From contig CAZUBK010000004.1 in NCBI GenBank assembly GCA_964618725.1, forward strand, positions 79,485 through 143,484: a DNA stretch of 64,000 nt. The letters are read 5' to 3'. A model generated the notes under the pieces. That model was not told where the DNA came from. It ran no database searches and saw nothing but the letters and a program-made list of their open reading frames with translations. Positions 1 to 64,000 of this stretch are shown piece after piece (within the stretch, counting starts at the first letter, position 1; each line of letters starts with the position of its first letter). Position numbers and translations under genes: made by a program. Origin of the DNA: an uncultured Pseudomonadales bacterium. GTDB lineage: Bacteria; Patescibacteriota; Microgenomatia; UBA1400; Chazhemtobacteraceae.

Positions 1-544
1 CAAAACATACTCTCTTTCTGAAGCCATCATTCTTTTAAGACAGATCTCATATTCTAAACTCAGAACCATCGAACTACACCTCAATACCAAAGAAACAGGT
101 ATCAGAGGTGAAGTCACTCTTCCCCATTCCATCGGCAAGCAACTCAGAGTCGTCATTTTCTCTCCTGAAGTAGAAACCGAAATCAAAGCCGGTAAAATAA
201 ACTTTGATATTCTCCTCGCCCGACCAAGTGACATGGCCACCATTGCCCCCTTAGCTCGTTTCCTGGGTCCCAAAGGCCTCATGCCAAATCCCAAAACTGG
301 TACCATTACCGACAAACCTGAAATTAGGGCGCAGCAGCTCCAAAAGGGTAGCACCCTCTCCTACAAGACTGAGGCCAAGTCACCCCTCATTCATCTGACC
401 ATTGGTAACCTCAATCAAGAAAACAAACAGATTGAAGAAAACATTATGGCTATCCTTACTGGCATCGGCATCCACAAACTTAACTCTACCTTCCTCAAGT
501 CCACCATGAGTCCCTCGATCAAGCTTGACCTCACCTCACTTTAA
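1..544 (+). CDS. rplA: 50S ribosomal protein L1, 5'-truncated at window edge
   Basis: Frame 2 is open from base 2. The translation contains the L1 hallmark LGPKGLMPNPKTGTIT and upstream ...RQISYSKLRTIELHL... The ORF track shows only the internal Met at 233. Confidence 0.85.
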   Translation, partial: KTYSLSEAIILLRQISYSKLRTIELHLNTKETGIRGEVTLPHSIGKQLRVVIFSPEVETEIKAGKINFDILLARPSDMATIAPLARFLGPKGLMPNPKTGTITDKPEIRAQQLQKGSTLSYKTEAKSPLIHLTIGNLNQENKQIEENIMAILTGIGIHKLNSTFLKSTMSPSIKLDLTSL

Positions 545-595
545 CTCAAAAAAACAAACGGATATGTTTAAGGGCGGCCAATTGGCCGCCCCTAC

Positions 596-1411
596 TCAAG
601 TTAACATTCCGAAAATCTTCTCCATCAAGGTCATAATATCCTTGGCTACCAAGAAAACCGATAGCAAGGAAAGACCCATGAAAGTGCCCACTAAGACTCC
701 ATTTGCCGTCCGAGACAATCGTTCCCGGTTACCTCCAAGGCAAACAAACAACTCGATCACCCAGGCCATTGTGACGTGACCCCCATCCAAAGCCGGAATC
801 GGCAACATATTGATTACCGCAAAAGCCAGGTTAAAGATTACTACCAAAGCTAGTGATACTCGAATGGGATCGATCGCCATCATCGGCGCTGTCATCGCCA
901 CCATCCCAATCGGGCTATACCACTCCGTAAGTGGGACTGTCCCGATAAACAGCGCTCTAATGCTTTCCAAGAGCACTGAGACTACCATTACTATCGCCTC
1001 CCAGCCACTCTGCCATCCGCCTGTGAGAATGACGAGAATGAGATAAGCTTGAATGAAGTTGATTGCCGGACCGGCCAAAGCAATTAGCGTCCGATGCCAG
1101 GCAGGGGTTTCCCAAAAACCTGGCTCAAAAGCGAAAAGCTTTCGCCAACCACTCACTTCCTCCTGATGACTCGGCTTACCTTTAAGGTAGTCGAGGTCAA
1201 CCGCCGCTCCAACCAGAAAAAACGGCGTCAAAACAATCTTGGTTGGCCCAATCTTGCCAAGACACCACTGATGCTTGGTCAGCGGCCATCCCAGGTATAC
1301 CGTCTTCGTAGGATAACCCAAGAGTCCGGCAACGATCGCATGCAGTGCTTCATGAAGGACAATCGCTTCGAAAAGAATGAGTATTACGATCAGTGAAAAG
1401 CCGATCAACAT
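596..1411 (-). CDS. Site-2 protease family (M50) zinc metalloprotease, membrane
   Basis: HEALH (HExxH) lies in the first TM region and a later LPIPALDGG motif is typical of RseP/S2P. The protein is polytopic and hydrophobic. Confidence 0.75.
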   Translation of the reverse strand: MLIGFSLIVILILFEAIVLHEALHAIVAGLLGYPTKTVYLGWPLTKHQWCLGKIGPTKIVLTPFFLVGAAVDLDYLKGKPSHQEEVSGWRKLFAFEPGFWETPAWHRTLIALAGPAINFIQAYLILVILTGGWQSGWEAIVMVVSVLLESIRALFIGTVPLTEWYSPIGMVAMTAPMMAIDPIRVSLALVVIFNLAFAVINMLPIPALDGGHVTMAWVIELFVCLGGNRERLSRTANGVLVGTFMGLSLLSVFLVAKDIMTLMEKIFGMLT

Positions 1412-1510
1412 TGTTATCTCCCCTTATATGTTAGTTTGTGAAAGTATCCTTGGATAATATCAACAATTGCACTATAAGTCAACCTCTTTATAATTTGCCC
1501 TCCTTTTTTT

Positions 1511-1834
1511 ATGATGTTGACAAAACTCCAACTCATACCATACTCTAAATTCATGGAAGAAATTACTGAGAGAGATCCTACCCAAAGCGCCGAAGAGATC
1601 GCAAAGAAGCTATATGGACCGTATGCAAGACTAGCTGATTTAGACCTTGGCCAACTTGAATCAATCCAAGAACAAATGGGTGGAACCTCAAAACGCAAAG
1701 AAACACCAGTTGCATCTACTCCTGAACCACCCAAACAACCTGAACCAATATCCTCTCAAACTCCAATATCTGAACAGACATCCACAAAAGAACTGACGGG
1801 TCTACTCTCAAGACTAAAGCCAAAGCAAGAATAA
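1511..1834 (+). CDS. hypothetical protein, low-complexity Pro/Thr-rich C-terminus
   Basis: 107-aa ORF with no recognisable motif. Confidence 0.35.
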   Translation: MMLTKLQLIPYSKFMEEITERDPTQSAEEIAKKLYGPYARLADLDLGQLESIQEQMGGTSKRKETPVASTPEPPKQPEPISSQTPISEQTSTKELTGLLSRLKPKQE

Positions 1835-1906
1835 TCTTGACCAACTTTCTCTTAAAGCTTATAATCCTCTCATAACGCTCTTTCATTCACGACTTAAGGA
1901 GATAGT

Positions 1907-2047
1907 ATGAAGCTCTTTTCCTTTCTAAGGCAATTCATCAACACCGCCATCTACTTCATCACTTACGACCCAGTCAATGCCGTTCTAGTAGCCGCCTTAA
2001 TCATTATTTGTATTATGGCTATTCTCACCCTCGTCATCCCAAATTGA
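1907..2047 (+). CDS. small hydrophobic protein (46 aa, one predicted TM helix)
   Basis: ATG at 1907 sits 5 nt after a strong SD, AAGGAG at 1896-1901. The protein is MKLFSFLRQFINTAIYFITYDPVNAVLVAALIIICIMAILTLVIPN. It is followed by a hairpin plus T-run. It is below the ORF-track length cutoff. Confidence 0.4.
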   Translation: MKLFSFLRQFINTAIYFITYDPVNAVLVAALIIICIMAILTLVIPN

Positions 2048-2059
2048 AACTTATCTCAA

Positions 2060-2090
2060 GGGGCCATTTAGGCCCCTTCCCTTTTTCCGT
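2060..2090 (+). terminator. intrinsic terminator (GGGGCC-ATTT-AGGCCCC hairpin plus CCCTTTTTCC)
   Basis: A GC hairpin followed by a T-run lies directly after the small ORF. Confidence 0.45.
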
Positions 2091-2097
2091 CTCCCCA

Positions 2098-2106
2098 TGA
2101 TACAAT
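2098..2106 (+). promoter_or_regulatory. extended -10 promoter (TGaTACAAT) ahead of the rplJ leader
   Basis: A TGnTACAAT match lies about 160 nt upstream of the rplJ start, but the -35 is weak. Confidence 0.3.
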
Positions 2107-2221
2107 CAAGCTACCTAAGACAGCAGGTTGAGCACCAAGACTCATAAATATATTGCGAAATCCCGACTTCAGTTGGGACGATCAATAAGTCCCGCTCAGG
2201 AAAATATCCATTCGGATCTTC

Positions 2222-2245
2222 CTCGCTTTTTAGGCGAGTTTTCAT
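2222..2245 (+). promoter_or_regulatory. possible attenuator hairpin in the L10 (rplJ) leader
   Basis: CTCGC-TTTTTAG-GCGAG hairpin followed by TTTTCATTT, about 20 nt before the rplJ ATG. L10 leaders are autoregulatory in many bacteria. Confidence 0.3.
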
Positions 2246-2262
2246 TTATACAGGTCAAATCC

Positions 2263-2796
2263 ATGCCATCTATAAAAAACCAACAACAACTAGAAGACAT
2301 CAAAGCCGCTATCAAAGACAGCAAAGCGCTCATTCTCACCAACTACGCCGGTCTCTCCGTTGCGTCCCAAAACTCACTCAGAAAAGCTATTACCACCGCC
2401 AAGGGTTCTTACTCAGTCTACAAAAATACTCTCCTCAAGATCGCCCTCAAAGAGATGTTTGGAGACCTCCCGCAAGAGGCCCACAGTGCCCTAGAAGGTC
2501 CTACTGCCATCCTTATCGCCCTTGAGGACCCCATCGCACCCACCAAAGCTTTGATGAAGTTCAAAAAGGACAATGAACTCCCTGAAGTAAAGGTTGGTTT
2601 CATGGACGGCTCCCTTCTCACCGCTAAGGATATCGAAAATCTCAGTCTACTTCCTGGCAAAGAAGAGCTCTTAAGTCAACTTGTCCGCCAGCTCAATGCC
2701 CCTATCTCCTCCTTTGCCCAAGTCCTTCGAGTCAACCTTCAAAATGTCGTCTACGTCGTAGACTCCATTAAACGCTCCAAAGAAACCCAAGCCTAA
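2263..2796 (+). CDS. rplJ: 50S ribosomal protein L10
   Basis: MPSIKNQQQLEDIKAAIKDSKALILTNYAGLSV... matches the L10 N-terminus. The longer ORF-track start at 2128 adds an implausible leader peptide. It is followed by rplL. Confidence 0.85.
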   Translation: MPSIKNQQQLEDIKAAIKDSKALILTNYAGLSVASQNSLRKAITTAKGSYSVYKNTLLKIALKEMFGDLPQEAHSALEGPTAILIALEDPIAPTKALMKFKKDNELPEVKVGFMDGSLLTAKDIENLSLLPGKEELLSQLVRQLNAPISSFAQVLRVNLQNVVYVVDSIKRSKETQA

Positions 2797-2832
2797 AACT
2801 TTATATAGAAATTAACAATTATAAAATCTACC

Positions 2833-3210
2833 ATGTCTGACAAACTTCAAAAAATCATCGACTCCGTCTCAGAGCTCACCGTTCTTGAACTCGCTGAGTT
2901 AGTTAAGGCTCTTGAAGAGAAATTCGGTGTCTCTGCCGCCCCGATGGCTGTTGCTGGAGTAGCCGCTGCTGCTCCTGTAGAGGCCGTTGAAGAGAAAACC
3001 AGTTTCGATGTCATTCTCGCTGATGCCGGCGCCAACAAAATTGGTGTCATTAAAGCTCTCCGCGAGATCAAGTCCGACCTAGGCCTTGTCGAAGCCAAGA
3101 CCTTGGCTGAATCTGCCCCCAAAGCTATTTTGGAGGGTGCCAAGAAAGAAGATGCTGAGGCCGCCAAAGCCAAGCTTGAAGCTGCTGGAGCGAAGGTCGA
3201 GCTGAAGTAG
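2833..3210 (+). CDS. rplL: 50S ribosomal protein L7/L12
   Basis: [36 protein letters not shown]..., an Ala-rich hinge, and a C-terminus ...[39 protein letters not shown]. Confidence 0.93.
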
Positions 3211-3263
3211 TGTACTTCAGCGAGATCCCGCGAGAAATTTAGTTTCGAGTAGGGACCGGAAAC

Positions 3264-3291
3264 AAAAAATCTCCTGTGAAGGAGATTTTTT
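3264..3291. terminator. bidirectional intrinsic terminator (AAAAAATCTCC-TGTG-AAGGAGATTTTTT)
   Basis: Perfect hairpin flanked by an A-run and a T-run between the convergent rplL (+) and sigma factor (-) genes. Confidence 0.7.
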
Positions 3292-3316
3292 GGATCGACA
3301 TCCTCCTCCCTTACTC

Positions 3317-4396
3317 CTACTCTCTCAAGAAATCTCTCAACCCTTCATTTATTTTGGGATACCTCAAGAAACGAAGTGCACTCCTCTCCAGTTGCCTCAC
3401 CCTCTCTCGAGAGATCCCCATTTCATTTCCAATCTCTTCAAGGGTGTACGTCTGCCCAAACGGCTCCAGACCAAATCTCATCTTGATAATCTGCTTCTGT
3501 CGTTCTTCCGGCAGTGTCTCTATTAACCTAGTCAACTCCACCGCCAACATCTTTCTCGATACTTGCTCAAACACTAAAGGTGTCTCTGTATCCTCTATTG
3601 TCTCTCCTCTTTCACTAAAGTCTCCCTCAGCCATCGGTTCGTCCAACGAGACCACCCCCCGATATGACAAGACATTCTTTGCCAACTCACCCGAGATCCT
3701 CCCCCTGTTATCCCCCATTCTTCGATTGAGTTCTTCGGCGATCTCCTCATAATTTACCTTTCCTCCTCTCGTTTTTACTTCCTTCTCAATTTCTCTCAAT
3801 TTTCCCACTCTCTCATGAACATGAGTCGGCATCGTTGGCCCAGGAGCATTCCGAGTGAATCCTCTCTTGATCCTCTGGTTAATCCAATAAGTCGCATATG
3901 TACTTAAACGATTCCCCATTTTGTAATCAAATTTATCAACCGCATGAGTCAACCCCTCATTCCCATCTTGAATCAAGTCAGCTAAGGCCGTCCCTCTCCT
4001 GGCATAACCAATGGCTATCTTCATCACCCAACGAAGATTACTCCTAATCAACCTATCCCTCGCTTCTAAACCCTCCGCCACACCCTTCTCTAGGGATATT
4101 CTTACCTCCTCATCTAATCTCTCATTTTCTAGTCTCTCTTTAGCCGCTTTACCCAGTTCCATTCTCTCAGCTAGTTGAGACTCCTCAGTCACCGTTAGTA
4201 GCGGCTCTTGCAAAGCCTGTTTTCGATACAAGGAAACTACGTCATCATACTCCACCAACTCTATATCACCACGAAAATCCTCTTCCTCAATCTCACCCTC
4301 TTCAGTCTTTGATATATCCATCCACTCATCCAAACCATTCTCCTCATCAGCATATTGGTCTTCCCTTTCTTTCATGCACGAGATTGTAACACGCAA
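3317..4396 (-). CDS. RNA polymerase sigma-70 family factor (RpoD/SigA-like)
   Basis: Regions 2 to 4 are recognisable: ...DLIQDGNEGLTHAVDKFDYKMGNRLSTYATYWINQRI... and ...YTLEEIGNEMGISRERVRQLERSALRFLR. The N-terminus is acidic. Confidence 0.85.
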   Translation of the reverse strand: MRVTISCMKEREDQYADEENGLDEWMDISKTEEGEIEEEDFRGDIELVEYDDVVSLYRKQALQEPLLTVTEESQLAERMELGKAAKERLENERLDEEVRISLEKGVAEGLEARDRLIRSNLRWVMKIAIGYARRGTALADLIQDGNEGLTHAVDKFDYKMGNRLSTYATYWINQRIKRGFTRNAPGPTMPTHVHERVGKLREIEKEVKTRGGKVNYEEIAEELNRRMGDNRGRISGELAKNVLSYRGVVSLDEPMAEGDFSERGETIEDTETPLVFEQVSRKMLAVELTRLIETLPEERQKQIIKMRFGLEPFGQTYTLEEIGNEMGISRERVRQLERSALRFLRYPKINEGLRDFLRE

Positions 4397-4500
4397 TCCC
4401 CTCCAATCACAAAATGGAAAGCTTAACTTTCCCTAATCCGCCTGCAAACAACTGTTCCTGTCCAAGGCAGCCATTTACAGGCAGGTTAGGAGATAGAAAA

Positions 4501-4752
4501 CTAACAGGATTTAAGTGCTTCATTGGCTAACTGTTGCGCTTCTACCGTCGTCGCCTCTACCTCCTCCATCATCTCCTCAACCATTGCCAGATCCGGCTCC
4601 TGACCCATCAAAGACTCCGCAATCTCTTCGATCACCTCTCTTCGCCTATCCGACACCTCTTCTAAGACCTCATTCACTCCCTTTATTCCTCCTTCTACCT
4701 CCGGATTACCCCAATCCCTCTCCACCACAAACTGCAACGATTCGTCTGCCAT
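4501..4752 (-). CDS. hypothetical acidic protein (83 aa)
   Basis: Glu-rich ORF whose coding-strand composition matches neighbouring minus-strand genes. Confidence 0.4.
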   Translation of the reverse strand: MADESLQFVVERDWGNPEVEGGIKGVNEVLEEVSDRRREVIEEIAESLMGQEPDLAMVEEMMEEVEATTVEAQQLANEALKSC

Positions 4753-4792
4753 ATCCTTAATCTACCTCTATTTGCCAAAAAGTAAAACTATT

Positions 4793-7498
4793 CTAAAACT
4801 CCACTATCCCCCACGGGTGCGTCATTGATCCCACTATCTCAAGCCCTGGCAAAGCATCTCGCAGCGCTCTCTCTAGCGCATCTGCCATCACCCCCCGCTT
4901 TTGAGTATGTCCAATGATTATCCTTTCCGGATGCGCCAACTTTATCATCTCCACCTGATGTTCAAAATCAGTATGCCCGGAAGCGTGAAACCGCCCTTGC
5001 GCCGCCGCGATTAAACCTCCACTACCCGCCCGAAAATCAGACAGGTACTTCCACCCTCTTCTCTCGCACTCATTCATCACATGTCTTACTTCTTTCTTGG
5101 CACTGTCATCATATGCCCAATAGATGCTATCAATGAACTTGACTTTAGTTCCCTGACCTCCAATTCCAAGATTTGAGATTCTGTCCCTATGATCAAGTAT
5201 CAGCATGAACTTGCGCGGAAACGCACTCATTTCATCATCCGATACATTTCCGTACATCTCCATCAACTCTTTTTCCCATTTGTGGTAGCTTTGTTTGTTC
5301 CCTTTATATACAAACACTCTGTCACTACGTAACAATGGTGCCCCTAAACTCATTTTGCCTTCCTCTAAAAGTCTCAGCCACTCTTCCTCATCTAAGGCCT
5401 CTTCCTCATCCTTATTCAACTGTTGCCAAATATTGTCCATATGTAGAAATTGTGCCACCCGCCTACTCACTAACACGATTCTGTCTCCAGCAATCTCCAC
5501 TAGATTTTGCAACCTCTCCTCGTTACCCTTCACTACTCGGATAACCAACAATTCGTTATCAACATTGCTCTCCTTCAACTCCTTGTGGATATTATCCTTC
5601 ACCATTGCTTCAGTTACCGCTGCCGACGACTTCTTTACCCCGGGAGGATTGGTTCCCTCAACAAACAATGTATGAACACCTCTCTTACCCACTTCTGCAA
5701 AAAAACGCGTGTCAAAACGGTAATCACCTGGATACGCTAATGACGCTATTACATTAGAAAACGCGTCCACGCTCTCAAGGTGATATCCCATCGCATCCAT
5801 ACTATGATAAATGGGCCACCCAGTCGCTCGTATTCCTCCTCCCAGATCAATCGTTTCTCCTTCTTCGAATACGATTACTGATCGATCCTCCACTGGATAG
5901 GCATTTTTCTTTCCTGTTTCTCTCATTTTTCGCTTGATCATTTCTTGGACCGTCCAGTGCCAACCAGAAATATAATCTACTTCACATACCAAATGCGTTT
6001 TCTTACTCATTCCAGCGGGAATTTCAAATCTAACAAACGATCCCCCTGCCGCATGATCTTGATGCCCATGAGTAAACAACATTGCCAAAAACTGTTCTTT
6101 ATCCAAATATTCTTTCTCCCTCCATCTGGGCAAAATCTGCTCCCACCGTCTCCAATTAATTGCATTTGCCTCATAAACCGGAATCGTTTTTCTTGTCATC
6201 TCTTTCAAATCAGGAAGACCATGACGATGATACAGCTCCTTTAACACGAACATCCCGTACCGATCTTCTGTATTAAACAGCTGCGCCGACATCGACACAT
6301 CTAACAAATCATGCCGGAGTAATCTCGGTACATCAGGAATGATTCCCGCTCTTAAATAAGGTAGCAGGCCGGCAGGGTAACCCGGCCTTCCCAGAACCGA
6401 GTCAATATTTTCATCCCGCCCAAATGGCCAGCCAAAATCTAACAATACCGTTTGTCGAAGCCCACCACGCTTGTTAGTAAAAAACATCTGCGTTCCCCCA
6501 ATATCCGAATGATCAGGTTCAAACATGCGTAAACTCACTTCCCCTCCCGTCCGACTGGGAATATAAAATCCATGCCGTACCTGAGTCACCTCATCACTAT
6601 CTTCCAAAAAAGCCACCACGTCTTTTTCTAATGCCACCACTCTTCCTTTTTCTCGCCACATCTGTAGTGTTTGTTTGGTCACTGCCAGTATTTGCAACTC
6701 CCGATTGCTAAACCACGTCCTCACCCACGTTTGCACCCCTCGTAACTTTTCTTTTCTTGCTCTAACTGAAATCCCATCCTCAAAAAAAATCATTCCCGCT
6801 ACATTAGCAATCGGCGCCTCTTCCCCCATCCCAACCTCTCCATGACCTCCACCGTACATAGTTAAGGTCATTGGTCGTCCCTCCCCTCCTCCTTCTTTCG
6901 GAACAAACAGGATATCTAACCCCGCCGTCACACTTCTGCCATCTACAAAACTACACTCTTTCTCAAGCCATCCTCCCTCGCCAAATAATGCCGGTATTAC
7001 CTCTTCCATAAAGGCCAGTTTCTCTTCCGAAATTACTTCCGCACTCTCATCTGTCATCAATTGCGAATTGGTTTCGGCAGGCTGCACCATTTTTTGATTG
7101 TTCAACCAATATTCAATTTGTCTTTTATACAGATGTCCAATCACCACTCCTTCATTTAACTGTCCCTCCGCGTTCAGTTCCTTCTCAACCTGCAGATATC
7201 GCTCCTGAACATTGTCATCCTCATCTATGACTACAATCGCCGCAACATATACCTCAACCCCCGCCAGCATCAAAGTAATCGACCTTACCCTCCCCGCCGC
7301 ATCATATCCCTTACTTTCTCCCTTTTTAGTTCCAACAAACAAAATGTCTGCCGACGGAGCCATTCCTGGTCGACTCACCCACTGTACCCCTCTACTTTGT
7401 AGCTGGTGCCGTACACTAGGCAGCCCCATCAATTTACCAATCAACTCTCCTTTTGTTCTACCTTCTTCCTTGTTCTCCCCTATTTCTCTTTCTACCAT
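4793..7498 (-). CDS. beta-CASP / RNase J-like metallo-beta-lactamase-fold hydrolase with ~300-aa N-terminal extension
   Basis: MBL motif THGHQDHAAGG. A C-terminal ...FHASGHTDFEHQVEMIKLAHPERIIIGHTQ resembles RNase J/CPSF beta-CASP motifs (SGHA...HGE). The first ~300 aa carry no recognisable motif. Confidence 0.6.
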   Translation of the reverse strand: MVEREIGENKEEGRTKGELIGKLMGLPSVRHQLQSRGVQWVSRPGMAPSADILFVGTKKGESKGYDAAGRVRSITLMLAGVEVYVAAIVVIDEDDNVQERYLQVEKELNAEGQLNEGVVIGHLYKRQIEYWLNNQKMVQPAETNSQLMTDESAEVISEEKLAFMEEVIPALFGEGGWLEKECSFVDGRSVTAGLDILFVPKEGGGEGRPMTLTMYGGGHGEVGMGEEAPIANVAGMIFFEDGISVRARKEKLRGVQTWVRTWFSNRELQILAVTKQTLQMWREKGRVVALEKDVVAFLEDSDEVTQVRHGFYIPSRTGGEVSLRMFEPDHSDIGGTQMFFTNKRGGLRQTVLLDFGWPFGRDENIDSVLGRPGYPAGLLPYLRAGIIPDVPRLLRHDLLDVSMSAQLFNTEDRYGMFVLKELYHRHGLPDLKEMTRKTIPVYEANAINWRRWEQILPRWREKEYLDKEQFLAMLFTHGHQDHAAGGSFVRFEIPAGMSKKTHLVCEVDYISGWHWTVQEMIKRKMRETGKKNAYPVEDRSVIVFEEGETIDLGGGIRATGWPIYHSMDAMGYHLESVDAFSNVIASLAYPGDYRFDTRFFAEVGKRGVHTLFVEGTNPPGVKKSSAAVTEAMVKDNIHKELKESNVDNELLVIRVVKGNEERLQNLVEIAGDRIVLVSRRVAQFLHMDNIWQQLNKDEEEALDEEEWLRLLEEGKMSLGAPLLRSDRVFVYKGNKQSYHKWEKELMEMYGNVSDDEMSAFPRKFMLILDHRDRISNLGIGGQGTKVKFIDSIYWAYDDSAKKEVRHVMNECERRGWKYLSDFRAGSGGLIAAAQGRFHASGHTDFEHQVEMIKLAHPERIIIGHTQKRGVMADALERALRDALPGLEIVGSMTHPWGIVEF

Positions 7499-7719
7499 TA
7501 ACGACTCAATATATCCCCCACCAATCTTCTTGTCAAAGCCATAAAGAGTGGACTAAATACCACCTATCTATCAACTAGTGCATCAACTCATGCCTAAAAA
7601 CGTTTCCACAAAATCACTCCGACAAAGTCGAAACAGACAACAACTACATCTTGACGACCAAACGACTCTTCTGTTATTTTCTACATCAGACCTTGTATAT
7701 ATCAAGACGATAACTCAAA

Positions 7720-7806
7720 AGCAGTTATCGGCGAAGATATAACAGGAAGCGCAGTGCTTCGGACAAGTAACGATTAGTTACTCCGAATAAGCGAGCAAGC
7801 TGTTAT
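7720..7806 (+). repeat. copy A of a ~90-nt structured repeat family (closing stem ATAACAG/CTGTTAT)
   Basis: Shares TTATCGGCG...TATAAsAGGAAGCGCAG...GAGCAAG with copies at 15450 and 52043. It has an internal hairpin AGTAAC-GATT-AGTTACT. Confidence 0.5.
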
Positions 7807-7811
7807 CAGAT

Positions 7812-8027
7812 ATGTCCAATAGAAAAGATCTCGATCTAAGTAACCTCCCCGACCTCCTCACCGTCCGTGAAGTCGCCGACATCCTTCGAGTCTCCATTCT
7901 CACCATCAAGCGCTGGGGCAAACGAGGCAAACTACCTGCCATCAGAATCAACTCCCGGGGTGACCGCCGCTATCGCAAGGAACAAGTTCTCTATCTTCTC
8001 GGTATTGACCCCAATATGCAGAGGTAA
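7812..8027 (+). CDS. excisionase/MerR-like helix-turn-helix DNA-binding protein (71 aa)
   Basis: LLTVREVADILRVSILTIKRWGKRGKLPAIRINSRGDRRYRKEQV is paralogous to the N-terminus of the 2460-aa protein at 24704. Confidence 0.6.
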   Translation: MSNRKDLDLSNLPDLLTVREVADILRVSILTIKRWGKRGKLPAIRINSRGDRRYRKEQVLYLLGIDPNMQR

Positions 8028-8063
8028 GCGTGTTGTAGACAGCAAAGGCGAAACTACTGATCT

Positions 8064-8570
8064 CTAACTTTTTTTCTCTAACGTCTCAGCATTATCACTA
8101 AACTTATTTGCCGCTCCGGATAAGACATCACTGATCCTTCTATTAACACCTTGTTGCCATTCATCAATAGATCTGTTTACATCCTGTTTTAATTTATCAG
8201 CACTGTCTTTAATCCATTCCTGAGTATTTCTCACCGTTTCAGACCCTTTATTAGCAGCGTCACGTCTCGCCGCATCTAAAATATCAGGGATTTTCGGTAG
8301 CACAGAAGCTACATCTGTCACAGCCACTCCTACCTTCTCGCCAGCCGCCATACCAACTCCCACGGCTCCAGCTTCAGCAAGAATAACACCCATTTCAGAT
8401 CCTGCAGGAACACCAATCAAAGCTAAAGCCGCTGCCATAGCTAAACCAGCCCCCAAACCAACCGCTACCCTCGCTTGACCACGGATAGCCCCCTTCTCAG
8501 CTTCAGTTCGCTCTGGCCACCGTGTACTTTCAGGATCGCCCCCACTAATCCCGCTTATTTCATCAACCAT
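8064..8570 (-). CDS. hypothetical protein with Gly/Ala-rich glycine-zipper-like membrane segment
   Basis: GLGAGLAMAAALALIGVPAG...GVGMAAG. It overlaps the upstream ORF by 8 nt, suggesting translational coupling. Confidence 0.5.
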   Translation of the reverse strand: MVDEISGISGGDPESTRWPERTEAEKGAIRGQARVAVGLGAGLAMAAALALIGVPAGSEMGVILAEAGAVGVGMAAGEKVGVAVTDVASVLPKIPDILDAARRDAANKGSETVRNTQEWIKDSADKLKQDVNRSIDEWQQGVNRRISDVLSGAANKFSDNAETLEKKS

Positions 8571-9024
8571 TTGTGTTTACCTTATTACTAACTTCTAACT
8601 TCTTTCCAAACTCTACCAGGATGTCCCTCATCTGAAGCACTTTGTCATGCTCCATATTCGGTAGCGTACTGTTAAACCACTGCCCCATGATTACTTGTGA
8701 TGACTCAAGCACCTGTTTACGTACTTCTTCAGCCTCAAAATTATCTGCCAGTACGTTCAGTAACACTTCAGCCTCGTCGCTCACCCCCATCTCCGCCTGG
8801 ATCTCCATTCTCTTTTCCTCGTCAAGTCCTTCCATCAGCCTACCCAAAGCCCTTCTGTATATATTGGCTATTTCTTCTTCCGCCACTCTTCCTGCATCTG
8901 GCACCTCCGCTATCGAATACAGAGTCACAAACAACCTGTGAAGGTCATCAGATTCCAGTCCTACTTGTTTCTTCGTATTTTGGTCCATAAAAACACAACT
9001 AAAAGATAATAGCTTCTTACTCAA
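8563..9024 (-). CDS. hypothetical protein (153 aa)
   Basis: Acidic ORF in an operon arrangement with 8064..8570. Confidence 0.5.
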   Translation of the reverse strand: MSKKLLSFSCVFMDQNTKKQVGLESDDLHRLFVTLYSIAEVPDAGRVAEEEIANIYRRALGRLMEGLDEEKRMEIQAEMGVSDEAEVLLNVLADNFEAEEVRKQVLESSQVIMGQWFNSTLPNMEHDKVLQMRDILVEFGKKLEVSNKVNTNG

Positions 9025-9119
9025 TCCCCGGCTTGACGTCTGTGGCTCTCAGCCAAGTCGGTATTATATCCACACTATATATTCTGCCAAACAAAATCAA
9101 GTCACCAATCGAATGAAAC

Positions 9120-9950
9120 TCAAGACACTCCTTCTCTTATCACCAACCACCAGAACTTAAATAGCTTTAGCTGTCTCTTCCATCTCCAGGGCTCATCCAC
9201 TAGTCTCCATAGCCACTCTAGCCCCATCCTACCGATCCATACCGGTGGTTGCTTAGCCATACCAGCCATATACCTCAACGCTCCCCCGACTCCCATCCCT
9301 ATCCTTATGTCTAACTTCTCTATATTCTCAAGTAACCATCTCTCCTGCTTACCATGGCCAAAGGCGACAAACAACAAATCCGGCCCAAACCTATTGATTC
9401 CCTCAATCAACTCCATCTTCTCTTGCTCACTCGCTCTTAGTATTTTTCTCGGTCCAGGATTAGCCTTTATATTCATCTCTCCCCATCGTTTTTGTATCTG
9501 CAAGGCCGCCATTGACGCCTCCTCGCCTTCACCACCAAGCAAATATACTTTTAGTCCTTTTCTCGCCGCCACAGCCAATAGGTCCTCCATCAATCCCACT
9601 CCCGTAACTCTCTCTGATATCTTCTGATCTATTTTCCCGGGTCTTAACCAATGCAATAGCCTACTTGCTAGTACGACTCCCATCCCATCTGGTATATTTA
9701 AAGTTGCACTACTCAAAACCTTCCTAAACTCCTCACTCTCAGCCGCCTCCACCAAGATCTCCGAGTTAGGCGTGAAGATCAATCTTTTCTTCATCTTTTC
9801 CTTCTTGCTCTCACCTTTCTCGTCAAGCCACCCAGTCACCAGATCTAGCACTTGTATCCCCGTTCTGCTAGAAACATCCACCCCTAGTATTTGACTGATA
9901 AATCGATTCTTTCCTTTGGTCACTTTAACTCCATCTCTGATCTTAGCCAC
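9120..9950 (-). CDS. WecB/TagA/CpsF family glycosyltransferase
   Basis: ...NIPDGMGVVLASRLL..., ...FGHGKQERWL..., GMGVGGALRYMAG. Confidence 0.8.
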   Translation of the reverse strand: MAKIRDGVKVTKGKNRFISQILGVDVSSRTGIQVLDLVTGWLDEKGESKKEKMKKRLIFTPNSEILVEAAESEEFRKVLSSATLNIPDGMGVVLASRLLHWLRPGKIDQKISERVTGVGLMEDLLAVAARKGLKVYLLGGEGEEASMAALQIQKRWGEMNIKANPGPRKILRASEQEKMELIEGINRFGPDLLFVAFGHGKQERWLLENIEKLDIRIGMGVGGALRYMAGMAKQPPVWIGRMGLEWLWRLVDEPWRWKRQLKLFKFWWLVIREGVS

Positions 9951-11207
9951 TGGTTATGGGACTAACTGGTAATCTCTATCTCTTATTTTACAACTTTCCC
10001 AAGACTTGCATACAACAAAAGTCATTAAGAAAGCCACTAAGGTTCTCCAAGAGATAGCCCTGTAATGCAGAAAGAATCCTATTACCTCTAGTCAGAAACT
10101 ATATTCCTCTTCACATACACTTGCGCCGTATCCAACTTACCAGCAAACGAATACAAAACTGACTCGGTCACTGACCATGATCCTTCTTAAACGCGTCTCA
10201 AACGAGCGTAAATCAATCATAGCCGCTCCCAACACTTACAGATCCTCCCCTCACGTTTTCAAATCGTCTTTTCTTTAATCCTGTAGCATCTGGAGCACCT
10301 ATCCGATAACTGAATCAGAGTGTACCAATTTCACATTATTTTTATTCCTCCCCAAACCAGATCTTTAGTAACTCAATTTCATCAAACTCTCCAATCGGAT
10401 ACCTGAGCACAATCTATTGGGTCTCATTTCACCAACAACTATCTAACCACTCAACCAAATCATCACCAAGACGTAACACCCTTTAATTCTCTCAAACTCC
10501 CTGGCCACAAAAGATTCAAAGTATCTACAAAAAGTATAATTTTTAAAACAACTATCTCCAGCCTAAATCATATCCCTCCAGCTTAACAACAAACTATTAC
10601 TGAGATAATCTTCTTACAACAAAGTAAATCACACCAGTACACTTTCACTTCAATAAAAATACCGCAACCCTCAGCCAGCCCCTTAAAACATAAGTTTCTC
10701 TTCGCTCCCGCTCTTCTAATCTCTCTCATTTCTAAAATTACAACTACTTACATGCACATCAACACAAACTCCCTAACAATACTAAAGCTTATATAATTTA
10801 CTAGCTCCCATCTGATCCCTATAGACTGTTGTACAGTCGATCCTGTCACTATGTGTATCATTCTCACTAACCAGTCAATCATCCAATCCGTAATGAAACC
10901 CTCGTTCCATCCTGTCACCTCGTCAATAGCCCACATTATAGACTATTTTTCTCTCACTACAAATTCCGCAAATAAAAGCTATATTTGATCTCAGTATCTC
11001 TATTGTCACTCTACACTAGTAAGTGACAAACAAACGAGAAAAAGCTGGACTAAACAAACTAAAAGCACGAACTGCAATTACCCGTCTATATCAATCCCAA
11101 CCCCCTGAACTATATCTCGAAAAACACCTCTCGTATTTCCCCAACAAATCTCCTAATCGCTTAACCAAAACTCGATTTGTAAAATATGGAATAAGTTGCC
11201 TTAACTT

Positions 11208-12218
11208 CTATTTCGTACTAACTGATCTCTTGTACATCTCTAGATTCTCTACCACTACTCCTGTACCCTTAGCAACACATAGTATTGAGTCCTCGGCTAT
11301 AAATGCCGGAACATTTGTCTTCGCTGTAAGCAATCTATCAAAGTTGTTAAGTATCGCCGTCCCACCACTCATTACCATTCCTTTATCGATAATGTCACTG
11401 CTCAATTCTGGTGGAACCTCTTCTAATACTCGTCTTACCATCTCAATGATTTTCTCTAAAGGCAGTGTAATCGCTTCAGTGACCTCCGAGGAACTGATCT
11501 CGATCAAACGGGGCAGACCCGTCACTGAGTCCCGTCCTCTGACCTCCATCTTTTCTTCTTTCTTGGTCGGGATCGCACTCCCTATCTTTATCTTTATCTT
11601 CTCCGCCGTCTGATCTCCAATGACCAAATTATTTTTCCTCCTTATATATGAGGCAATCGCCTCATCAATCCTGTTCCCCGCCATCCGGACACTTTTGCTC
11701 ACCACTACCCCGCCCAGTGAAATCACCGCCGCTTCTGCTGTCCCTCCTCCCATGTTCAAGATCATGTTTCCCGTTGCATCGGCAATCGGTATCCCCGCCC
11801 CAATCGCCGCCGCTAGTGGCTCGTCAATAAGATACGCATTTTTGGCTCCCGCGCTCAGTGATGCATCCATCACCGCTCGTCTCTCTACTTGAGTCACTCC
11901 TACCGGCACCGAGACCACCACTTCTGGCCGAAAAAATGCCCCTCGCCCCAACACCTTACTAAGAAAATAACGGATCATTGCCTCGGTTACTCGATAGTCA
12001 GCAATCACTCCGTCTCTCATCGGTCGACTTGCCTTGATGTTGCCCGGAGTCCGTCCCAACATTTCTTTTGCCTCATTTCCTACCGCCAAGACTCGTTCAT
12101 CATCCAAAGAGACAGCTACTACTGTTGGCTCATTGAGCACTATCCCCTGTCCCGCCACATAGACAAGCGAGTTAGCTGTCCCAAGATCAATTCCAATTCT
12201 TTTATTCAAATTAAACAC
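11208..12218 (-). CDS. mreB: rod shape-determining protein MreB
   Basis: [36 protein letters not shown]...; actin-like ATPase motifs are present. Confidence 0.93.
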
Positions 12219-12242
12219 AGGCCAAGTCTAACATGACTTTTC

Positions 12243-13658
12243 TTGATACAATATTACTTGATGTCAATCAAACGCACCCGTCTCCTTCTTTCTATTTTAG
12301 TTGCCATTGCCTTAACCACCGGCACCGTCACCGCCATCTATTTTGCCAAAGGATATCGCCCCAACCTTAAAGGCGGCAAGATCCAAGGCACCGGCCTTCT
12401 CTCCGCCACCTCATATCCTAACTCTGCCCAAGTCTACATCGACGACAAGCTCACCACCGCTACTGATGACACCGTCAATCTTCTTCCTGGCCTCTTTCGC
12501 GTCCGCATCAGCAAAGAAGGCTTCATTTCCTGGGAGAAATCACTCAAGGTGCAAGCCGAACTTGTAGCTACTACCAACGCTCGTCTTTTCCCCGCCGTCC
12601 CCAGTCTCTCCGCGGTGACCTTCTCTGGGGCATATTCACCAGTTCCTTCCCCTGATGGCAAGAAGATTGCCTATCTGGTTAGGAATTCTCAACTTGAAAG
12701 CGATAATGGTCTTTATGTAATGGACATCAACTCCTCTCCCTTTGCCTTTAGTAAAAATCCCCTCCAAATTGCTTCAATCTTAAGACCAGTCGATCAAGAA
12801 AATCTTTCTTTCATTTTTTCCCCTGATTCAAAACAAATCCTCCTCACCTTCCTAGATCCCAAAAGGACAGTTATCATCAGAAGCTACCTGCTTGAACTCG
12901 ATAGACTAACCAACTTAAACTCAACTGCCGACACCACCATCCGTCTTCCCCTCATTTTCTCCCAGTGGGAAGGCCTCCTAACCCAAACCCATTTGCAAAA
13001 CCTTCGACGCCTTCCCCAGTTCATGGAGAATATCGCTTCTTCCTCTGCTGTCAACGTTTTTTTCTCCCCTGATGGGGAAAAAATGCTCTATACCACCACA
13101 ACCGAAGTCGAAATCCCAGTTCGACTAAAAGCTCCCCTGACTTCCATCAACTCCACCCCAGAAGACCGTTCCCTAAAACCCAATCACACCTATGTCTACG
13201 ATATCAAAGAAGATACCAACTATCTCATTTCTTCGCTGAACTCCCAGATTGAAGACCTTGCAAGGAACTCTATTAACTCTGTTTCCTTACTTTCTCCCCT
13301 ATTACCACAACCAACTAAAGACGTTAGCACGCCCGCTGCCAGCAGTATCAGCCCGCTTTTCGATCGTCTCCAAAAAGACCATACCCCACTGGAGACTCTC
13401 CGTCTCTTTGCTCTCTACAGTAACCCCCTCCTAAGTAATAATCCCACTTGGTACCCTACTTCACAGCATCTTATTACCCTCAAAGACAACCAAGTCAGCA
13501 TTTTTGAATATGACAATACCAACTACGCCACGGTTTATTCCGGCCCCTTCGATCCATCCTTCATCGTTCCTTCCCCAAACGGCAACCGCCTTCTTCTTCG
13601 TACCAATCTCAATGCCTCCGATGCCCCCGCCAACCTATACAGTCTCGACTTGAAGTAA
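12243..13658 (+). CDS. membrane-anchored PEGA-domain / TolB-like beta-propeller repeat protein
   Basis: N-terminal TM helix, a PEGA-like segment SAQVYIDDKLTTATDDTVNLLPGLFRVRISKEGF, and repeated SPDG/SPNG propeller-like motifs. Confidence 0.55.
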   Translation: MIQYYLMSIKRTRLLLSILVAIALTTGTVTAIYFAKGYRPNLKGGKIQGTGLLSATSYPNSAQVYIDDKLTTATDDTVNLLPGLFRVRISKEGFISWEKSLKVQAELVATTNARLFPAVPSLSAVTFSGAYSPVPSPDGKKIAYLVRNSQLESDNGLYVMDINSSPFAFSKNPLQIASILRPVDQENLSFIFSPDSKQILLTFLDPKRTVIIRSYLLELDRLTNLNSTADTTIRLPLIFSQWEGLLTQTHLQNLRRLPQFMENIASSSAVNVFFSPDGEKMLYTTTTEVEIPVRLKAPLTSINSTPEDRSLKPNHTYVYDIKEDTNYLISSLNSQIEDLARNSINSVSLLSPLLPQPTKDVSTPAASSISPLFDRLQKDHTPLETLRLFALYSNPLLSNNPTWYPTSQHLITLKDNQVSIFEYDNTNYATVYSGPFDPSFIVPSPNGNRLLLRTNLNASDAPANLYSLDLK

Positions 13659-13732
13659 TTAAAGTTAGCCGTTTTCTAAAGAAACGTGATAGAATGTGAG
13701 CCTTCTTTCGCACCTTAATTTAGGAGGCAATT

Positions 13733-14752
13733 TTGAAACTTCGTCACCCCCCAGTGAGCTTTGACAATCCAGAAAGAATCAGGCGCCTACTGGAAGAGAA
13801 AGCCCTTTTGCCCGACGGCATAAGTTATCAAGAAATCCACGAGCGTCTCCCTGATATTGCACAAGAAGAACTTCAACGTGAACTTATCGGAGCCGTCACC
13901 ACATCGCAAAAAACCAACAATGGCCTCATCTTGCGTTACAATGTTCTCAAAGACAAAGTCAGTATTCGCTTCTTCATTATCCCGCAAGGCATCCCCACCC
14001 CCAAAGAGCTGATCGCCCGTATCCAAGGACCTAAGATCATCAGAGATGAATCAACTTGCCGGATCGATTGGACTAGGACACTCCGCTACGCCATGCGCCA
14101 AACTGGAGCCGCAGGCGTCACCATCGACCAATTAGCCATCATCTATGGCCGGTGCCTAATGCTCGACAAGAACCTGCCTGATGAAGGCATTGCCCGCCAA
14201 ACTCTTGCCGGTTACCTCGTCAGCGATCGACGCCACCACCAAGGCATGCAACAAACTAAAGACAAACGCTGGCTGGCTGACTCTCTCTTCGAAGAAACCG
14301 ATCTGGATGAGCAACGAACTGAGAAGTTTCTTGGTTTGAGTACTCTTGCCCGTGTCATTTACTGGCACGGACCAACAGATCTAATCGATCTTGAGAGTCT
14401 TTGTCTCTTCCTCGAAGTCCGAAACCTCTTTCCCGGCGATACTCTTGACCGTGATCAGGTTCGCTTGGCAGTTGAAGAAGTCAAGCAATTTGTCTTCGAG
14501 AAAAGCTTTCAGCCTGAAGTTCAAACGATTCCCTTCGAAGACAACAACAGTAATTATGTCATTGGTCCAGGTCCTCAACCAACTTTTTCACCAGACAAAG
14601 TCATCGGTCCCGGCCTCAAGCCGGATACTTCAAACCCTTCTTTTACCATCCGCCTTACCCCCCCTTTTTATAAGATCCGCCTCACCCAAGTCAATGGCAC
14701 CGTTATCGAACTCCCCATCCTTGACCATATCGATATCGACGTCTTCTCCTAA
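13733..14752 (+). CDS. hypothetical protein (339 aa)
   Basis: TTG start 7 nt after TAGGAGG; no recognisable domain. Confidence 0.5.
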   Translation: MKLRHPPVSFDNPERIRRLLEEKALLPDGISYQEIHERLPDIAQEELQRELIGAVTTSQKTNNGLILRYNVLKDKVSIRFFIIPQGIPTPKELIARIQGPKIIRDESTCRIDWTRTLRYAMRQTGAAGVTIDQLAIIYGRCLMLDKNLPDEGIARQTLAGYLVSDRRHHQGMQQTKDKRWLADSLFEETDLDEQRTEKFLGLSTLARVIYWHGPTDLIDLESLCLFLEVRNLFPGDTLDRDQVRLAVEEVKQFVFEKSFQPEVQTIPFEDNNSNYVIGPGPQPTFSPDKVIGPGLKPDTSNPSFTIRLTPPFYKIRLTQVNGTVIELPILDHIDIDVFS

Positions 14753-14812
14753 GACAGTACAAGTTTCGCACTAAGATAAATCCAACCGATCCCACCCAGG
14801 GTCGGTTTCTTG

Positions 14813-15286
14813 TTACTCTCCGTCCGCCTGATCTTCCAAGATCTGCTCTATTCTATCTCTATCTACATCTTTAAGCATCTCGGCTAATGTCCCGTCTCCA
14901 CTCAGATCAATCTTTTGCTTCTTTGCCATCAAACTCAGTATTTCCAATGCCTTAGTTATCTCCTTCTCGGTAATCACATCCATTTGTAAATCCACTTCTT
15001 CCCGCAAATCAGCGATCTTTGCCGCCCGGTTTTGCGAAATCAAGACAAAGATAGCTAGAATAATCGCCTCTATCGAAACTACCGTCGTCAACATCACAAA
15101 CGGGTACGGATCAAAAGGCACATTCCCAAGTATACCCGAATTCATCGTCAACCAACCCAAGAACCAGACCACATTAATCGACAAAAACAGGAACGTCCCT
15201 GAGGCTGTCACCACTCTATCCGCCATCCTCTCGGTCACACTTCTCCTCGCATCTGCCTTTGCCTTAAGACTGCGTATCTTGAACAT
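14813..15286 (-). CDS. DUF1003 family membrane protein
   Basis: FDPYPFVMLTTVVSIEAIILAIFVLISQNR...DLREEVDLQ matches the DUF1003 signature. Confidence 0.65.
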   Translation of the reverse strand: MFKIRSLKAKADARRSVTERMADRVVTASGTFLFLSINVVWFLGWLTMNSGILGNVPFDPYPFVMLTTVVSIEAIILAIFVLISQNRAAKIADLREEVDLQMDVITEKEITKALEILSLMAKKQKIDLSGDGTLAEMLKDVDRDRIEQILEDQADGE

Positions 15287-15320
15287 AAGACCAATATACT
15301 ACATATTCCATTACTCCTTT

Positions 15321-15392
15321 GTCGGGGTGCTGAGAATTGAACTCAATCTACACGCACCCGAAGCGTGCGTACTACCGTCATACTCCACCCCG
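15321..15392 (-). tRNA. tRNA-Pro (anticodon CGG)
   Basis: Minus strand CGGGGTG...TTCGGGT anticodon loop...TTGAG-TTCAATT-CTCAG T-arm...CACCCCG-A. Cloverleaf folded by hand; C1-G72 and A73 are typical of tRNA-Pro. No CCA is encoded. Confidence 0.7.
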
Positions 15393-15449
15393 AGAAACTC
15401 ATTTTATAACAAACAATAGTGAACCCACCAGGCTCACTATTGCTTAGGC

Positions 15450-15524
15450 TATAACAGGAAGCACAGTAAAACAAGCAAAATAGTCATAAACTATGCTTAG
15501 TGAAGCGAGCAAGCTCTTACCCTG
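15450..15524 (+). repeat. copy B of the ~90-nt structured repeat family
   Basis: TATAACAGGAAGCACAG...GAAGCGAGCAAGCTCTTACCCTG; the closing stem is only CAGG/CCTG. Confidence 0.4.
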
Positions 15525-15535
15525 CCCCTTTCCCC

Positions 15536-15564
15536 TTGACAAATTGGTCCACCTATAGTATACT
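15536..15564 (+). promoter_or_regulatory. consensus sigma70 promoter (TTGACA - 17 nt - TATACT)
   Basis: Exact -35 and near-consensus -10 with 17-nt spacing. No CDS lies downstream before the terminator at 15743. Confidence 0.6.
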
Positions 15565-15570
15565 GACCGC

Positions 15571-15770
15571 CTTCTTAACAAAAAGGATGTTTCAACACGC
15601 TGGGCGCTCGCCCAGGTAAAATCCCAAGGAGACGCCGCGTGAAGACGAAACGACCTCTCTAGGGCACGGGACTGCGTGAGTCCTAAACAGAGTACGCAAC
15701 GCGTCTCTGCACGGCCATACCCCGTGCCCAAAATAACAAATACCCCCAGCTAAAGCCGGGGGTTATTTTT
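15571..15770 (+). ncRNA. candidate ~200-nt structured small RNA of unknown family
   Basis: Bounded by the consensus promoter and an intrinsic terminator. It contains a perfect 9-bp long-range stem, GGGCACGGG at 15662-15670 pairing CCCGTGCCC at 15721-15729, and a CTGGGC-GCTC-GCCCAG hairpin. No convincing ORF. Confidence 0.4.
15743..15770. terminator. intrinsic terminator (CCCCCAGC-TAAA-GCCGGGGG plus TTATTTTT), usable on both strands
   Basis: Hairpin plus T-run on the + strand. The reverse complement is followed by TATTTGTTATTTT and sits downstream of ndk on the minus strand. Confidence 0.65.
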
Positions 15771-15796
15771 GATGGTAAAATATCTCTGTCTACTCC

Positions 15797-15870
15797 GCTC
15801 TTGTAGCTCAACTGGATAGAGCAGGCCCGTCCTAAGGGCAAGGTTGGAGGTTCAAGTCCCCCCAAGAGCA
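15797..15870 (+). tRNA. tRNA-Arg (anticodon CCU)
   Basis: GCTCTTG-TA-GCTC-AACTGGATA-GAGC...loop GTCCTAA...T-arm GGAGG-TTCAAGT-CCCCC...CAAGAGC-A. There is one A·C mismatch in the T-stem. Confidence 0.7.
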
Positions 15871-15875
15871 CCTTT

Positions 15876-16352
15876 CTACCTCAAATCCTCATCTGGGTAA
15901 ACCAGCACCTCACTCGCCGACTTGTACTCATGGATCTCCTTGCTCGAAAATACCAGCGCCAATTCCCGCTCGGCTGCCTCTAATGAGTCTGATGCATGAA
16001 TCAAGTTGTAAACCTGACTCATCCCAAAGTCTCCTCTAATCGATCCTGCCTCTGCCTCACGCGCCTTAGTGATCCCAACAATCTTTCTCACTGCTGCTAC
16101 CGCTTCAAGTCCTTCCCATACCATGGCTACCACCGGTGTCCAACCAATATACGCCTTTAAATTTGGGAAGAAACTTTTATCTTTGTGCTCCACATACCAT
16201 TGATCCAGGGTTTCGTCAGAAAGTGCCACCATCTTAAGGCCAATCAATTTCAGCCCCTTACGCTCAAATCTACTCATTATCTCACCCACCAATCCTCGCT
16301 GTAGTCCATCAGGTTTGACCAACACAACAGTTCTTTCCATCATATTACCCAT
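15876..16352 (-). CDS. ndk: nucleoside diphosphate kinase
   Basis: ...ERTVVLVKPDGLQRGLVGEIMSRFERKGLKLIGLKM...NLIHASDS... Start chosen at MGNMMERT, which has an AAGGTGG SD; the ORF track extends further upstream. Confidence 0.9.
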   Translation of the reverse strand: MGNMMERTVVLVKPDGLQRGLVGEIMSRFERKGLKLIGLKMVALSDETLDQWYVEHKDKSFFPNLKAYIGWTPVVAMVWEGLEAVAAVRKIVGITKAREAEAGSIRGDFGMSQVYNLIHASDSLEAAERELALVFSSKEIHEYKSASEVLVYPDEDLR

Positions 16353-16496
16353 TTTACCCCACCTTGATCTCAAAAACCATTCTCCCCAACATGTCTCATT
16401 CGACCCTTGACAAGGAGTAACAAAATAAAATAAAATATAAGATTGTAAGTTCTTTTATATCTTAACTTAGTGCACGAGCACAAAGGAGTTTCTCTC

Positions 16497-16685
16497 ATGA
16501 TGTTCATTCCCTTGTTCGTCATTGGCGTGATGGTGTTGGCACTGGTCATCATCGTCATGACCGCGCCCTTATGGGCCCGTTCAGGTTCTGCTTTGTGGAA
16601 ACTGCTCGGTAACCAGATGAAGGAAGCGGGCGAAACCATTGACGAATCGCTCGCACCCACCAATAGCTCTGAGGAGAAAAATTAA
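16497..16685 (+). CDS. small membrane protein, possible partner of the downstream SPFH protein
   Basis: AAGGAG SD before the ATG at 16497. One TM helix. Its stop abuts the next gene's ATG. Confidence 0.45.
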   Translation: MMFIPLFVIGVMVLALVIIVMTAPLWARSGSALWKLLGNQMKEAGETIDESLAPTNSSEEKN

Positions 16686-17660
16686 ATGCGCGGTAGCTCA
16701 GTTGCTTTAATCTTTCTGGTTGTTATCGTTGCCTTGGCCGGCTGCGCCGGTCTTCTTTCCGTTCGACGAGTTGACCCCGGCAATGCTGGCGTAATTATCC
16801 ACTACCGAACTGATGGACAAACCGTAGTAGAACCTGTTCCAACCGGTACCATTAAGTTTATCAATATCATTAATCAGCGCTTCGTCGAATACCCCATCTC
16901 CCAGCAGACTCTCACCATGGTTCAGTCAACTGAAGAAGGTGACGTAAAGGGTGATGATTCAGTCAAATGTCAGGATCATAATGGCGTTTTACTGAACATC
17001 GACTCCTCCGTTCTCTGGAAGGTTGATCCCATTCACGTTGGCGATTTATACCTTCTTCGTCCAGGCATGCCTCTGGTAAACAATCCAGGCGCGGACATTA
17101 GCAGTATCATTGTTCGACGCGAGGTGCGCACAGCTATTACGTTAGCGTGTAGCAAATATCGCTATGACGAGATGCTCGGAGATAACCGTTCATCGCTCAA
17201 CAACGACGTTGAACAACTTCTTGCTCCCGAGTTAGCCAAAATGTATATCATTTTGGACTCTGTTCAGATTGCTGAAATCCATCTACCCCAAGAACAACAA
17301 GACGCGATTACCCGTGTCAGCATTGCTCAACAGGCAGCGCGTGAGGCATCGTTCGCCGCCGAAAAGGCCCGCAACGAGGCCGATGCCGCCATTGCCACCG
17401 CTGAAGGACAACGTCAGGTCGCCATTCTTGCCGCCGAAGGTGAAGCGGAATCTATCCGTATCATCAACGAACAATTGGCTCAGTCACCGGACTACATCAA
17501 GTATCTTTATGCCTTAAACTGGGACGGCAAACTACCGACCACCCTCGTCATCACCGACAGTAACGGCAACCCCCTCCTCACTCTGCCTCTGGGCAGCACC
17601 GGAGTTGGAACGACTCCCACCCCTGTCCCTAACGGCGACGATAACGGTGGCGGTCACTAA
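16686..17660 (+). CDS. SPFH/band-7 (prohibitin/HflC-like) domain protein
   Basis: N-terminal TM helix, an SPFH core, and a C-terminal ...AIATAEGQRQVAILAAEGEAESIRIINEQLAQSPDYIKYL... Confidence 0.8.
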   Translation: MRGSSVALIFLVVIVALAGCAGLLSVRRVDPGNAGVIIHYRTDGQTVVEPVPTGTIKFINIINQRFVEYPISQQTLTMVQSTEEGDVKGDDSVKCQDHNGVLLNIDSSVLWKVDPIHVGDLYLLRPGMPLVNNPGADISSIIVRREVRTAITLACSKYRYDEMLGDNRSSLNNDVEQLLAPELAKMYIILDSVQIAEIHLPQEQQDAITRVSIAQQAAREASFAAEKARNEADAAIATAEGQRQVAILAAEGEAESIRIINEQLAQSPDYIKYLYALNWDGKLPTTLVITDSNGNPLLTLPLGSTGVGTTPTPVPNGDDNGGGH

Positions 17661-17671
17661 CAATTCTTCTC

Positions 17672-17700
17672 TGGCGGACCATTTTGGTCCGCCTTTTTTT
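17672..17700 (+). terminator. intrinsic terminator (GGCGGACCA-TTTT-GGTCCGCC plus T9)
   Basis: Perfect hairpin followed by a T-run. Confidence 0.75.
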
Positions 17701-17767
17701 GTATTTCAAGACTAATGAGACACGTACATCATTGACATGCAATTCATAATGACTTATCATCTTTATT

Positions 17768-18013
17768 ATGTTAACTACATATACCACCATTACACCCAAT
17801 TTCCAGCTTCATATTCCTGTCAGCATCCGTAAGACCATCGGACTCAAAAAACACGGCAAAGCCATCATTAAGGCAGATCAGGGCAACATCGTCATTCAAC
17901 CAATGAAAGAGTCCCCCGTCCTCAAACTTGCAGGAACTCTTAAAGCTTTTAAACCATTAAAAAAGATTGATCTAGATAATATCAGAGACTATATCGATTA
18001 CTCCCGTGCCTAA
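17768..18013 (+). CDS. AbrB/MazE/SpoVT-family antitoxin (VapB-like)
   Basis: ...HIPVSIRKTIGLKKHGKAIIKADQGNIVIQP... swapped-hairpin motif. It overlaps the PIN gene by 8 nt. Confidence 0.65.
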   Translation: MLTTYTTITPNFQLHIPVSIRKTIGLKKHGKAIIKADQGNIVIQPMKESPVLKLAGTLKAFKPLKKIDLDNIRDYIDYSRA

Positions 18014-18428
18014 GATTCTTATAGACACCAATGTTTGGCTAAGATACCTACTTCAGGATTCTCCCGAACAATACATCCAATGTTTACATATATTTGAACA
18101 AATCGAAATTGGCAGAATACAGCCATACATCTCCAGCATTACTCTTCTCGAAATCGTCTACACCCTCAAAACATTTTACAAGGTTCCGGCAAAAAAGATC
18201 TTTACAATTTTAAAAACCATCCATTTAACTCGTAACCTTACCATTCTCGAAAAAACTGATAGTCAACTCGCAAGCAGAATGTACATTAAGACAGGTGTCA
18301 AATATGCTGACTGTCTAATAGCTAGTCAAATCAAACCAGGCACGACTCTAGTCACATATGACCGTGACTTCCTCAAATTAATACCCAAACAAACAAGTAC
18401 TCCCAAAGATCTTTTGTCTTTAGTTTAG
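18006..18428 (+). CDS. PIN-domain toxin (VapC-like)
   Basis: MPKILIDTNVWLRYLL...ADCLIASQ...TYDRDF carries the PIN acidic residues. Confidence 0.75.
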   Translation: MPKILIDTNVWLRYLLQDSPEQYIQCLHIFEQIEIGRIQPYISSITLLEIVYTLKTFYKVPAKKIFTILKTIHLTRNLTILEKTDSQLASRMYIKTGVKYADCLIASQIKPGTTLVTYDRDFLKLIPKQTSTPKDLLSLV

Positions 18429-18451
18429 ATACTTTTGAAAAAATACACTCT

Positions 18452-19312
18452 ATGCGTCGTTACCTTCCCATCCCCGTCATTTTTTTCCTTAGTCTACTAG
18501 CCTTTTTTTCTCTTCGCTCTATTCTCCCATCTCGTACCCCGGCTCCCCTACTACCCACTCCTACGGAAATTGTCCCAACTCCTACTCCAGCTCCGCCAAC
18601 TCCCACCCCTAACCCCCCCCCCCTTACCTTTGATGAAATAAGCGCCTTCTCTGGCCCCTGCACCAGACTCCCCACCCTGATGTATCATCACATTGAACCA
18701 CTCGATCAAGCCGAGGCCGCCAACCACAAATATCTCGCTGTTGCTCCGGAGATCTTCCGAAGTCAACTCCAATATCTCACAAGCAAAGGTTATCGTTTTG
18801 CCTCGATGCAAGAACTTGTCAATTTCTTTAACTCCAATACTCCTGTTCCAGCCAAATCAATTCTCCTTACCTTTGATGACGGCTATGTCGATTTCGCTAC
18901 CTACGCCACTTCCATTCTCAACGAGTTTGGCGCTACTGCCACTCTCTTTCTCTCCACTGGCCTGACCGAGAATCCCAACTACATCTCCTGGAATCAAGCC
19001 CGTTCCTTCCCTTCTACTACTCTCATCGCCAACCACACTTGGTCTCACAAAAACATGCAAAATACGAAAGCCATCGTCGAAAAGGAAATTACCACCGCTG
19101 ATACCCAGCTAGCCGAAGCAGCCTTCAATAATCCTAAGATCTTTGCCTATCCTTATGGCTTTTCTAGTCAAACCGCCATCACCGTCCTGCAAGATTTAGG
19201 CTACCAAGCCGCCTTCACTACTAATCCCGGCTCCATTCTCTGTCGCAAACAACGCTTTCAACTCCCCCGTATCCGCATCGGCAACTCCTCTATGGCCAAC
19301 TACGGCTTCTGA
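18452..19312 (+). CDS. polysaccharide deacetylase (NodB/CE4) family protein, secreted
   Basis: Signal/TM segment, a PT-rich linker, LTFDDGYVDF, and ANHTWSHKNM. Confidence 0.8.
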   Translation: MRRYLPIPVIFFLSLLAFFSLRSILPSRTPAPLLPTPTEIVPTPTPAPPTPTPNPPPLTFDEISAFSGPCTRLPTLMYHHIEPLDQAEAANHKYLAVAPEIFRSQLQYLTSKGYRFASMQELVNFFNSNTPVPAKSILLTFDDGYVDFATYATSILNEFGATATLFLSTGLTENPNYISWNQARSFPSTTLIANHTWSHKNMQNTKAIVEKEITTADTQLAEAAFNNPKIFAYPYGFSSQTAITVLQDLGYQAAFTTNPGSILCRKQRFQLPRIRIGNSSMANYGF

Positions 19313-19336
19313 CCTAAACCTCTCTTCTTCTCTAAG

Positions 19337-20629
19337 CTACTCAAATATCGCTAGAAGCCTTTTCTCATCCCTAAACGGTCCTACAATACTCAAGTTCATC
19401 TTTGTAGGCGTAAACAGCTCTCGTGCTAGCTCCATCACCTCATCTTCAGCAACCCTGTCTACACCTTTAATCAGCTCCTCTGGACTCCTCACCTCCCCAC
19501 CTCTAAGCACCCAGTCATCAGCCATCAACATTGCTACCTCCTGACTATCTTCCAAGTCAAGTTTTAATCCCCCCTTAATCCCTTCTTTAGCCATTAGTAA
19601 CTCTTTCTTGCTTACCTTTTTCTTCGTCAACTTCATCAGCTGCTCCACAATGATCTTTACTGCTTCTTCTACTTTCTTAAGTTTTACTCCTGCCCTGACA
19701 AATACCACTCCATTATCACTCTGGCTGTAGAATCCTGATCGGACATAATACGCCAAGCCTCGTTTCTCTCGAATCTCATCCCACAACCTACTACTCATAT
19801 TTTCTCCTAATATCTGGTTCAGCACCCACAAAGAATAGTTACGATCATCAGTCGCCGATATCCCTCGCAGCCCCAAAGCCAGGTGAGCTTGTTCAGTTTT
19901 CTTGTTACTCAATACTATCCTTGCCGTCTCTTGCGTGAAAATCTCGTGATACCCAAATCTATCAAACTTCTCCTTTTTCTTGTCGATTGAACTAAACTCT
20001 TCCTCAATTGAAGCCCGCAAGACACCTGCCTGTGGTAGCTTCCCTGCCACCACCACTACCATGTTTTCCGGATAGTACCAGCGATCTCGAAAAGTTTTCA
20101 AGTCTTCAATTTTCATAGCCGAAACCGATACACTGCTCCCTAAAGTCGGTCTCCCAAGACCCGAATTAGGAAATATTATCTTCTCCATTTCTTCGACGGC
20201 TTTTTTGGGGAAAGTATCCTCATACATCTTTATCTCTTCAATGATCGTCCCTTTCTCTTTCTCTAACTCTTTCTCCGGAAGCAGCGGTTCACAGACCATT
20301 TGTGATACTACTGATAGTCCCGTTCGCCACTGACTATCTCCCACCTTAACCCAATAACCCGTAAAGTCCGTCCAGGTAAACGCATTCATTTTCCCTCCTA
20401 TCTCATCTATCACTTTGGTAGTGTCATTTACCTTTGGATATCGTTTGGTACCTTTAAATACAAAGTGTTCTAGAAAGTGGGCTACTCCATATTGCTCAGG
20501 AGTCTCATCCCTGCTCCCTGCTCGAATCATCGTTAAGATAGTCACCGACTCGCCCGGCAACGGCACTGACACTAGAGTCAACCCCGACTTAAGCTTTTCT
20601 ATCTTTGGCTCAATTTGCATAACAACCAT
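19337..20629 (-). CDS. M16 family (pitrilysin/insulinase-like) zinc peptidase
   Basis: HFLEHFVFKGT carries the HxxEH inverted zinc-binding motif. Confidence 0.8.
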   Translation of the reverse strand: MVVMQIEPKIEKLKSGLTLVSVPLPGESVTILTMIRAGSRDETPEQYGVAHFLEHFVFKGTKRYPKVNDTTKVIDEIGGKMNAFTWTDFTGYWVKVGDSQWRTGLSVVSQMVCEPLLPEKELEKEKGTIIEEIKMYEDTFPKKAVEEMEKIIFPNSGLGRPTLGSSVSVSAMKIEDLKTFRDRWYYPENMVVVVAGKLPQAGVLRASIEEEFSSIDKKKEKFDRFGYHEIFTQETARIVLSNKKTEQAHLALGLRGISATDDRNYSLWVLNQILGENMSSRLWDEIREKRGLAYYVRSGFYSQSDNGVVFVRAGVKLKKVEEAVKIIVEQLMKLTKKKVSKKELLMAKEGIKGGLKLDLEDSQEVAMLMADDWVLRGGEVRSPEELIKGVDRVAEDEVMELARELFTPTKMNLSIVGPFRDEKRLLAIFE

Positions 20630-20685
20630 TCTACCTCCTCATCGTCCTCTTGACAAAAGTCCACCAAACATGTTAAAAAGTATCT

Positions 20686-20946
20686 ATGTTTAATCAAACA
20701 CCACAAACTTATACACCAGAACAGGCTGCCCAGCTATTGCAGTTGTCCAAAAATACCATCTATGAACTAATCAATCGTGGCGAAATCGTTGCTAAGAAAC
20801 TGGGCAAGGTCTATCGTATCCCCCGAAGTTCTCTCTCGTTCATCTTCACTGGTCTGGACACAGATCTCTACCGAGCAGAACGTCAAGATCTAAAGACTAT
20901 CAATAAAGTTGAAACTGTCCTTTCTCGGGTTCGCCAACAACTATGA
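20686..20946 (+). CDS. excisionase-family HTH protein, putative antitoxin
   Basis: YTPEQAAQLLQLSKNTIYELINRGEIVAKKLGKVYRIP. Its stop overlaps the downstream start (ATGA). Confidence 0.55.
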   Translation: MFNQTPQTYTPEQAAQLLQLSKNTIYELINRGEIVAKKLGKVYRIPRSSLSFIFTGLDTDLYRAERQDLKTINKVETVLSRVRQQL

Positions 20947-21377
20947 AATTCAAAGCAAGAATCTTTCTTGACTCAGACGTCATTATCTCCTCCCTCATCT
21001 CCACTACAGGCGCCGCCCATCTCCTGACTCGTACCTCTCAACTCGATTTATATATCTCAAATCATTCTCAAAAGGAATTAGCAATTGTCGCCACTCGTCT
21101 TAAACTAAGCCACCCCAAATTACATTCCCTAATTAAACAATTTACCGTCATTACTTCTGATCAAACGCTAAATAAGATAAAGAAAGAGTTTTCTCAATAT
21201 ACAAATGATCCAAATGATAGTCATATCATCGCTGGAGCTGCACAAAGTCAAGCAGATTTCCTGATTACATATAACCTTAAACATTACAAAATCGAAACGA
21301 TCAAACGCCAATTGAATTTTATGATTCTCACACCAGGGCAATTTCTCCAATATCTCAGATCACTCTCTTCATCTTAA
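20943..21377 (+). CDS. putative PIN-like toxin partner
   Basis: MKFKARIFLDSDVIISSL... matches a PIN-like N-terminal motif; the weak call is partly supported by gene context. Confidence 0.45.
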   Translation: MKFKARIFLDSDVIISSLISTTGAAHLLTRTSQLDLYISNHSQKELAIVATRLKLSHPKLHSLIKQFTVITSDQTLNKIKKEFSQYTNDPNDSHIIAGAAQSQADFLITYNLKHYKIETIKRQLNFMILTPGQFLQYLRSLSSS

Positions 21378-21392
21378 GAGAAGTTAAGTCTT

Positions 21393-22220
21393 CTAAAGTA
21401 CTAGAATCAAATAAGCCAGCCCCAGTCCTATCGCCCCAACTCCTAGTGTCAATAATACTTGTACTACCACTGCCATTTGGATCCTCGCCCCCGCCAACGG
21501 ATTCCTCCCTATTGCCTCTACTCCTGCTTTGGCTACTCGACCAAAGTATATAAATCCAACTACAAACGACACAACCACTATCACCGCTGCCGCTAAGTAA
21601 CGTAATGCGGACAACGGATCCAAAAACGGAACACTCAAACCCTCTCTTAATGTCTCAAATAGATTCTCTCCGATACTCTGTAAATTCAAACTAGGATGCA
21701 CTTTTATCGACACCTCTATTTGCCCCACTTGGTTAGGATCACCACTCTCCCATCCTTCCAGTGCCGTCCCCAAGACAAATCCGTTCTTAACCGCCTTCAC
21801 TCCGATTCCCGGCGTTGTTGAGCTAGTAACTAGATCTCCCTGAACGATTGCTCCTCTGGAAGCATTCACCCGTACCACCGCCCTTCCAGAGGTAATGACT
21901 GAAAACGAATTAGGTATGTTGGTCGCTACAATTGCCGCCGCCGGGCTCGCTACGACTACTCCAAACATCTCCACCTGAAACTCTTGGTTACACAAAACAT
22001 ACTCGTCTCCCGCGTTACAAATGACACTACCAAGTGGCACTTCCCCCTCCGTAACAGTTACCGGTATTGCTACCCCCAAGTCAATTGACTGAGCCAGGAC
22101 TTGTCCAGAAGATCCCATCATCAATAAAAACATCAAAACCAAGAAAAAGAAATTCTTCATTACTTTCAATGTAACAAATTTCTCCAATTTAGAGATATCT
22201 AAAAAAACCCTTGTATTCAC
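21393..22220 (-). CDS. hypothetical secreted/membrane protein
   Basis: N-terminal signal/TM segment. The C-terminus has a two-helix hairpin ...VAKAGVEAIGRNPLAGARIQMAVVVQVLLTLGVGAIGLGLAYLILVL. Confidence 0.5.
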   Translation of the reverse strand: MNTRVFLDISKLEKFVTLKVMKNFFFLVLMFLLMMGSSGQVLAQSIDLGVAIPVTVTEGEVPLGSVICNAGDEYVLCNQEFQVEMFGVVVASPAAAIVATNIPNSFSVITSGRAVVRVNASRGAIVQGDLVTSSTTPGIGVKAVKNGFVLGTALEGWESGDPNQVGQIEVSIKVHPSLNLQSIGENLFETLREGLSVPFLDPLSALRYLAAAVIVVVSFVVGFIYFGRVAKAGVEAIGRNPLAGARIQMAVVVQVLLTLGVGAIGLGLAYLILVL

Positions 22221-24229
22221 TTCCTAAGAATGCCACAATCAACCCCATGTCCGCCCAACAACAAACCAAAGCCTTTGATACCCTTTCCTTAATCAGTCTT
22301 TTTGCCATCGTCTTCCTCCTACCTCTTATCTTCCTCCCCTCCTTTGTCAACTCGCATATTACCGGCAAGCTGACCCTTCTTGGTATCGGCCTTACCCTCA
22401 TTCTCGCTTCCAAAATCGCCAAGACCCTAATTAACAGAAGGCTTGAGATCACTTTAAGCCACTTTGACTTGCCTATTTTCTTTTTTGCCCTCATATACAT
22501 AGTAGTTACCTTCCTCCGCACTCCCAATAAGATGGAAGCTTTCTTCCTCCCCGGCACCACCAGCTTCGTCATCGCCGGCACCATCCTCTACTTCAGCCTC
22601 ACCCAGCTTTCGGCAAAGCTTAGACAGACCGTCCTTACCACCCTGATTCTCTCGGGAATCCTCGTCAACTTTATTTTCACCCTTTCCCATACCGGCGTCT
22701 TTGCCAAACTAAACGTCTTCCCTGCCTTTCTTAACACCAGTTTCACCACTTTCGACGGTGTTTTGGCCCAGACTATTTTCACCATTACCCTCCTCCTCAT
22801 TCTACTTAGCCAATTAGCCAGCAAACCCAAAAACCCAACCAAAGGTTTCTTCCTTGTTTCTCTAGTTCTTCTCACTATTGGCAGTTTCTTCTCCGTCAAC
22901 AGCCTTCTTCCGGGCAAAACACTCTCACCCCAACTTCTTGGCTTCAAGGACTCCTGGGTCATCATGGTCGACAGCATCAAAGAAAAGCCCTTCCTCGGCA
23001 GCGGCCCGGGCAACTTCGTCAGCGCCTTTGCCCGCTTCAAGCCCCTCGACATCAACAACACCGATCAATGGAACACCCTTCATGCCACCTCCCGCAATCT
23101 ATATTTCACCATTGCTACCGAAACCGGACTACTTGGAGTCCTCCTTATTATCATCTTCCTCCTCTACTGGATCAAAGTCTTAAGAACTACCTCAAACAAT
23201 CTCCCACAGGGATCTTCGATCTACTTAGCCTGTCTCTTCCTTCTCTTGGCTCTTGTCTTTTTCCCAACCTCCAGTAGTCTCCTTGTCATTCTCTTCCTTC
23301 TCACTGGACTAGCTTCACCAGCCAAAAAACACTTGAAACTAGAAAACAAAATCGTCCTCCTGGGTACCACTCTTCCGCTTATTATCGCTTTGGCAGCCTT
23401 CGTCTTCTTTGGCGGTTCAGCCCTTGCCGCTGAAAACCATTACAAAAATGCCCTAAGCAGCCCCAATGCCCAGTATGTCTTTGAAGAGCTAAGAAAGGCG
23501 ATTAAGGCAAGCCCCTATGTCGACCGCTACCACCTCACCTTCTCTCAAGTTAACATCAACCTAGCCGCCAATCTCTTCAAAAAAGGCCAGTTGAGCGAAG
23601 ACGAACAAAAATCCCTCAACCAATTGATCGACCAAGGCATCAACCAAGCCAAGATCTCAGTCAATTTGAATCCGCAAAGAGCCAGCAACTGGGAAATCCT
23701 AGCTAACATCTACCAATCCCTTACCCGCATTGCCAAGGGTGCCGACGAATTTGCCTACACCGCCTATCAGCAGGCCATCACCCTCCATCCCTACAACCCT
23801 ATCCCCCGTCTTTCCCTTGGAGGCCTCCTATATACCCAAGGTCGTTTCCAAGACGCTGTACGGGTCTTAGAAATGGCCGCCCTCACCAAACCAGACCACG
23901 CAAATATCCGTTACAACCTGAGCCTTAGCTACCGCGAAGCCAATCAAGTCGACCAAGCCATCGAACAACTAAACACTCTCCTCACTCTAATTGAGAAGGA
24001 CTCAAAAGACTACGAACTAGTTAAGGCCCTTCTTGATCAACTTGCGTCACGCAAAAAATCAGAAGCCCCCTCCGGTGAGGAGTTGACCGCTCCAGTAGCC
24101 CCTCCCAAACGACCCATCACTCCCCCTCTAGAACTTCCCGATACTTCCGCTCCACCAGAGAATCCTCTCCCCGAAGCGACACCCACTCCCACTTCGACAG
24201 AGAATCCTACCCCAACACCCTCCATATAA
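22211..24229 (+). CDS. O-antigen ligase (Wzy_C) family membrane protein with C-terminal TPR repeats
   Basis: Polytopic. ...FLGSGPGNFVSAFARFKPLDINNTDQWNTLHATSRNLYFTIATETGLLGVLL... matches the ligase loop. TPR-like repeats and a Pro-rich tail follow. Confidence 0.7.
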   Translation: MYSLPKNATINPMSAQQQTKAFDTLSLISLFAIVFLLPLIFLPSFVNSHITGKLTLLGIGLTLILASKIAKTLINRRLEITLSHFDLPIFFFALIYIVVTFLRTPNKMEAFFLPGTTSFVIAGTILYFSLTQLSAKLRQTVLTTLILSGILVNFIFTLSHTGVFAKLNVFPAFLNTSFTTFDGVLAQTIFTITLLLILLSQLASKPKNPTKGFFLVSLVLLTIGSFFSVNSLLPGKTLSPQLLGFKDSWVIMVDSIKEKPFLGSGPGNFVSAFARFKPLDINNTDQWNTLHATSRNLYFTIATETGLLGVLLIIIFLLYWIKVLRTTSNNLPQGSSIYLACLFLLLALVFFPTSSSLLVILFLLTGLASPAKKHLKLENKIVLLGTTLPLIIALAAFVFFGGSALAAENHYKNALSSPNAQYVFEELRKAIKASPYVDRYHLTFSQVNINLAANLFKKGQLSEDEQKSLNQLIDQGINQAKISVNLNPQRASNWEILANIYQSLTRIAKGADEFAYTAYQQAITLHPYNPIPRLSLGGLLYTQGRFQDAVRVLEMAALTKPDHANIRYNLSLSYREANQVDQAIEQLNTLLTLIEKDSKDYELVKALLDQLASRKKSEAPSGEELTAPVAPPKRPITPPLELPDTSAPPENPLPEATPTPTSTENPTPTPSI

Positions 24230-24353
24230 TTTCCAAAACCGAAGCCATACCCGAAACAACTGCAAATTTGTACATTCAGCCTCAAAACTGTACAACTTTC
24301 ACGCTTCTCTTTCCTAACTCCGCTTCTTTCTTCTACTTACAAATTTCGCATTT

Positions 24354-24497
24354 AAGTTCTAGATACCTGTAAACAAAAACATTACGCAGACAGAAAAAGC
24401 CGGTTTCGAAACGAAGTGAAGAATTTTTCTAGTCGAGTAAGAGACTGGCCGAGTCGCTGGACGAGGAACATGTCGTTTTTTGTGACAGGTATTTGGA
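24354..24497 (+). repeat. ~145-bp dispersed repeat, copy 1
   Basis: About 85% identical to 39584..39727. Both copies begin GTTCTAGAT and end ATATTTrGAAyA, which are imperfect terminal inverted repeats. Confidence 0.6.
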
Positions 24498-24703
24498 ATA
24501 TCAGAAGTGCGAAAGTTGCACTAGATATTTCACTTCCTCCATTCTTCCCTCCAGTGTTCGCGTCATCAATCCATTCCCACTTTTACCTGTTGACTTCACC
24601 CACAAAATCCTTCATAAATTAATACTAGATAAAGTTGTACATTTAGCCTCAAAAAATATCTAAATTTTATATACAACTTTTCTCCAAAGACAAAACTGCC
24701 CAA

Positions 24704-27700
24704 ATGTCCGCCCAAAAACATACCCAAACTAGCGAAAATCAAACTCTCACCCTTACTCAAGCGGCGCAAATCCTGGACGTCAACATGGCCACCGTCCGCC
24801 GCTGGACTAACAATGGCAAACTCCCTTCTTTCCGTACTCCCGGAGGCCATCGTCGCCTCCACCAGGCCGATGTCGAAAAAATCGCCCTCCAAAAACAGCG
24901 CCGCCAACTTCTCAAGCAACAAGCCCTGGCCGATGCCATCCAAATCCAACAACTCGCTCTTCCTAAAACCCCCCTCAAACCAATCTCAAGTCTGCTCACT
25001 GAACCCTCCCTGAAAGTCATCGACTCTGACCCCCTCAACATTCCGCAAGCCGAAGGTCCCCGTGGGATCCCGTTAGGGATAGACAACAAATCCAAGTCTT
25101 CCTTTCGTTCCTTTCTCACCCTCGCTTTGATCCTTGCTACTCTTCTTGTTTCCTTCAAGGGAGTCAAAGCCTTTAGAGACACCATTGCCTACGAAACCCT
25201 CTACAACACTCTCCCCTTCTTGTCCCGTTTTACGGGATCCCCTCTCTCTCCTCTTACTCAAAACAAAATCACAGACAAATTAAAGGGTTCCGTCCTCCAA
25301 GCCACCGATACTGTCGAGGAACTAATCTTTGAAGTCAATATCCCCACGAATATTGATAATGACCTCAATGTCAGTGGTGATCTCACCGTCGATGGAGACC
25401 TCATCACTAATGGCAATGTTGCTTTTGACAGTATCTCTGCCGATACCGCAGACTTTGGTTCTGCCGACATCACCACTCTTAGTATCGGTGGTACTACTCT
25501 TACCTCCACTGCTACGGAACTAAACTACCTCGATGGCCTGACTCTCGCCGCTGGAGGTATTGCCTACTCTACCTCTACCGGTCTTCAGATCTCCGCTGCC
25601 GGCACCAGTAGCCAGGTTCTGACCAGCAACGGTAGCGGTGCCCCCACATGGAAGAGCGTTTCCAGTATCCAATCTACCGACGCCTCAACGCTGGACAGTC
25701 TTGACTCCACCGCCTTCCTGCGTAGTAACGCCGATGATACTTACGACTCCGGTAACACCTTAACCGTCGCCGGTGCTCTCGCAGTTTCTGGTTCCCTGAC
25801 CTCCACCGGAGACGTCAGCATCTCTGACACCAATATTGCCCTCAATGGCGCCACCACCACCTTTACCACCACCGGAGACTTAACTCTTGCTGTCGGGGGG
25901 TCCGACATCCTCTCAACTTCTCGAATGACTTTGGGCTCTGCCACTGCCGGAACTGCCCAACTTCTGATCGACGGCAACGCCGATGTCATCCAACTTCAAA
26001 TCCAAGGACACTCTACCCAAACCGCAAGCACCTTCGTCATTGAACAGTCCGATGGTACGGATGTGCTTGCGGTAGGCAACACCGGGGTCCTGACGCTCAC
26101 CAACAGCGGCACCACCAACACCACCTTCAACCTCTCCAGTTCCGGAGACTTCATCATTCAGGACAACGGCACCGCCTTCATCACCTTTAACAGCAGTGGC
26201 CAGGTCGTGGGAAGCGATACCCTTCTTTTCAATCTCTCCGCTGCCACCCATAATTCCACCACTCCCGAAGGTATCATTCTCCCTCAAGCCACTTCCTTTA
26301 CCTCTCCCTCTTCCGGAGAAGGTTACATTGCCTGGGACTCTGATGACAACAAGTTGATGATGTATACAGGTAGCGCCTGGGTTGACGTCGCTGCTGCTGG
26401 AGGATCACTCTGGACTGACGGAGGAACGACCACCTACCTCACCGCTACCACCGACGATCTCGCCGTTGGCGGCACCGACTCGGAAAGCAACCTCTTCTTT
26501 GATGAGTCCGCCTCCGCCCTCTCTCTTAACCCCTATGGCACTTCTGCCGGTAATACTGGTGAATTAAGGTTTGAAGAGTTAGAAGCCAACGGTGACTCCT
26601 ACACTGGATTCAAAAGTCCCGATTCGCTAGCCGCCAATGTCGTCTACACTCTCCCTTCTGCCGACGCTACTACCAGTAACCAAGTCCTCGCCTCCTCTGC
26701 CGCCGGCGTTCTCTCTTGGATTGACGTCTCTGCTGGTGCCGGCACTCTCTGGACCGATGGAGGTACCACTACCTACGTTACCTCTACCACCGACGATATC
26801 GCTATGGGAGGAACTACCGCCGAATCCCCTTTCTGGATGGACGTCTCTGCTTCCCTTCTTAATCTCAACCCCTACGGCACTTCTACCGGCAATACCGGTG
26901 CTTTTGTCTCCCAAGAACTCGAAGCCAATGGCGACTCCTACACTGGTTTCAAAGCTCCAGACTCTTTAGCCGCTTCTGTCGTCTACGCTCTTCCCCTTGC
27001 CGATGCCTCCTCTGCCAACCAAGTCCTTTCGAGTAACGCCTCTGGTACCCTCGCCTGGATTGACGTCACTGGCGGTGCTGGTGCTCCCTGGACTACTTCC
27101 ACCACCAATACATATCTCACTACCACCACCAACGACGTCATCGTCGGTGCTTCCACCCCCGTCTCCTCTGCCAAACTTAGTGTCGATGGTGATGACGACC
27201 AGATTCAACTTGTCGTCCAAGGTAATGCCACTCAAACCGTCGCCACCCAACTCTTCCTCGTCGAGACCTCTGCCGGATCAGATCTTTTTTCCGTTGATGT
27301 CAACGGCGACTTAGTTCTCTCTGGCGAACTCGACATCAACGGTACCGGTACCCACGACATCGCAGGAACATTAAACCTCTCCGGGACAACCTTAACTGCC
27401 AGTGGCGACCTCACCATCACCCCCGTTGGTGGAGACGTCATCCTGGGATCCTCTGTGGCGCTTACCGCTTCCAAAATTAACAAAGTCATCGTCGTCGACG
27501 GCACCACCTATGCCCAGACGTGTGCCGGCATCAATGCCGCCATTGATGCGCTGGGAGCTAGTGGAGGAGAGATATACCTCCCCGAAGCTACTTACACCTG
27601 TACCGAAACGATAACGGTGGATTACAACAACACCACCATACGGGGCGCGGGGAAAGGGAGTAAAATTGTCGCGTCCGCTTGGGGTAGCTGGGGGACGCCG

Positions 27701-30700
27701 GGGGATGTGATAACGACTGGGACCACCGACTACAATAGTTTCCGTGATTTTCAGATTGACGGAACGCTTTTGACGGCACAAGCCTATGATCTTCTCGATC
27801 TCCCCAACGGTTCCAACTACATCGTGATTGACGGACTCTACCTAAAAAATAGTGATCGATACGGGATAAACATCAATCCCGGCGGAGCCTTCGTCATGAT
27901 CACCAACAGTATCATCGAAGGGTCAGATAGCTATGGCATTGTGGCTGATAACACCTCGGCGTATACCAATATTGCCAATAACATCATCCGCACAAACGAT
28001 TATGGTATCGTCATCGCGGGTGATTTCGTCGACGTAAGTAACAACATTATCACCGGCAACACCACCGCCGGTATTTCCGCAACCGGTTGGGGCGAGGATG
28101 CGACGATTACCGGCAACACCTTTTTTTCCAACGGGACGTATGGGGTATATGTCAGCGGTACAGGCTTTGATACCAATAACAATGTCACCATTTCCGGTAA
28201 TGAATTTAAAACGCATACCAACGGCGTTTATCTAAATAACACCAAGCAGGTAGCAGTGGTCGGCAATAACATTTTCCAATACTCCACCCAAGCCGGGCAG
28301 TATGGCGTGTACATAACCGGTGCTTCTGCTGATCCGGCCAACAGCAATCTGATTTCCAATAACGTCATAACGGGCTATACCGATGCCGGGGATATAGGTA
28401 TCTACATCGTCAACAGTTATGCCAACAATAACATCCTTTCTTACAATAGCTTTTCCACCAACGAAACAAACATCACGGATAATGGTGTTAACACACAGAT
28501 CAGCAATGCTGACTCCGGTAATCTTAGTATCGGCGGTGCCGACTCCACCCCAGACACCACCCTTGAACTCTTCCGTGCTTCAGGTTCCGACTCCACTTTC
28601 AGTATGACCGACGGTGACGTCGCCCATGGAGTTACTACGCTTGCCAATACTGACGCCTTCTTCCACGCTGGCCCCATCTCCTCCACCGTTGGTGGTACTA
28701 GACTAACTTCTCTTGCCGATGCTGATGGCCAAGCCCTGGAACTAAGAGCAGTCCAAACTGCTCCTACTGATACCACCCCCGCCATTAAACTCGTCGGTGC
28801 CAAAGCCTCTGGAACTGGAGTAGTTGACCTTGATGCTGCAGAGACTGTCTTTCAGGTGGCAAATAACGACGACGCGGCAGCACTTACTGTCTTAGGATCC
28901 GGGTCAGTCGGGATCGGTGATACCACTCCAGACGCCGTTTTCGACGTCGATTCCACTTCAGCTACCGCCGTCATTTTTGGCGACGGCACCAGTAACTACT
29001 TTACCTTTGACGGTTCCACCGATGTTGGCGACACTTTGTTTACCTTCACCGGAGCCAGTTCGGGAATAACTTCCGGAAAAATACTTTCCGTAGTCGCCGA
29101 TACCATCACAACTGGCAATGCGTTAGATTTCTCGGTTGATGGCATCTCCACTGGAAATGGCATGTATTTGGAATCTACTTCAACCGCCCTCTCCTCAGGC
29201 AATATTGCCTCGTATTACTGGAATCCTGGGAGTGCCACTACCGCAACCGGCGACATTCTGCGGCTAGATGTAGGGAGCAATGGGACCATCGGAAATATTC
29301 TAAACGTGATGAACGGTGGTTCTTCAGTCTTTTCTGTATCACAATCCCAAATTACTAGTGCATTACCCCATCAGTTTACCGCCGCAGGAGATGTATCCAT
29401 CGCCTATGACTTGCAATTTACTAACCAGACTGCTTCCTACATAAAGTCGTATGCCCCGTTGTATATCGAAGCAGGAGAGACGTTTGAAAACAACGACTTA
29501 ACCTTGAGAACCTATGGAACTGGTGATGTGATTTTGGATTTCACCACTTCAACGGGAACCGGAAAGTTACAGATTGCCGCGCCTGATCCATCCATCGTTT
29601 TCGATACCGAAACAGCCACCGATACTGACTTTTGGATGGGGGTAGTTGAAGACGCGGGCGCAGATGATGACGACACCTTCCAGATTGGTGATGGCACCAC
29701 TCCTGGAACCAATCCCTGGTTAGTCTTAGATACCAGTGGTAACGTAGGTATTGGTCCAGACACCACCCCAGATTACAAGTTCGAGATCAATGTGGCCGCC
29801 AGCAGCGACTCAACCTTCGCCTTAGTGGACGGTGACGTCGCCCACGGTGTCACCACCCTCGTCAACACCGATGCCTTCTTCCACGCTGGCCCCATCTCCT
29901 CCACTGTTGGTGGTACTAGACTTACTTCTCTTGCTGACGCTGACGGTCAAGCATTTGAGATCAGTGCTGTTCAAACCGCTCCCACCGATACCACTCCTGC
30001 TATTAAACTAGTTGGTGCCAAAGCCTCTGGTACTGGAGTCGTTGACCTTGATGCCGCCGAAACTGTCTTTCAAGTGGCAAACAATAATGACACGGCAGGG
30101 ATTACCATGCTTGGTGATAGTTCTGTCGGTATTGGAACCGTCACACCCAGCTCCTTTGCTAATAAACTCGCAGTTATATACTCAGTTAGTGGCATCACCG
30201 GTGGTACCAGCGGCACTTTCCAAAATACTTTTACTCCCACGGCGAATACCGCCGGTAGCCCTATCGCTCTCAAAGCCGCCACCACAGTCAGCGGTGGATC
30301 AACTAACTACTCCTCGGCCAATACTGCTATACGGGCACAAGCAAGTAATGTGAATAACACAGGTTCATTAACCACCACCTATGGCGTATATTCCCAACAC
30401 GGAGCCCTTTCCGGAGGAACAACCGGATCTTCTGCCGCCTCTTATGGCGTTTACTCTGATACCGCCTGGAGCTCATCAGCTACATTGGCATCTGCCTATA
30501 ACTATGCCGCAGTTATTTCGGCCAACTCTGGCACCTTCACCAATACTTATGGATTCTATGCTGGTGACCTGACTTCTGGCACTCAAAGTAACACTCCTTT
30601 CTCTTTCTATGCTTCAGATACGGGTACATTCAATTATTTCGGTGGTCGTACTGGCATCGGCGACACCTCACCTCTTGGTATGCTCGAAGTCAGTAGCGCC

Positions 30701-32086
30701 TCTGTTGATACTTACGGCAAAGCCCTTGCCATCTTCAACCACGATGAGACCGAGGACTTGCTAACAGCCTCTGCCTCCAGTGTCACCAAGTTTGCTGTCA
30801 GTAGTACCGGTGCCCTGTACGTTGGTGACAACACCACCCTTGGTACCTCTACTGCCCTTTGTTGGGAATCGGTGACGCGTAATGGTGCCACCGTCTACCA
30901 GGTAGGTGACTGTACCGGTACCCCCGGAGACTATGCCGAAATGTATCCGGTGGAGAATGATATCACTTATGGAGACGTCGTGACGCTAGGAACTGAGAAT
31001 GTCGTCCAAACAGACGGACAGATTGTGAAGAGATTAGTTAAGAGTAGTCGAGAGTATGACAGCAGTGTCGTCGGTATTGTCAGCAACAACTACCACGACT
31101 TTACCTTAGCAGGGAGCGCCTCTCTTAACTCCTCCGACAACCCCATGCCAGTCGCTCTCAGTGGACGTGTTCCCGTTAAAGTCTCCACCTCCTCGGCTGA
31201 AATCCAAGCCGGTGATTTTTTGACTACTTCTACCGAGGCAGGTAAGGCGATGAAGGCAACAGTCAGTGGTTATGTCATTGGTAAGGCCCTGGAAGACTGG
31301 AGTCCTGGCCAAACCACGGTGATGGTATTTGTCAACAACACCTATTACTCAGGGATTGCTCTCAATGAGCAAGGACAAACAGGAGTAACTGCCAATTCAG
31401 ATACAGAAGGTACTATACCTTCCGATGAGCAAGTCCTTGCTAAAGATCTTCAAGACAATCAGTATGCTTCACAGTCCGCTGCACTCAAACAAGAGATTGA
31501 CACCTTAAGTTCCAAGGTAACTGAGTTGACCACAAACCTCGACTCCCTCACCTCTCTTGTCCTCAGTGCCTCCGACTCCGCACTCGTAAATCCTGAATCA
31601 TATATCTTAAATCTCAACGATGAAACTGCCACAGTTTCGTCGTTGATGGTCACAGACAAACTTCTCACTCAGGATCTTGGCATCACCGGCTCCCTCACCA
31701 GTGGCCTTCTCACAATCAACGGTCTCAACGGCGACATCCATACCCTCGCCGGCCCCTTACGTCTTCAATCCTCTCCCCTTGCTTCTTTAACAGAAGGTAT
31801 TGAAATCCTAAATGGCTACCTTACCATCGATACTAAAGGTAACCTAAACATCAACCAAGGACATATTAAAGGCAATGATACCTTCCGTGGCTCCATTACC
31901 CTACCCACAGGTAAAATCAAAGTCACTGTTCCTCAAGAGTGGGAGACCGTACCTACCTCCATTACCTTGACCCCAAGTTATCTCACCGTCACCGCCATAA
32001 CTAATATCACCACTGACGGCTTCACTATCGAAGTCCTGACCCCCTCTCTTAAAACAGAGAAGATATACTGGACCGCCATTTGGTAG
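24704..32086 (+). CDS. giant 2460-aa protein: N-terminal excisionase-type HTH, one TM helix, then a repetitive beta-helix surface domain
   Basis: N-terminus LTLTQAAQILDVNMATVRRWTNNGKLPSFRTPGGHRRL. TM helix FLTLALILATLLVSF. PbH1-like repeats NNIITGNTTAGIS...ISGNEF. Three ~113-aa tandem repeats and a ~340-bp internal duplication. C-terminal coiled-coil. Confidence 0.8.
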   Translation: MSAQKHTQTSENQTLTLTQAAQILDVNMATVRRWTNNGKLPSFRTPGGHRRLHQADVEKIALQKQRRQLLKQQALADAIQIQQLALPKTPLKPISSLLTEPSLKVIDSDPLNIPQAEGPRGIPLGIDNKSKSSFRSFLTLALILATLLVSFKGVKAFRDTIAYETLYNTLPFLSRFTGSPLSPLTQNKITDKLKGSVLQATDTVEELIFEVNIPTNIDNDLNVSGDLTVDGDLITNGNVAFDSISADTADFGSADITTLSIGGTTLTSTATELNYLDGLTLAAGGIAYSTSTGLQISAAGTSSQVLTSNGSGAPTWKSVSSIQSTDASTLDSLDSTAFLRSNADDTYDSGNTLTVAGALAVSGSLTSTGDVSISDTNIALNGATTTFTTTGDLTLAVGGSDILSTSRMTLGSATAGTAQLLIDGNADVIQLQIQGHSTQTASTFVIEQSDGTDVLAVGNTGVLTLTNSGTTNTTFNLSSSGDFIIQDNGTAFITFNSSGQVVGSDTLLFNLSAATHNSTTPEGIILPQATSFTSPSSGEGYIAWDSDDNKLMMYTGSAWVDVAAAGGSLWTDGGTTTYLTATTDDLAVGGTDSESNLFFDESASALSLNPYGTSAGNTGELRFEELEANGDSYTGFKSPDSLAANVVYTLPSADATTSNQVLASSAAGVLSWIDVSAGAGTLWTDGGTTTYVTSTTDDIAMGGTTAESPFWMDVSASLLNLNPYGTSTGNTGAFVSQELEANGDSYTGFKAPDSLAASVVYALPLADASSANQVLSSNASGTLAWIDVTGGAGAPWTTSTTNTYLTTTTNDVIVGASTPVSSAKLSVDGDDDQIQLVVQGNATQTVATQLFLVETSAGSDLFSVDVNGDLVLSGELDINGTGTHDIAGTLNLSGTTLTASGDLTITPVGGDVILGSSVALTASKINKVIVVDGTTYAQTCAGINAAIDALGASGGEIYLPEATYTCTETITVDYNNTTIRGAGKGSKIVASAWGSWGTPGDVITTGTTDYNSFRDFQIDGTLLTAQAYDLLDLPNGSNYIVIDGLYLKNSDRYGININPGGAFVMITNSIIEGSDSYGIVADNTSAYTNIANNIIRTNDYGIVIAGDFVDVSNNIITGNTTAGISATGWGEDATITGNTFFSNGTYGVYVSGTGFDTNNNVTISGNEFKTHTNGVYLNNTKQVAVVGNNIFQYSTQAGQYGVYITGASADPANSNLISNNVITGYTDAGDIGIYIVNSYANNNILSYNSFSTNETNITDNGVNTQISNADSGNLSIGGADSTPDTTLELFRASGSDSTFSMTDGDVAHGVTTLANTDAFFHAGPISSTVGGTRLTSLADADGQALELRAVQTAPTDTTPAIKLVGAKASGTGVVDLDAAETVFQVANNDDAAALTVLGSGSVGIGDTTPDAVFDVDSTSATAVIFGDGTSNYFTFDGSTDVGDTLFTFTGASSGITSGKILSVVADTITTGNALDFSVDGISTGNGMYLESTSTALSSGNIASYYWNPGSATTATGDILRLDVGSNGTIGNILNVMNGGSSVFSVSQSQITSALPHQFTAAGDVSIAYDLQFTNQTASYIKSYAPLYIEAGETFENNDLTLRTYGTGDVILDFTTSTGTGKLQIAAPDPSIVFDTETATDTDFWMGVVEDAGADDDDTFQIGDGTTPGTNPWLVLDTSGNVGIGPDTTPDYKFEINVAASSDSTFALVDGDVAHGVTTLVNTDAFFHAGPISSTVGGTRLTSLADADGQAFEISAVQTAPTDTTPAIKLVGAKASGTGVVDLDAAETVFQVANNNDTAGITMLGDSSVGIGTVTPSSFANKLAVIYSVSGITGGTSGTFQNTFTPTANTAGSPIALKAATTVSGGSTNYSSANTAIRAQASNVNNTGSLTTTYGVYSQHGALSGGTTGSSAASYGVYSDTAWSSSATLASAYNYAAVISANSGTFTNTYGFYAGDLTSGTQSNTPFSFYASDTGTFNYFGGRTGIGDTSPLGMLEVSSASVDTYGKALAIFNHDETEDLLTASASSVTKFAVSSTGALYVGDNTTLGTSTALCWESVTRNGATVYQVGDCTGTPGDYAEMYPVENDITYGDVVTLGTENVVQTDGQIVKRLVKSSREYDSSVVGIVSNNYHDFTLAGSASLNSSDNPMPVALSGRVPVKVSTSSAEIQAGDFLTTSTEAGKAMKATVSGYVIGKALEDWSPGQTTVMVFVNNTYYSGIALNEQGQTGVTANSDTEGTIPSDEQVLAKDLQDNQYASQSAALKQEIDTLSSKVTELTTNLDSLTSLVLSASDSALVNPESYILNLNDETATVSSLMVTDKLLTQDLGITGSLTSGLLTINGLNGDIHTLAGPLRLQSSPLASLTEGIEILNGYLTIDTKGNLNINQGHIKGNDTFRGSITLPTGKIKVTVPQEWETVPTSITLTPSYLTVTAITNITTDGFTIEVLTPSLKTEKIYWTAIW

Positions 32087-32128
32087 CATCGCTACCAAAT
32101 ACGATTTACGATTTAAGAATTAAGATTT

Positions 32129-32509
32129 ATGAACACAAAAATCAAAGACTTCACCGATCTGAAATCCTGGCAAGAAGCACATAAGCTAGTTCTTGACATA
32201 TACAAGGCGACCAGGTCTTTTCCCAAAGAAGAAACTTACTCACTAACCGACCAGATCCGCCGCGCAGCCGTATCAATTAGCAGTAATATCGCTGAAGGAT
32301 TCGGCAGACAAACATACAAAGAAAAAGTCCAGTTTTACTATCTAGCCCAGGGGTCACTTGTCGAGGTCAAAAATCAACTGTTTATTGCCAAAGATGTTGG
32401 ATATCTAAACCCACAATCATTTGCCACGTTAATGAGACAGGCCAATATTGCTCACCAGCTATTGCAGGGCTTAATCACCAAATCAAAATCTTTTATTCGT
32501 AAATCATAA
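32129..32509 (+). CDS. four-helix-bundle protein (23S rRNA IVS protein / Avd-like family)
   Basis: ...SWQEAHKLVLDIYKATRSFPKEETYSLTDQIRRAAVSISSNIAEGFGRQ...YYLAQGSLVEVKNQL... is characteristic of the family. Confidence 0.8.
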   Translation: MNTKIKDFTDLKSWQEAHKLVLDIYKATRSFPKEETYSLTDQIRRAAVSISSNIAEGFGRQTYKEKVQFYYLAQGSLVEVKNQLFIAKDVGYLNPQSFATLMRQANIAHQLLQGLITKSKSFIRKS

Positions 32510-32514
32510 ATCTG

Positions 32515-35500
32515 ATGTCTAAAATCTTAAATCATAAATCTTATCTCATAAATCGTAGATCTCGGTTGCTGTTAAAACTTGGTCTTCTCTTTCTCTCTAT
32601 TACCCTCCCCATCGCCCTCCTCATCGCCCAAAACCCCAAAACCGTGGGAGCCGCCTGGTGGAACGGTGACTGGAAATACAGAAAAGTCATCCCCATCAGC
32701 TCTCATACCGCTGCCGAAACCAACGTCTACATCGCCATTACGGCTTATGACGCCTCCGACACAACCCGCTACCAGACCGACTGCGGCGACGTTCGCTTTA
32801 CCAAATACAGTGGCGAACTTTTGCCCTACACCGTCACTAGCTGCGGCGCTTCTACCACCTTTAACGTCCTCTTTGACACCTTCCCCGCTGGCGCCCAGGA
32901 TATCTATCTCTATTACGGCAACGGCAACGCCGCCAACGGTTTTCAAACCACCGCCTTTTCTACCCAAGCATCCGCCTATGTCATCGGCACTACCGGTTCT
33001 GAAGCCACCACCCCCGGTCCCGTTGCCTACTGGAAATTTGACGAAGGCCAGGGGCAGATCATAAATGATCAAACCACCCATAATAATGACGGTACCCTGG
33101 GCGCCGATTCTTCTTCCGCCTCCGACGACCCCACCTGGGTAGAAGCAGGCCGCTGTGTGAGCGGCAAGTGTTTGAGTTTTGACGGCAGCAATGACTTCGT
33201 AAATTATACTGGCTTGCCAACCCTTTTTTCCGATTGGGGAAGCACGTCGTTCTCCATGAGCACATGGTTTAAGACGATTGATAACGCCACTGATCGAGGT
33301 GTCTTTGGTTCATACGCTGCTAATGACATTGTTCAAATGAGAATAAATCCAAACTCAGATAATAAATTATCAGTCTACATGAGAGGATCCGCTAGTTGTG
33401 GTTGGGTCTCAAGTAATTCTGCAGTAGCAAATAACCAGTGGTACTACGCTACGATGGTGTACGATAGAACAAACTTGTATCTTTATGTTAATGGTCAGCT
33501 GCAAAATTCAACTGCATGCAACATAACGAGCGTTAATTTAAGTACATTTAGTGTGGGAAAGGTCACAGGAGCAGCTTCGTCGTTTACAGGCTTCATCGAC
33601 GAACCCAAAATTTATCCCTACGCCCGCACGGCAGCGCAGGTAAAACTGGATTACGATCAGGGCGCCCAGGCGGTGCTGGGCAGCACCAACACCGTCGGCG
33701 GCTCACCGGGATTTTTAAGCAATGGCTTGGTGGGGTACTGGAAACTCGACGAATCTTCCAGTACCGCCGCGGATTCTTCAGGCAATAGCAACAGTGGCAC
33801 TTGGAACGGCACTGCCGCTGCAGCTGCAGGTAAATTTGGTAATGGCATCTCCCTAGACGGAGACAGTGACTACGTCAGCATCGGAGACACAGAATTAATC
33901 AGCACAGCCTTCACCACCTCCGTCTGGTTCAAACCTGACAACGTCACCCAAACCGGCCCTATTATCAGCAAATACACTACTACAGGTGACAATAGGTCGT
34001 ACATCATCAGACTCGACTCTAATGATTATTATTTTGCCCTTTCCAGTGACGGCACCAGTGCTAGCGGCAAATTTGACCAGCTCACCGTCAGCAACGTAGT
34101 TAGCGCCAACGTCTGGCAGTTGGCTACCGTCACCTACGACGGCACCACCGTCAAAATGTTCCTCAATGGCAGTGAGGTTGGATCTTTTGCTCATACTGGC
34201 GGAGTTTATGCCAGCGGAACTGCTTCACTATTATTCGGTAACCAATCTACTAACTATTTTGACGGCACGCTCGACGAAACCCGCATCTACAATCGCGCCC
34301 TGTCCGCCGCCGAAGTCCGCCAGCTCTACTCCTGGGCGCCCGGGCCAATTGGCCGTTGGAACCTTGATGAGGGGACAGGCACCTCTGCTGCAGATGATAG
34401 TGGAAATAGCAATACTGGGACGATTACCGATCCAACCTGGATAAATGGAAAATTTGGCAAAGCCCTTTCTTTCAATGGAACAAGTGCAGAGGTAAACATC
34501 GGAGATACAGATAACACCTCTGGTATGCTGACCATTTCTGCATGGATCAAACCAAACACCGTCAGCGGTGGGTATGATGCCATCTATGGAGAAAGCGGCT
34601 TTGGATTTTACAACTTCAATGGCGTTCTAACCTTGTGGACATCAGCGTTTACTGGAGGCACGGGTACGCTTACTGTTAATCAATGGCAACACGTAGCCGC
34701 AACATTTGACTCCAGCACCGATTCCATTTATTTCTACATTAATGGGACTCGCGTGTACAGTAAAACAAACTGGACAGGCACGGTGCCCAACGATGCAAAC
34801 ACAGAATTTATTGGTTCCTATAACGGTAGTCAGGAATGGTTTTCAGGTTTAATCGACGACATGCGCATCTACAACTACGCCCGCACGGCCGGGCAAATAA
34901 TGGAAGACATGAATGCCGGGCATCCAGTGGGCGGCTCGCCAGAAGGCTCCCAGGTTATCTACTACAAATTTGATGAACAACAAGGCAGTACCGCCAATGA
35001 CACCGTTGGCAACCAAAACGGCACCGTTACCAGTGCCAGTTGGCTGACTAAAGCAAGCTGCAAAATTAACGGCTGTTTAAGCTTTGACGCCGCCGGCGAA
35101 GTCGTAACTATCGCCACCGCCAACGACAGTGTGGTTGATTTTAACAGTAGCGAAACCTTCTCCGGCTCCGCCTGGGTCTATGTCACTACTATGCCCGGCT
35201 CTGGGGAACAAGATGCCATCATTGCCAAATGGGACGATACCGGAAATCTTGCCGATTACAAACTCTACGTCGAAAACGACGACGCCGATACCACCGGCAA
35301 CTTTGAGGTCCAGATCTATGATGAATCCGCCAGCCAAGCCATCACCGCCAGCCAGGCCATTGACCAGGTAGCCGTCAACACCTGGTATCACGTTTCTTTC
35401 ACCTTTAACGGCGGCACAGCTGGCGCCGCCGGCGACCTCAAACTCTACGTTGGTGGCAAATATACCGCTCAAAACGCGGCCAATACTTCCTTCTTGGGGT

Positions 35501-37071
35501 TAGAGGACAAGGCCAGCGACTTTACTATTGGTGAATATGATACCGGTGATGTAGTTTCCACCAATACCGCCTTCACTGGCTATATCGACGACGTCAAAAT
35601 GTATAGCTCCGCCCTCACCGCTGACCAAATCGCCGTCGACATGAATGCCAATGCGGCGCTCAATTTTGGCACCACCGCCAACGCCGAAGCCGCGGATTTA
35701 AGTGACGGCGCCGGCAACGCACCAGTGGCCTACTGGAATATGGACGAAAAAACGGGCCAATCTACTAACGACACTTCTGGCAACAGCAATACCGGCACTT
35801 TAGGCGCTACCTCCTCCTCCGCCTCCGACGACCCCACCTGGGCTACTGGTAAATACGGAGCGGGGTTAAGTTTTGATGGGAGTAATGATTATGTGAATAT
35901 TACAACGCCTTCCATATACAATCAAACTCAATATACTATTTCAGCTTGGATAAAATTGACCAACACCACTGGTAGTCAAACGATTTATTCAGAAGGTCGT
36001 AATGCTAGTTTAGGTTTTCTCTGGTTTTATATAAATGCCGGAAAAATAGAACTTCGTGATAATGATGGGACTAATTATAACCAGTACGATGGTAGCACTA
36101 CTCTCTCCACAGGTGTCTGGCACCATGTTTTGGTAACTAGAAATGGCAATACCGCAGCAAATATTTATCTGAACGGTAAACTTGAAACGTTAAGCGTAAA
36201 TTCAACTTTGGGTAGCGGAACTCTGCCCACGTTAACACTGGCTTCTGTTGGTAGCTTGTTACGTAGTACTAATGCCTCATTTTTTAACGGTTCTATAGAC
36301 GACGTCCGCATCTACAACTACGCCCGCACGGCGGCGCAGGTGGCCTACGATTACAATCGCGGCGCGCCGGTGGGCTGGTGGAAGCTGGACGAGTGCCAGG
36401 GGACGGTGGCTAATGACGCGAGTGGGAATGGCAACCACGGCACCATCACCATCGGCGCTTCGGGTGAAGACACTGTCGGCACCTGCCAAACCTCCTCCAC
36501 TGCCTGGGGCAGCGGGGCAACAGGAAAATATGGGGCGAGTTTGAGCTTTGACGGAACGGATGATTATGTGGATATCTCAACAACGGGGACCAACTATGCA
36601 CCCACGGACAAACCATTTTCTGTCTCTTCGTGGTTTAAGTCAGCTGCTTCTCCTACAGTATATGGCAGAATAGTAAACTTAAAATCCAATTCTTCTCCGT
36701 TTCATCTTATATATTCAACAGACACTAGTTATAATCTTGGATTTGGGGGTGATACCTGGGGAAAGACATGGAAAGTTCCTCTTCCCTCTTCCAACACATG
36801 GCACCATGTTGCAATAGCATATAATGGCAACGGGGTAACAACCGCCAGCAACTTCTTGGTCACAGTCGATGGATCAAGTCAAACTCTAACTAATGCTGGT
36901 AGTATTGGAAACGTATCAAACACTTCATTTATAGGAAAATATTCCGGCGCTGCGGCCAATGAGCATTTTGCTGGCCAGATCGACGACGTGCGCATCTACA
37001 ACTACGCCCTCTCTGCCGCCCAGGTGCGCAAACTCTTCAACGAAGGCGCCAGCGTGCGGTATGGCAATTAA
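32515..37071 (+). CDS. DUF2341 domain plus multiple LamG-like (concanavalin A-like lectin) repeat protein, 1518 aa
   Basis: N-terminal TM helix, WWNGDWKYRKVIPIS (DUF2341), then about 8 LamG_3-like units with the recurring ...WKLDE...G.....G...FDG..DYV...DE.RIYN.ALSAAEV pattern. Confidence 0.8.
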   Translation: MSKILNHKSYLINRRSRLLLKLGLLFLSITLPIALLIAQNPKTVGAAWWNGDWKYRKVIPISSHTAAETNVYIAITAYDASDTTRYQTDCGDVRFTKYSGELLPYTVTSCGASTTFNVLFDTFPAGAQDIYLYYGNGNAANGFQTTAFSTQASAYVIGTTGSEATTPGPVAYWKFDEGQGQIINDQTTHNNDGTLGADSSSASDDPTWVEAGRCVSGKCLSFDGSNDFVNYTGLPTLFSDWGSTSFSMSTWFKTIDNATDRGVFGSYAANDIVQMRINPNSDNKLSVYMRGSASCGWVSSNSAVANNQWYYATMVYDRTNLYLYVNGQLQNSTACNITSVNLSTFSVGKVTGAASSFTGFIDEPKIYPYARTAAQVKLDYDQGAQAVLGSTNTVGGSPGFLSNGLVGYWKLDESSSTAADSSGNSNSGTWNGTAAAAAGKFGNGISLDGDSDYVSIGDTELISTAFTTSVWFKPDNVTQTGPIISKYTTTGDNRSYIIRLDSNDYYFALSSDGTSASGKFDQLTVSNVVSANVWQLATVTYDGTTVKMFLNGSEVGSFAHTGGVYASGTASLLFGNQSTNYFDGTLDETRIYNRALSAAEVRQLYSWAPGPIGRWNLDEGTGTSAADDSGNSNTGTITDPTWINGKFGKALSFNGTSAEVNIGDTDNTSGMLTISAWIKPNTVSGGYDAIYGESGFGFYNFNGVLTLWTSAFTGGTGTLTVNQWQHVAATFDSSTDSIYFYINGTRVYSKTNWTGTVPNDANTEFIGSYNGSQEWFSGLIDDMRIYNYARTAGQIMEDMNAGHPVGGSPEGSQVIYYKFDEQQGSTANDTVGNQNGTVTSASWLTKASCKINGCLSFDAAGEVVTIATANDSVVDFNSSETFSGSAWVYVTTMPGSGEQDAIIAKWDDTGNLADYKLYVENDDADTTGNFEVQIYDESASQAITASQAIDQVAVNTWYHVSFTFNGGTAGAAGDLKLYVGGKYTAQNAANTSFLGLEDKASDFTIGEYDTGDVVSTNTAFTGYIDDVKMYSSALTADQIAVDMNANAALNFGTTANAEAADLSDGAGNAPVAYWNMDEKTGQSTNDTSGNSNTGTLGATSSSASDDPTWATGKYGAGLSFDGSNDYVNITTPSIYNQTQYTISAWIKLTNTTGSQTIYSEGRNASLGFLWFYINAGKIELRDNDGTNYNQYDGSTTLSTGVWHHVLVTRNGNTAANIYLNGKLETLSVNSTLGSGTLPTLTLASVGSLLRSTNASFFNGSIDDVRIYNYARTAAQVAYDYNRGAPVGWWKLDECQGTVANDASGNGNHGTITIGASGEDTVGTCQTSSTAWGSGATGKYGASLSFDGTDDYVDISTTGTNYAPTDKPFSVSSWFKSAASPTVYGRIVNLKSNSSPFHLIYSTDTSYNLGFGGDTWGKTWKVPLPSSNTWHHVAIAYNGNGVTTASNFLVTVDGSSQTLTNAGSIGNVSNTSFIGKYSGAAANEHFAGQIDDVRIYNYALSAAQVRKLFNEGASVRYGN

Positions 37072-37122
37072 GCACCAATTTTCAATCAATATCAAATTGA
37101 AAATTACACAGGCAAACTAGTC

Positions 37123-37479
37123 TTAATATACTGCCTCATAATGGTCGATCCTTACCGTTTTCCCTTTTTCATCTAACACCACCGCCACTACGTCAATTCT
37201 CTTTAGGTTATTTACCGCTTTGAAATACATATTTGCCATTCGCTGGACTTGGTTTAGTTTTCTCCAATTCACCATCTCCTCCGGACTGCCAAAACCTGCC
37301 CCCACTTTCGTCTTCACTTCCACAAACACAAACACATCACCATCTTTCGCAATTATGTCTATCTCCCCAAATCGGTTTCCCCAATTAGTCTCAATAATAT
37401 TATAACCCTTTTTCTCAAGTAACCCTCTTGCTATTTCTTCTCCTTTCTTTCCCGTCGTTTTGTTGTTTTTCTTCGGCAT
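37123..37479 (-). CDS. YraN/UPF0102 family predicted endonuclease
   Basis: GEEIARGLLEKKGYNIIETNWGNRFGEIDIIAKDGDVFVFVEVKTK. Confidence 0.75.
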   Translation of the reverse strand: MPKKNNKTTGKKGEEIARGLLEKKGYNIIETNWGNRFGEIDIIAKDGDVFVFVEVKTKVGAGFGSPEEMVNWRKLNQVQRMANMYFKAVNNLKRIDVVAVVLDEKGKTVRIDHYEAVY

Positions 37480-37488
37480 ACTTTTCAG

Positions 37489-37710
37489 TTACAGATCAAC
37501 CAAGAAATCACTCAACGAAATCTCTGCTTGTCGCAAGATCGCCCGCAAAGTCCCAGTTCTAACAGGCCTATTATGAACAGGCACTACTGTCCTTTTTCCA
37601 TTTTTATGGGTAAACACAACATGACTTCCCTTCCCTTTTCTCGGAAGAAAGCCTCTCTTAATCAAAACTCTTTCAACATCCCTTGGTTTTATTTGTGGCA
37701 GCTTCGACAT
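37489..37710 (-). CDS. hicA: HicA-family toxin
   Basis: KPRDVERVLIKRGFLPRKGKGSHVVFTHKNGKRTVVPVH matches YcfA/HicA. Confidence 0.75.
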   Translation of the reverse strand: MSKLPQIKPRDVERVLIKRGFLPRKGKGSHVVFTHKNGKRTVVPVHNRPVRTGTLRAILRQAEISLSDFLVDL

Positions 37711-37712
37711 TT

Positions 37713-38012
37713 CTAGATTACAGCAAAGTTTCCTCCAACCCCAATCTGAGTAGAAGTAATAATGTCTCTTTCGGGTCTATCGATAGGCACAGGTCGACGA
37801 TCTTCAATCAAACTATCAACATACGTTTTTATCGCTTGCGTCACATTTTCTACTGCTTCTTCCACAGTATCTCCATCATCAGCAACTCCCAAAGTTGGAG
37901 AATAGGCATAAAAACCAGGTTTGCCAGTTCCTGTTTCTTCATCCGGTTCAACAATGATTCTGTAGTTCAAAAATGTTTTCTGCATATCCCTCATTATATA
38001 CCCTCTTGCCAA
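37713..38012 (-). CDS. hicB: HicB-family antitoxin (UPF0150)
   Basis: ...YRIIVEPDEETGTGKPGFYAYSPTLGVADDGDTVEEAVENVTQAIKTYV... It lies immediately upstream of hicA. Confidence 0.7.
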   Translation of the reverse strand: MARGYIMRDMQKTFLNYRIIVEPDEETGTGKPGFYAYSPTLGVADDGDTVEEAVENVTQAIKTYVDSLIEDRRPVPIDRPERDIITSTQIGVGGNFAVI

Positions 38013-39551
38013 TCAAAATACTCTCATTCGATACTGCAACGCTTCAGCAATATGTTCCGATTTAACAGATTCCGATGAGTTCAAATCGGCGATAGTCCGT
38101 GCTACCTTCAGAACTCTAAAATATGACCTTGCTGACAGATCATACTTCTCTACTGCCAATCTCATTAGCCTGGTGCCTTCTTCGTCAAGCACGCAGTACC
38201 TAGTGACCAATTTGTTTCTCATCTGTGAGTTTGTGTAGATTCCTGTCAAATCTTGGAATCTGTTTTCTTGAATCTTCCTGGCATTTCTAACTTTGTCTCT
38301 AATCTGGCTACTATTCTCTCTACCTTCTACATTCAACCTTCTATCGTCCGCCAACTTTTCTACCTCCACTGCCGGCACATGAACATGTAAATCAATTCGG
38401 TCCAAAATTGGCCCTGAAATTCTCCGTTTATATCTGTCAATCTCCCTAATTGTACAAACACATTCTTTCTTGGGATGATTCAAATACCCACACGGACATG
38501 GGTTCACCGCTGCTACTAACATGAAGTTCGCTGGATACTCAACCCTCCCTGCTGCCCGACTTACCACAACCTTCCCATCTTCCATTGGTTGACGAAGCGA
38601 CTCCATCACTGTCCGAGGAAACTCTGCCATCTCATCCAAAAACATCACTCCTAAGTGCGCCAGACTCACCTCTCCCGGTAAGGGTTTGCTGCCCCCTCCA
38701 ATTAATCCCGCCAAAGAGGTCGAGTGGTGTGGCGACCTGAAAGGTCTCACCCTTATTATTGCTTCACCTGCCCCCAACAGTCCCGTTGCCGAATAAATCC
38801 TTGTCACCTCCAAAGCTTCTTCGGAAGATAATGGGGGCAAAATTCCGGGCAGTGCTCTTGCCAGCATCGTTTTTCCCGATCCTGGGGGTCCACTCATCAA
38901 AATATTGTGTCCACCTGCCGCCGCGATCATACACGCTCTTTTGGCCTGTTCTTGACCCAGAATATCAGCAAAATCAAACTCAATCTCGTGATTACTAACA
39001 AGCCGCTCAATCGGAATTGTTTTTAGCACCTCAATTAACTTTTCCTCATTCAAATGTCTTACTAGGTCCGTTAAGCTAGCAACCGGTAGTACTGTCACTC
39101 CTTCAACCACCGCTGCCTCCTGAGCAGATTCCTTCGGGACGAAAACATCTCCAAAACTCTCTTTCTGTGCCAAAATTCCTACCAATAACACCCCTCGGAC
39201 GTGACGTAGATGTCCATCCAGTGACAACTCGCCATAAAAAATTGCTTTCTCATCCACCCGCTTGACTTGCTCCGATGCCAGCAAAATCCCCACCGCAATC
39301 GGCAAATCATAACAACTACCATCCTTGGCTAAATCTGCTGGCGCCAAATTCACCGTAATCTTTTTCTGTGGGAAAGAAAAATCCGAGTTGGTAATCGCCG
39401 TTCTGACCCTCTCCCTGGCTTCCTCAACCGCTTTACTCGGAAGTCCAACAATATTAAATCCCGGAAATCCTTGAGTCGCAACATCGACCTCAACTTCGAC
39501 AAGAACACTGTTAAGTCCGATATGTGCCACCGAGTTTACCTTAACAATCAT
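38013..39551 (-). CDS. YifB/ComM family Mg-chelatase-like AAA+ ATPase
   Basis: N-terminus MIVKVNSVAHIGLNSVLVEVEVD; Walker A GPPGSGKT; C-terminal helical domain. Confidence 0.9.
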   Translation of the reverse strand: MIVKVNSVAHIGLNSVLVEVEVDVATQGFPGFNIVGLPSKAVEEARERVRTAITNSDFSFPQKKITVNLAPADLAKDGSCYDLPIAVGILLASEQVKRVDEKAIFYGELSLDGHLRHVRGVLLVGILAQKESFGDVFVPKESAQEAAVVEGVTVLPVASLTDLVRHLNEEKLIEVLKTIPIERLVSNHEIEFDFADILGQEQAKRACMIAAAGGHNILMSGPPGSGKTMLARALPGILPPLSSEEALEVTRIYSATGLLGAGEAIIRVRPFRSPHHSTSLAGLIGGGSKPLPGEVSLAHLGVMFLDEMAEFPRTVMESLRQPMEDGKVVVSRAAGRVEYPANFMLVAAVNPCPCGYLNHPKKECVCTIREIDRYKRRISGPILDRIDLHVHVPAVEVEKLADDRRLNVEGRENSSQIRDKVRNARKIQENRFQDLTGIYTNSQMRNKLVTRYCVLDEEGTRLMRLAVEKYDLSARSYFRVLKVARTIADLNSSESVKSEHIAEALQYRMRVF

Positions 39552-39583
39552 GGATTGATCTTACTACGACTTTCGCGTATGGG

Positions 39584-39727
39584 TTCTAGATGTTTACAAA
39601 CAAAAACATTACGCAGATTAAGAAAAGCCGGTTCCTGAGTCAAACGAAGGATTTTTCTAATCGAGTTAGAGGCTGGCCGAGTCGCTGGACGAAGAACATG
39701 CCGTTTTTTGTAGTAAATATTTAGAAC
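39584..39727 (+). repeat. ~145-bp dispersed repeat, copy 2
   Basis: Aligns base-for-base with 24354..24497, including the shared core GGCTGGCCGAGTCGCTGGACGA...CGTTTTTTGT. Confidence 0.6.
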
Positions 39728-39739
39728 ACTGAAAAAAAC

Positions 39740-40548
39740 TTAAGTCACGTAAAACTTTCCGTCTCTTTCTGTCACTTCCCCTCTTAGTTGCAACATCGAC
39801 AACTCCACGCTTACCTCTCCGACTGATTTCTTCAATTTCATCGCCATCTCATCCATAGTTAGTGCCTCAATAGACAGTAGCTTGTAGAGCGTAGAGCGTG
39901 ATCCACCGTTTTTTCTACCCTCTACCTTCAACCTTCTAAGTTCTAGTGCTTCTAAAATGTCATTCGCGCTTGTCAGCATCTGCGCCTGCCCTTCTTTGAT
40001 TAAATTGTTTGTCCCAACACAAACCTTGGAGGTAATTGGTCCCGGCACCGCAAACAACTTCTTGCCAAATTTGAGTGCCAAATCCGCCGTAATCAAACTT
40101 CCGGATTTCTCCGCCGCCTCAATCACAATTGTTACCTTGCTCATCCTCGCTACAATCCTATTTCGCTGCGGAAACATCCATACTTGGCAGCCCCTTCATA
40201 CTCACTTATAATCAAGCCCTTTTTCTGTATTTCTGAATACAATTTTTGATCTTCAAAAGGGACCTTCCAATCAATCCCCCAGCCCAAAACAGCCACCGTC
40301 TTCCCACCACAGGAAAGCGCTATCTTATGCGCCTCTTGATCCACCCCATACATAAACCCCGAAACAATCGTTATTCCGACGTCACAAAGAGACGGAATAA
40401 TTTTTTCCAAAACCGTCTTTCCATAACTAGTCATCTTTCTACTCCCCACTACTGCCACACAATTTTCTAAATCCGCTTCCTCCAAAACCCCCTTGCGGTA
40501 AAGCTTCTTGACCTCAGGCTTAATATCCTCGAATAACCCTCCATTCAT
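39740..40548 (-). pseudogene. dprA: DprA/Smf DNA-processing protein split into two ORFs by a frameshift near 40150-40180
   Basis: The upstream ORF 40150..40548 carries the DprA Rossmann N-part. The downstream ORF 39740..40177 begins MFPQRNRIVARMSKV, the conserved DprA FPxRNRIIAGLS motif. The two frames overlap by 28 nt. Confidence 0.6.
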
Positions 40549-40628
40549 AACATCATTTTACAAGGTCTCTCCTTGTTATTTACTTATAATTAACACTTGC
40601 AAACCCCAAATTTGTTACACTAATTTTA

Positions 40629-41618
40629 ATGCCCACCGATCAGGATACCAGTCCGACAACTCACATCACCGACCCTGTCATGCCCGAAGATTACTCCACC
40701 GTCAAAACGCCTACTTCACTTCCCCCTCTCCCTAATCTACCTTCTCTTGAGAGGCCTTCTTCTACACCTACATCCTCACCCCCACCTTCACCCATACCAA
40801 GCACCAGACCTTCTCTCGTCACTCCCCCTACCCCTCAACTCGTCCCGGCCTCTCTTCCCCAATCTAAATCAGCCTCTGGCATTGTCATCTTCATTCTGAG
40901 TCTTCTTGCCTTCACAGGCATTGCCGCCAGCACTTTTTTCTACACCCAAAATCGTAAACTAAATCAACAACTCTCCACTCTCGAGTCGATCGAAGCGCAA
41001 CGTACTGTCCCCGAAATCACTCCTACCCCAGAGATCACCCCCGTCTCTACCACCTCCGCCGCTCCCTCTGCCACTCCCTCTGCCTCAATGAGTGCCTTTA
41101 GCAATCTCTCCTCGATTCTTGACTTAGCCAAACAAGAAGCTGATACCGCCCAGCTCTTGATGGTTACCAGTGACAATCTTCTCGCCAGTAAACCCGTTTT
41201 TAAATACTGGTTCCGTCGTGCCCCCAGTCTCAAATCGTATTTCTTCATTCAATACGAAATGGGTTCACCCGCCCAACTCTTCTCTTCTGCTAATGTCACT
41301 CCCGACAACAACATCCCCGACCTAATTGAATATCACAATCAGAATACTCTCGGCCTGGATATCGAAGCCACTCACAAACTCGCTCTTGACCAAGTAGTTA
41401 CCGTTGCCAGCAGCGGCAAGAATCCTGTTTCCGTCAACGCCAAATATCTTCGTTCCTTCAGCAGCAATCCTTCCCTAAATACCCCGGTCAACCTCTGGCA
41501 ATTAAGCTACAAATTTGACGCCAATGCCGGAGTCCCTGACATAATCGTCCAAGTCAATGCTCAAACCTCTGAGATAGTCTTCACTAGTCTTCCCAAAGAG
41601 ATTCCTACTACTCAATGA
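40629..41618 (+). CDS. hypothetical membrane/secreted protein with Pro/Ser/Thr-rich N-terminal region
   Basis: Low-complexity P/S/T segment, then a TM helix, then a globular C-terminal domain. Confidence 0.5.
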   Translation: MPTDQDTSPTTHITDPVMPEDYSTVKTPTSLPPLPNLPSLERPSSTPTSSPPPSPIPSTRPSLVTPPTPQLVPASLPQSKSASGIVIFILSLLAFTGIAASTFFYTQNRKLNQQLSTLESIEAQRTVPEITPTPEITPVSTTSAAPSATPSASMSAFSNLSSILDLAKQEADTAQLLMVTSDNLLASKPVFKYWFRRAPSLKSYFFIQYEMGSPAQLFSSANVTPDNNIPDLIEYHNQNTLGLDIEATHKLALDQVVTVASSGKNPVSVNAKYLRSFSSNPSLNTPVNLWQLSYKFDANAGVPDIIVQVNAQTSEIVFTSLPKEIPTTQ

Positions 41619-41671
41619 CTTGACTTTTGTTCACTGTCATCTTATAGTAACCAAAATTCTGGAGGTGCACT

Positions 41672-42058
41672 TTGTTAAAGATAGCCTATCAACATAGTCT
41701 CGCCAAAATCTGTGAGATCAAGGCCAAAGACGTACCCCTACCTACCCAAGATCATTTAGAGTACTGGCTGGCGCATTGGTCCAACCTTGATTGGATCAAG
41801 AAAATCAAGTTTGTTCTGCTCGCCCTCATCTTCACCCCCCTTGTTCTTTTCACCCTCAACTATATCCAAAAACAGACGGAGCTTGAATCTGAGAGTGTTC
41901 TCCCTCCTTCACAGGAAGATTGGGACAACGACGACACACCGGTCGACCTCTCATCGACCTGGAAAGCCTTCATCAACACCCTTGATCTTCCCCAAAACGC
42001 CGAAGATCAGGACAAACCACCCGGTCGCTATTACAGCGACTATCCCTTCTTTTACTAG
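41672..42058 (+). CDS. hypothetical membrane protein (128 aa)
   Basis: One TM helix; nothing else recognisable. Confidence 0.45.
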   Translation: MLKIAYQHSLAKICEIKAKDVPLPTQDHLEYWLAHWSNLDWIKKIKFVLLALIFTPLVLFTLNYIQKQTELESESVLPPSQEDWDNDDTPVDLSSTWKAFINTLDLPQNAEDQDKPPGRYYSDYPFFY

Positions 42059-42089
42059 TCTCGTAAGCGGTGCCACCAGGCACCGCTTC

Positions 42090-42896
42090 TTACTTCATAC
42101 CTTCGACCCACCACTTCTTCCCATCACTGACTACCACCACCTCTCTATCAATATCAGTCCTCAACACTCTTATTCCCAGCACTCCAAGCCTGTCCAACAC
42201 CTCTCTCGTCGGATGTCCGTAACGGTTATCTTTCCCCACCTCAATTATCGCCAATTCCGGCCTTACCGATTTCAAAAACTCTTCACTACTCGAATACTTT
42301 GATCCATGATGCGCCACCTTTAGTACTTCAATGTCTTCCAGCTCTCCCAACATCTCTTCTTCTTGTTTCTCGCTAATATCCGCCATAAATAGAGCATTAA
42401 ACCGACCATAACTTAATTCCAGAACAATCCCTCGCTCGTTAGTTTCTCCTTCGTATCCCTCCCTGGGCCACAAAACTTTGAATTCCAACTCTCCCACTTT
42501 TATTCTCTCTCCTGTCTTTGGATGATACTCATCGTCAACTAGTCGCTTGAACCTTCTGTAATCATCTCCCAGACCTTCCATTCCGTTACTAAGTACCCTG
42601 CCTACTGTGTATCTTTCCAAAATATCTGGTAACCCCCCAATATGATCTTGATCTGGATGAGTACTGACCACCAACTCAATCTCTCTATCCCAAAAAGGCA
42701 TGTTTCTGCCCAAACACGAAAGCACCCCCTCCTCGGTTGGCCCGCCGTCGATCACTATCTGTACCTGTTTCCAGATCACCAACAAAGCATCCCCCTGCCC
42801 CACATCACAGAAAACCACCTTCAATCGCTCTGACGGCCACTGTTTCACCAACCAGAAAACACTCAACCCGAAAACAATCGCTATCCATTTCTTCAT
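42090..42896 (-). CDS. ComEC-type metallo-beta-lactamase domain protein, membrane-anchored
   Basis: N-terminal TM helix, ...VVFCDVGQGDALLV...IVIDGGP..., and HPDQDHIGG. Confidence 0.7.
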   Translation of the reverse strand: MKKWIAIVFGLSVFWLVKQWPSERLKVVFCDVGQGDALLVIWKQVQIVIDGGPTEEGVLSCLGRNMPFWDREIELVVSTHPDQDHIGGLPDILERYTVGRVLSNGMEGLGDDYRRFKRLVDDEYHPKTGERIKVGELEFKVLWPREGYEGETNERGIVLELSYGRFNALFMADISEKQEEEMLGELEDIEVLKVAHHGSKYSSSEEFLKSVRPELAIIEVGKDNRYGHPTREVLDRLGVLGIRVLRTDIDREVVVVSDGKKWWVEGMK

Positions 42897-43113
42897 ACAT
42901 CTAGTCTAACCCCTCTTCCCTCACTTGACTCAGAACCCATAACTATATATAATTCACTCAACGCACATTCTAAAAGATACCTGTTTCGCATATCAAGAAA
43001 AAACGAGACTGTAGCATTTACCGCGCACAGCGACCCCATGCTTGACAGGGGCACGTGAGCACGGATAAATGCGCAGTTAAGTAAAAATTCCAAACTGCGA
43101 AACTCGTAAAGGA

Positions 43114-43605
43114 GTGGATATGTACTACGAAGACTGGTTACAAAACGACACCGGCCTCACCCGCTTCATCGTCAGCGTCATCCCCAATCTGACTGAAAAC
43201 ATCTACCGGGCCAACTGCTTTGGTCAATACGTCACCCTCGACTTTGGCAATCGCCCGCAAATGCTCGCTCTCGCTATTCGGGATGGCGTCCTTCATTCCA
43301 AGCACCGCGACATCGACACCTTCCTCCACGGCCTTCGCACCTGGAAGCACATGCTCGACATCCGGCTTTTTCACCGCATTCTCGACCTTCTCATCGCCAA
43401 GGACGTTAAATCGACCGCGGCGATCCTCGTCAAACTCGGTTTGCACGAATGCCCATGCGGAGGCAGTAGCACTTGTGAGTTGTGTATCGCCCTTGATCAA
43501 ACCGTCCTCCGTAGTGACCTACGTCGTCGTCAGACAACCCATCCCCACTTTTGTCTCGATGAACTCGACGAAGACGTCTTTGAACTCCTCCAGTACACCA
43601 ACTAA
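43114..43605 (+). CDS. hypothetical Cys-containing protein inserted between the comEC halves
   Basis: AAAGGAG SD before the ATG at 43114. Local GC is higher than its surroundings. Contains HECPCGGSSTCELC. Confidence 0.5.
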   Translation: MDMYYEDWLQNDTGLTRFIVSVIPNLTENIYRANCFGQYVTLDFGNRPQMLALAIRDGVLHSKHRDIDTFLHGLRTWKHMLDIRLFHRILDLLIAKDVKSTAAILVKLGLHECPCGGSSTCELCIALDQTVLRSDLRRRQTTHPHFCLDELDEDVFELLQYTN

Positions 43606-43626
43606 ACTTAGGCCCCAATCCGGGGC

Positions 43627-44760
43627 CTACCCTTTTCCAAACCACCCAATCAAGACCACCATCAAATGAAGCAGGCTAAAGCTTATCGGTGCCACTAGAT
43701 TCCCAAGCGGCTCCCAAACTAAATTGAGCAATATCTGAAGCGTTCCTAATACCATCACTGGAGTAATTAACGGCAAAACAAACAGATTGCTGATGATCCC
43801 CATCAAGTTGATTCGTCCAAAATGCCAGGCAATTAGCGGCGCTGTCATCAATGTCGCCGACACCGTCGGTACCAACTCTGTTTGTAATACAAACGATACC
43901 AAACTGTTCTTGAATCTATCAAGCATCTTCTCTAGAAACGGGCTGACATAAATCATTCCCAGCGTTGCCGTTACTGACAACTGAAAACTTACTTCCTCAA
44001 GTAGAGATGGCCGTACCTGTAGCATTATCAAGCACGCCATCAAAAGCAACTCTCCTCCCTCTATTTGTCTTCCCTTTACCTTGGTGAGGAGCATCACACT
44101 CCCCATTATCGCCGCCCTCACAACCGGTGGCTCTCCTCCTGCTAACAATACATAGAATACTATCGCCAAGATCACCAAAACGGTTGCCTCTCTTCGTCTT
44201 AAGAAAAAGTTACTGAGATACAACACCGCCAATCCCACCACACTCACGTTGTATCCCGACGCCACCGCAACATGAATCGTTCCCGACTCAATTAACGCAT
44301 TGGTAAAACCCTTGCCCAAAGACCCCTTATATCCCAACAAGATCCCTGCTAATAGTCCATTTTCCGGCTCAGGTAGCTGTTTTGCTGTGGCTATTAACAG
44401 CTTTTCTCGAAAACTTTCTACCTGCCTGACTAGCCACGCCTTTTTCATCACTTCCATGGATCTTTCCTCTATCCTTGGCTCTATCAAGCTAATCTCACCC
44501 CGCAAGATTTCTATCACTCCCCTGCTACATTTGCCAACCAGGGAAACTTGCTCCCCCACCAAAATTCGCTCTTTCCCCTCCCAAACTACCCGAAAATTGC
44601 CGATCAGTAATATACTCTTTGTTTTATTGCGATATACTTTCTCAACTATTCCCGCAATCCTAACTAGATCATTTGGTTTACACCGCGAAACCAAACCAAA
44701 ATTGACCATTAACCGCAAAGCCAAAAGCAGTAATATCACTCCCACCCTCATATCTTTCAC
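43627..44760 (-). CDS. ComEC/Rec2 competence membrane-channel domain protein
   Basis: Polytopic. ...LLAGILLGYKGSLGKGFTNALIESGTIHVAVASGYNVSVVGLAVLY... matches the Competence domain. Confidence 0.75.
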   Translation of the reverse strand: MKDMRVGVILLLLALRLMVNFGLVSRCKPNDLVRIAGIVEKVYRNKTKSILLIGNFRVVWEGKERILVGEQVSLVGKCSRGVIEILRGEISLIEPRIEERSMEVMKKAWLVRQVESFREKLLIATAKQLPEPENGLLAGILLGYKGSLGKGFTNALIESGTIHVAVASGYNVSVVGLAVLYLSNFFLRRREATVLVILAIVFYVLLAGGEPPVVRAAIMGSVMLLTKVKGRQIEGGELLLMACLIMLQVRPSLLEEVSFQLSVTATLGMIYVSPFLEKMLDRFKNSLVSFVLQTELVPTVSATLMTAPLIAWHFGRINLMGIISNLFVLPLITPVMVLGTLQILLNLVWEPLGNLVAPISFSLLHLMVVLIGWFGKG

Positions 44761-45389
44761 CAGATCTCCTCCTTGATCTTCTCAAAGACTGCCTTGGTTA
44801 GTATCTTTTTGCTAAGCAATTCGTCAATACTCCCGTATGGCCTCCCTCCAATGATCGCTTTGGCTCGACTTTCGCCGATTCCCGTCAATCTCTCCAGTTG
44901 AGCCTGACTGGATGTATTGATGTTTACTCTACCTCCGATTACTTGACTACCAACACTTATGCTTGTTCCGGCTACCTGTCCTCCCCCTTCTCCCTCTTTG
45001 GGAATGTATATTTTCACTCCATCAGCGACTTTCTGAGCCAGGTTTACATATCTGGCAACGAAGCTTCTGTCTGCGCTACTACTTAAGCCCCCTGCTGCCA
45101 ACAAGGCATCTTTTACCCTAGCCTCACCTTCCAATTGATAAACTCCTGCCTTCTCAACTGCTCCCTGAACATCCACCCAGACTTGTCCTGAGCTGACCAA
45201 AGGATCTTTCCCATTTCTATCCTCTGAAATTATCTCCACTTTTACCGGCGTCCGATTCTCCCACCACCATAATCCTCCTCCAATCAACAAAATACTCCCC
45301 ATTACTCCAACAATCATCATCATCTTCTCTTTACCTACCACCGTTTTGATCTTTTCTATCATCTCTTCCATCCCCTCTATCTTTCCCAT
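44757..45389 (-). CDS. comEA: ComEA DNA-binding competence protein (SLBB + helix-hairpin-helix)
   Basis: N-terminal TM helix, and C-terminal INTSSQAQLERLTGIGESRAKAIIGGRPYGSIDELL. Confidence 0.8.
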   Translation of the reverse strand: MGKIEGMEEMIEKIKTVVGKEKMMMIVGVMGSILLIGGGLWWWENRTPVKVEIISEDRNGKDPLVSSGQVWVDVQGAVEKAGVYQLEGEARVKDALLAAGGLSSSADRSFVARYVNLAQKVADGVKIYIPKEGEGGGQVAGTSISVGSQVIGGRVNINTSSQAQLERLTGIGESRAKAIIGGRPYGSIDELLSKKILTKAVFEKIKEEIW

Positions 45390-45404
45390 CCCACCACCTT
45401 CCTG

Positions 45405-47999
45405 TCAACTAGGAATCTCTCTAGAAACAAAATTAACCAGCCTTCCCGGTACAAAAACCGTTTTCTCCCCACCCTTAAGCCATTTGTTGACTTTCTCATT
45501 CCCCCTCACCTTCTCTAAAACCTCTGTCTCTATCCTCGACCCATCTTTGTCCATTTCAAACACTTCTCGGGTTCGTCCATTTACTTGGACAACCATCTTC
45601 ACGGTCTCATCTTCAACTTCAACCGCCTCTGGCCAAGCACTAAAATGGATCGAGGTCTTCTCACCTAGATTGCTCCAGATCTCTTCGGTAATAAAGGGGG
45701 CAAAAGGGGCGAGAATCTTCAAAAACCGCTTCAAGTCATCCTGACTTAACTGTGATTTACTCCAGGCATTGGCAAATTCCATCATCCCAGCAATCGAGGT
45801 ATTAAATTTCTGCGTCGTTATATCCTCGCCTACTTTTTTAACCAGCTTGTTCAGGGCAGCCGCCAGTTTCAACTCACTTGTCCCCGTCACATTTTCAAAA
45901 GACAATTTGTAGATCTTTTCCATGAATCGATAGCACCCCACCAACGATCGGGTATCCCAAGCTATCGCCTGCCCCCAGGGACCCATAAACATTTCGTAAA
46001 CTCGCAAGGCATCAGCTCCAAAACGCGCTACCATATCATCAGGATTGACCACGTTTCCCCACGACTTACTCATCTTCCGTCCGTCATCGGCCAAAATTGT
46101 TCCTCTATCTCTAAGTCTAAGGAATGGCTCCTCAAAAGTAATTAATTCCAAATCATAAAAAGCCTTGGTCCAAAACCTAGCGTACAAAAGATGTAACACT
46201 GCATGTTCCGCCCCCCCCAAGTACCAGTTAACCGGCAACCAATTCTCTAATTTGGGGCGAAAGATCTCTTCCCATTGTTTCTTCAGATCTCCACTTTTTT
46301 CTCCCGCTGTTCTCATTTCCGCTCCATTTAAGGCAAAATATAGAAAGTACCAACACGATCCTGCCCAGTTAGGCATTGTGTCTGTTTCCCGCCTGGCTTT
46401 TTCACCACACTTGGGACAATTTACCTCTACCCATTCGCTAGCCGCTACCAAAGGCGATTCTCCCGTCCCTGAAGGCTCGTATTGCTCCAGGTAAGGCAGT
46501 GTCACTGGCAATTGGTCTTCTGGTACCAGCACCACTCCATTCTCATCACCACACTTACTACAGTAGATCAATGGAAACGGCTCTCCCCAGTAACGCTGAC
46601 GAGAAAAGATCCAATCTCGAAGATGATAGTTGGTCTTTTCTGTGGCCCACTTCTGACCAACCAGCCATTCTGCTATTTTCTTTTTACCTTCCCCCCAAGC
46701 CGGTAGGCCGTCAAACTCTCCTGAATTAATCAGGATTCCATCTTCTTCATGACTCCTGGTCCCCCTAGACACTGCCTCATTTATCTCCCGATCTTCATAT
46801 TTGACTACCTGCTTCATCTTCAAACTGTATTTCTTGGCAAAATCAAAGTCTCGTTCATCGTGAGACGGCACTCCCATCACCGCTCCACTCCCGACGTTAG
46901 CCAAGACATAATCCGCCACCCAAACCGGCACATCTTCTCCAGTGGTTGGATTCTTAACCGTCAATCCAGTATCAACACCAGTCTTGTCTTTAGCTCCTTC
47001 AAGACGGCCCTGTGTAGTTCTGCTCAAAGAAGCAGTCACGTAATCCATCACTTCACCAGACAGTTCTAGCCCCGATTCCGTCCACTCCTTGACTAATTCT
47101 GGTGCCACCACTAAGAAAGTGGCTCCGAAAATGGTCTCGTAGAACTTCGTCCAAACTGGTAACCTCTGACCATTGCTCAACTCAAAAAATATCTCAAGTC
47201 CCCTATCCTTCCCGATCCAGTTCTTTTGCATCTCCAAAATTCCTTTCGGCCAATCCAATCCCTTTCGCTCGTTTCCATCTTCGTCTACCCATTCATAGTA
47301 CATCAAATCATTCAAAAGTCGATCAGCATAATCAGTAATCCGCATCATCCACTGCGGCATCAGTTTCTGCTCGACTTTAGCTCCACACCGTTCGTGGGTT
47401 CCATCAGAAAGGACTTCCTCATTAGCCAAACCAGTCTTACAAAAGGGGCACCAGTTAATTGGAGTTTCTTTTCTATATATCAATCTCTCTCCTTTATCGT
47501 TCTTTAGTGAATACAGCTGTAAGAACAGCCACTGCGTCCACTTGTAATATTTGGGATCAGTCGTACTAAAGCATCTGTCCCAATCGTAAGACACTCCCAC
47601 CAATTCAAACTGGCGTTTGAAATTGGCTTCATTCTTGGGGACCATATCCATTGGATTCGTCTTTCTCTTTATCGCCGCATTCTCTGCTGGCAACCCAAAC
47701 GAGTCCCACCCCATTGGCATCAGTACTTTTTTCCCCCTCATTCTCAGATAACGCGACATAACATCTACAGCCGCAAAGACTCTCAAATGCCCTACATGGA
47801 GCCCTTCTCCCGATGGGTATGGAAACATACCAAGTACATAGGTAGAAGGCCTCTCTTGCCCATCTGACGTCTTGTAAAGACTAAGCTCCTCCCATAGTTT
47901 TCTCCATTTTGACTCGATCGCCTTCGGATCGTATATCTTCCTTTTCAACATAAACTTGATTTTACCACTTCTTTTCTCACTTCCTCCATGCCCAAACAA
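45405..47999 (-). CDS. leuS: leucyl-tRNA synthetase
   Basis: HVGHLRVF (HIGH motif), RKMSKSWGNV (KMSKS motif), and the CP1 editing and anticodon-binding regions. Confidence 0.95.
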   Translation of the reverse strand: MFGHGGSEKRSGKIKFMLKRKIYDPKAIESKWRKLWEELSLYKTSDGQERPSTYVLGMFPYPSGEGLHVGHLRVFAAVDVMSRYLRMRGKKVLMPMGWDSFGLPAENAAIKRKTNPMDMVPKNEANFKRQFELVGVSYDWDRCFSTTDPKYYKWTQWLFLQLYSLKNDKGERLIYRKETPINWCPFCKTGLANEEVLSDGTHERCGAKVEQKLMPQWMMRITDYADRLLNDLMYYEWVDEDGNERKGLDWPKGILEMQKNWIGKDRGLEIFFELSNGQRLPVWTKFYETIFGATFLVVAPELVKEWTESGLELSGEVMDYVTASLSRTTQGRLEGAKDKTGVDTGLTVKNPTTGEDVPVWVADYVLANVGSGAVMGVPSHDERDFDFAKKYSLKMKQVVKYEDREINEAVSRGTRSHEEDGILINSGEFDGLPAWGEGKKKIAEWLVGQKWATEKTNYHLRDWIFSRQRYWGEPFPLIYCSKCGDENGVVLVPEDQLPVTLPYLEQYEPSGTGESPLVAASEWVEVNCPKCGEKARRETDTMPNWAGSCWYFLYFALNGAEMRTAGEKSGDLKKQWEEIFRPKLENWLPVNWYLGGAEHAVLHLLYARFWTKAFYDLELITFEEPFLRLRDRGTILADDGRKMSKSWGNVVNPDDMVARFGADALRVYEMFMGPWGQAIAWDTRSLVGCYRFMEKIYKLSFENVTGTSELKLAAALNKLVKKVGEDITTQKFNTSIAGMMEFANAWSKSQLSQDDLKRFLKILAPFAPFITEEIWSNLGEKTSIHFSAWPEAVEVEDETVKMVVQVNGRTREVFEMDKDGSRIETEVLEKVRGNEKVNKWLKGGEKTVFVPGRLVNFVSREIPS

Positions 48000-49152
48000 T
48001 CAGCAATATTCGTCTGTATCTGACAATTCGAAGATTATATAAAACAATAAGCAGTCGATACTCAGTCATGACAACTTACGAACAAAATATATCAGTCAAT
48101 TGACGTATCGGATTACACCTCCCAAGACAGCCCTCTTTCTCTAAGTTACCTTCCCTTACTTCTCCTCCTTCCTATACTCAAATTACTTGGGTATATCTCC
48201 TCGCTCTGACTCCTCGACATTGTAGTCCCTTTCTACACCCCTCTATCCTGACACGCAGCAACTTAAGGGTATATCCTAGATCCCAAATATCTATCGAAAA
48301 CAACTTAACAACAAACCATATCAGGCAACCTTGAAGACAGGCCCACATCCCTGAACCCTCTCTAATATCCCCTTCATCATCCAAACTTGATAGTCATTAC
48401 CCTCGCTCTACGTATTTAGCGCTCTCATCGATTATTTTGCCCAGCTCTTTTTCCTATCAAAACAATCACCCGAGTGCTAAATGGTCCATTACAGTCAAAA
48501 ATTGTCTAGATTTCCGAGTAAAGAAAAAACCAGACTCCTTACGCGCAAACCTTATCCCGCTCATCTGCTGCTAAATCCAATAACCGACCCACATCAACAC
48601 TATGACGTCCACACTTCACCGTCCTAGGCACAGATATATCACTTCCCGGGTTCAGCAAATCAATCTAGATCAGAATATCTCAAAATTCTTTTCACTCCAG
48701 ACAGGTCTACAGTACAACACCTTCGGAAATAATCAACAAATATATAACAAACACCTCCTCCGTAGGCTCGGTCCATCACAAATTAGTTTTCCGCATAGAT
48801 TCCCACAAAGCTAGATCTCCACAAAGTCTATCCTAACCGTTTTCATCCTCCTGATGTATCTTCTTTTTCATAAATGGCCCTTTTTTGACATGCAACTCAT
48901 CTCAAACCCGTAGTGAGCCAAGTAATGACCCTAGACTGTTCACGTCCTTTTGTTCCACACAAATCAAGGGCCTCACCACTCCCCTTTCATTTGTCGTCTT
49001 CATTTAGACTATTTCGCAAAAAAATTAGTAATGTCCTATCAACTTTCTCTTCCAGACCAATCAGTACAAACCACCTGAAGATAGATTTTCTATCGAAAAA
49101 TTATTAACGGTTAGCGTTTTAGCAACACGATCTTCAGTCTGGAATAGCAAAA

Positions 49153-49176
49153 TGGGGGCATTGCTGCCCCCATTAT
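49153..49176 (-). terminator. intrinsic terminator for the 49176..50084 gene (TGGGGGCA-TTGC-TGCCCCCA)
   Basis: 8-bp GC hairpin followed on the minus strand by TTTTGCTATT. Confidence 0.65.
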
Positions 49177-50084
49177 TAGTTCCCTTCTTCTAACCATTTG
49201 TTGTACTGAACAAACGCTTCCGCCTCAGTCCAGCCAAAGGCTTTTTCAAAGGCCACCGGTGATGCCTCCCCTGCACAGAGACTTCGCCAATAGAGATGGA
49301 AAACTTCCAGACTACTAGCCTCTACACTCGGCGCTTCAAGTAGCAAAAAGACTGCAAAAGCCTCCGCTGTAGGGACTCCGTCACCAGACACTCTACCTGT
49401 AGACATTTCCTCAATTAACGGCTTTTCCCAAGTCTTTAGATTGAGAATCCAATCCTGATACTGAGAGGTCTCTAACAATTCCCTCCAGGTCGTCTGTTTT
49501 TTGGGGAAAGACCCCTCCAACTGACTATTCACCAAATCCTGAAGTAGATATGCTTCGCCTTCAATCATGTAGCCAGGCGCCGCCATATTGCCGCAACTTA
49601 GATGTCGTTGTGACGCATGAATCAGTTCATGGGTGAGTATTTTTGTCCGCCAAGCAGCATCCAGTTGATACCAACCTTCTGTCCCGTCAATAATAATCAC
49701 TACCTGACCGGGCTCCTGTCCTGAAAGAGTTAGACCGCGAATCTCCTCATTACTCCAAGCGTTTTCAGAACGTCCTGAAGTTGACAATCTCTCTGTCGCC
49801 CGCATGATTAGTTCACGATCAAACCCAACCACAATCCGCGTTCCCTCAGGTAAAACGTAACCCTCTAAGGAAAGATAATCAACCACCGACAGCAACTGCG
49901 CTGCAGCGTTTACTTCAATAGCAGGGTCAACCGGTTCCAGATATTCTAACTCCGGCAACCCAACCAGCGTCGCTGTTTGGTACTTCTCGATTTTGTTTGT
50001 CTCCTGAATTAACCAGAACAACTCAACTGCCACAATCGTCCAGACAAAAATAGCTACGAAAGTCCAGGATCGCCTTTTCATCAA
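49176..50084 (-). CDS. putative HExxH zinc metallopeptidase, membrane-anchored
   Basis: N-terminal TM helix, and THELIHASQRH followed by ...MIEGEAY, possibly a gluzincin third ligand. Confidence 0.5.
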   Translation of the reverse strand: MMKRRSWTFVAIFVWTIVAVELFWLIQETNKIEKYQTATLVGLPELEYLEPVDPAIEVNAAAQLLSVVDYLSLEGYVLPEGTRIVVGFDRELIMRATERLSTSGRSENAWSNEEIRGLTLSGQEPGQVVIIIDGTEGWYQLDAAWRTKILTHELIHASQRHLSCGNMAAPGYMIEGEAYLLQDLVNSQLEGSFPKKQTTWRELLETSQYQDWILNLKTWEKPLIEEMSTGRVSGDGVPTAEAFAVFLLLEAPSVEASSLEVFHLYWRSLCAGEASPVAFEKAFGWTEAEAFVQYNKWLEEGN

Positions 50085-50167
50085 TACCTCCGCAAAAAGT
50101 GAATGTACTACCCCATACTATATCATATAGATACAAATTGGGGTGGCTTAAGCCACCCCAATAGAAA

Positions 50168-50557
50168 CTACTTTTCCAAAATCCGAGCCATCAGCAAAGT
50201 GTAAAACAAAGATGCCAAGGCCATCAAGATCATCACCAGCGGGAGCACTGCTCCCCCAATTCCCAATATCTGCATATCTGGTAGCCAGGAAGCACCCAAC
50301 ACTGCCCACAGCTCAACAACATACAATCCTATTTCCGCCGGGTGACTATTCTGCTCACTAAAGTAAAGACCCACCTTGACCGGCGTGGCCAAAAACAGCT
50401 GGACCAAGACCAGCAGAAGGTAGTTCTCGAAACGAAGTTCCGGTAACCACAAAAAGATCGCGGCAATAGTCAGCACTACACCACTGACCACCGCCTGAAT
50501 TAAGTCCTGGAGCTCATACGGCTCCTTTAACGCCTGTTGTAAATTAACCCTTCCCAT
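50168..50557 (-). CDS. hypothetical small polytopic membrane protein
   Basis: Three hydrophobic helices. Confidence 0.5.
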   Translation of the reverse strand: MGRVNLQQALKEPYELQDLIQAVVSGVVLTIAAIFLWLPELRFENYLLLVLVQLFLATPVKVGLYFSEQNSHPAEIGLYVVELWAVLGASWLPDMQILGIGGAVLPLVMILMALASLFYTLLMARILEK

Positions 50558-50695
50558 TTCTCTATCCTTTCAAAGAACCAAGTTGCCGATAGTATATCAA
50601 GACTGTGATGTGTAAGCAATTACAGATCTTGACAAGCCCCCCTTCTTATGGTACTATAGGACCCATCGTTTCCACATTATAATATTGGAGGAAAC

Positions 50696-51238
50696 ATGGA
50701 TCTCTTTAACAGCGCTAAAGCCAAGGTTGTTCTGGTCAAGAATCATACTCTCACCCAGACCGTCCTCGACGTTCTGGAAGGCGTGATTCTGATTTTGACA
50801 GCCATCCAGGCTGCCAAGGTCACCCTGCTGTTCGCTCTCCATCTGTTTGGGGCGCAAATCCCCAGCTGGGGCGCACAGCTCGCCGGAACTTCCTACCTGC
50901 TGGTTTTGGGGGATTTCGCCCTTCGGGGCGCCGTCCTCTACGGCCTGGTCCGGCTCGAATCTGACCCGAATCAGCGGCGTGAGCTTCACGCCACGGCCAC
51001 GCCCATCATGGCGCTGGCCAGCCTGGGCCTGATTGTCAACCTGCTCCCCTTTGAATGGCGGAGTCTGGGAACAATCGTTCTGATCGGCGCCTTCGGCGGC
51101 ATCACCCATGTGAGCCTCCACGGCACGCTCATGAATTGGAAGCAGACGATTAGTGCCGTCGAGGCACTGTTCAACAAGGCGAACGACAAGCTCGCCAAGA
51201 CTGCTCCGGCTCCGGCCAAGAAACAGACCACCAGCTAG
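50696..51238 (+). CDS. hypothetical polytopic membrane protein in a GC-rich islet
   Basis: Four TM helices. Local GC is about 60% versus about 45% for the window. A strong terminator follows. Confidence 0.55.
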   Translation: MDLFNSAKAKVVLVKNHTLTQTVLDVLEGVILILTAIQAAKVTLLFALHLFGAQIPSWGAQLAGTSYLLVLGDFALRGAVLYGLVRLESDPNQRRELHATATPIMALASLGLIVNLLPFEWRSLGTIVLIGAFGGITHVSLHGTLMNWKQTISAVEALFNKANDKLAKTAPAPAKKQTTS

Positions 51239-51253
51239 CGCAACAAAAGATCA

Positions 51254-51278
51254 CCGCCCCTCATCGAGGGGCGGTTTT
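51254..51278 (+). terminator. intrinsic terminator (CCGCCCCTC-ATC-GAGGGGCGG plus TTTT)
   Basis: Perfect 9-bp hairpin followed by a T-run. Confidence 0.75.
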
Positions 51279-51290
51279 CGTATACAAAAT

Positions 51291-51318
51291 GCCCTCTTTG
51301 TCTAAAAACAAAGAGGGC
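51291..51318 (-). terminator. hairpin terminator for the convergent minus-strand gene (GCCCTCTTTGT-loop-ACAAAGAGGGC)
   Basis: 11-bp perfect stem. The minus-strand downstream sequence is ATTTTGTATA. Confidence 0.5.
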
Positions 51319-51343
51319 TGAAAGTCCCGTTAGAGACGAAAAG

Positions 51344-51943
51344 CTATTCCTGCCGCGTCTGTGACCGCTCCCGGGGTGCCTCGGTTGGGATCCGTGGCGT
51401 CGCCGCCCTGGCCACCGGTATAGTCGCCGACGCATCGGGTTCTTCATTCATCCGCGCCTCAAGACTAGCCGCCGCGTCACCGGCAATCTGACCGATCTTG
51501 GCGCCAACTGGCTTAAGAGCCGACATGAGCATGGAAAGACCAGTGACCAAACCAATCCGAACTCCCCTAAAGACACCCAATTGGTGGTTCTCAACCATCC
51601 AAAGGAGGCCGAAACCAACGAGCAGGACCAGAAGTACGGGTACCGCCGATAACGACGGTAGTAAAATTACCCCAACTGCCGCAATCAACGTCAAACCAAT
51701 CACCAGCAACTCAAAGGCTGCATCTTCAGCCGTATCGAAAAACCAGGTCATCACTTGGAAGACAGCAATCAACGCGATCGATCCACCAGCCAAGTACAAT
51801 GCTTCCATCGGACTCTCGCCCAAAAGTAGGTTCAACAGCAAGTCAACACAGATGATCGTCAGAAAGATAGATTGAATCACATCCCAAACCATCGCCATCT
51901 TCGGCTTGGCTCGCTTATTCTTCCACGCATTCCACAAACCCAT
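51344..51943 (-). CDS. hypothetical polytopic membrane protein in a GC-rich islet
   Basis: Four TM helices and a GC-rich C-terminal tail that is Pro/Arg-rich. Confidence 0.55.
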   Translation of the reverse strand: MGLWNAWKNKRAKPKMAMVWDVIQSIFLTIICVDLLLNLLLGESPMEALYLAGGSIALIAVFQVMTWFFDTAEDAAFELLVIGLTLIAAVGVILLPSLSAVPVLLVLLVGFGLLWMVENHQLGVFRGVRIGLVTGLSMLMSALKPVGAKIGQIAGDAAASLEARMNEEPDASATIPVARAATPRIPTEAPRERSQTRQE

Positions 51944-52042
51944 TTAAGTTTCTCCTTTTTAAGATATAAATGTTCGAATACGCAAATTATACTTCATAGT
52001 AGTGATAAGTCAATCTCATAACCAGACGATAGTAAGATTATT

Positions 52043-52142
52043 ATCGGCGCAGTTATAAGAGGAAGCGCAGGACATCATTTCGATAATACATATTATCGAA
52101 GGTAAGGATGAGCAAGTCGTAAATCCTTTAGGGCTCTTATAA
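52043..52142 (+). repeat. copy C of the ~90-nt structured repeat family (closing stem TTATAAGAG/CTCTTATAA)
   Basis: Shares TTATCGGCGCAG...TTATAAGAGGAAGCGCAG...GAGCAAG with copy A. It has an internal hairpin CGATAAT-ACAT-ATTATCG. Confidence 0.5.
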
Positions 52143-52147
52143 GGTAG

Positions 52148-53053
52148 TTACTTTTCAAACCATCGATTGAATATCACGCTTGTTTCATGAAATTTCGCCC
52201 GAAATGCCGGATAAACAAAATAGGCCGCCATTGCTTCCGCAAATTTTTCTCCGTTTTTTAACACTACATCCAAGGTCTCCAACTCTCCCGTTGCATAATC
52301 ACGAGTCACATCAATTCTCGTATCACTTTCATCTTTCTCAAGAGCCGAAATAACATCGCCTTGTTCTTCTGGTGACAACTGAGCCCAAATAAGATGAGCC
52401 ATTTCGTGCCGAAATGTTCTTTCATACGCTGCCAATAATATATCAGTCTTGTCTCCAGATACCTCCCTCATTCGACTCACAGTAGGTAAATACAGAAGGA
52501 CTCTTTTCTGTTTAATTTCTGAATGGCCCCCATATACACTTTTGCGAGACTGGCTGTACCAGCGAGTCGGTATAACCACTATCTCTGAAACTACATCTTC
52601 CTTCTCTATATCACTCGGCACCATCTCCTCTACCATCACCATCATCTTTTTTCGAAACTCCTCCATCTCCATAGCAGTCATATCAAATCCCTCTGGTCCC
52701 AGTATCCTAACCCCATCAATTGGAGCAATCTCACTAGTCTTAGCAAGAATCTGCCACTTCCCCTCAATATCTTCCCAAGTTCTTGCCGTATGGAGAGCAC
52801 TGTCAGGAAATTCTTGTCTTCTCAACATCTTTTCAGCCATGGTCTGGACTTGCTCATCAGCTTTGTGAGATACCCCCTGCTTTGCTCTTAATGCAAAAGT
52901 TGTCCAAAGCACCTTCTCAACATTCATTTTCCTATTAGTTTGTCCTTCAAAGTCAGCCGGTCTACTAGGTTGTTTCAACAACTTATACACCCACAACCTA
53001 TCACGGTTCTCAACCTCTCGCTCTGTCGGTCTAGTCTCAATCGTCTCATCCAT
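52148..53053 (-). CDS. putative HExxH metallopeptidase-like protein (paralog 1)
   Basis: FRHEMAHLIWAQLSPEEQ lies near the C-terminus, with the same placement as in 53320..54471. Confidence 0.5.
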   Translation of the reverse strand: MDETIETRPTEREVENRDRLWVYKLLKQPSRPADFEGQTNRKMNVEKVLWTTFALRAKQGVSHKADEQVQTMAEKMLRRQEFPDSALHTARTWEDIEGKWQILAKTSEIAPIDGVRILGPEGFDMTAMEMEEFRKKMMVMVEEMVPSDIEKEDVVSEIVVIPTRWYSQSRKSVYGGHSEIKQKRVLLYLPTVSRMREVSGDKTDILLAAYERTFRHEMAHLIWAQLSPEEQGDVISALEKDESDTRIDVTRDYATGELETLDVVLKNGEKFAEAMAAYFVYPAFRAKFHETSVIFNRWFEK

Positions 53054-53056
53054 ACC

Positions 53057-53320
53057 TTAGGCTTCAATTCTATAACCGTTCTCAAATAACACAGCCCTCA
53101 ATCCTACAAAATACTCTAGATCATTTACATCCGTTACTAGTTTAACTCCATGCCCTATGACCCCATCTCCAGCTACAACTGTTCTCACTTCCACACCTTC
53201 TTTTACCGTCTCTAACACTCGTTTCAACTCTAGACCATTCTCTCCAACAACAACCCAATTTCCATTCTGGTATTGGATCCTCCATTCTCTGTTATCTTTT
53301 TTTACTCTATATTCTTCCAT
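53057..53320 (-). CDS. small hypothetical protein (87 aa) between the two HExxH paralogs
   Basis: Tightly packed, with a 4-nt gap and a shared boundary, suggesting one operon. Confidence 0.45.
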   Translation of the reverse strand: MEEYRVKKDNREWRIQYQNGNWVVVGENGLELKRVLETVKEGVEVRTVVAGDGVIGHGVKLVTDVNDLEYFVGLRAVLFENGYRIEA

Positions 53321-54471
53321 TATTTGATTTTTGGATTATGTATTTCGTCTAACACTCGCATTGTATTCCTAAAGAATTTCTTATACTGTCCCAGCTTCCC
53401 ATAGCTCTTGTATATTTCCATAGACATCGTGTATATCTCCTGCTGCTGTTGTTCTTCAAGGAGTTTTAGTAAATATCTCTCGGGATAAGCAAAGGATGGT
53501 AAATACCCATCATTCGTTTGTTCGTCAAGTACGGCCGCTTGTAGTATTTGATCTTTTTGTTCATCAGTCAAGACATAATTCCAGTCTAAATGTCCAATTT
53601 CATGTATGAAATAATCTCTATAAAGATATTTAAATGTCTCAACGGCATCCTGACTCAAACCAGCCAAGAAGACTTTAGCCATAGGGGATATTTGTATATA
53701 TCTTCTATCGGAGTCAGCACGACCCACAACAACCATTCCGCCTACCAACAGTACATTTTCAGGAACAAAATCTATATGATCAACTAAATCAACTACTTCT
53801 CCCCCTGGTAACATCACTGTATCACTAACATCTTTATTTACACAGCTTTCATTCATTATCATCTCATACGTACTATAAAGTCTCCTTATCTCATCCTCGG
53901 TTAATCCCCAAAGTTCCAACCCCCTTATTTTCCCTCCCCCAGGCACCTCTCCCTTTCTGTCTGATACTTCTTTCCTCAATACAATCAAACGTTTGACCAG
54001 TGAATTGTAAATTTTCTGATCAAAGCTATCTTCATCCCAAAGAGTGTTTGAGATTTGATCTGCCTCTTCTCGCAATACCACCATTTGATCTCTCAAGTCA
54101 CCCAATTCCTCATCCTCTAAAACAGCATCTGCTGCTGCCACTATGTAGCTTGCTACTAATATCTGACCACCGAATTTCACCTTCCTTTTACCAACCCTAC
54201 CCTCCTTACTCTCCTGTATCATCCATTTTGCTATCTCACCAATATCCTCCTTCATTCTTTTGACCGGTAGTCCTGGGATTAGTACTTTGTCATACAAAAA
54301 CTCATACAACTTTCGACTCAGTTCACAACTTCTTTCTTCCTCCTGACTTTCTGGGTCCTTCATCCTCAGGGGAAATAACTCGCCAAACCTATCAAACACC
54401 CATTTGCTTTCGACTTGCCGTACTCCATCAATTTTCACCCCTTCCGAAATCTCATCCGCCATATTCAACAT
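53320..54471 (-). CDS. putative HExxH metallopeptidase-like protein (paralog 2)
   Basis: FIHEIGHLDWNYVLTDEQ has the same motif placement as 52148..53053. Confidence 0.5.
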   Translation of the reverse strand: MLNMADEISEGVKIDGVRQVESKWVFDRFGELFPLRMKDPESQEEERSCELSRKLYEFLYDKVLIPGLPVKRMKEDIGEIAKWMIQESKEGRVGKRKVKFGGQILVASYIVAAADAVLEDEELGDLRDQMVVLREEADQISNTLWDEDSFDQKIYNSLVKRLIVLRKEVSDRKGEVPGGGKIRGLELWGLTEDEIRRLYSTYEMIMNESCVNKDVSDTVMLPGGEVVDLVDHIDFVPENVLLVGGMVVVGRADSDRRYIQISPMAKVFLAGLSQDAVETFKYLYRDYFIHEIGHLDWNYVLTDEQKDQILQAAVLDEQTNDGYLPSFAYPERYLLKLLEEQQQQEIYTMSMEIYKSYGKLGQYKKFFRNTMRVLDEIHNPKIK

Positions 54472-54508
54472 CCTACCACCAATCCCCCTCTTCTTCTATT
54501 CTTTCTTG

Positions 54509-54582
54509 TGGACCCGATCGGGATCGAACCGATTACCTCCACTATGCCATAGTGGCGCTCTAGCCAAGTGAGCTACGGGCCC
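54509..54582 (-). tRNA. tRNA-Ala (anticodon GGC)
   Basis: Minus strand GGGCCCG-TA-GCTC-ACTTGGCTA-GAGC...CCACT-ATGGCAT-AGTGG...ATCGG-TTCGATC-CCGAT-CGGGTCC-A. The G3·U70 alanine identity pair is present. Confidence 0.8.
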
Positions 54583-54699
54583 GCGTAAAACGTGGCAAGC
54601 CAAGCTACATTTTACCATGTTATTATAACCACCAATAGTGAAAATTAAGCTCTTATCCCCCTACGCACCTTTCCATTCATGTTCTTAAGGAGACCTCCC

Positions 54700-54909
54700 A
54701 TGTCCAATCTTCCTCTGTCAAGCATCAAAGTCTTCTCTGATACCACTCCTTTCAAGGTCGAAGTTCAAGCCCAAACCTGGTCAGAGCTGATGAGTCGCAC
54801 CTACAACAACTTCCAGATCACCGCCCTTACTTCTACCTATACTCCAGCCGAAGGCCGCCACAAAGCTTTTTTCATCCTGACAATCGCCTATACTTACGAT
54901 CCCTTTTAA
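54700..54909 (+). CDS. small hypothetical protein (~69 aa) between inverted tRNA-Ala genes
   Basis: AAGGAG SD at 54687-54692, 7 nt before the ATG at 54700. The ORF-track start at 54679 is less likely. Confidence 0.4.
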   Translation: MSNLPLSSIKVFSDTTPFKVEVQAQTWSELMSRTYNNFQITALTSTYTPAEGRHKAFFILTIAYTYDPF

Positions 54910-55013
54910 TCCTTTTTTTCACCACCTCCTCTTGGCTGGTTTCTGTCTGTTTCTTCCATCAGTGTGGCAAACTATCTCTGGCTTGCCGCGTTTTGGCTTG
55001 CCGCGTTTTACGC

Positions 55014-55084
55014 GGGCCCGTAGTTAAACGGTATACCATACCCTTCGCATGGGTAGATTCCGGGTTCGACTCCCGGCGGGTCCA
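55014..55084 (+). tRNA. tRNA-Ala-like (anticodon CGC), possibly degenerate
   Basis: GGGCCCG acceptor identical to the minus-strand tRNA-Ala, G3·U70, loop TTCGCAT, T-arm CCGGG-TTCGACT-CCCGG. The D-arm is atypical with one mismatch. Confidence 0.5.
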
Positions 55085-55681
55085 CATCTCAACAAAACTC
55101 TCCCGAAAGGAAACGCACCTTGATTCTCAAACACGTCTTTACTCTGGAAAGAAAGCAAGCCATCCGCGTCTTTAATTTCTCCGGCTTTCGCTTCACCTTC
55201 ATCGATGACAAATTCCCCATCACTCTAGTCAAAGCCATTCTCCATCTCACCCCTACTCAACTCAACCCCAACCTTTCTTTTCTTAACGACTTACCTATTA
55301 ACTCACCCCTCATCTTCACCTTCACCAACTGGGTTCTCCCCTTTGAGCCGTCCCCCCCGCTTAACTTTGACTTAAGTAGGCTTACCGACTCCGACCTCCT
55401 CATCCGCTCCCATCACTCCAGTTACGAAGCCATCCCCCGCTACCACTCGTATGCTCACTCCATTAGACGAATATATCGTCGTCTTACTCTAGAGAGTTCA
55501 GCCTTTAATTCTGTTGGCACCCGTCCCAAACACCAAATAATTCTCCCTCTCAGCCGCCAACACTTTCGCTTAAGCCAACATCTTCTCCCTGGGACTGTCT
55601 TTCGCTTTAATCTGCAACTCAAAGTCGATAACTAGTTTCACTCCCCCGCCAACCGGCGGGGTTCTCGTGTAAAATATCCTT

Positions 55682-55870
55682 ATGTCAGATCTAACCCTTA
55701 TCTGCAAGAACTGCGATAACGAATTTGTCTTCTCACAAGTCGCAGATCCCCGTATGGGGAGCGAACAGACTTTCTATACCCAAAAAGGCATTCCTGTCCC
55801 GATATATTGCCCAATTTGCCGTGCCCTGAAAAGAGCAGAAAGTCTCCACCCACCCAAACCAAAAATCTAA
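55682..55870 (+). CDS. zinc-ribbon protein (CxxC...CPxC)
   Basis: ICKNCDNEF...YCPICRA. A GC hairpin lies about 15 nt upstream. Confidence 0.5.
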   Translation: MSDLTLICKNCDNEFVFSQVADPRMGSEQTFYTQKGIPVPIYCPICRALKRAESLHPPKPKI

Positions 55871-57216
55871 TGTAATCTCTCCAGAAACTCAATATTCGTC
55901 CTGATTCCCTTCTCCCACATACTCAAACTCAACTTCTCGTTCGGGCTATGCAATCCATCATCAGGCAATCCATACCCCATCATCACACTATCAATCCCTA
56001 GTATTTTCTTGAAATCAACCGTTATCCCGATACTCCCGCCAGCCAGTTCATAAAGTGGCTTGTTACCAAACACTTTCTCAAACGCCTCCTCTGCCGCCTT
56101 GAAATACCGACTATCTTTATTAAGCAACAGCGGCTCCGCTCCATGAAGCGATATCACCTCAATAGTTGCTCCTTCCGGAGTCAGCGACTTGATATATCCA
56201 GTAAACTTCTCCGCAATATCCTTACTCGTTTGGTTTGGTACTAACCTCATACTGATTTTGGCATGCGCTTCTGCTGGTATCGCCGTCTTTGGCCCGACCC
56301 CAGTATACCCACTCCAAATTCCGTTTACATCCAATGTCGGCCTTGCCCCCGCTCTCATCTGGACACTCATCCCTTCTTCCCCCACTGCTATTGTGGCTCC
56401 TGTCTCACTCATTACCTCTTTTTCAGTAAAAGGAAACTTCTCTAATTGCTTTCTCTCCTGAACTGACACCTCCCTCACTTCATCATAAAAGCCTGACACC
56501 AATATTCGCCCATCTTTATCTTTCAGTTTGGCAATTATCTCCGCTAAGACATTGGCTGCATTTAAGACATTTCCTCCATACGTCCCACTGTGAACGTCAA
56601 AAGACAATGTCTTCACATGGACTTCCATATAGGCCAGCCCTCGTAAGCCATATGTAATCACCGGTTGGTTTTCTGACAACGAATGATTATCCGACAAAAC
56701 ACAAATGTCACTTTTCAAAAGCGTCTTGTTATCCGCTACAAACTCACTTAACCCTTTCGATCCTATTTCTTCCGCTCCCTCAATCAGAAACTTTATATTC
56801 ACCGGCAATCTCCCCTTCTTTTCCAATAGCGCCTCGACCGCCGCAATCCAGGTGTATAGCTGTCCCTTGTCATCCGCCGTCCCTCTACCGTAGATATTTC
56901 CTGCTCGAATCTCTGGCTTAAACGGTTCGCTGCTCCACTCCCCTAACGGTTCCGGCGACTGGACGTCGTAATGGCCATAGATCAAGACCGTTGGCGAGAG
57001 GTCTCCTGCATCAAGTCTCTCCGCATAGACCACCGGCCGTTCATTTTCCATCACCTTCGCTTCAAAGCCCATCCCTTTCAGTTTGTTTATCAACCACAAC
57101 GCCGCCTCTTCCATCTGGGGAGCATATTCTTCATCCGCTGATAGCGACGAAATCGCTAATAGTTCAGATAGTTCCTTCAACCATTTTCCTTTTTTCTCTG
57201 CCGTAATCTCAGCCAT
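55867..57216 (-). CDS. M20 family dipeptidase/peptidase (ArgE/DapE-like)
   Basis: ...LIYGHYDVQSPEP...GRGTADDKGQLY...FLIEGAEEIGS... Start chosen at MAEITAEKK; the ORF track extends about 94 codons further. Confidence 0.8.
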   Translation of the reverse strand: MAEITAEKKGKWLKELSELLAISSLSADEEYAPQMEEAALWLINKLKGMGFEAKVMENERPVVYAERLDAGDLSPTVLIYGHYDVQSPEPLGEWSSEPFKPEIRAGNIYGRGTADDKGQLYTWIAAVEALLEKKGRLPVNIKFLIEGAEEIGSKGLSEFVADNKTLLKSDICVLSDNHSLSENQPVITYGLRGLAYMEVHVKTLSFDVHSGTYGGNVLNAANVLAEIIAKLKDKDGRILVSGFYDEVREVSVQERKQLEKFPFTEKEVMSETGATIAVGEEGMSVQMRAGARPTLDVNGIWSGYTGVGPKTAIPAEAHAKISMRLVPNQTSKDIAEKFTGYIKSLTPEGATIEVISLHGAEPLLLNKDSRYFKAAEEAFEKVFGNKPLYELAGGSIGITVDFKKILGIDSVMMGYGLPDDGLHSPNEKLSLSMWEKGIRTNIEFLERLH

Positions 57217-57297
57217 AAAGCAATTGTACTCTAACCCTTGCACATTTGTTAAGGGTTGTATATACTTATAGGATCGACATCTACACAAGGAGAAAAC

Positions 57298-57516
57298 TTG
57301 TCCAAAACATCGCTGCCCCGCGTCAAAGTTGTCTTTGACGCCACCACAGGTGAATATTTTCTCAGCACTAACGGTGAAGCCGAACCACATCTCGCCCTCG
57401 TTGCCTTGCGCAAGACCGCCGCAGACGATGGTTGGGAGATCCACTCCAAGCTCCAGCGGATTCTCGGCTCGTATCGCGTCCTCGTCGTCAAAGCACATTC
57501 AGAAACGGAGAAATAA
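57298..57516 (+). CDS. small hypothetical protein (TTG start after AAGGAG)
   Basis: Its stop overlaps the ATG of the next gene (TAATG). Confidence 0.4.
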   Translation: MSKTSLPRVKVVFDATTGEYFLSTNGEAEPHLALVALRKTAADDGWEIHSKLQRILGSYRVLVVKAHSETEK

Positions 57517-57980
57517 TGATCAAAGTTGCTCGTTACGCTGGAATCAAAGTCACTCAGTCCAATAATACTCTGATGATTAGTGGCACCTCGCTGAGCATCA
57601 ACGCAAAGTGGGCCGCCAGCCAGTTTGCCAAAAAATATGGTTATGAACTCGATACTGAGTTAGCGAAACGGGAGTATCCCACCCTTCATTTCGTGGTTGG
57701 CATTAAACCCAAGGTCACTTACACGGACGGCAACATTCTTGTCACCGGACTTGATGCCAATGGTACACAAAGTATTCAATCCATTCTCGAGTTGGCTTTG
57801 GAATACACTCGGGAAAACCAGTTGATTCTCGACTCAATCGACCCCGAACAGATCGTGTATCTCCATCTGATTACTTCAGATGGTCATATCCCGGCCTATC
57901 TCATTCCTGCCAAACCAATTACCTGGATCCGCCCGGAACCAACCGCGCACTCGCCTCTTGGCATGCCAGACGCCTGGTGA
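57516..57980 (+). CDS. hypothetical protein (154 aa)
   Basis: GGAG SD before the ATG at 57516 (MIKVARYAG...). Confidence 0.55.
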   Translation: MIKVARYAGIKVTQSNNTLMISGTSLSINAKWAASQFAKKYGYELDTELAKREYPTLHFVVGIKPKVTYTDGNILVTGLDANGTQSIQSILELALEYTRENQLILDSIDPEQIVYLHLITSDGHIPAYLIPAKPITWIRPEPTAHSPLGMPDAW

Positions 57981-58012
57981 TATATCTCGACCCCCTCTCA
58001 CAGGGGGTCATT

Positions 58013-59035
58013 TTATACTTTCTTGAGTAACATCTTCTTCAACTCCTCAATCCCTTTTCCTGTTGCTGCCGAAACAGGCAGAATATCCACTCCCTTGTCC
58101 GCCAAATACCCGACTATTTGCTCCACCTCTCCTTCTCCCAACACATCGATTTTACTTAACACCACTATCTCTTTTTTCTTTAATAGCTTCTTGTCGTATT
58201 CCTCCATCTCTTTGCTGACTATCTGATAACTCTCCCACAATGCGGCAGGTTCCCTACCTTCCAGAACATGGACCAAAACTCTCGTCCTCTCAATGTGGCG
58301 CAGAAACTCATCTCCCAAACCCCTACCATGACTTGCCCCTTCAATCAATCCAGGAATATCGGCAACAACAATCCCTTTCCTCTCTTTTCTTCCTCCCACC
58401 TCTAATACTCCCAGGTTTGGCACCAAAGTCGTGAAGGGGTAATCGGCGATCACCGGATTTGCCCGAGTTAATACACTAAGAAGGGTGCTTTTCCCCGCAT
58501 TCGGCAGCCCTATCAATCCTACCTCAGCTAATAGTTTCAACTCTAAAATCAATTCTCTCTCTTCTCCCCGTGTCCCTTCCTCAAACTCCATTGGCGTCTG
58601 ATTTGATGCACTTCTAAATCGCCAGTTTCCTCGTCCACCTCTACCTGCCTGCACCACCATTATTCTTAGTCCTTCTTCATTAAGATCCAAAATATGATTC
58701 TCTCCCCGCCTATCTTGATATTTAACTAACGTTCCTACCGGCACTTTTAAAATCACATCCAACCCGCCTCTCCCCGTCATCTTGTTTATTCCTCCCGGTT
58801 TGCCGCTCTCTGCCTCAAATTCTTTTTTGTAGCGAAAATTGATCAAAGTGTTCAAATTTCGGTCCGTCTCTACATATATTGATCCACCATCCCCTCCATC
58901 ACCGCCGTCAGGTCCTCCTTTTGGTTGATGTCGTGATCTCAAGAAATGAACCATCCCGTTTCCTCCATCTCCCGCCTTCACTTGTATTTCCGCATAGTCT
59001 ATCATTTGTCCTATTTTAGCATTGATTATCCTCAA
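58013..59035 (-). CDS. obg: GTPase Obg/CgtA
   Basis: Obg fold with the Gly-rich GGPDGGDGGDGGSIY, G1 GLPNAGKST, and G3/G4 motifs. Confidence 0.9.
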   Translation of the reverse strand: MRIINAKIGQMIDYAEIQVKAGDGGNGMVHFLRSRHQPKGGPDGGDGGDGGSIYVETDRNLNTLINFRYKKEFEAESGKPGGINKMTGRGGLDVILKVPVGTLVKYQDRRGENHILDLNEEGLRIMVVQAGRGGRGNWRFRSASNQTPMEFEEGTRGEERELILELKLLAEVGLIGLPNAGKSTLLSVLTRANPVIADYPFTTLVPNLGVLEVGGRKERKGIVVADIPGLIEGASHGRGLGDEFLRHIERTRVLVHVLEGREPAALWESYQIVSKEMEEYDKKLLKKKEIVVLSKIDVLGEGEVEQIVGYLADKGVDILPVSAATGKGIEELKKMLLKKV

Positions 59036-59059
59036 ATGCTATGAGTCTGAAAATATTCT

Positions 59060-60298
59060 CTACTTCAAGAAACTCAATGGATTAAGCCCCACTCCCGTCT
59101 GCCGGATCTCGAAGTGTAGATGCGTCCCAGTTGACCGACCGGTCGATCCCATCGCCCCCAAGACATCCCCTCTCTTTACCGATTGACCTGCCACCACATT
59201 AAACTTACTCAAATGAGCATACAGCGTCCTAAATCCATTCCCATGATCGATCACTACTCTGTTTCCATATCCAAAATTATCCGGCCAACCTGCCACCACT
59301 ACTCGTCCCGAATCAGCCGCCAAAATCGACCCTCCCGCCTTGTTTGCGATATCAATCGCCGTATGCCACGGTCTCCAGGGCTGAGTAATCCGTCCCGCCG
59401 CTGGCCAAATCCACGTTCCTGTCGCCGAGACCGCTCCTGCATCTGGTGTCAGGACTCTCGCAATACTGCTCGCTGGTGACCACGTCACCTCTGTCTTTAC
59501 TCCGTCAGGAACATAAAGAGTTTGCCCTATCGCCAAAGCAAAGGTCTCATCATTGGTAAAGATATTGAACGGAAAATCCACCATTGACTGCGCATCAGTG
59601 TCATATTTCTTAGCAATCGAATATATCGTCTCCCCACTTTTAACCATATGCACCACTCCCGTTATCGGAGGGATCTTCAACGTCTGGCCCGGCTTAATAC
59701 TGTTAACCGACACCACTTTATCTTCATTTTCCCATCTGATCGTATCCGTACTCACTCCGAACTTTTCTGCAATAGAACTCAAGGTGTCTCCCGTTTGAAC
59801 TTCATAATCTACCACCTCTGACCTTGGCTTATTACTTTCCTCTGTTTGCGTATTGATTCCAATATTTGTTCCAAGGATTACTCCTCCCACGCCACGACTC
59901 TCTTCATCATTTCCCAGAGGCAACGAGGCCACTTCTGTCGCACTTTCCCCAAATACTCTCTGTGTCCATTGCTTTTGCGTTGCATCACTCCCCGACAAAA
60001 TCGCCGGTCCCAGTGTCAACCCAAAAAAAACCAACATCACCATCCCGACATGAACAAATATTCCTGCATATTTCCCCCGTTGTCGATACATCCCTCCCAC
60101 CAAGACTCCCTTACCTGCTTCAAAACTACCAAAGTATCCACTTATTCTTTGTTTAAGATAGTTACTAAATACAACCAAAAACGTTCCGAATTCCTCAATC
60201 CACTCAATCCATAGCTTCTGCCACCAACCTTTTGTATTTTGGCGCTCGAGTCGCTTCCATCTAGTCTCTAACATGACAACTAAGTATTGTAACATCAA
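59060..60298 (-). CDS. LysM-domain M23 family peptidase
   Basis: Two LysM segments (TGDTLSSIAEKFGVSTDTI and SGETIYSIAKKYDTD) and a C-terminal M23 domain ...VVIDHGNGFRTLYAHLS...GSTGRSTGTHLHFEI. Confidence 0.8.
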   Translation of the reverse strand: MMLQYLVVMLETRWKRLERQNTKGWWQKLWIEWIEEFGTFLVVFSNYLKQRISGYFGSFEAGKGVLVGGMYRQRGKYAGIFVHVGMVMLVFFGLTLGPAILSGSDATQKQWTQRVFGESATEVASLPLGNDEESRGVGGVILGTNIGINTQTEESNKPRSEVVDYEVQTGDTLSSIAEKFGVSTDTIRWENEDKVVSVNSIKPGQTLKIPPITGVVHMVKSGETIYSIAKKYDTDAQSMVDFPFNIFTNDETFALAIGQTLYVPDGVKTEVTWSPASSIARVLTPDAGAVSATGTWIWPAAGRITQPWRPWHTAIDIANKAGGSILAADSGRVVVAGWPDNFGYGNRVVIDHGNGFRTLYAHLSKFNVVAGQSVKRGDVLGAMGSTGRSTGTHLHFEIRQTGVGLNPLSFLK

Positions 60299-60530
60299 TA
60301 ATTTGACATTTTTGAAAGTTTAATATAGGATTAAGAACATGACTACTAAAATTAGCAACCCTCTCTGCCCCTTCAACCGATTAAAACTCGGTGCCTTAAC
60401 AGTTCATCTTTTTGTCGCGGCTTTTGACCGGGAAACCTAAAAACATTCTTTTCCTCTTGATCAAACGCTGCGGCACAATCCGCAGCGTTTTCGGTATTAG
60501 CTCTTTAACAAATTATTCATAGGAGGAAAT

Positions 60531-62378
60531 GTGACTTTCTCAAACCATCCCCGGGGATCAATTGTCGTCAAAACCGCCATTCATTTCCGTCGTCTTCATC
60601 GTCAAATCACTCGCTTAAACAAAACCATAATTAGTCTCTACCATCTTACTAAACCTTTTCACCCCACCATTCTTGGTTTCTTCGCCATTCTTGGCCTTTA
60701 CGAGGGTCTTCAAGCCGCTGACTCGCTTTTCCCTAGTCTGATCGTCAGCTTTGCCTTAAGGCAAGCTACTCTTGCTCACTGGATTGGCTTGTTTGTTGCC
60801 ATTCTCGTCATGAGTGCTGTCCACATTTGGCTTGATAACAAGCTCGACTGGGTCATCATCATGAACCTGAGCAACCCCGTCTATATCCACCTCAAGGAAA
60901 TTGCCTTCAGTAAACTTCTTAATCTTCATATGGCTTGGCACCAAGCGACCAACTCCGGCGCCGAAGTCGGCAAAGTCCAGCGTGGCGTCGACAAGACGCA
61001 AGAGATCTTTAGCTTATGTCTTTGGGAATTCGTTCCCACTCTCGTTCAGAGTCTCATCGATGCCGTTATCTTGCTTGTCAGAAGCCCTTTTGTTTTGATT
61101 AATATGATTCTTTCTTTAGTCATCTTCATGTATCTTTCTCTGAGCAACTTCGTCAAACGCACTTGGCCTCGTCGCAAACGGCACGACGATTACGAAGACG
61201 AGTGGATCCTCTTTAATCAATCGACCGAATCCGCCGCCGTTGAAACCATCAAAAGCTATGGTCAAGTCGACCACTACGTCGATCGCCTCCGGACTATTCT
61301 CTATGACATCAAGCACCAGGCCGGTATTGAAAGCCAAATCGGCATCTACGGTTACAATCGTCCCCGTATCGCCATCATCAAGGCCTCCCGTACCCTCAAT
61401 TGGGTCATCTGGGCCCTCCAAATGCAAAGCGGTACCCTCACCATCCCTGAGTTTATCTTTCTTCAAACCCGTGCCGAAAAGATCTTTCATTCATACTGGC
61501 GCTTTGCCCGTCTCTTTGAACAGTTCCAGGAAGCCGTCGAAAGCGTCGATCGCCTTATGCGCGTCCTCGCTACGACACCCCAGATTGATAGTAGTCTCGG
61601 TGAACAGTTCCAAGATGTTACCCCAACCATCTCAATTGAGGATCTCCAGTTCACCTATCCCTCCAGCAACAGCAAAAATAACGGTGGCCTCCATGGCATT
61701 AATCTAAATATTGCTGCCGGCGAAGTTGTCGGCGTTGTCGGCACCTCCGGAGCGGGTAAAACCACTCTCCGCCGCCTCATTACCGGCCTCTGGCTGGCCA
61801 ATGCAGGGCAAATCCTCATCGGCGGACACACGATCAATGAATGGAATCCAAACGCCCTCTTGTCTCAATTTGCCTATGTACCTCAAGGCCACGACGTTGT
61901 CCTCTGGGATTTTCTCACTATGGGTGAAAATATCAGCCTCTCTCGCCCCACTGCTACTCAAGAAGAGATCGAAACCGCTGCCCACCTCGCTGGCATCCAC
62001 GACTATATCGTGAGCCTCAAAGGAGGTTACTCTTCTAAGGTTGGTGAACGTGGCGTCCATCTTTCTGGCGGTCAAAAACAGCGCCTTGCCCTAGCTCGTG
62101 CCATTCTGGCTGATCGCCCCTTCTTCATTCTTGATGAAGCTACCAGCAGCGTCGACAAAATCACCGAACATGAAATCCAGAAAAACCTCAAAAGTGGCCT
62201 TCTGGCCGGAAAAACCGTCATCGTCATCGCCCACAACCTAAGCACGGTTTGGGACATTGCTGACCGTATTATCGTCATGCAGCATGGCCGCATTATCGAG
62301 CAAGGCAGTCACGAAGAGCTCCTAACTCAAAAAGGCGTCTATGCCCAAATGGCTGCCCTACAAGGTGGCTCACACTAA
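60531..62378 (+). CDS. ABC transporter permease/ATP-binding protein (type I exporter, MsbA-like)
   Basis: GTG start after AGGAGG. Six TM helices, then GTSGAGKTTL, LSGGQKQRLALARA, and ILDEATSSVD. Confidence 0.88.
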   Translation: MTFSNHPRGSIVVKTAIHFRRLHRQITRLNKTIISLYHLTKPFHPTILGFFAILGLYEGLQAADSLFPSLIVSFALRQATLAHWIGLFVAILVMSAVHIWLDNKLDWVIIMNLSNPVYIHLKEIAFSKLLNLHMAWHQATNSGAEVGKVQRGVDKTQEIFSLCLWEFVPTLVQSLIDAVILLVRSPFVLINMILSLVIFMYLSLSNFVKRTWPRRKRHDDYEDEWILFNQSTESAAVETIKSYGQVDHYVDRLRTILYDIKHQAGIESQIGIYGYNRPRIAIIKASRTLNWVIWALQMQSGTLTIPEFIFLQTRAEKIFHSYWRFARLFEQFQEAVESVDRLMRVLATTPQIDSSLGEQFQDVTPTISIEDLQFTYPSSNSKNNGGLHGINLNIAAGEVVGVVGTSGAGKTTLRRLITGLWLANAGQILIGGHTINEWNPNALLSQFAYVPQGHDVVLWDFLTMGENISLSRPTATQEEIETAAHLAGIHDYIVSLKGGYSSKVGERGVHLSGGQKQRLALARAILADRPFFILDEATSSVDKITEHEIQKNLKSGLLAGKTVIVIAHNLSTVWDIADRIIVMQHGRIIEQGSHEELLTQKGVYAQMAALQGGSH

Positions 62379-62384
62379 CGAAAA

Positions 62385-62415
62385 CCCCTCTCAATTGAGA
62401 GGGGTTCTTTTTTTT
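62385..62415. terminator. bidirectional intrinsic terminator (CCCCTCTC-AATT-GAGAGGGG plus T9)
   Basis: Perfect hairpin between the ABC gene (+) and the 62425..62718 gene (-). Confidence 0.75.
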
Positions 62416-62424
62416 GCCCAATGG

Positions 62425-62718
62425 CTAGCGGCGGCGGCCGCCACCCCCATGGGGGGCAGCCTTCTTCTGGCGCGCCTTTTCCTCCGCCTTGACGACGGAG
62501 GGTGACTTGTAAACCGCCACCAACATCAGCGTCCGGCCAGAGCCGGGATGACGCCCGTACAGGCCGTAGCCCTGAGGCCCGTTTTGAAGGGTGGCGACCA
62601 CCGTCACGAACCGTGTCTGGAGCTTCGCTCCAGTCTCGGTTGTGACAACCTCGCGGACCTTGAAGGTCACGGTCGGCCGACGCTCGATGTCCCAGCCTGC
62701 CACTTTGAAAGTTGCCAT
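62425..62718 (-). CDS. hypothetical protein (97 aa) in a GC-rich islet
   Basis: AAGGAGG SD 5 nt before the ATG. A consensus promoter (TTGACA-17-TATATT) lies upstream on the minus strand at + coordinates 62768..62796. Confidence 0.55.
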   Translation of the reverse strand: MATFKVAGWDIERRPTVTFKVREVVTTETGAKLQTRFVTVVATLQNGPQGYGLYGRHPGSGRTLMLVAVYKSPSVVKAEEKARQKKAAPHGGGGRRR

Positions 62719-62767
62719 CGTTTCCTCCTTGAAAATGCTGTCACAGCTGAGGGAATCGATAACCCGT

Positions 62768-62796
62768 AATATACTACAAAATCACCTATTTGTCAA
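62768..62796 (-). promoter_or_regulatory. consensus sigma70 promoter for 62425..62718
   Basis: Reverse complement reads TTGACA-aataggtgattttgtag-TATATT. Confidence 0.55.
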
Positions 62797-62861
62797 GTCA
62801 TGGGCCGTTGGCCCGAAGATCCCGAGCGTAGCGAGGGACCACAATTTACAAGAATATTCCA

Positions 62862-62890
62862 TTGACTTTCAGACCCCAATATGGTACTAT
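62862..62890 (+). promoter_or_regulatory. sigma70 promoter (TTGACT - 17 nt - TACTAT) for a small peptide gene
   Basis: It is divergent from the minus-strand promoter about 70 bp away. Confidence 0.5.
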
Positions 62891-62920
62891 AAGTTTATCA
62901 AAATCTACGGAGGGCAAAAA

Positions 62921-63010
62921 ATGACTTGGCTTCTGGGCAAGATCATCGCGGTGGCCTTGTTCACCGCCGCAACTATGATGGTGGGCCTCACCATCGCCCG
63001 CCTGTTTTAG
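62921..63010 (+). CDS. 29-aa hydrophobic peptide (MTWLLGKIIAVALFTAATMMVGLTIARLF)
   Basis: GGAGGG SD 6 nt upstream, its own promoter and its own terminator. The overlapping longer ORF 62591..63010 is less plausible. Confidence 0.4.
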   Translation: MTWLLGKIIAVALFTAATMMVGLTIARLF

Positions 63011-63025
63011 ATCTCGATTCCAAAC

Positions 63026-63046
63026 CCCCGCCTTGTGCGGGGTTTT
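63026..63046 (+). terminator. intrinsic terminator (CCCCGC-CTTGT-GCGGGG plus TTTT)
   Basis: It lies directly after the small peptide ORF. Confidence 0.6.
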
Positions 63047-63073
63047 CCTTACAAGGTTCGTAACCTTGCTTTT

Positions 63074-64000
63074 TCATCCCTTCAGACTGGCCAAGAATTC
63101 TTTATTTGTCTTCGTCTTCTTCAATCGTTCCAGCAAGACATCAGTTCGCTCTCCGTCATTAAGCATGTCAAGCATCCTCCGCATCAGGATAATATTTTGG
63201 TATTCCGCTGAGCCAAAGAGCAAATCCTCTCGTCTGGTACTGGAGGCCTGGACATCCACCGAGGGGAAGATCCTCCGGTTAGCCAGCTTACGGTCAAGCA
63301 CCAACTCCATGTTGCCCGTTCCCTTGAACTCTTCGTAAACCAGATCGTCCATTCGGGAACCGGTATCGACCAAGGCCGTACCAATAATGGTTAACGATCC
63401 ACCGTTTTCCATCTTTCTCGCCGCCCCGAAAAATCTCTTAGGAGGGAACAAGGCAGCCGGATCAAATCCTCCGGACAATGTCCTTCCCGAAGTCGGCATC
63501 GCCAGGTTGTAAGCACGAGCCAAGCGCGTAATCGAGTCAAGGAGTATAACTACATCTGCGCCTTGTTCAACCATTCTTCGCGCTCGCTCTAAAGCGATTT
63601 CTGCTACTCGAGTCTGGTCTTCCGGTCTCTCGTCAAAGTTACTCGCAAAGGTCTCCCCCGGCATCTTACTTTTCTTAGTGATTGCTTCAATGTGTCTGGC
63701 AATATCCGTCACCTCCTCGGGACGTTCCCCGATTAAAACTGCCATTAAATGAATCTCTGGATAATTTGCCGCCATTCCCGTCGACATCTCTTTGATTACC
63801 GTTGTTTTACCGGCCTTCGGTTGGGCCACAATCATGCCCCGCTGCCCCTTACCAATCGGCGCCACCAAATCGATCAAACGGGTTGACAGCGGTTCCGGGC
63901 CTGTCTCTAGCGTTAGCTTCTCAAACGGATAAATGGGCGTCAGTTGATCAAACTTAGGTCGCTTGTTTAAGCCTATCATCTCTTTATCACCATTAACCGC
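63074..64000 (-). CDS. rho: transcription termination factor Rho, N-terminus beyond the window edge
   Basis: ...VAPIGKGQRGMIVAQPKAGKTTV..., the RecA-like ATPase, and a C-terminal ...RKLANRRIFPSVDVQASSTRREDLL. The Walker A sits only about 55 aa from the ORF start, so the N-terminal RNA-binding domain must lie upstream. Confidence 0.85.
   Translation of the reverse strand, partial: AVNGDKEMIGLNKRPKFDQLTPIYPFEKLTLETGPEPLSTRLIDLVAPIGKGQRGMIVAQPKAGKTTVIKEMSTGMAANYPEIHLMAVLIGERPEEVTDIARHIEAITKKSKMPGETFASNFDERPEDQTRVAEIALERARRMVEQGADVVILLDSITRLARAYNLAMPTSGRTLSGGFDPAALFPPKRFFGAARKMENGGSLTIIGTALVDTGSRMDDLVYEEFKGTGNMELVLDRKLANRRIFPSVDVQASSTRREDLLFGSAEYQNIILMRRMLDMLNDGERTDVLLERLKKTKTNKEFLASLKG

Follow-up and report, generated by a model that had tools for sequence, protein, structure and literature searches.

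Imperfect intergenic palindromes of 100-160 bp, represented by the ERIC, Correia and RPE families, form RNA hairpins when co-transcribed and may carry outward promoters. These families have many copies, usually with a TA target duplication (Correia), and their conservation is uniform or weighted to the ends. Among structured RNAs, 6S RNA is encoded by two paralogues per genome in Bacillus. The bubble-plus-two-arms design of 6S RNA has been described (PMC8876501). REPINs have a 5′ single-stranded tail, and compensatory changes across their hairpin are common (PMC3116915). The element reported here occurs twice in the window, i.e. the whole 64-kb stretch of DNA that was analysed. Elements of its kind, be they small structured RNAs or miniature hairpin repeats, are already known, but the element itself is undescribed and fits no described family.

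A reading of the sequence alone (hereafter the sequence-only reading) had placed the second copy at 39584-39727 and regarded it as the same element as one at 24354. The relationship was confirmed by blastn (80.3% identity over 147 nt, 39565-39711 against 24338-24483, E = 4e-33; next match in the window, E = 1.6). The coordinates were near-exact and needed only slight correction, as the hairpins span 39583-39727 (copy 2, 145 nt, + strand) and 24356-24499 (copy 1, 144 nt, + strand). The two copies are in direct orientation, both on the + strand and 15.2 kb apart. A repeat search of the window recovered them as collinear pieces, 24395-24498 pairing with 39623-39726 (81%) and 24338-24407 with 39565-39634 (73%). 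In the alignment, similarity begins about 19 nt 5′ of the hairpin and ends at its 3′ foot, and the flanks beyond are unalignable. The 20-mer CTGGCCGAGTCGCTGGACGA is found at positions 24445 and 39673 only, with up to three mismatches allowed, where shuffled sequences lead one to expect none. No third copy was found in the 64-kb window or in the 9.4 kb further left, together about 73 kb of the genome; the latter sequence comes from a record (L129) that is 100% identical to positions 1-2046 of the window and extends the same genome 9.4 kb past its left end. The copies differ at 30 of 145 columns (26 transitions, three transversions and one indel), and this one two-sequence comparison is the basis of the covariation described below. 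The parts of the element are as follows.

39564-39582, + strand: conserved 5′ tail of copy 2, CTTAC..TTTCGC.T.T, outside the hairpin, starting 12 nt from the comM start codon on the other strand (alignment, blastn)
39583-39597/39713-39727, + strand: P1 of copy 2 (consensus fold)
39592-39597, + strand: variable P1 hexamer of copy 2, GTTTAC, with its partner GTAAAT at 39713-39718 (ACCTGT/ACAGGT in copy 1)
39598-39617, + strand: invariant block A of copy 2, AAACAAAAACATTACGCAGA, comprising the 5′ strands of P2 and P2b and the start of the internal loop, the same in both copies
39600-39606/39705-39711, + strand: P2 of copy 2 (consensus fold)
39611-39615/39699-39704, + strand: P2b of copy 2 (consensus fold)
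39627-39633/39671-39677, + strand: apical stem P3 of copy 2 (consensus fold)
39646-39649/39654-39657, + strand: terminal hairpin P4 of copy 2 (consensus fold)
39673-39692, + strand: invariant block CTGGCCGAGTCGCTGGACGA of copy 2, continuing into the 3′ strand of the internal loop (21 nt, 39678-39698)
24337-24355, + strand: conserved 5′ tail of copy 1 (alignment, blastn)
24356-24370/24485-24499, + strand: P1 of copy 1 (consensus fold)
24373-24379/24477-24483, + strand: P2 of copy 1 (consensus fold)
24384-24388/24471-24476, + strand: P2b of copy 1 (consensus fold)
24399-24405/24443-24449, + strand: P3 of copy 1 (consensus fold)
24418-24421/24426-24429, + strand: P4 of copy 1 (consensus fold)

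Both copies adopt a common rod-like fold on the + strand, in which 39 of 39 consensus pairs form in each copy. The 15-bp P1 is followed by a 2-nt bulge, the 7-bp P2 (ACAAAAA/UUUUUGU), a 4-nt loop and P2b, which has 5 bp and one bulged, variable base. These three stems make up an interrupted closing helix of 27 bp. The helix opens into an asymmetric internal loop with a 5′ strand of about 11 nt and a 3′ strand of 21 nt; the sequence of this loop is all but invariant. Beyond the loop stands the G+C-rich apical stem P3 of 7-8 bp (GCCGGUU/GRCUGGC), with a variable tip that ends in a 4-bp hairpin.

Eight pairs differ from copy to copy and none is broken: four are altered on both sides (C-G to U-A twice, G-C to A-U, and U-A to C-G) and four on one side via G-U. 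Counted over both copies, 12 paired positions have changed and none of the 78 pairs is lost. When the 3′ partners were slid by 1-3 columns as a register control, just 44-53% of positions paired. All four double-sided changes lie within one P1 hexamer (ACCUGU/ACAGGU vs GUUUAC/GUAAAU), which also contains one of the wobble changes. The shuffle control on covariation was weak, with the observed value reached by 36 of 500 shuffles, and a doubly hit pair remains paired automatically because of the transition bias of 26:3. By a rough estimate, four doubly hit pairs together with four wobble-only single hits would arise by chance with a probability of about 1e-3. Of the 78 pairs on the + strand, 12 are G-U, which would be A-C on the - strand, and none is A-C; the consensus fold is therefore confined to the + strand. 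Folding z-scores with RNA parameters were -5.0 (+) vs -2.1 (-) for copy 1 and -2.7 (+) vs -0.4 (-) for copy 2, and with DNA parameters -3.5 (+) vs -3.1 (-) and -1.5 (+) vs +0.1 (-), respectively. The folding energy of the + strand of copy 1 was -47.6 kcal/mol. A covariance model built from the two copies scores copy 2 at 188.5 bits, by construction. A compensated fold predicted for one strand only speaks for a function in single-stranded form, RNA being the simplest case, and the evidence that this fold is selected is good but thin.

Differences between the copies are concentrated in two places, the P1 hexamer and the tip of the rod, and the internal loops are better conserved than the stems. 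Two 20-nt blocks flanking the internal loop, AAACAAAAACAUUACGCAGA and CUGGCCGAGUCGCUGGACGA, are identical; two such difference-free runs have P = 0.007 if differences are placed randomly. A protein-coding explanation was rejected: the shared + frame (FSxRVRxWPSRWTxNMxFFV) is broken by a 1-nt indel, and its changes are four non-synonymous to one synonymous.

The element also stands out by composition. The + strand of the window contains 16.8% G and 30.2% C, and GC skew ranges from -0.12 to -0.41 in every 8-kb segment, with a mean of -0.29 for 145-nt segments, regardless of gene orientation. A + strand gene encoding a TPR/Wzy_C protein (-0.40) and the - strand dprA (-0.41) are equally negative, so the skew is not a coding-strand effect. 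Gene orientation switches beside the window and the sign of the skew stays unchanged. Bacterial skews are usually far weaker than that of the window. Elsewhere, values of +0.22 were obtained for the same genome past the window (L129, reversed) and -0.26 for a relative (L148), other relatives being near 0. The intergenic DNA that flanks copy 1 is just 8-9% G on both sides. The hairpins contain 26% G (copy 1) and 23% G (copy 2), with skews of +0.23 and +0.16 that place them in the top 0.2% and 0.7% of 145-nt segments; almost all of the remaining high-skew segments lie within two large + strand genes. G exceeds C at unpaired positions of the hairpins as well. In sequence composition, the element is thus a sharp island, for which retention by selection would be the simplest cause given the 20% divergence. 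Alternatively, the G-rich composition may originate from two recent insertions from diverged donors.

Copy 2 had been placed between minus-strand comM/yifB and dprA, and copy 1 upstream of a giant surface-protein gene on the + strand. Both placements hold, the former by Pfam matches to both genes and the latter by a distance of 204 nt to the giant gene's start at 24704. The flanking features are listed below.

38013-39551, - strand: comM/yifB, Mg-chelatase-like ATPase (Pfam Mg_chelatase, 4e-94; ChlI; Mg_chelatase_C)
39740-40548, - strand: dprA, frameshifted, as two overlapping ORFs, 40150-40548 and 39740-40177 (Pfam DNA_processg_A in both halves)
24264-24296 (dyad 24268-24295), + strand: putative promoter/operator-like dyad TTGTACA-N14-TGTACAA, about 60 nt upstream of copy 1

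The dprA halves align end to end with one intact DprA of a relative (L150), and the split (40150-40177) either marks a pseudogene with a frameshift or stems from an error in the assembly. A hicA/hicB toxin-antitoxin pair (37489-38012) lies between comM and the UPF0102 gene, two genes that are adjacent in five of five relatives. The competence operon appears to be remodelled in this lineage, by the split of dprA, the loss or absence of a Y1 transposase gene found in relatives (see below) and the insertion of hicAB. By its ComM homologues, the organism belongs to the Patescibacteria, Microgenomates group, and the closest other ComM is only 74% identical. A 15-nt direct repeat, AGTYGCAACATCGAC (14/15), is present at 39474-39488 in comM and 39786-39800 in dprA, flanking copy 2 with a spacing of 312 nt; its copies are in different reading frames, and roughly 0.003 such repeats would be expected by chance. 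No gene follows copy 2 on its own strand, which rules out a cis-regulatory leader.

Copy 1 begins 126 nt past the stop codon of the TPR/Wzy_C gene and precedes the ATG of the + strand giant gene, which encodes 2460 amino acids. The N-terminal 600 amino acids of the giant protein had no homologues at E ≤ 1e-10. A 24-nt direct repeat, AAAnTTGTACATTnAGCCTCAAAA (22/24), brackets copy 1 at 24264-24287 and 24631-24654 with a spacing of 367 nt, and may be a duplicated operator-promoter. Its first copy belongs to the dyad TTGTACA-N14-TGTACAA, which is perfect; its second copy lies ahead of the giant gene, and a MerR/HTH_17 domain opens the giant protein. The TPR/Wzy_C gene (22248) and the giant gene (24704) share their first 12 nt, ATGTCCGCCCAA (MSAQ), and relatives have no TPR gene here. 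These two observations hint at an insertion of the TPR gene and copy 1 just within the 5′ end of the giant gene, by which that end was duplicated.

The dyad was not called by a scan for the sigma-70 consensus, and no sigma-70-like promoter was called adjoining either copy. The sole promoter-like call was on the - strand, at 24693-24664, downstream of copy 1. As a positive comparison for the scan, the tRNA genes of the window carry clear TATAAT/TAAAAT -10 boxes. No intrinsic terminator was called on either strand at either locus, where no G+C-rich stem is directly followed by a U-tract. Among the tRNA genes, the divergent pair 54509-54582(-) and 55014-55084(+) shares an identical 31 nt, GGCTTGCC(A/G)CGTTTTACGC-GGGCCCGTAG, made up of the opening 10 nt of the tRNA and about 21 nt of the 5′ leader before it; ahead of the + strand gene, the leader motif occurs as a tandem duplication.

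The sequence-only reading had proposed insertion into intergenic sites, and the orthologous loci of relatives bear this out. At the copy-2 site, dprA abuts comM in two distantly related Microgenomates: the gap is 3 nt in L151 (Gottesmanbacteria RBG_16_37_8) and 26 nt in L152 (Woesebacteria). Three closer relatives (L121, L122 and L120, the last being the same as L150) have a Y1_Tnp gene of 207-210 amino acids between dprA and comM. Its best NCBIfam match was NF047646, a REP-associated tyrosine transposase, at 42 bits against a cut-off of 80. In the window this junction is occupied by the element (about 165 nt), on the strand opposite to both genes, and a tblastn search of the window found no Y1_Tnp gene (best E = 0.14). 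At the copy-1 site, L148 and L150 have a homologue (26x amino acids) of the window gene 21393-22220(-) directly divergent from the giant gene, and the element is absent; in the window, the TPR/Wzy_C gene and copy 1 separate the two. Covariance models of the two copies had no match in the orthologous loci of five relatives, with filters on or off. Because the relatives' sites are empty or filled by other genes, both copies are, on this comparison, lineage-specific insertions.

The relatives with Y1_Tnp also hold 3-6 short hairpins per locus, of the form CTTCARGG-N3-8-CCYTGAAG, at the following positions.

L120: 967, 9181, 9517, 9970, 11843 and 13194
L121: 9127-11917
L122: 7611, 8087 and 9655
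L150: present as well

Many of these hairpins are intragenic, in dprA, the UPF0102 gene and the Y1 gene itself (encoding 'LQGLTLK'). None was found in the window or in the loci of the Y1-less relatives (L148, L149, L151 and L152). Together with Y1_Tnp, they resemble a patescibacterial REP-RAYT system whose REPs can lie within genes, located inside a competence operon.

Database searches assigned the element to no family. Rfam, at the gathering score and at permissive E-values, recognised only four tRNAs in the window, and no family matched the element at E ≤ 10 in 301-nt slices around either copy; sub-threshold matches (Ocean-V, two snoRNA families and RsmY, E 0.14-10) were at chance level. 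For 6S RNA (RF00013), there was no match in the 301-nt slices at E ≤ 10 or in the whole window at E ≤ 0.5. Scanning public genomes with the 18-mer GGCCGAGTCGCTGGACGA gave at least 119 matches, all in high-G+C genomes and with just 21-26 nt in common. These matches probably reflect chance in G+C-rich DNA, where the 18-mer spells LAESLDE in G+C-rich codons, and not homology. The pattern ATTACGCAG-N40-70-CGAGTCGCTGGAC had four matches in metagenomes, all in contigs of 61-63% G+C and by the pattern alone. No homologue was found by covariance-model search in IMG/VR viral contigs sharing a 17-mer with the element, or by blastn in phage and plasmid records.

The window also contains an ORF (32129-32509) for a 126-aa four-helix-bundle protein (TIGR02436/23S rRNA intervening-sequence protein, with weak similarity to Avd). 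It is bracketed by 30-nt inverted repeats (32103-32132/32532-32561, 87% complementary) and lies between two giant surface-protein genes; in the relative L148, two TIGR02436-type four-helix-bundle genes flank the LamG gene. A template/variable repeat pair of a diversity-generating retroelement (DGR), prompted by this Avd-like gene, was rejected: the copies are intergenic, and their differences are not adenine-specific, the 26 transitions being of both kinds. Three further identities were rejected. A retron would be accompanied by a reverse transcriptase, and none lies downstream; the 329-aa ORF at 40629, beyond dprA, had no Pfam match. The ends, as read from the sequence, are unlike the RYYYAAC/GTTRRRY of integron attC sites. 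Finally, the copies are not att sites of a 15-kb island, as the segment between them is syntenic in relatives that lack the repeat.

We favour, tentatively and at somewhat short of even odds, a lineage-specific element of non-coding, structured RNA, functioning as a folded transcript of the + strand and present at two loci. In such an RNA, the helices would need pairing only and their sequence would be free to vary, and the invariant loop with its flanking blocks would form a surface read by a partner, either protein or nucleic acid. Transcription of copy 1 may start at the promoter-like dyad some 60 nt 5′ of it, or copy 1 may be transcribed within the long leader of the giant gene, and the transcript would then be trimmed to its paired ends. 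We infer that the element is transcribed, that RNA and not single-stranded DNA is its active form, and that it acts in trans via the loop. The absence of a homologue from every relative's locus would be unusual for a housekeeping RNA.

RNAs that sequester proteins, such as 6S RNA, are built as a stiff rod with an open bubble. Like 6S RNA (RF00013), the element is a rod closed by a long stem with interruptions, in which its two ends pair; the large central bubble is asymmetric and the best conserved part, an apical stem stands beyond it, and the 3′ strand of the bubble can form a mini-hairpin (GUC-GCUG-GAC). However, this architecture of closing stem, bubble and apical stem is generic and not diagnostic of 6S RNA. 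The element is also shorter (145 nt vs 160-200 nt for typical 6S RNAs), does not match the 6S covariance model of Rfam, has no adjacent promoter called, and is absent from the relatives' loci, whereas 6S RNA is near-universal. Membership of the 6S family is therefore not supported, and a 6S-like mode of action, suggested by the likeness of shape, is quite unlikely. A broader proposal, an undescribed class of rod-with-bubble RNAs of a Microgenomates lineage with the two copies as its founding members, which would titrate a protein via the loop (RNA polymerase in the manner of 6S RNA, or another nucleic-acid-binding factor) and be kept by selection against a strand mutational bias among the strongest known in bacteria, is a little less doubtful, though still unlikely.

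The main rival to the RNA reading is a REPIN- or MITE-like mobile hairpin. The element would then be non-autonomous, of the REPIN/ERIC/Correia kind; its folded + strand would be handled as single-stranded DNA by a Y1 HUH enzyme (RAYT/TnpA-type) encoded elsewhere, or a transposase would bind its terminal inverted repeats. Both copies would then have been inserted from a larger and diverged family elsewhere in the genome. We consider this possible but on the unlikely side. Both copies lie at lineage-specific rearrangement points, copy 2 exactly at the site of the Y1 transposase gene of relatives, a pattern that fits mobile DNA and counts against the RNA reading. Both are inserted with respect to relatives, and their flanks are unrelated. 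The composition looks foreign and has sharp edges, as fits a recent insertion, and a whole stem hexamer is swapped on both arms, like a subfamily exchange. The terminal inverted repeat of 15 + 7 bp, the lack of target duplication and the asymmetric 5′ tail would fit 'peel-and-paste' transposition. Like REPINs (PMC3116915), the element is a long, imperfect extragenic hairpin (about 100-150 nt); its ends are conserved, compensatory changes lie inside it, its 5′ tail is asymmetric and the target is not duplicated. Three relatives carry the RAYT-like gene (42 bits, cut-off 80) at the copy-2 junction along with REP-like hairpins of their own.

Several observations stand against such a mobile hairpin. 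No RAYT was found in the window, and the relatives' REP hairpin (CTTCARGG-N-CCYTGAAG) is unrelated to the element and absent here. The arms GTTCTAGAT...AAACAAAAAC hold only a 6-nt palindrome, TCTAGA, and no self-folding REP unit. The interior is asymmetric, non-palindromic and more conserved than the stems, neither copy has a decayed pair, and just two copies, 20% diverged, are present in 73 kb. The Y1 genes of relatives leave almost no flanking room for the ends of an element.

Related kinds of mobile DNA agree with the element in part. Unlike ERIC, Correia and RPE elements, it has two copies, no duplication and conservation weighted to the loop. A DDE-type MITE would account for the terminal inverted repeats (15 bp + 7 bp, with G-T mismatches), but there is no target-site duplication (flanks TTTAA/ATCAG for copy 1 and TATGG/ACTGA for copy 2), conservation reaches 19 nt past the left repeat, and the two copies are only 80% identical, with no insertion sequence having the same ends in the window. 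Mini-elements derived from IS200/IS605 (PATEs) have separate sub-terminal hairpins in direct orientation, whereas the element is one end-to-end hairpin; CTTAC lies upstream of both copies, but 3 nt from TTTCGC in one and 6 nt in the other, which differs from insertion 3′ of a fixed tetranucleotide. The sequence-only reading raised two possibilities, a mobile or miniature element or a shared regulatory RNA. The insertion that it proposed is upheld, and the evidence speaks against a classical MITE (missing target-site duplication, two copies at 80% identity and loops better conserved than stems) and against a cis-regulatory leader. That reading had also counted it as contrary evidence if no relative carried the element and no other copies existed; this was indeed the result in the relatives' loci and in about 73 kb of the genome, and the public scans were uninformative in this respect. 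The structured-RNA and mobile-hairpin readings are not exclusive, because ERIC- and Correia-type elements are both.

It is improbable that the element is a cis-acting hairpin in long transcripts, whether as an insulator within operons, as a site of stabilisation or of processing by RNase III, or as a bidirectional terminator of an unusual sort. In such a role it would separate comM from dprA, and likewise the giant gene from the TPR gene, in their expression, and its tail might bring an outward promoter for comM. Both copies do lie between co-directional genes (TPR to giant on the + strand, dprA to comM on the - strand), and the inner part is bracketed by an A-tract and a U-tract, but the U-tract is within the stem and does not follow it. 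Translation of comM is coupled to that of the preceding gene in relatives, and thus comM would need its own signals after the insertion. Read on the - strand, the tail of copy 2 includes TAAGAT, 6 nt ahead of the ATG of comM, and in L122 TATAAT precedes the comM ATG by 5 nt; however, no terminator- or promoter-like site was called on either strand at copy 2. The copies also have the same absolute orientation in opposite operons, so that the well-folding strand is in the mRNA at copy 1 and antisense at copy 2, and the - strand of copy 2 folds no better than shuffles (z = -0.4). A neutral relic, now functionless and left by an old fragment duplication or a decayed DDE-type MITE, would fit the low copy number, the 20% divergence, and the lack of a recognisable partner gene and of homologues elsewhere, but is highly improbable in view of 0 of 78 pairs broken despite 12 changed paired positions, the invariant 20-nt blocks, the G-rich make-up retained within extremely G-poor flanks and the missing target-site duplication.

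The genomes of Patescibacteria are tiny and mostly known from metagenomes only, and to our knowledge almost nothing is known about regulatory RNAs and small mobile elements in this group. With two sequences only, the present practical value of the element is as a seed covariance model for scanning Microgenomates genomes and metatranscriptomes. Should the element instead be a transposon of hairpin type, the range of REPIN-like elements would extend to this phylum, and the RAYT-like gene and intragenic REP hairpins of relatives point in that direction. Its compensated, strand-specific fold and G-rich make-up in G-starved DNA make it a good candidate for a functional RNA of Patescibacteria, and it offers a handle for asking which protein reads it.

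Follow-up and report, generated by a model that had tools for sequence, protein, structure and literature searches.

In Pseudomonas aeruginosa, pilB and pilA are divergently transcribed. The pilin alleles of this species and their associated genes lie between the conserved pilB gene and a tRNA-Thr gene, and five groups are defined by the accessory genes (PMC2841157). The locus described here, found in a stretch of 64,000 nucleotides (the window), resembles the P. aeruginosa pilin locus in that a conserved gene and a tRNA gene flank a highly divergent allelic gene together with variable accessory genes. Unlike the pilin, however, the product of the allelic gene, ORF180, is polytopic, has no Pfam match and is known from three alleles. 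Moreover, its N-terminus (MDLFNSAKAKVVLVKNH...) is without the prepilin G, F/M-T-L-x-E leader. ORF180 is therefore not a recognizable type IV pilin, and the likeness is one of locus layout only.

Recombination has also been reported to be linked to higher gene GC across bacteria, by way of GC-biased gene conversion (gBGC) (Lassalle et al., 2015; PMC4450053). The present case is similar in that ORF180 shows evidence of recombination and has a GC3 above that of the genome, independently of amino-acid composition. The effect amounts to +0.25 GC3 in one 540-bp gene. This value, to our knowledge, much exceeds the genome-wide gBGC trends described for bacteria. A third comparison is with classical tRNA-linked islands, with which the ORF180 region shares its position near a tRNA gene, a deviant GC content, orphan genes and a difference between relatives. 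Unlike such islands, it has neither an integrase nor direct repeats, its dinucleotides are host-like, and the change consists of a replacement within a conserved transcription unit.

Organisation of the locus

The host is a Microgenomates-type Patescibacterium, with a LeuRS that is 64% identical to that of a Collierbacteria MAG and 56% identical to that of a Microgenomates MAG. The window also carries ComEA/ComEC, dprA and giant surface proteins. A first-pass annotation had singled out positions 50696-51943 as a GC-rich islet with two convergent genes for small membrane proteins, and the coordinates and lengths of both ORFs proved exact: ORF180 occupies 50696-51238 on the plus strand (180 aa) and ORF199 occupies 51344-51943 on the minus strand (199 aa). 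Equally exact were the two perfect hairpins on which they converge, i.e., ACCGCCCCTC/GAGGGGCGGT at 51253-51275 (dG -22.4 kcal/mol, z -5.2) and GCCCTCTTTGT/ACAAAGAGGGC at 51291-51318 (dG -25.5 kcal/mol, z -6.1). The description of the two proteins as having four transmembrane (TM) segments is plausible but soft, as hydropathy gave two strong and two weaker segments for ORF180 and four to five for ORF199. Single-sequence AlphaFold models were all-helical and of low confidence (pLDDT 57 and 64 for ORF180 and ORF199, respectively).

Both hairpins comprise a G+C-rich stem-loop followed by a T-run and, at the sequence level, are predicted to be ordinary intrinsic (Rho-independent) terminators. The putative ORF180 terminator (51253-51279, plus strand) has a 10-bp stem, with eight GC pairs, followed by TTTTCG, and could act in both directions; that of ORF199 (51283-51318, minus strand) has a 12-bp stem followed by ATTTTGT. 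Upstream of ORF180, which encodes a publicly unannotated small helical membrane protein of about four TM segments, are a predicted promoter at 50629-50657 on the plus strand (TTGACA, 17 nt, TGgTACTAT, with an extended -10) and a Shine-Dalgarno (SD) sequence, GGAGG, at 50687-50691 on the same strand, 4 nt from the ATG. Both signals are kept in a close relative represented by a 1-kb contig, L084, from ENA ERZ4903072. ORF199 encodes an orphan membrane protein with ~4-5 TM segments and a 58-residue tail rich in Ala, Pro, Arg and Glu; its predicted promoter lies at 51986-52013 on the minus strand (TTGACT, 16 nt, TATAAT, 11/12 matches), with an SD sequence, GGAG, at about 51951-51956. The interval would then consist of two independent convergent monocistronic units, each with a near-consensus sigma-70-type promoter, a strong SD sequence and its own terminator, a prediction to which we give somewhat better than even weight jointly with the explanation of the slot and its exchange set out below.

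Divergent from ORF180 is ORF129 (50168-50557, minus strand; GC3 0.61), a conserved small polytopic membrane protein. Its predicted terminator, at 50137-50162 on the minus strand, has an 11-bp stem (ATTGGGGTGGC/GCCACCCCAAT) followed by TTGTATC (dG -21.2, z -5.4), and is also present in L084. On the other side, the 3.3 kb between the ORF180 stop codon and the tRNA gene are filled by ORF199, ORF301, ORF87 and ORF383, the last three forming an AT-richer block (52148-54471, minus strand; GC 0.41) that is without a family match. The tRNA-Ala(GGC) gene (54508-54582, minus strand) is conserved and closes the variable region at its far end. A search of Rfam at E <= 1 returned nothing in 49000-53500 and four tRNAs only in the whole window.

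Relatives of ORF180 and its coding strand

An exhaustive HMMER search returned one real relative of ORF180, the 193-aa protein P0002 (E 2.3e-8 database-wide). In pairwise comparison the two are 30% identical (E 1e-16; shuffle z 24 and 13), with full-length similarity and the common motifs IPSWG, YGL.[KR]LE.D and G..MN.KQ; a profile built from both retrieved P0002 alone. In a word-indexed homology search, ORF180 had no match and ORF199 matched only itself. No similarity was detected in viral contigs, in phage and plasmid DNA, or by phage tblastn, and scans of JGI metagenomes with degenerate peptide patterns gave no match. The single JGI match to a DNA pattern for IPSWG-22-YGL-2-LE, a 794-aa TARA protein (L083), was attributed to chance. 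Exact-protein look-ups for strain variants returned mostly nothing, ORF180, ORF199 and ORF129 had no match in Pfam, NCBIfam, PHROGs, PADLOC or PDB sequences, and Foldseek against the PDB, queried with the low-confidence models, gave nothing below E = 1. Loci anchored on LeuRS in 80 genomes were not syntenic upstream of leuS, and none of them carried a member of the family. Judged by these searches, ORF180 and P0002 define a new, very rare and unnamed family of predicted membrane proteins, with three members in all if the L084 allele discussed below is counted, two of them on contigs of 1-1.7 kb.

P0002 (hereafter ORF193) is encoded on a 1.7-kb Logan contig, L082, from SRR22388314, where it is divergent from the gene of a 129-aa membrane protein that is 26-29% identical to ORF129 (shuffle z 6.6 and 4.6). 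ORF180 is about as diverged from its L082 homologue as ORF129 is from its counterpart there. The divergent intergenic region of L082 contains a promoter, TTGACA plus TATTAT, in the same layout as in the window; sequence conservation of the promoter region itself was not significant. The L082 terminator resembles hairpin 1 (ACCGCCC..TCATC..GGGCGGTTTTC; z 6.6), and 225 bp past ORF193 the contig ends in the 3' half of a tRNA that matches the tRNA-Ala(GGC) of the window at 28/30 bases by blastn, the two T-stem differences being compensatory and U70 retained. The ORF199-ORF383 block does not lie between ORF193 and this tRNA, which places ORF199 in the variable stretch and outside the conserved pair. 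No link was found that would make ORF180 a paralogue of either ORF199 or ORF129. For ORF199 itself, distant kinship to the ORF129 family is a tentative suggestion, based on an hhalign match (E 0.001, probability 21%) and on shuffle z values of 4.3 and 2.6 obtained against the L082 129-aa protein only.

Public records place a gene on the opposite strand of ORF180. A shadow ORF of 155 aa (50654-51121, minus strand), called as 151 aa from 51109, is annotated by NCBI and Logan, and in a collection of 15 billion proteins this antisense ORF is present (NCBI, Logan), while the exact ORF180 sequence is missing. If the antisense ORF (50654-51109) were the real gene and ORF180 its shadow, or if both strands coded, the agreement of the two annotations, the GGAGG situated 5 nt upstream of the antisense ATG and a coding strand that is purine-rich, like those of host genes, would all be accounted for. 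We nevertheless regard this as very improbable. By tblastx, the similarity between ORF180 and L082 is confined to the sense frame; a long antisense ORF does exist on L082, but in a different register and unrelated to that of the window, and no long internal antisense ORF occurs in L084, where the gene call is on the same strand as ORF180. Neither the antisense frame nor its sequence is thus conserved in L082 or L084, as would be expected of a dual-coding or antisense pair. The antisense ORF is Q/N/D/E/G-rich and without TM segments; it has no promoter upstream, and two terminators lie just upstream on its own strand. Moreover, an open antisense frame in register is expected in any case, since TTA, CTA and TCA codons are absent from ORF180.

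Given that cross-genome similarity follows the ORF180 frame and that the antisense sequences are unrelated, the comparison argues that ORF180 is the real gene. The public 151-aa annotation is probably a wrong-strand call of an ordinary shadow ORF, as in other cases in which such ORFs mislead gene callers: what has been called as a gene is a long antisense frame that stays open in register with the GC3-rich ORF180, and in this respect the case has nothing unusual. A call on the wrong strand would leave the ORF180 family almost invisible in protein databases.

Allele difference and base composition

The L084 contig carries a cluster mate of ORF129 (P0009) that is 94% identical to it (dS 0.65, dN 0.028, dN/dS 0.04). 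The window and L084 can be aligned at 82-87% identity from the ORF129 terminator through ORF129, the promoter and the ribosome-binding site into the first codons of ORF180. No alignment extends past 50711, which puts the breakpoint at ~50712, i.e., codon 6 of ORF180; we interpret this 5' homology breakpoint (50712-50716) as the beginning of the exchanged cassette. The change point in GC lies at 50747, ~35 bp further downstream. Beyond the breakpoint L084 encodes, on the same strand as ORF180, a different small membrane protein of at least 143 aa (to the contig end) that is equally GC-rich. Ungapped DNA identity past the breakpoint is 33%, against a mean of 26% over offsets, and is considered random, whereas the neutral expectation given the ORF129 values (dS 0.65/pS 0.435) is at least 56%.

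The ORF180 and L084 proteins are colinear and weakly similar (local score z 5.1; block shuffles z 3.2, p ~0.015). Comparison of the two by hhalign was not significant, and the L084 allele retains only P.W, LY, E and L...G of the family features, so that it is a marginal family member. Since homology between the two is marginal, non-homologous displacement is possible. ORF180 scores 158 against the distant L082 allele and 59 against that of the close relative L084, a relationship that is incongruent with ORF129. These comparisons support a history of horizontal exchange for the ORF180 coding sequence. On the simplest account, the coding cassette would have been replaced by recombination within conserved flanks, or the difference would be an old polymorphism; by parsimony, the window allele may have been vertically inherited and L084 may represent the replaced lineage.

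The first-pass annotation had assigned ~60% GC to the whole interval. A jump in composition is indeed present (0.556 for 50696-51943 vs 0.470 for the window), but the figure of ~60% fits ORF180 alone, because the GC content is 0.591 in its coding sequence, 0.476 in the terminator spacer and 0.538 in ORF199. The 2-kb flanks of the interval have a GC of 0.453 and 0.401. In a 300-bp scan the GC peak at 50801 (0.643, z ~3.5) ranked second in the window, behind that at 62421 (0.647). At 500 bp and at 1000 bp, the highest GC of the whole window falls in the interval, and in a 1250-bp scan the interval is level with position 25591, inside a giant gene. At 0.746, the GC3 of ORF180 is the highest among 56 ORFs, the others having a mean of 0.483 (sd 0.082) and a maximum of 0.671. 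It is evenly high over the length of the gene (0.67-0.80), the GC of which is 0.600 when counted from 50712. Amino-acid composition was rejected as the cause, the GC expected from it being 0.493 as opposed to the 0.591 observed. For ORF199, GC is 0.65 in the last 58 codons and 0.49 in the membrane part, with a moderate GC3 throughout (0.53-0.66). Codon positions 1 and 2 carry the excess in its tail, and amino-acid composition is largely accepted as the reason. The GC excess of 50696-51943 is, then, mostly that of the ORF180 coding sequence, and the interval does not form a single unit.

A deviating oligonucleotide signature did not accompany the deviation in GC. For the interval, the GC-normalised dinucleotide relative-abundance distance is unremarkable (z 0.47, rank 354/1256), and the tetranucleotide distance gave a z of 1.8. 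The genome has an extreme strand skew at third codon positions (C 0.42/G 0.11 in plus-strand genes, G 0.36/C 0.11 in minus-strand genes), and this skew is retained by other membrane proteins in the window. All three alleles of the ORF180 family are GC3-rich (0.75 for ORF180, 0.70 for the L084 allele and 0.63 for ORF193), A3-poor and without the host's strong third-position excess of C over G. The A3, C3 and G3 values are 0.07, 0.42 and 0.32 in ORF180, 0.07, 0.44 and 0.26 in the L084 allele, and 0.19, 0.35 and 0.28 in ORF193; across the three, G3 is 0.26-0.33, compared with 0.11 in other plus-strand genes. ORF193 (GC 0.512, GC3 0.629) stands above its own neighbours by +0.10 to +0.14 in GC and by +0.24 in GC3, the L082 flanks being at 0.375-0.416 and the GC3 of the 129-aa gene at 0.385. 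A similar margin in this lower-GC host indicates that the GC excess is tied to the gene family, whatever the host.

Explanations for the GC-rich gene and their implications

The first-pass annotation had read the compositional discontinuity as a sign of horizontal acquisition. Of this, exchange of the ORF180 coding sequence is borne out by the breakpoint against L084, while a foreign islet of two genes marked by donor GC is not. Among the relatives, L084 has the slot filled by a very different allele, as far as that contig runs (143 codons), and L082 has the ORF180 homologue and no ORF199-ORF383. A classical islet, in which ORF180, ORF199 and their terminators were co-imported from a donor of higher GC and have yet to ameliorate, would explain the GC and GC3 outliers (ORF180 at 0.746 vs a mean of 0.483 deviates from the host in base composition, as genomic islands do), the missing third-position strand skew in ORF180, the near-orphan status of both genes, the tRNA gene 2.6 kb away and the sequence difference of L084 at the same place. 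We consider it unlikely, because the ORF180 family occupies the same slot on the distant L082, where its GC excess tracks the lower GC of that host, because the dinucleotide signature is ordinary, and because the GC of ORF199 is due to the amino acids of its tail, the membrane part being at 0.49. There is, in addition, no Pfam, PHROG or PADLOC match of any kind in 49176-54471, integrases and other mobility genes included, no repeats flank 50696-51943, and no second, att-like copy of the tRNA-Ala 3' end was found. The 5' breakpoint, moreover, falls inside the ORF180 coding sequence, downstream of a shared promoter, which argues for allele replacement rather than insertion. The interval lacks most of the marks of a classical genomic island.

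Selection on codons offers an account without any such history: ORF180 and the similar ORF97 (62425-62718) would be highly expressed, and their G/C-ending codons would reflect translational or mRNA selection. The two genes are alike in composition, A3-poor and high in both G3 and C3; each has a near-consensus promoter, a GGAGG-type ribosome-binding site and a strong terminator, and the trait is common to 3/3 ORF180 alleles. Against this stands the gene for ribosomal protein L1 (2-544), the sole ribosomal-protein gene in the window, with a GC3 of 0.50 and a G3 of 0.11 and a preference for CTC, AAA and GAA where ORF180 prefers CTG, AAG and CAG. ORF180 is therefore not simply using "expression" codons, and ribosomal-protein-like optimal codons were not supported as a description of the gene. 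As an explanation of the locus, we find codon selection about as improbable as co-import of an islet.

In keeping with the observed anatomy, coding strand, synteny, breakpoint, beyond-neutral divergence and common composition, we lean, by a modest degree, towards a fixed slot beside the conserved ORF129 and tRNA-Ala, in which the ORF180 cassette is exchanged by recombination and the GC peak essentially reflects the ORF180 coding sequence. The variable region would extend from the conserved ORF129 gene to tRNA-Ala(GGC), with the ORF180 family in a fixed position: transcribed divergently from ORF129 and followed by a similar terminator and then by tRNA-Ala. The coding cassette would be swapped between lineages by homologous recombination, for which the conserved flanks may serve as arms. 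The GC3 excess would then have arisen as a side effect of repeated recombination, through gBGC, or from the allele pool, and would not stem from a one-off import of both genes. As to the cause of the excess itself, recombination-linked bias is a possibility that we entertain tentatively, and a GC-richer donor pool is one of equal standing; selection on codons or mRNA appears less probable, and the same applies to causes other than these. A GC-richer donor pool or codon selection would give the same composition picture as gBGC.

The conservation of ORF129 (dN/dS 0.04), taken together with the hypervariability of ORF180, tentatively suggests that ORF180 may be exposed to diversifying or balancing selection. 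With low confidence, we propose that ORF180 might be a membrane component under such selection, e.g., through contact with phage, host cells or competitors, and that it might work beside ORF129. A bolder version, which we regard as doubtful, is that ORF129 and ORF180 form a new two-component membrane module of Patescibacteria, with ORF129 as the strongly conserved partner. The ORF180 alleles would have diverged long ago, would be shuffled by recombination at a fixed slot next to tRNA-Ala, would act as a determinant of strain specificity or of an arms race (recognition of phage, host cells or competitors), and would bear their GC as a scar of gBGC. If this were true, the family would be one largely hidden from databases through wrong-strand gene calls.

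Taken together, the locus is partly explained: a new and very rare family resides in a variable region linked to a tRNA gene, allele replacement is well supported, and the public annotation is likely to be in error. The GC anomaly is decoupled from the usual inference of foreign DNA, in that the excess goes with a gene family and the slot it occupies, in hosts that differ in GC. A probable wrong-strand annotation is flagged in public records, and small genes with a high GC3 can drop out of protein databases in CPR genomes that lean towards AT. General interest would be modest unless the hidden polymorphic specificity module is true. For uncultivated Patescibacteria, the ORF129/ORF180/tRNA-Ala locus offers a place in which to measure allele exchange, and possibly gBGC, in metagenomic populations.

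Third-position composition and the 97-aa ORF

Genes throughout the window displayed a very strong strand asymmetry at third codon positions, with C3 and G3 values of 0.42 and 0.11, respectively, on the plus strand, and of 0.11 and 0.36 on the minus strand; the GC skew was negative throughout. Across the 64 kb, a composition of the type seen in ORF180, the GC-rich small membrane-protein gene, was found only in ORF180 itself, in the region of a 97-aa ORF on the minus strand (62425-62718) and at 36271-36600. The 97-aa ORF (GC 0.646, GC3 0.776), which encodes a basic, non-membrane protein, gives the window its second GC peak (0.647). Given its third-position frequencies of 0.09 for A, 0.38 for C and 0.40 for G, this ORF lacks the strand skew, as does ORF180. 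It possesses its own promoter (TTGACA/TATATT, about 62760-62795) and an AAGGAGG ribosome-binding site, and converges on the terminator of a neighbouring ABC-transporter (62383-62416). Pfam, viral and phage searches with the 97-aa ORF returned no match.

Giant genes, dprA and a possible HicB-like ORF

The broad plateau of 50-55% GC in the window corresponds to two giant plus-strand genes, i.e., 24704-32086, encoding a 2460-aa beta-helix protein with an N-terminal HTH_17/MerR domain, and 32515-37071, whose 1518-aa product carries six Laminin_G_3 repeats. On the minus strand, a 99-aa ORF (37713-38012) with an unusually low GC3 (0.29) gave a sub-threshold match to a HicB-like antitoxin (23.2 bits vs a cut-off of 27). 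The N- and C-terminal domain parts of dprA (DNA_processg_A) occupy two overlapping minus-strand ORFs (39740-40177 and 40150-40548), a split that is an assembly error, a pseudogene or a frameshift.

The surroundings of ORF180

At 54508-55085, two divergent tRNA-Ala genes, GGC (-) and CGC (+), flank a 69-aa plus-strand ORF (54700-54909) which has a ribosome-binding site and for which no family match was found. In L082, a 1.7-kb Logan contig from a distant relative, a minus-strand mini-ORF of 16 codons, MDKFGFLNDLIRNVEDE (1575-1625), is preceded by a strong AAGGAG site. It sits between the back-to-back terminators and tRNA-Ala, which is the place of the orphan membrane-protein gene ORF199 in the window, and may represent either a remnant or a chance ORF.

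The G-poor stretch of approximately 1.15 kb between leuS and ORF302 (48000-49175; GC 0.41) contains no ORF of at least 100 aa, and an Rfam search yielded no match. In L082, the left flank (1-330) appears similar in composition to this stretch but does not align with it.

Three lineage-specific proteins encoded on the minus strand around ORF180 possess HExxH motifs: HELIH in the 302-aa protein (49176-50084), HEMAH in the 301-aa protein (52148-53053) and HEIGH in the 383-aa protein (53320-54471). None matched a family in Pfam, NCBIfam, PHROG or PADLOC. The motif region is common to the 301- and 383-aa proteins (E 7e-4). These proteins may represent unclassified metallopeptidases.

Follow-up and report, generated by a model that had tools for sequence, protein, structure and literature searches.

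Two tRNA-Ala genes with different anticodons stand head to head across a short spacer in a 64-kb stretch of bacterial DNA (64,000 nucleotides, referred to below as the window), and nearly the same short sequence precedes both of them. What kind of history leaves such a pair? tRNA genes are classic attachment sites for integration, where integrases target the 3' part of the tRNA and duplicate it as a direct repeat. Quasi-palindrome correction and template-switch mutagenesis, in turn, are known to occur at inverted repeats in bacteria. The original prediction read the locus as an inverted duplication of a tRNA gene plus its flank, and suggested an integration site, with HExxH and GC-rich islets to its left. 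Our preferred reading, to which we assign a probability of roughly 0.6, is that this is an ordinary chromosomal tRNA locus of a CPR bacterium, with two outward-pointing Ala genes that have promoters of their own, a leader that was copied between them, and no involvement of a mobile element.

Host, neighborhood and relatives

The tRNA-Ala locus is surrounded by genes for Obg, LeuRS, Rho, ComEA/ComEC, and a LysM/M23 peptidase. The named homologues of Obg belong to the Patescibacteria (Beckwithbacteria and Collierbacteria), and its closest non-self match is 68% identical. Because of these homologues and the chromosomal neighbors Obg, LeuRS, Rho, and ComEC, the host is, as far as its genes tell, an isolated and Microgenomates-like CPR lineage, and the locus is chromosomal.

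For comparison, Logan contigs from run SRR12113420 cover 20.2 kb of the window (43320–63498) and are identical to it except for nine substitutions within 54933–54972. The closest homologue of the M20 peptidase encoded to the right of the tRNA pair is 80% identical and lies on the Logan contigs L083 and L084, from runs SRR22388221 and SRR22388202. M20 relatives at 64–65% identity (L085 and L168–L171) are not syntenic with the window locus, and an M20-anchored search of GTDB genomes and JGI metagenomes returned only proteins of at most 49% identity from unrelated phyla. L083 carries two extra genes at 2268–3320 (one of 109 aa and a Band_7 gene) between its M20 and zinc-ribbon genes, unlike the window at 55860–55870, and Obg is missing from beside its M20 gene; the local arrangement of genes is thus quick to change in this lineage.

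GC skew on the plus strand is strongly and uniformly negative throughout 1–64000 (−0.08 to −0.44 in 2-kb windows), and it is negative in every annotated ORF measured, whichever strand the ORF lies on (−0.08 to −0.50). Such values point to a compositional bias of the replication strand that is unusually strong and adds to that of the coding strand.

Two tRNA-Ala genes

ARAGORN finds four tRNA genes in the 64-kb window, two of which are tRNA-Ala genes:

54508–54582, minus strand: tRNA-Ala(GGC), 75 nt by ARAGORN, Rfam RF00005 at 56.2 bits
55014–55085, plus strand: tRNA-Ala(CGC), 72 nt by ARAGORN, Rfam RF00005 at 54.7 bits

Both Rfam matches are full-length, against a gathering score of 29 for RF00005, and ARAGORN draws a normal cloverleaf for each gene. 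The two tRNA-Ala genes that had been read from the sequence are thus upheld, including the plus copy, whose D-arm had been described as odd. The oddity amounts to a compact build, with a 7-nt D loop, a 4-nt variable loop, and a single U11.C24 mismatch, next to the classical build and 5-nt variable loop of the GGC gene. The same compact build is found in the tRNA-Ala(GGC) of two more distant relatives, L085 and L169. A tmRNA reading of the locus was rejected, since the anticodon arm of the plus copy is complete and ARAGORN reports no tmRNA.

The genes have in common the 5' start GGGCCCGTAG and the 3' end CGGGTCCA, in agreement with the earlier description of identical acceptor ends. The pairing GGGCCCG...CGGGTCC-A gives both copies G3:U70 (G3:T70 in the DNA) and A73, and the anticodons GGC and CGC each sit in a 7-nt loop with U33 and A37. 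Neither gene encodes CCA. The Ala codons GCC, GCT, and GCG are used 27.7, 17.6, and 16.2 times per 1000, respectively. Since the cloverleaves, the Ala identity elements, and the use of cognate codons all agree, both are credible as working genes. The identity of the acceptor ends would then be explained by AlaRS, which reads the acceptor stem (G3:U70 and A73). The bodies of the tRNAs do differ, as had been stated, and overall only 51 of 76 positions (about 67%) are identical.

The genes are arranged head to head, so that their 5' ends face each other and they point outward across a 431-bp spacer (54583–55013). The fetched loci hold 30 tRNAs in all, too few to give a base rate for head-to-head tRNA pairs.

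The window contains a second head-to-head pair, consisting of tRNA-Pro (minus) and tRNA-Arg (plus) at 15393–15796 with a 404-bp spacer. This spacer holds a strong sigma-70 promoter (TTGACA at 15536–15541, a 17-nt spacer, and TATACT at 15559–15564), a strongly folded stretch of about 200 nt (MFE −72.6 kcal/mol, z −4.24), and, at 15743–15771, a terminator made up of a hairpin and a T run. A comparison with Rfam at E values up to 1 returned nothing beyond the terminator hairpin, and we regard about 15571–15771 on the plus strand as a candidate unclassified small RNA.

The spacer ORF and the genes behind the tRNAs

A small ORF had been noted within the segment of about 430 bp between the Ala genes, and further genes follow each tRNA on its own strand:

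54700–54909, plus strand: 69-aa ORF, with the Shine-Dalgarno sequence AAGGAGA at 54687–54693
55120–55635, plus strand: 171-aa ORF, with a TTG start 34 nt after tRNA-Ala(CGC)
55682–55870, plus strand: gene of a 62-aa zinc-ribbon protein, after the 171-aa ORF and converging on the M20 peptidase gene
53320–54471, minus strand: HExxH orphan of 383 aa (380 aa as called), 37–46 nt past the 3' end of tRNA-Ala(GGC)

The 69-aa ORF is indeed present with its ribosome-binding sequence. Its codon-usage log-odds of 0.132 is the best of the six frames and falls inside the coding range (coding sequence scores 0.168 ± 0.075, non-coding sequence −0.36 ± 0.27). A HMMER search against 1.84 billion representatives gave no true homologue; its matches are multi-stretch and to long proteins only, and were read as compositional. 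The ORF has no Pfam or PHROG match, it is not among the called genes of the Logan contig, and its single-sequence AF2 model is beta-rich and of modest confidence (pLDDT 63). It is an orphan and possibly a real lineage-specific small gene, judging from its codon usage and start context. Nothing ties it functionally to the tRNAs.

The right-hand side of the locus can be compared with L083. Read in the window orientation, this contig has a tRNA 3' end (...GGTTCGATTCCGCTCAGGTCCA), about 30 nt of spacing, a 177-aa gene starting MILK, and a zinc-ribbon gene; it ends inside the tRNA, before the spacer. Its tRNA 3' end is consistent with G3:U70. The 171-aa protein aligns weakly with the 177-aa one (32% identity over 77 aa, E 0.004). 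The unit of a tRNA followed by these genes is thus conserved in L083, and the two plus-strand ORFs behind tRNA-Ala(CGC) are real. No terminator-like site was found in 54300–55900, and because of this and the close spacing, each tRNA-Ala is probably co-transcribed with the same-strand genes 34–46 nt behind it.

The M20 peptidase gene (55867–57498, minus strand) deserves a separate comment. It is called as 543 aa, compared with the 442–450 aa typical of its homologues, and its first 93 residues have no counterpart in them, so that its true start is probably the Met at 57219. Its stop and the stop region of the zinc-ribbon gene, which converges on it, have 4 nt in common.

A shared flank and its putative promoters

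The original prediction had pointed to a flank shared by the two genes in opposite orientations, and the repeat search bears this out. It reports an inverted repeat of 31 nt with arms at 54573–54603 and 54993–55023, separated by a gap of 389 nt and identical at 30 of 31 positions (97% complementary). Each arm consists of 21 nt of 5' flank (TTGGCTTGCC[A/G]CGTTTTACGC) and tRNA positions 1–10:

54583–54603, minus strand: 21-nt 5' flank TTGGCTTGCCACGTTTTACGC of tRNA-Ala(GGC), part of the left arm and a predicted leader
54993–55013, plus strand: 21-nt 5' flank TTGGCTTGCCGCGTTTTACGC of tRNA-Ala(CGC), part of the right arm and the counterpart of 54583–54603
54979–54993 and 54994–55008, plus strand: tandem duplication of the 15-nt unit TGGCTTGCCGCGTTT, 100% identical by repeat search

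The 20-mer GGCTTGCCRCGTTTTACGCG occurs exactly twice in the 64-kb window, where 0.01 occurrences would be expected by chance. When the 215-nt upstream regions are aligned locally, only 21 nt match, 20 of which are identical, and the match stops sharply at −21; at the other end the similarity of the repeat runs out at tRNA position 10. The 3' flanks of the two genes are unrelated by alignment. The shared piece is thus a discrete one of 21 nt plus tRNA positions 1–10, the latter being constrained anyway (acceptor stem, and the U8 and G10 region). Both arms and the 15-nt tandem duplication are also found in the Logan assembly of run SRR12113420. The duplication in front of the plus copy is real, although its unit comprises 15 of the 21 flank bases and not the whole 20-mer that had been described.

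A motif scan places a putative promoter immediately in front of the shared flank:

54609–54617, minus strand: extended −10 box TGGTAAAAT of tRNA-Ala(GGC)

Its hexamer ends 5 nt before the 21-nt flank, so that the boundary lies 5–6 nt downstream. The same TGGTAAAAT 9-mer precedes tRNA-Arg at 15773, and boxes of the form TGnTAnAAT precede several other genes. The CGC copy has, in the window sequence, the degenerate −10 box TGGCAAACT (54965–54973), with 5 nt between it and the first tandem unit; in the Logan assembly TGGTAAAAT stands at the equivalent place, likewise 5 nt upstream of that unit, and the Logan sequence TGGTAAAATATCTCTG at this promoter matches the tRNA-Arg promoter as an exact 16-mer. 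As a sequence match only, the sigma-70 extended −10 pattern (TGn plus TAnAAT) is thus present in front of the GGC gene and, for the CGC gene, in the Logan haplotype. If transcription began about 7 nt past the hexamer, it would start at the GG of (T)TGGCTTGCC in either gene. Because the flank begins 5–6 nt after the −10 hexamer, it is most likely a transcribed 5' leader that would be removed by RNase P. Its predicted length is about 19 nt for the GGC gene and about 34 nt for the CGC gene, where the duplication has lengthened it. Rfam detects no other RNA family in the spacer or the downstream region at E values up to 1.

Origin of the shared flank

How did two tRNA genes that are only two-thirds identical come to share this flank? 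Of the inverted duplication that had been proposed, the inverted copy of the flank and the tRNA 5' end is there; duplication of a whole gene together with its flank, as stated, is unsupported. A simple event of that kind is disfavored because a flank free of constraint should have diverged more than the gene, not less, and here the flank is identical at 20 of 21 positions compared with 51 of 76 for the tRNAs.

We tentatively prefer, at somewhat less than even odds, that the leader was recently copied between the inverted tRNA-Ala genes, rather than held in common by selection. In the model we propose, the 431-bp spacer would hold a separate extended −10 promoter for each tRNA-Ala, from which the gene is transcribed outward, and the leader of one gene would have been copied to the other by short-tract gene conversion or by a template switch between the inverted copies. 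The copying would have been anchored on the two short homologies that bracket the leader, the only ones present: the −10 box on one side, the conserved tRNA 5' end on the other. The stretch seems to be repeat-prone, since a slippage-type duplication adjoins it, and the 15-nt tandem duplication may be a slippage product of the same stretch. Two observations go against this model: the arms are 389 nt apart, and the −10 box of the CGC gene is degenerate (TGGCAAACT) in the window.

Copying and selection predict the same present-day sequence. Selection might instead have preserved the 19–21-nt leader for a function, for instance as an initial transcribed sequence common to both genes, an RNase P context, an operator, or an RNA-binding site, and the leader could couple the expression of both Ala isoacceptors and of the genes behind them. 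Such a role would fit the much better conservation of the flank than of the tRNAs, as well as the position of the flank boundary: in both copies it falls at the predicted transcription start, even though the promoter regions upstream cannot otherwise be aligned. The other tRNAs of the window, tRNA-Arg and tRNA-Pro, have predicted leaders of at most 9 nt that lack the motif, and a 19-nt Ala leader may therefore have a function. However, folding of the leader, alone or with its tRNA, gives no significant structure (z −0.02 to −1.9), and the A/G difference disrupts, in the minus copy, a small GCGU/ACGC hairpin of the plus-copy leader. The exact string CGTTTTACGCGGGCCCGTAG has no match in the JGI metagenomes; the leader motif has none in IMG/VR and is absent from all fetched loci save the Logan contig of the same locus. 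Moreover, the leader of a more distant relative's tRNA-Ala(GGC) (L085) is unrelated to the shared 21-mer, and a 15-nt duplication is unexpected inside a tightly constrained element. On balance we consider selection an unlikely explanation.

A clustered difference between two assemblies

The nine substitutions that separate the window from the Logan contigs fall together:

54933–54972, plus strand: 40-nt patch holding all nine differences, upstream of the tRNA-Ala(CGC) leader and spanning its −10 region

Inversion was rejected as the origin of the patch, as no inverted segment reproduces the Logan sequence, and a search of the 64-kb window gave no donor for it. The patch suggests a bolder version of the functional reading, in which this CPR lineage uses the leader GGCUUGCCRCGUUUUACGC as a cis-element specific to Ala, and the patch is an on/off polymorphism of the tRNA-Ala(CGC) promoter. 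If this were true, both Ala isoacceptors and the gene strings behind them would be expressed or processed in a coordinated way through the element, and the nine-substitution patch would represent a population-level swap of the consensus TGGTAAAAT for the degenerate TGGCAAACT. We regard the combination as improbable, but the clustered promoter polymorphism is the only feature of the locus that is perhaps worth a closer look with reads.

The junction between the two Logan contigs of the locus lies inside tRNA-Ala(GGC), where they overlap by 30 nt (54537–54566). If this overlap is taken as k−1 of the assembler, the assembly graph would branch within the gene, and the likely cause is another organism in the sample that shares part of the tRNA-Ala(GGC) sequence.

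Integration, assembly error, and transposition

To the left of the pair lies a series of genes of which the HExxH orphan is the one nearest to the tRNA:

49176–54471, minus strand: block of seven orphan genes, the first encoding the 383-aa HExxH protein

None of the seven proteins has a Pfam or PHROG match, and a search of 5.8 billion proteins with the 383-aa protein returned only the protein itself. HExxH motifs are found in three of the seven genes, and the 383-aa and 301-aa proteins share the weak paralogous motif F-x-HE-x-x-HL-x-W...EEQ (E 7e-4). Along the block, which could be variable DNA, the GC content moves between 0.41 and 0.51. This orphan character and uneven composition, together with the standing of tRNA genes as attachment sites, speak for the suggestion that the pair is a tRNA-targeted integration site, the block an integrated island, and the duplicated end and flank the scar of its arrival. 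However, orphan genes are common in CPR genomes, and the piece shared here is the 5' end and upstream flank, in inverted orientation. Outside the pair, the 64-kb window repeats no word of 12 nt or more from the two tRNAs and their flanks, and a direct repeat of the tRNA 3' ends that might delimit an island (at least 14 nt, 48000–58000) is absent from the 20 largest of 35 repeat families. The called genes of 43320–63498 include no integrase, recombinase, or transposase domain, and the sole phage match in 52000–58000 is a 68-nt match to tRNA-Ala. The integration-site claim is not borne out by these searches, and we give it only a slight chance of being correct.

It is more doubtful still that faulty assembly produced the inverted repeat or the tandem duplication. 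The break of the Logan contigs inside tRNA-Ala(GGC) and the disagreement of two assemblies over the 40-nt patch might raise the suspicion, but Logan contig L082 runs unbroken through the spacer, both arms, the duplication, and tRNA-Ala(CGC), differs from the window there only in the patch, and reproduces the same configuration; both tRNAs are also complete and the flanking genes intact. Finally, the 451-bp segment 54573–55023 has the geometry of a MITE-like element with 31-bp terminal inverted repeats and 389 nt between the arms, but this reading is effectively refuted, because 10 nt of each arm are positions 1–10 of two different, complete, and well-scoring tRNAs, which an insertion could not have made by chance, and because arms and interior have no further copies in the window, target-site duplications are lacking, and the flank motif is missing from IMG/VR and from every fetched locus but the same-locus Logan contig.

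Discussion

The locus is best described as a head-to-head pair of Ala isoacceptor genes that share a predicted pre-tRNA leader, probably a copied one, and as an ordinary tRNA locus rather than a mobile-element junction. A full-text literature search returned nothing relevant. The arrangement can be compared with known systems of a more general kind.

One comparison is with clustered bacterial tRNA isoacceptors shaped by local duplication and gene conversion, which it resembles in having adjoining genes for the same amino acid with identical acceptor stems, a shared stretch of flank, and a repeat-prone sequence with a slippage-type tandem duplication. It differs in that the genes are head to head instead of in the usual same-strand tandem, and in that they share only the leader and positions 1–10, one gene being a classical 75-nt and the other a compact 72-nt tRNA. 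With quasi-palindrome and template-switch mutagenesis the locus shares near-perfect short arms, the adjoining slippage-type duplication, and a tract bracketed by homology; however, a separation of 389 nt is far for classical hairpin-templated correction, and the event itself is inferred.

The genes behind the tRNAs recall units in which tRNA and mRNA are co-transcribed, an example being the E. coli thrU-tyrU-glyT-thrT-tufB operon. As in such units, same-strand genes follow within tens of bases and terminator-like sites are lacking, which holds on both sides of the pair and, for the CGC side, also in a relative. In contrast to the thrU-tufB type, co-transcription is here predicted from the layout, and the downstream proteins are small or orphan and not translation factors. 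The likeness to tRNA-gene attachment sites ends with a tRNA that adjoins a block of lineage-specific genes, since the searches above gave neither an integrase nor a direct repeat of the 3' end, and the repeat found is an inverted one of the 5' end and its flank.

For the organism, the finding is that a CPR genome carries two intact Ala isoacceptor genes head to head, which has little import beyond annotation. The striking inverted repeat between them is read as a shared pre-tRNA leader rather than as the scar of a mobile element. It nevertheless provides a small and clean example of a flank that is better conserved than the gene it adjoins, and comparison with relatives, should their sequences become available, could show whether selection acts on pre-tRNA leaders in reduced genomes.

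Follow-up and report, generated by a model that had tools for sequence, protein, structure and literature searches.

The stretch of DNA analysed here, referred to as the window, is 64,000 nt long and belongs to a CPR/Microgenomates-like genome. Downstream of rho it contains a 0.65-kb GC-rich islet with two genes: p97, on the minus strand, encoding a protein of 97 residues, and pep29, on the plus strand, encoding a hydrophobic peptide of 29 residues. The genes diverge from near-consensus, back-to-back σ70-type promoters; each has its own terminator, so placed that terminators stand at both flanks, and p97 is monocistronic. A related contig, L001, has the same gene order (rho, peptide, divergent promoters, p97, terminator). 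Only two sequences exist, and this one pair therefore supplies all of the comparative evidence. The features of the islet are as follows.

62383..62406, both strands: bidirectional intrinsic terminator (AACCCCTCTCAA/TTGAGAGGGGTT), a perfect 12+12 palindrome flanked by an A-tract and, opposite it, a T-tract
62425..62718, minus: p97 ORF, 97 aa, an ORFan whose differences from L001 follow a coding pattern
62721..62796, minus: hyper-conserved 76-nt block spanning the p97 -35 element, all 17 spacer bases, the -10 element, the leader and the Shine-Dalgarno sequence
62724..62730, minus: p97 Shine-Dalgarno sequence AAGGAGG, 5 nt 5' of the ATG, identical in L001
62737..62747, unstranded: candidate operator within the leader of p97, an 11-bp palindrome (GCTGT-C-ACAGC)
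62768..62796, minus: p97 σ70-type promoter TTGACA-17-TATATT, 11 of 12 consensus matches, identical in L001
62802-62814, unstranded: hairpin GGGCCGTTGGCCC, listed with the 56-nt segment missing in L001
62806..62861, unstranded: 56-nt segment between the two -35 boxes, absent from L001 (indel boundaries approximate)
62820-62838, unstranded: degenerate REP-like hairpin TCCCGAGCGTAGCGAGGGA, inside the 56-nt segment missing in L001
62862..62890, plus: pep29 σ70-type promoter TTGACT-17-TACTAT with a TG-extended -10 element (ATGGTACTATAAG)
62909..62914, plus: pep29 Shine-Dalgarno sequence GGAGGG, 6 nt 5' of the ATG
62921..63010, plus: pep29 ORF, 29 aa (MTWLLGKIIAVALFTAATMMVGLTIARLF), a predicted single-helix peptide with a GRAVY of 1.67
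63026..63042, plus: pep29 intrinsic terminator CCCCGC-CTTGT-GCGGGG followed by TTTTCC, conserved in L001
63052..63068, unstranded: hairpin CAAGGTT-CGT-AACCTTG adjoining the rho stop codon, with a T-tract on the plus strand only

Expression signals and composition

The original prediction had described the two promoters, two strong Shine-Dalgarno sequences, two intrinsic terminators and a local GC content above background. Both promoters lie at the positions it gave and recur in L001, as do strong Shine-Dalgarno sequences; the hairpins at 62383-62406 and 63026-63042 score as terminators and are likewise found there. The GC content is 0.60-0.67 across 62300-62760, compared with 0.47 for the whole window. 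Most of this excess lies within the p97 ORF (GC 0.65, GC3 0.78); the pep29 ORF has a GC of 0.58 and a GC3 of 0.83, and the GC3 of neighbouring genes is about 0.40-0.56. The islet region contains 5 promoter-like sites, compared with 1.8 +/- 1.2 in shuffles, and TTGACA-N17-TATAWT with at most one mismatch occurs 7 times in the entire window, compared with 0.68 expected. Together, the recurrence of promoter hexamers and spacing, ribosome binding sites, ORFs and terminators in L001, the sole related sequence found, confirms at the level of sequence that these signals go beyond chance.

The two promoters have fared differently in L001. That of pep29 keeps its hexamers and the TG, and its spacer is identical at only 8 of 17 bases. 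Its 10-mer TGGTACTATA occurs once more in the window, in the promoter of another GC-rich islet, whose gene, an unrelated membrane ORFan, has this extended -10 sequence too. The locus itself has no second copy within the 64-kb window. The p97 promoter belongs to the 76-nt block (62721-62796), which includes the element GCTGTCACAGC and departs from L001 at two points only, 1 substitution and 1 single-base indel. Had the block diverged by 16%, as p97 has, at most one difference in 75 positions would have a binomial probability of 3e-5; with the 34% found at third positions in rho, that probability falls to about 1e-12. The sole substitution falls at the centre of the palindrome (C to A in L001), and the palindrome is confined to the p97 leader. 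Judged by this pair, the p97 promoter and leader are strongly constrained; a recent recombination tract could also account for the identity. The structure of the leader RNA was rejected as the cause, its fold being no better than that of shuffles (z = +0.5). The p97 Shine-Dalgarno sequence is predicted to be mostly unpaired (0.53 and 0.72). Between the two promoters, the -35 boxes of L001 are 9 nt apart, the 56-nt segment being absent.

At the flanks, the palindrome at 62383-62406 scored on both strands and ends two convergent genes, that of an ABC exporter (plus) and p97 (minus); L001 still shows the 3' half of this hairpin at its end. The hairpin at 63052-63068 is the ancestral terminator hairpin of rho. 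Its equivalent in L041 has the T-tract in the rho sense.

The two genes and their products

The original prediction of a 97-aa ORF has proved to be that of a real protein gene. p97 is 87% identical to its counterpart in L001, P0002, and their codons include 27 synonymous and 13 non-synonymous differences, distributed 11/8/28 over the three codon positions. This one-pair comparison shows a pattern of purifying selection on p97. The protein is very basic (pI about 11, with 18 K+R and 6 D+E), and its C-terminal tail, ending in HGGGGRRR, is invariant in L001. A low-confidence prediction makes it beta-rich with a C-terminal helix. Judging by charge alone, p97 probably binds nucleic acid.

Searches with p97 yielded no family in Pfam, PHROGs, NCBIfam or PADLOC, and the Pfam search found no RHH, AbrB, HTH or other recognisable DNA-binding domain. 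A collection of 5.8 billion proteins returned p97 itself and P0002 only, and viral, metagenome, phage and plasmid searches gave no match. An exhaustive search of 1.84 billion representatives produced two matches, a cadherin-like protein of 2124 residues and a tandem-repeat protein of 323 residues, which were rejected as spurious because such repeat proteins score over many stretches. A genome-collection match in L002 (50% identity over 28 aa) was also rejected, being in an alternative frame of a 279-aa ORF that we take, by its sequence only, to be an rsmA/ksgA-type methyltransferase gene. A p97 profile found nothing below E = 0.14 among all PDB sequences. The AF2 model built from the two-sequence alignment has a pLDDT of 58 (44 in a tail-trimmed run), and Foldseek of this low-confidence model gave no PDB match at E <= 0.001. 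Thus, beyond the L001 pair, the p97 searches and an exact peptide look-up for pep29 gave no family, homologue or usable fold model for either product.

pep29 was overlooked by gene callers. Its L001 orthologue has 32 residues and a GRAVY of 1.89, and is preceded by AAGGAGG 6 nt before a GTG start. In pep29 the hydrophobic core comprises 19 residues and cationic residues are few, K7 and R27 (R2 and H28 in the orthologue), so that the C-terminal part has R27 alone, or H28 in L001. The small-residue spacings G..A and G...A are conserved, including G6...A10 and G22...A26. Neither exact sequence is present in a collection of 15 billion proteins.

Although 41% of the bases differ between the two versions, the reading frame, ribosome binding site spacing, hydrophobicity and small residues are kept, and every indel preserves the frame. 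Of the aligned codons, start and stop included, 5 are identical, 10 differ synonymously and 15 non-synonymously, mostly exchanging one hydrophobic residue for another; a tally by hand over the aligned codons puts the differences at first, second and third positions at 11/7/18. Third positions differ in 18 of 29 codons of pep29. The count for rho is 104 of 302 (Fisher P = 0.004 for the contrast with pep29), and that for p97 is 28 of 98 (P = 0.002). Within this pair, then, pep29 shows itself to be hydrophobic and fast-evolving. The 29-aa single-helix peptide with its own promoter, as originally predicted, behaves like a real, independently transcribed gene, and the comparison shows both pep29 and p97 to be coding genes with conserved expression signals, as far as two sequences can show it. 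The pep29 transcript would be short, about 150 nt from promoter to terminator, and its mRNA is more structured than shuffles (z = -2.8 and -4.9). A consensus fold of the two pep29 transcripts is poor except at the terminator.

Origin of the islet downstream of rho

Conservation in relatives, which the original prediction had proposed to look at, is found in L001, where both genes and their signals are retained, and ends there: p97 and pep29 are absent at 80 loci whose Rho is 73-82% identical. At those 80 loci the next gene after rho encodes an M23 peptidase, and the space between the two varies from 0 to 5 kb. The islet, missing there, is thus a recent insertion. The site is a hotspot, relatives carrying RHH/TA-like cargo there. 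By composition and distribution, these comparisons show the islet to be foreign and missing from relatives.

The adjacent ABC exporter gene is also absent in all 80 rho relatives. Its closest homologues, 45-49% identical, lie in other genomic contexts, and at the three closest homologue loci (L083-L085) neither a small ORF nor a gap follows the ABC gene; a convergent gene lies within 3-45 nt. pep29 as an accessory of this exporter was therefore rejected, the orthologue neighbourhoods having no such ORF.

A membrane peptide and its possible partner

The reading that we tentatively prefer is that the islet is a co-acquired cassette, made of a membrane-active micropeptide and a basic, probably nucleic-acid-binding partner that regulates itself. 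Such a lineage-restricted two-gene cassette would have arrived by horizontal transfer in the variable gap downstream of rho. Its two constitutive-type promoters would fire outward from back to back, one of them yielding a short structured mRNA of about 150 nt and, from it, a 29-aa peptide that inserts in the cytoplasmic membrane as a single helix. We infer this insertion, and the activity of the peptide, which would make pep29 the effector: toxin-like, or modulating a membrane protein. p97 would bind nucleic acid and, by way of the GCTGT-N-ACAGC palindrome, repress its own promoter and leader, which are nearly invariant; inherited together with pep29, it would control or neutralise the cassette. 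Both this autoregulation and the functional link between p97 and pep29 are what we infer, and control would then be protein-based, loosely like type V, rather than RNA-based.

A more specific form of this proposal, which we consider unlikely, is that the cassette represents a new kind of toxin-neutraliser module, the first in Patescibacteria/CPR, in which a micropeptide toxin is checked by a divergent, family-less basic protein and not by an antisense RNA. p97 would then bind its own leader and/or the pep29 mRNA, and the module would travel into intergenic hotspots as a self-contained 0.65-kb unit running from promoter to terminator.

Known protein-controlled systems offer partial parallels. 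In the type V system GhoT/GhoS, reportedly the work of Wang et al. in 2012, the antitoxin is said to be a protein that acts on the toxin mRNA. The likeness is that the counterpart of a small membrane peptide is a protein (about 98 aa) and not an RNA. However, ghoS and ghoT form one operon, whereas p97 and pep29 diverge from their own promoters; GhoT has 57 aa and two helices, whereas pep29 has 29 aa and a single helix. No PDB chain detectably resembles p97 in sequence, and the low-confidence beta-rich prediction for p97 is not the RNase fold that GhoS has. Autoregulated type II TA or repressor genes resemble p97 in having a near-invariant promoter and leader with a palindrome and a small basic product, and in the hotspot where relatives carry RHH/TA-like cargo. 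Against this, p97 is monocistronic and has no RHH, AbrB or HTH domain, and its operator is a candidate only.

pep29 is a well-supported micropeptide gene of a CPR-like genome that annotation had missed. To our knowledge, the CPR have reduced genomes, and hardly any of their small proteins have been characterised by experiment. If pep29 is toxin-like, membrane-peptide toxin modules would reach a phylum with no described cases, and their control would point to protein, not RNA. If it is not, the locus documents small, self-contained foreign units of promoter, gene and terminator inserted at the hotspot downstream of rho. Either outcome would be incremental rather than field-changing.

It is also possible, if somewhat doubtful, that the two genes are unrelated accessory ORFans that happened to be acquired together. 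pep29 would then be a small, harmless membrane protein serving to tune or stabilise a membrane complex, and p97 would have an independent role. The models here are small membrane-protein modulators such as KdpF (29 aa), MgtS (31 aa), AcrZ (49 aa), MgrB (47 aa) and CydX (37 aa), which are encoded in, or co-regulated with, the operon of their partner and are conserved across genera. pep29 resembles them in size, in its single TM helix, in its small-residue packing motifs and in an annotation that is often missing. The conserved small-xxx-small positions in that helix would suit helix-helix packing, and a separate promoter and terminator for each gene would suit independent functions. The other GC-rich islet, with the same extended -10 and its unrelated membrane ORFan, fits as well, and thus single-gene cassettes appear to be a recurring type in the window. 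Yet pep29 stands alone: no partner gene is evident, the ABC exporter homologue loci have no small ORF, and known modulators are usually encoded alongside the partner or share its regulation. pep29 is known in two genomes only, and its divergence outpaces the synonymous sites of its neighbours, something unusual in a subunit tied to one fixed partner.

A classical type I toxin-antitoxin system, with pep29 as the toxin and an undetected antisense transcript as the antitoxin, seems unlikely. Membrane-associated type I toxins are hydrophobic peptides of <60 aa with a putative alpha-helical TM domain (PMC8309996). Both pep29 (29 aa, GRAVY 1.67) and its orthologue (32 aa, 1.89) have this profile, with one predicted TM helix. 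Like TisB (29 aa), DinQ, TimP, ShoB and ZorO, pep29 is a tiny hydrophobic single-helix peptide with a strong constitutive-type promoter and terminator of its own; it has a short structured mRNA with a predicted paired ribosome binding site and a divergent neighbour, and it is chromosomal, horizontally mobile and poorly conserved in sequence. pep29 thus resembles a type I toxin in profile. The most plausible source of the antisense transcript would be read-through from rho, since in that direction the U-tracts of the terminator hairpins are weak or missing: read in the rho sense, the hairpin at 63052-63068 has no T-tract and that at 63026-63042 is followed only by TTTGG, and antisense read-through is therefore conceivable.

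The antisense RNA for which a search had been suggested did not emerge from the sequence. No promoter-like site lies antisense to or beside pep29 in the window or in L001, an Rfam search of the locus found no family, and no antisense or trans-complementary RNA was found there. The divergent transcript is the mRNA of the 97-aa protein, which neither overlaps nor complements that of pep29; since its leader gave duplex energies with the pep29 mRNA no better than shuffles, it was rejected as a trans-antisense regulator. In the window and L001 alike, the pep29 Shine-Dalgarno sequence is predicted to pair with the ORF's 3' end, the probabilities of its being unpaired being 0.17 and 0.002. When compared with synonymous recodings of the peptide, this occlusion has a P of about 0.5 in the window and about 0.02-0.05, a marginal effect, in L001. 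Ribosome binding site sequestration was set aside as a type I hallmark and is not counted as positive evidence, because the synonymous controls show that such occlusion is expected for this peptide. No likeness was found to Hok, Ldr, Fst, TisB and Ibs, nor to the other toxin families in Pfam and NCBIfam; Pfam, NCBIfam and PADLOC gave no match at E <= 1, and one PHROG of unknown function appeared at E = 0.39. The locus is single-copy in the window, its short internal repeats (D2, I7) have no conserved counterpart in L001, no regulatory box of the SOS or another kind is recognisable, and of the cationic residues that such toxins concentrate at the C-terminus there are few. Type I systems are known only from Proteobacteria, Firmicutes and Tenericutes, plus one cyanobacterial case (PMC12390103), a range that excludes the host phylum, and no paper that links type I toxins to CPR came up in a literature search. 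Of the earlier description as a "type I toxin or small membrane regulator", small membrane protein thus stands as the class, and the type I toxin label is not established.

It is highly improbable that the plus strand yields a non-coding small RNA, or mere promoter noise, and that its 29-aa ORF is incidental. A short, promoter-to-terminator transcript that is more structured than shuffles would fit this view, but a Shine-Dalgarno sequence 6 nt from the start codon in both sequences, frame-preserving indels, 10 synonymous codon differences, a gradient of third over first over second codon positions and hydrophobicity kept at 41% base divergence do not, nor does the poor consensus RNA fold outside the terminator. 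Finally, the 139-aa ORF at 62591..63010, antisense to p97 and named in the original prediction as the protein that might be conserved instead, is open in the window but is refuted as a gene by L001, where a 56-nt indel (not a multiple of 3) falls inside it and an in-frame TGA directly precedes the peptide start; it has no ribosome binding site and no Pfam match, and the codon-position pattern of a coding gene lies on the opposite strand.

Layout and conservation of the GC-rich islet

On the sequence evidence, the islet (62380-63075) is a self-contained, horizontally acquired ORFan gene pair with strong, conserved expression signals. The ABC exporter gene lies on its left and the rho 3' end on its right. 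Its two genes are p97, which encodes 97 residues, and pep29, which encodes a hydrophobic peptide of 29.

Features of the islet and its flanks
60531-62378, + strand: ABC exporter gene (ABC_membrane and ABC_tran domains), convergent with p97
62383-62406: terminator, a perfect 12+12 palindrome; both strands score
62425-62718, - strand: p97 ORF, 97 aa, AAGGAGG 5 nt ahead of ATG
62796..62768, - strand: p97 promoter, TTGACA-17-TATATT (promoter scan)
Between the promoters: spacer of ~66 nt
62862-62890, + strand: pep29 promoter, TTGACT-17-TACTAT, TG-extended -10
62921-63010, + strand: pep29 ORF, 29 aa, GGAGGG 6 nt ahead of ATG
63026-63042: GC hairpin, then TTTTCC
63052-63068: another hairpin, adjacent to the rho stop codon
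63074 to window end, - strand: rho 3' end (domain match)

A re-scan of the sequence recovered the promoters, Shine-Dalgarno (SD) sequences, both ORFs, the terminators, and the raised GC content (0.60-0.67 over 62300-62760 versus 0.47 window-wide); thus, the original prediction was right on every item. Promoter-like sites are locally enriched (5 observed versus 1.8 +/- 1.2 in shuffles), and across the window the consensus pattern with 17-nt spacing is rare, matching 7 times with at most 1 mismatch versus 0.68 expected.

We regard the comparison with L001, a related 2.1-kb contig (ENA ERZ4903072), as decisive evidence that the islet exceeds chance. This contig encodes P0002, the sole p97 relative from the protein search (87% identity). 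In this one relative the gene and promoter arrangement is the same: rho converges on a small hydrophobic ORF, after which come the two back-to-back promoters, then p97 and the beginning of the same terminator. The two Rho proteins are 98.7% identical, with 86% identity in DNA and 104 of 302 third positions differing; the genomes are well separated.

In L001 the pep29 promoter retains its -35, TG, and -10 elements, and 8 of 17 spacer bases are identical, as is expected of a plain promoter at such divergence. A 76-nt block containing the p97 promoter, leader, and SD (62721-62796) differs by only 1 substitution and 1 single-base indel. Even if the block diverged at the 16% measured over p97 as a whole, so few differences would have a probability of 3e-5. 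The sole substitution is at the centre of an 11-bp palindrome, GCTGT-C/A-ACAGC (62737-62747). Since the leader RNA folds no better than shuffles (z = +0.5) and the block is nearly invariant, a protein-binding DNA site or a sequence-specific RNA site is favoured, and the simplest candidate would be p97 autoregulation. The 56-nt inter-promoter segment missing from L001 contains a degenerate copy (62820-62838) of a REP-like hairpin repeat, GTCATCCCGAGCG(T/A)AG(T/C)CGAGGGATCTC. This family recurs in related genomes (L022 at ~382; L059-L061 at ~6914 and ~7447, directly after rho; L063 at ~2048; L067 at ~8906).

The two gene products

The p97 ORF is a genuine protein-coding gene. Its codons differ from those of L001 by 27 synonymous and 13 non-synonymous changes, distributed 11/8/28 over the codon positions, and the C-terminal tail ...APHGGGGRRR is invariant. 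The protein is strongly basic (pI ~11; 18 K+R versus 6 D+E), and this charge is the one feature suggesting that it may bind nucleic acid. It matched none of the Pfam, PHROG, NCBIfam, or PADLOC models. P0002 was its only homologue among 5.8 billion clustered proteins; viral, metagenome, phage, and plasmid collections gave no match, nor did Foldseek or a PDB sequence search. Matches in an exhaustive search of 1.84 billion representatives were all repeat-protein artefacts, and a weak genome match fell out of frame within a 279-aa ORF, which from its sequence alone we read as an rsmA/ksgA-type gene. AlphaFold models were unreliable (pLDDT 58 and 44). The coding region also contains an inverted repeat (62609-62641; 15-nt arms, 13/15 complementary, 3-nt loop) that is retained imperfectly in L001.

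The pep29 ORF is very probably translated. Its L001 counterpart is a 32-aa peptide with a GTG start and a strong SD likewise 6 nt upstream, and indels in the alignment are whole codons only. Of 30 codons (start and stop counted), 5 are identical, 10 synonymous, and 15 residue-changing, nearly always hydrophobic for hydrophobic (GRAVY 1.67 in pep29 and 1.89 in L001). The small residues G6, A10, T15, A17, G22, and A26 are invariant. The surrounding promoter hexamers, initial transcribed region, and terminator are kept; within the ORF, 41% of bases and 18/29 third positions differ. This third-position divergence exceeds that of rho (P = 0.004) and p97 (P = 0.002), which for two short sequences is suggestive of accelerated divergence.

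Possible functions of the cassette

The likeliest mechanism, which we propose tentatively, is a toxin/neutraliser-type cassette controlled by protein rather than RNA. In this mechanism, pep29, a micropeptide, would act on the membrane, and p97, a basic protein, would be the partner that binds nucleic acid and regulates its own expression. The main rival, possible though doubtful, is that the two genes have nothing to do with each other and that pep29 harmlessly modulates some membrane complex. By kind, the locus counts as a new, family-less addition to a known class, that of stand-alone small membrane-protein genes.

A classical type I toxin-antitoxin locus is improbable. The original prediction had likened pep29 to type I toxin or small membrane regulator genes, and its small size, hydrophobicity, and single predicted helix do agree with the profile of membrane-associated type I toxins (PMC8309996), but promoter scan, Rfam, and a duplex test yielded no RNA antitoxin. 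The short pep29 transcript is more structured than shuffles (z = -2.8 and -4.9), and in both orthologues the predicted fold pairs the pep29 SD with the final ORF codons (unpaired probability 0.17 and 0.002); the p97 SD is predicted to be open (0.53 and 0.72). However, synonymous pep29 recodings occlude the window SD equally (median 0.16-0.18), and L001 alone is marginally unusual (P = 0.02-0.05). An Ala/Leu-rich peptide in GC-rich codons would produce such occlusion, which we therefore do not count as evidence of selection. The suggested search for an antisense RNA gave none supported: neither the window nor L001 has an antisense promoter, and no Rfam family matched. Complementarity between the divergent p97 leader and pep29 mRNA did not go beyond shuffles, small intra-locus repeats are not conserved, and the locus is single-copy in the window. 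Read in the sense of rho, hairpin 63052-63068 lacks a U-tract (its T-tract is on the opposite strand), and the next hairpin has only UUUGG behind it; in L041, one of the related rho loci, the same hairpin (2500-2530) has a rho-sense T-tract. Without good U-tracts, rho read-through could give antisense RNA, so rho transcription may run along the strand antisense to pep29 and then reach p97.

A non-coding RNA as the plus-strand product is very unlikely beside the coding gradient of pep29 differences, 11/7/18 per codon position (hand tally of the aligned codon table). The alternative that the overlapping 139-aa ORF (62591-63010) is the real gene, which the original prediction had itself offered as a refuting outcome, is refuted: L001 is without 56 of its internal nucleotides, and a TGA stops its frame just ahead of the pep29 start codon, so the longer frame is not conserved and the pep29 reading survives. 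A role for pep29 as an ABC exporter accessory was rejected, there being no conserved association; the 3 closest homologue loci with retrievable context (45-49% identity) have a convergent gene within 3-45 nt, no small ORF, and different neighbourhoods.

According to PMC12390103, type I systems are limited to three phyla and a single cyanobacterial case, and our literature search found no paper that links type I toxins to the candidate phyla radiation (CPR). If toxicity and protein-based control held in a CPR organism, interest would rise; otherwise it is modest.

Origin of the islet and other features of the window

The islet is, by our reading, a recent, compositionally foreign acquisition. 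GC3 of its two genes is 0.78-0.83 versus ~0.40-0.56 in neighbouring genes; in L001 the two ORFs have 0.69 and 0.67 versus 0.49 for rho. We surveyed 80 metagenomic loci (L003-L082) with Rho 73-82% identical, from groundwater-type sources, and none encodes p97, pep29, or the ABC exporter. In many, a LysM/M23 peptidase gene lies within tens of bases past rho, followed by obg; the window counterparts are at 59060-60298 and 58013-59035 (synteny region 58013-63979). Other loci carry 0.3-5.3 kb of cargo in this gap (0-5.3 kb overall), varying by locus, which from motifs in the translations rather than family scans we read as DUF4012-like, FkbM-like, and RHH/TA-like ORFs. The gap thus looks like an insertion hotspot, and the differing cargo places the islet and adjoining ABC gene in a lineage-variable one. 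The exporter scores under every NCBIfam curated cut-off, and its best named homologues are from Candidatus Woesebacteria and Collierbacteria (44-46% identity). These homologues, taken with the groundwater-type origin of the related loci, suggest that the host may be CPR/Microgenomates-like. As called, its ORF begins ~36 codons too early (homologues 577-578 aa, covering 94%).

Another GC-rich islet (50620-51290) has promoter TTGACA-17-TACTAT, which shares its extended -10 (ATGGTACTATA) exactly with the pep29 promoter; exact TGGTACTATA occurs only at these two promoters in the 64 kb. With SD GGAGGAAAC and its own terminator, it carries a hydrophobic 180-aa ORFan (50696-51238; GC3 0.75), which we take to be a putative membrane protein; it had no Pfam match or homologue and is itself absent from the protein collection. 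Two Pfam-less hydrophobic ORFs flank it (50168-50557 and 51344-51943, both -).

Plus-strand GC skew is negative nearly throughout 1-64000 (typically -0.1 to -0.5) whatever the gene orientation, except for one 1-kb bin at +0.02. A 31-nt inverted repeat, 97% complementary (54573-54603/54993-55023), overlaps the 5' ends of divergent tRNA genes (54509-54582, -; 55014-55084, +). Finally, a direct repeat of ~160 nt (24338-24498 and 39565-39726; 73-81% identity, 15.2 kb apart) has one copy directly upstream of a repeat-rich giant ORF of 2460 aa.
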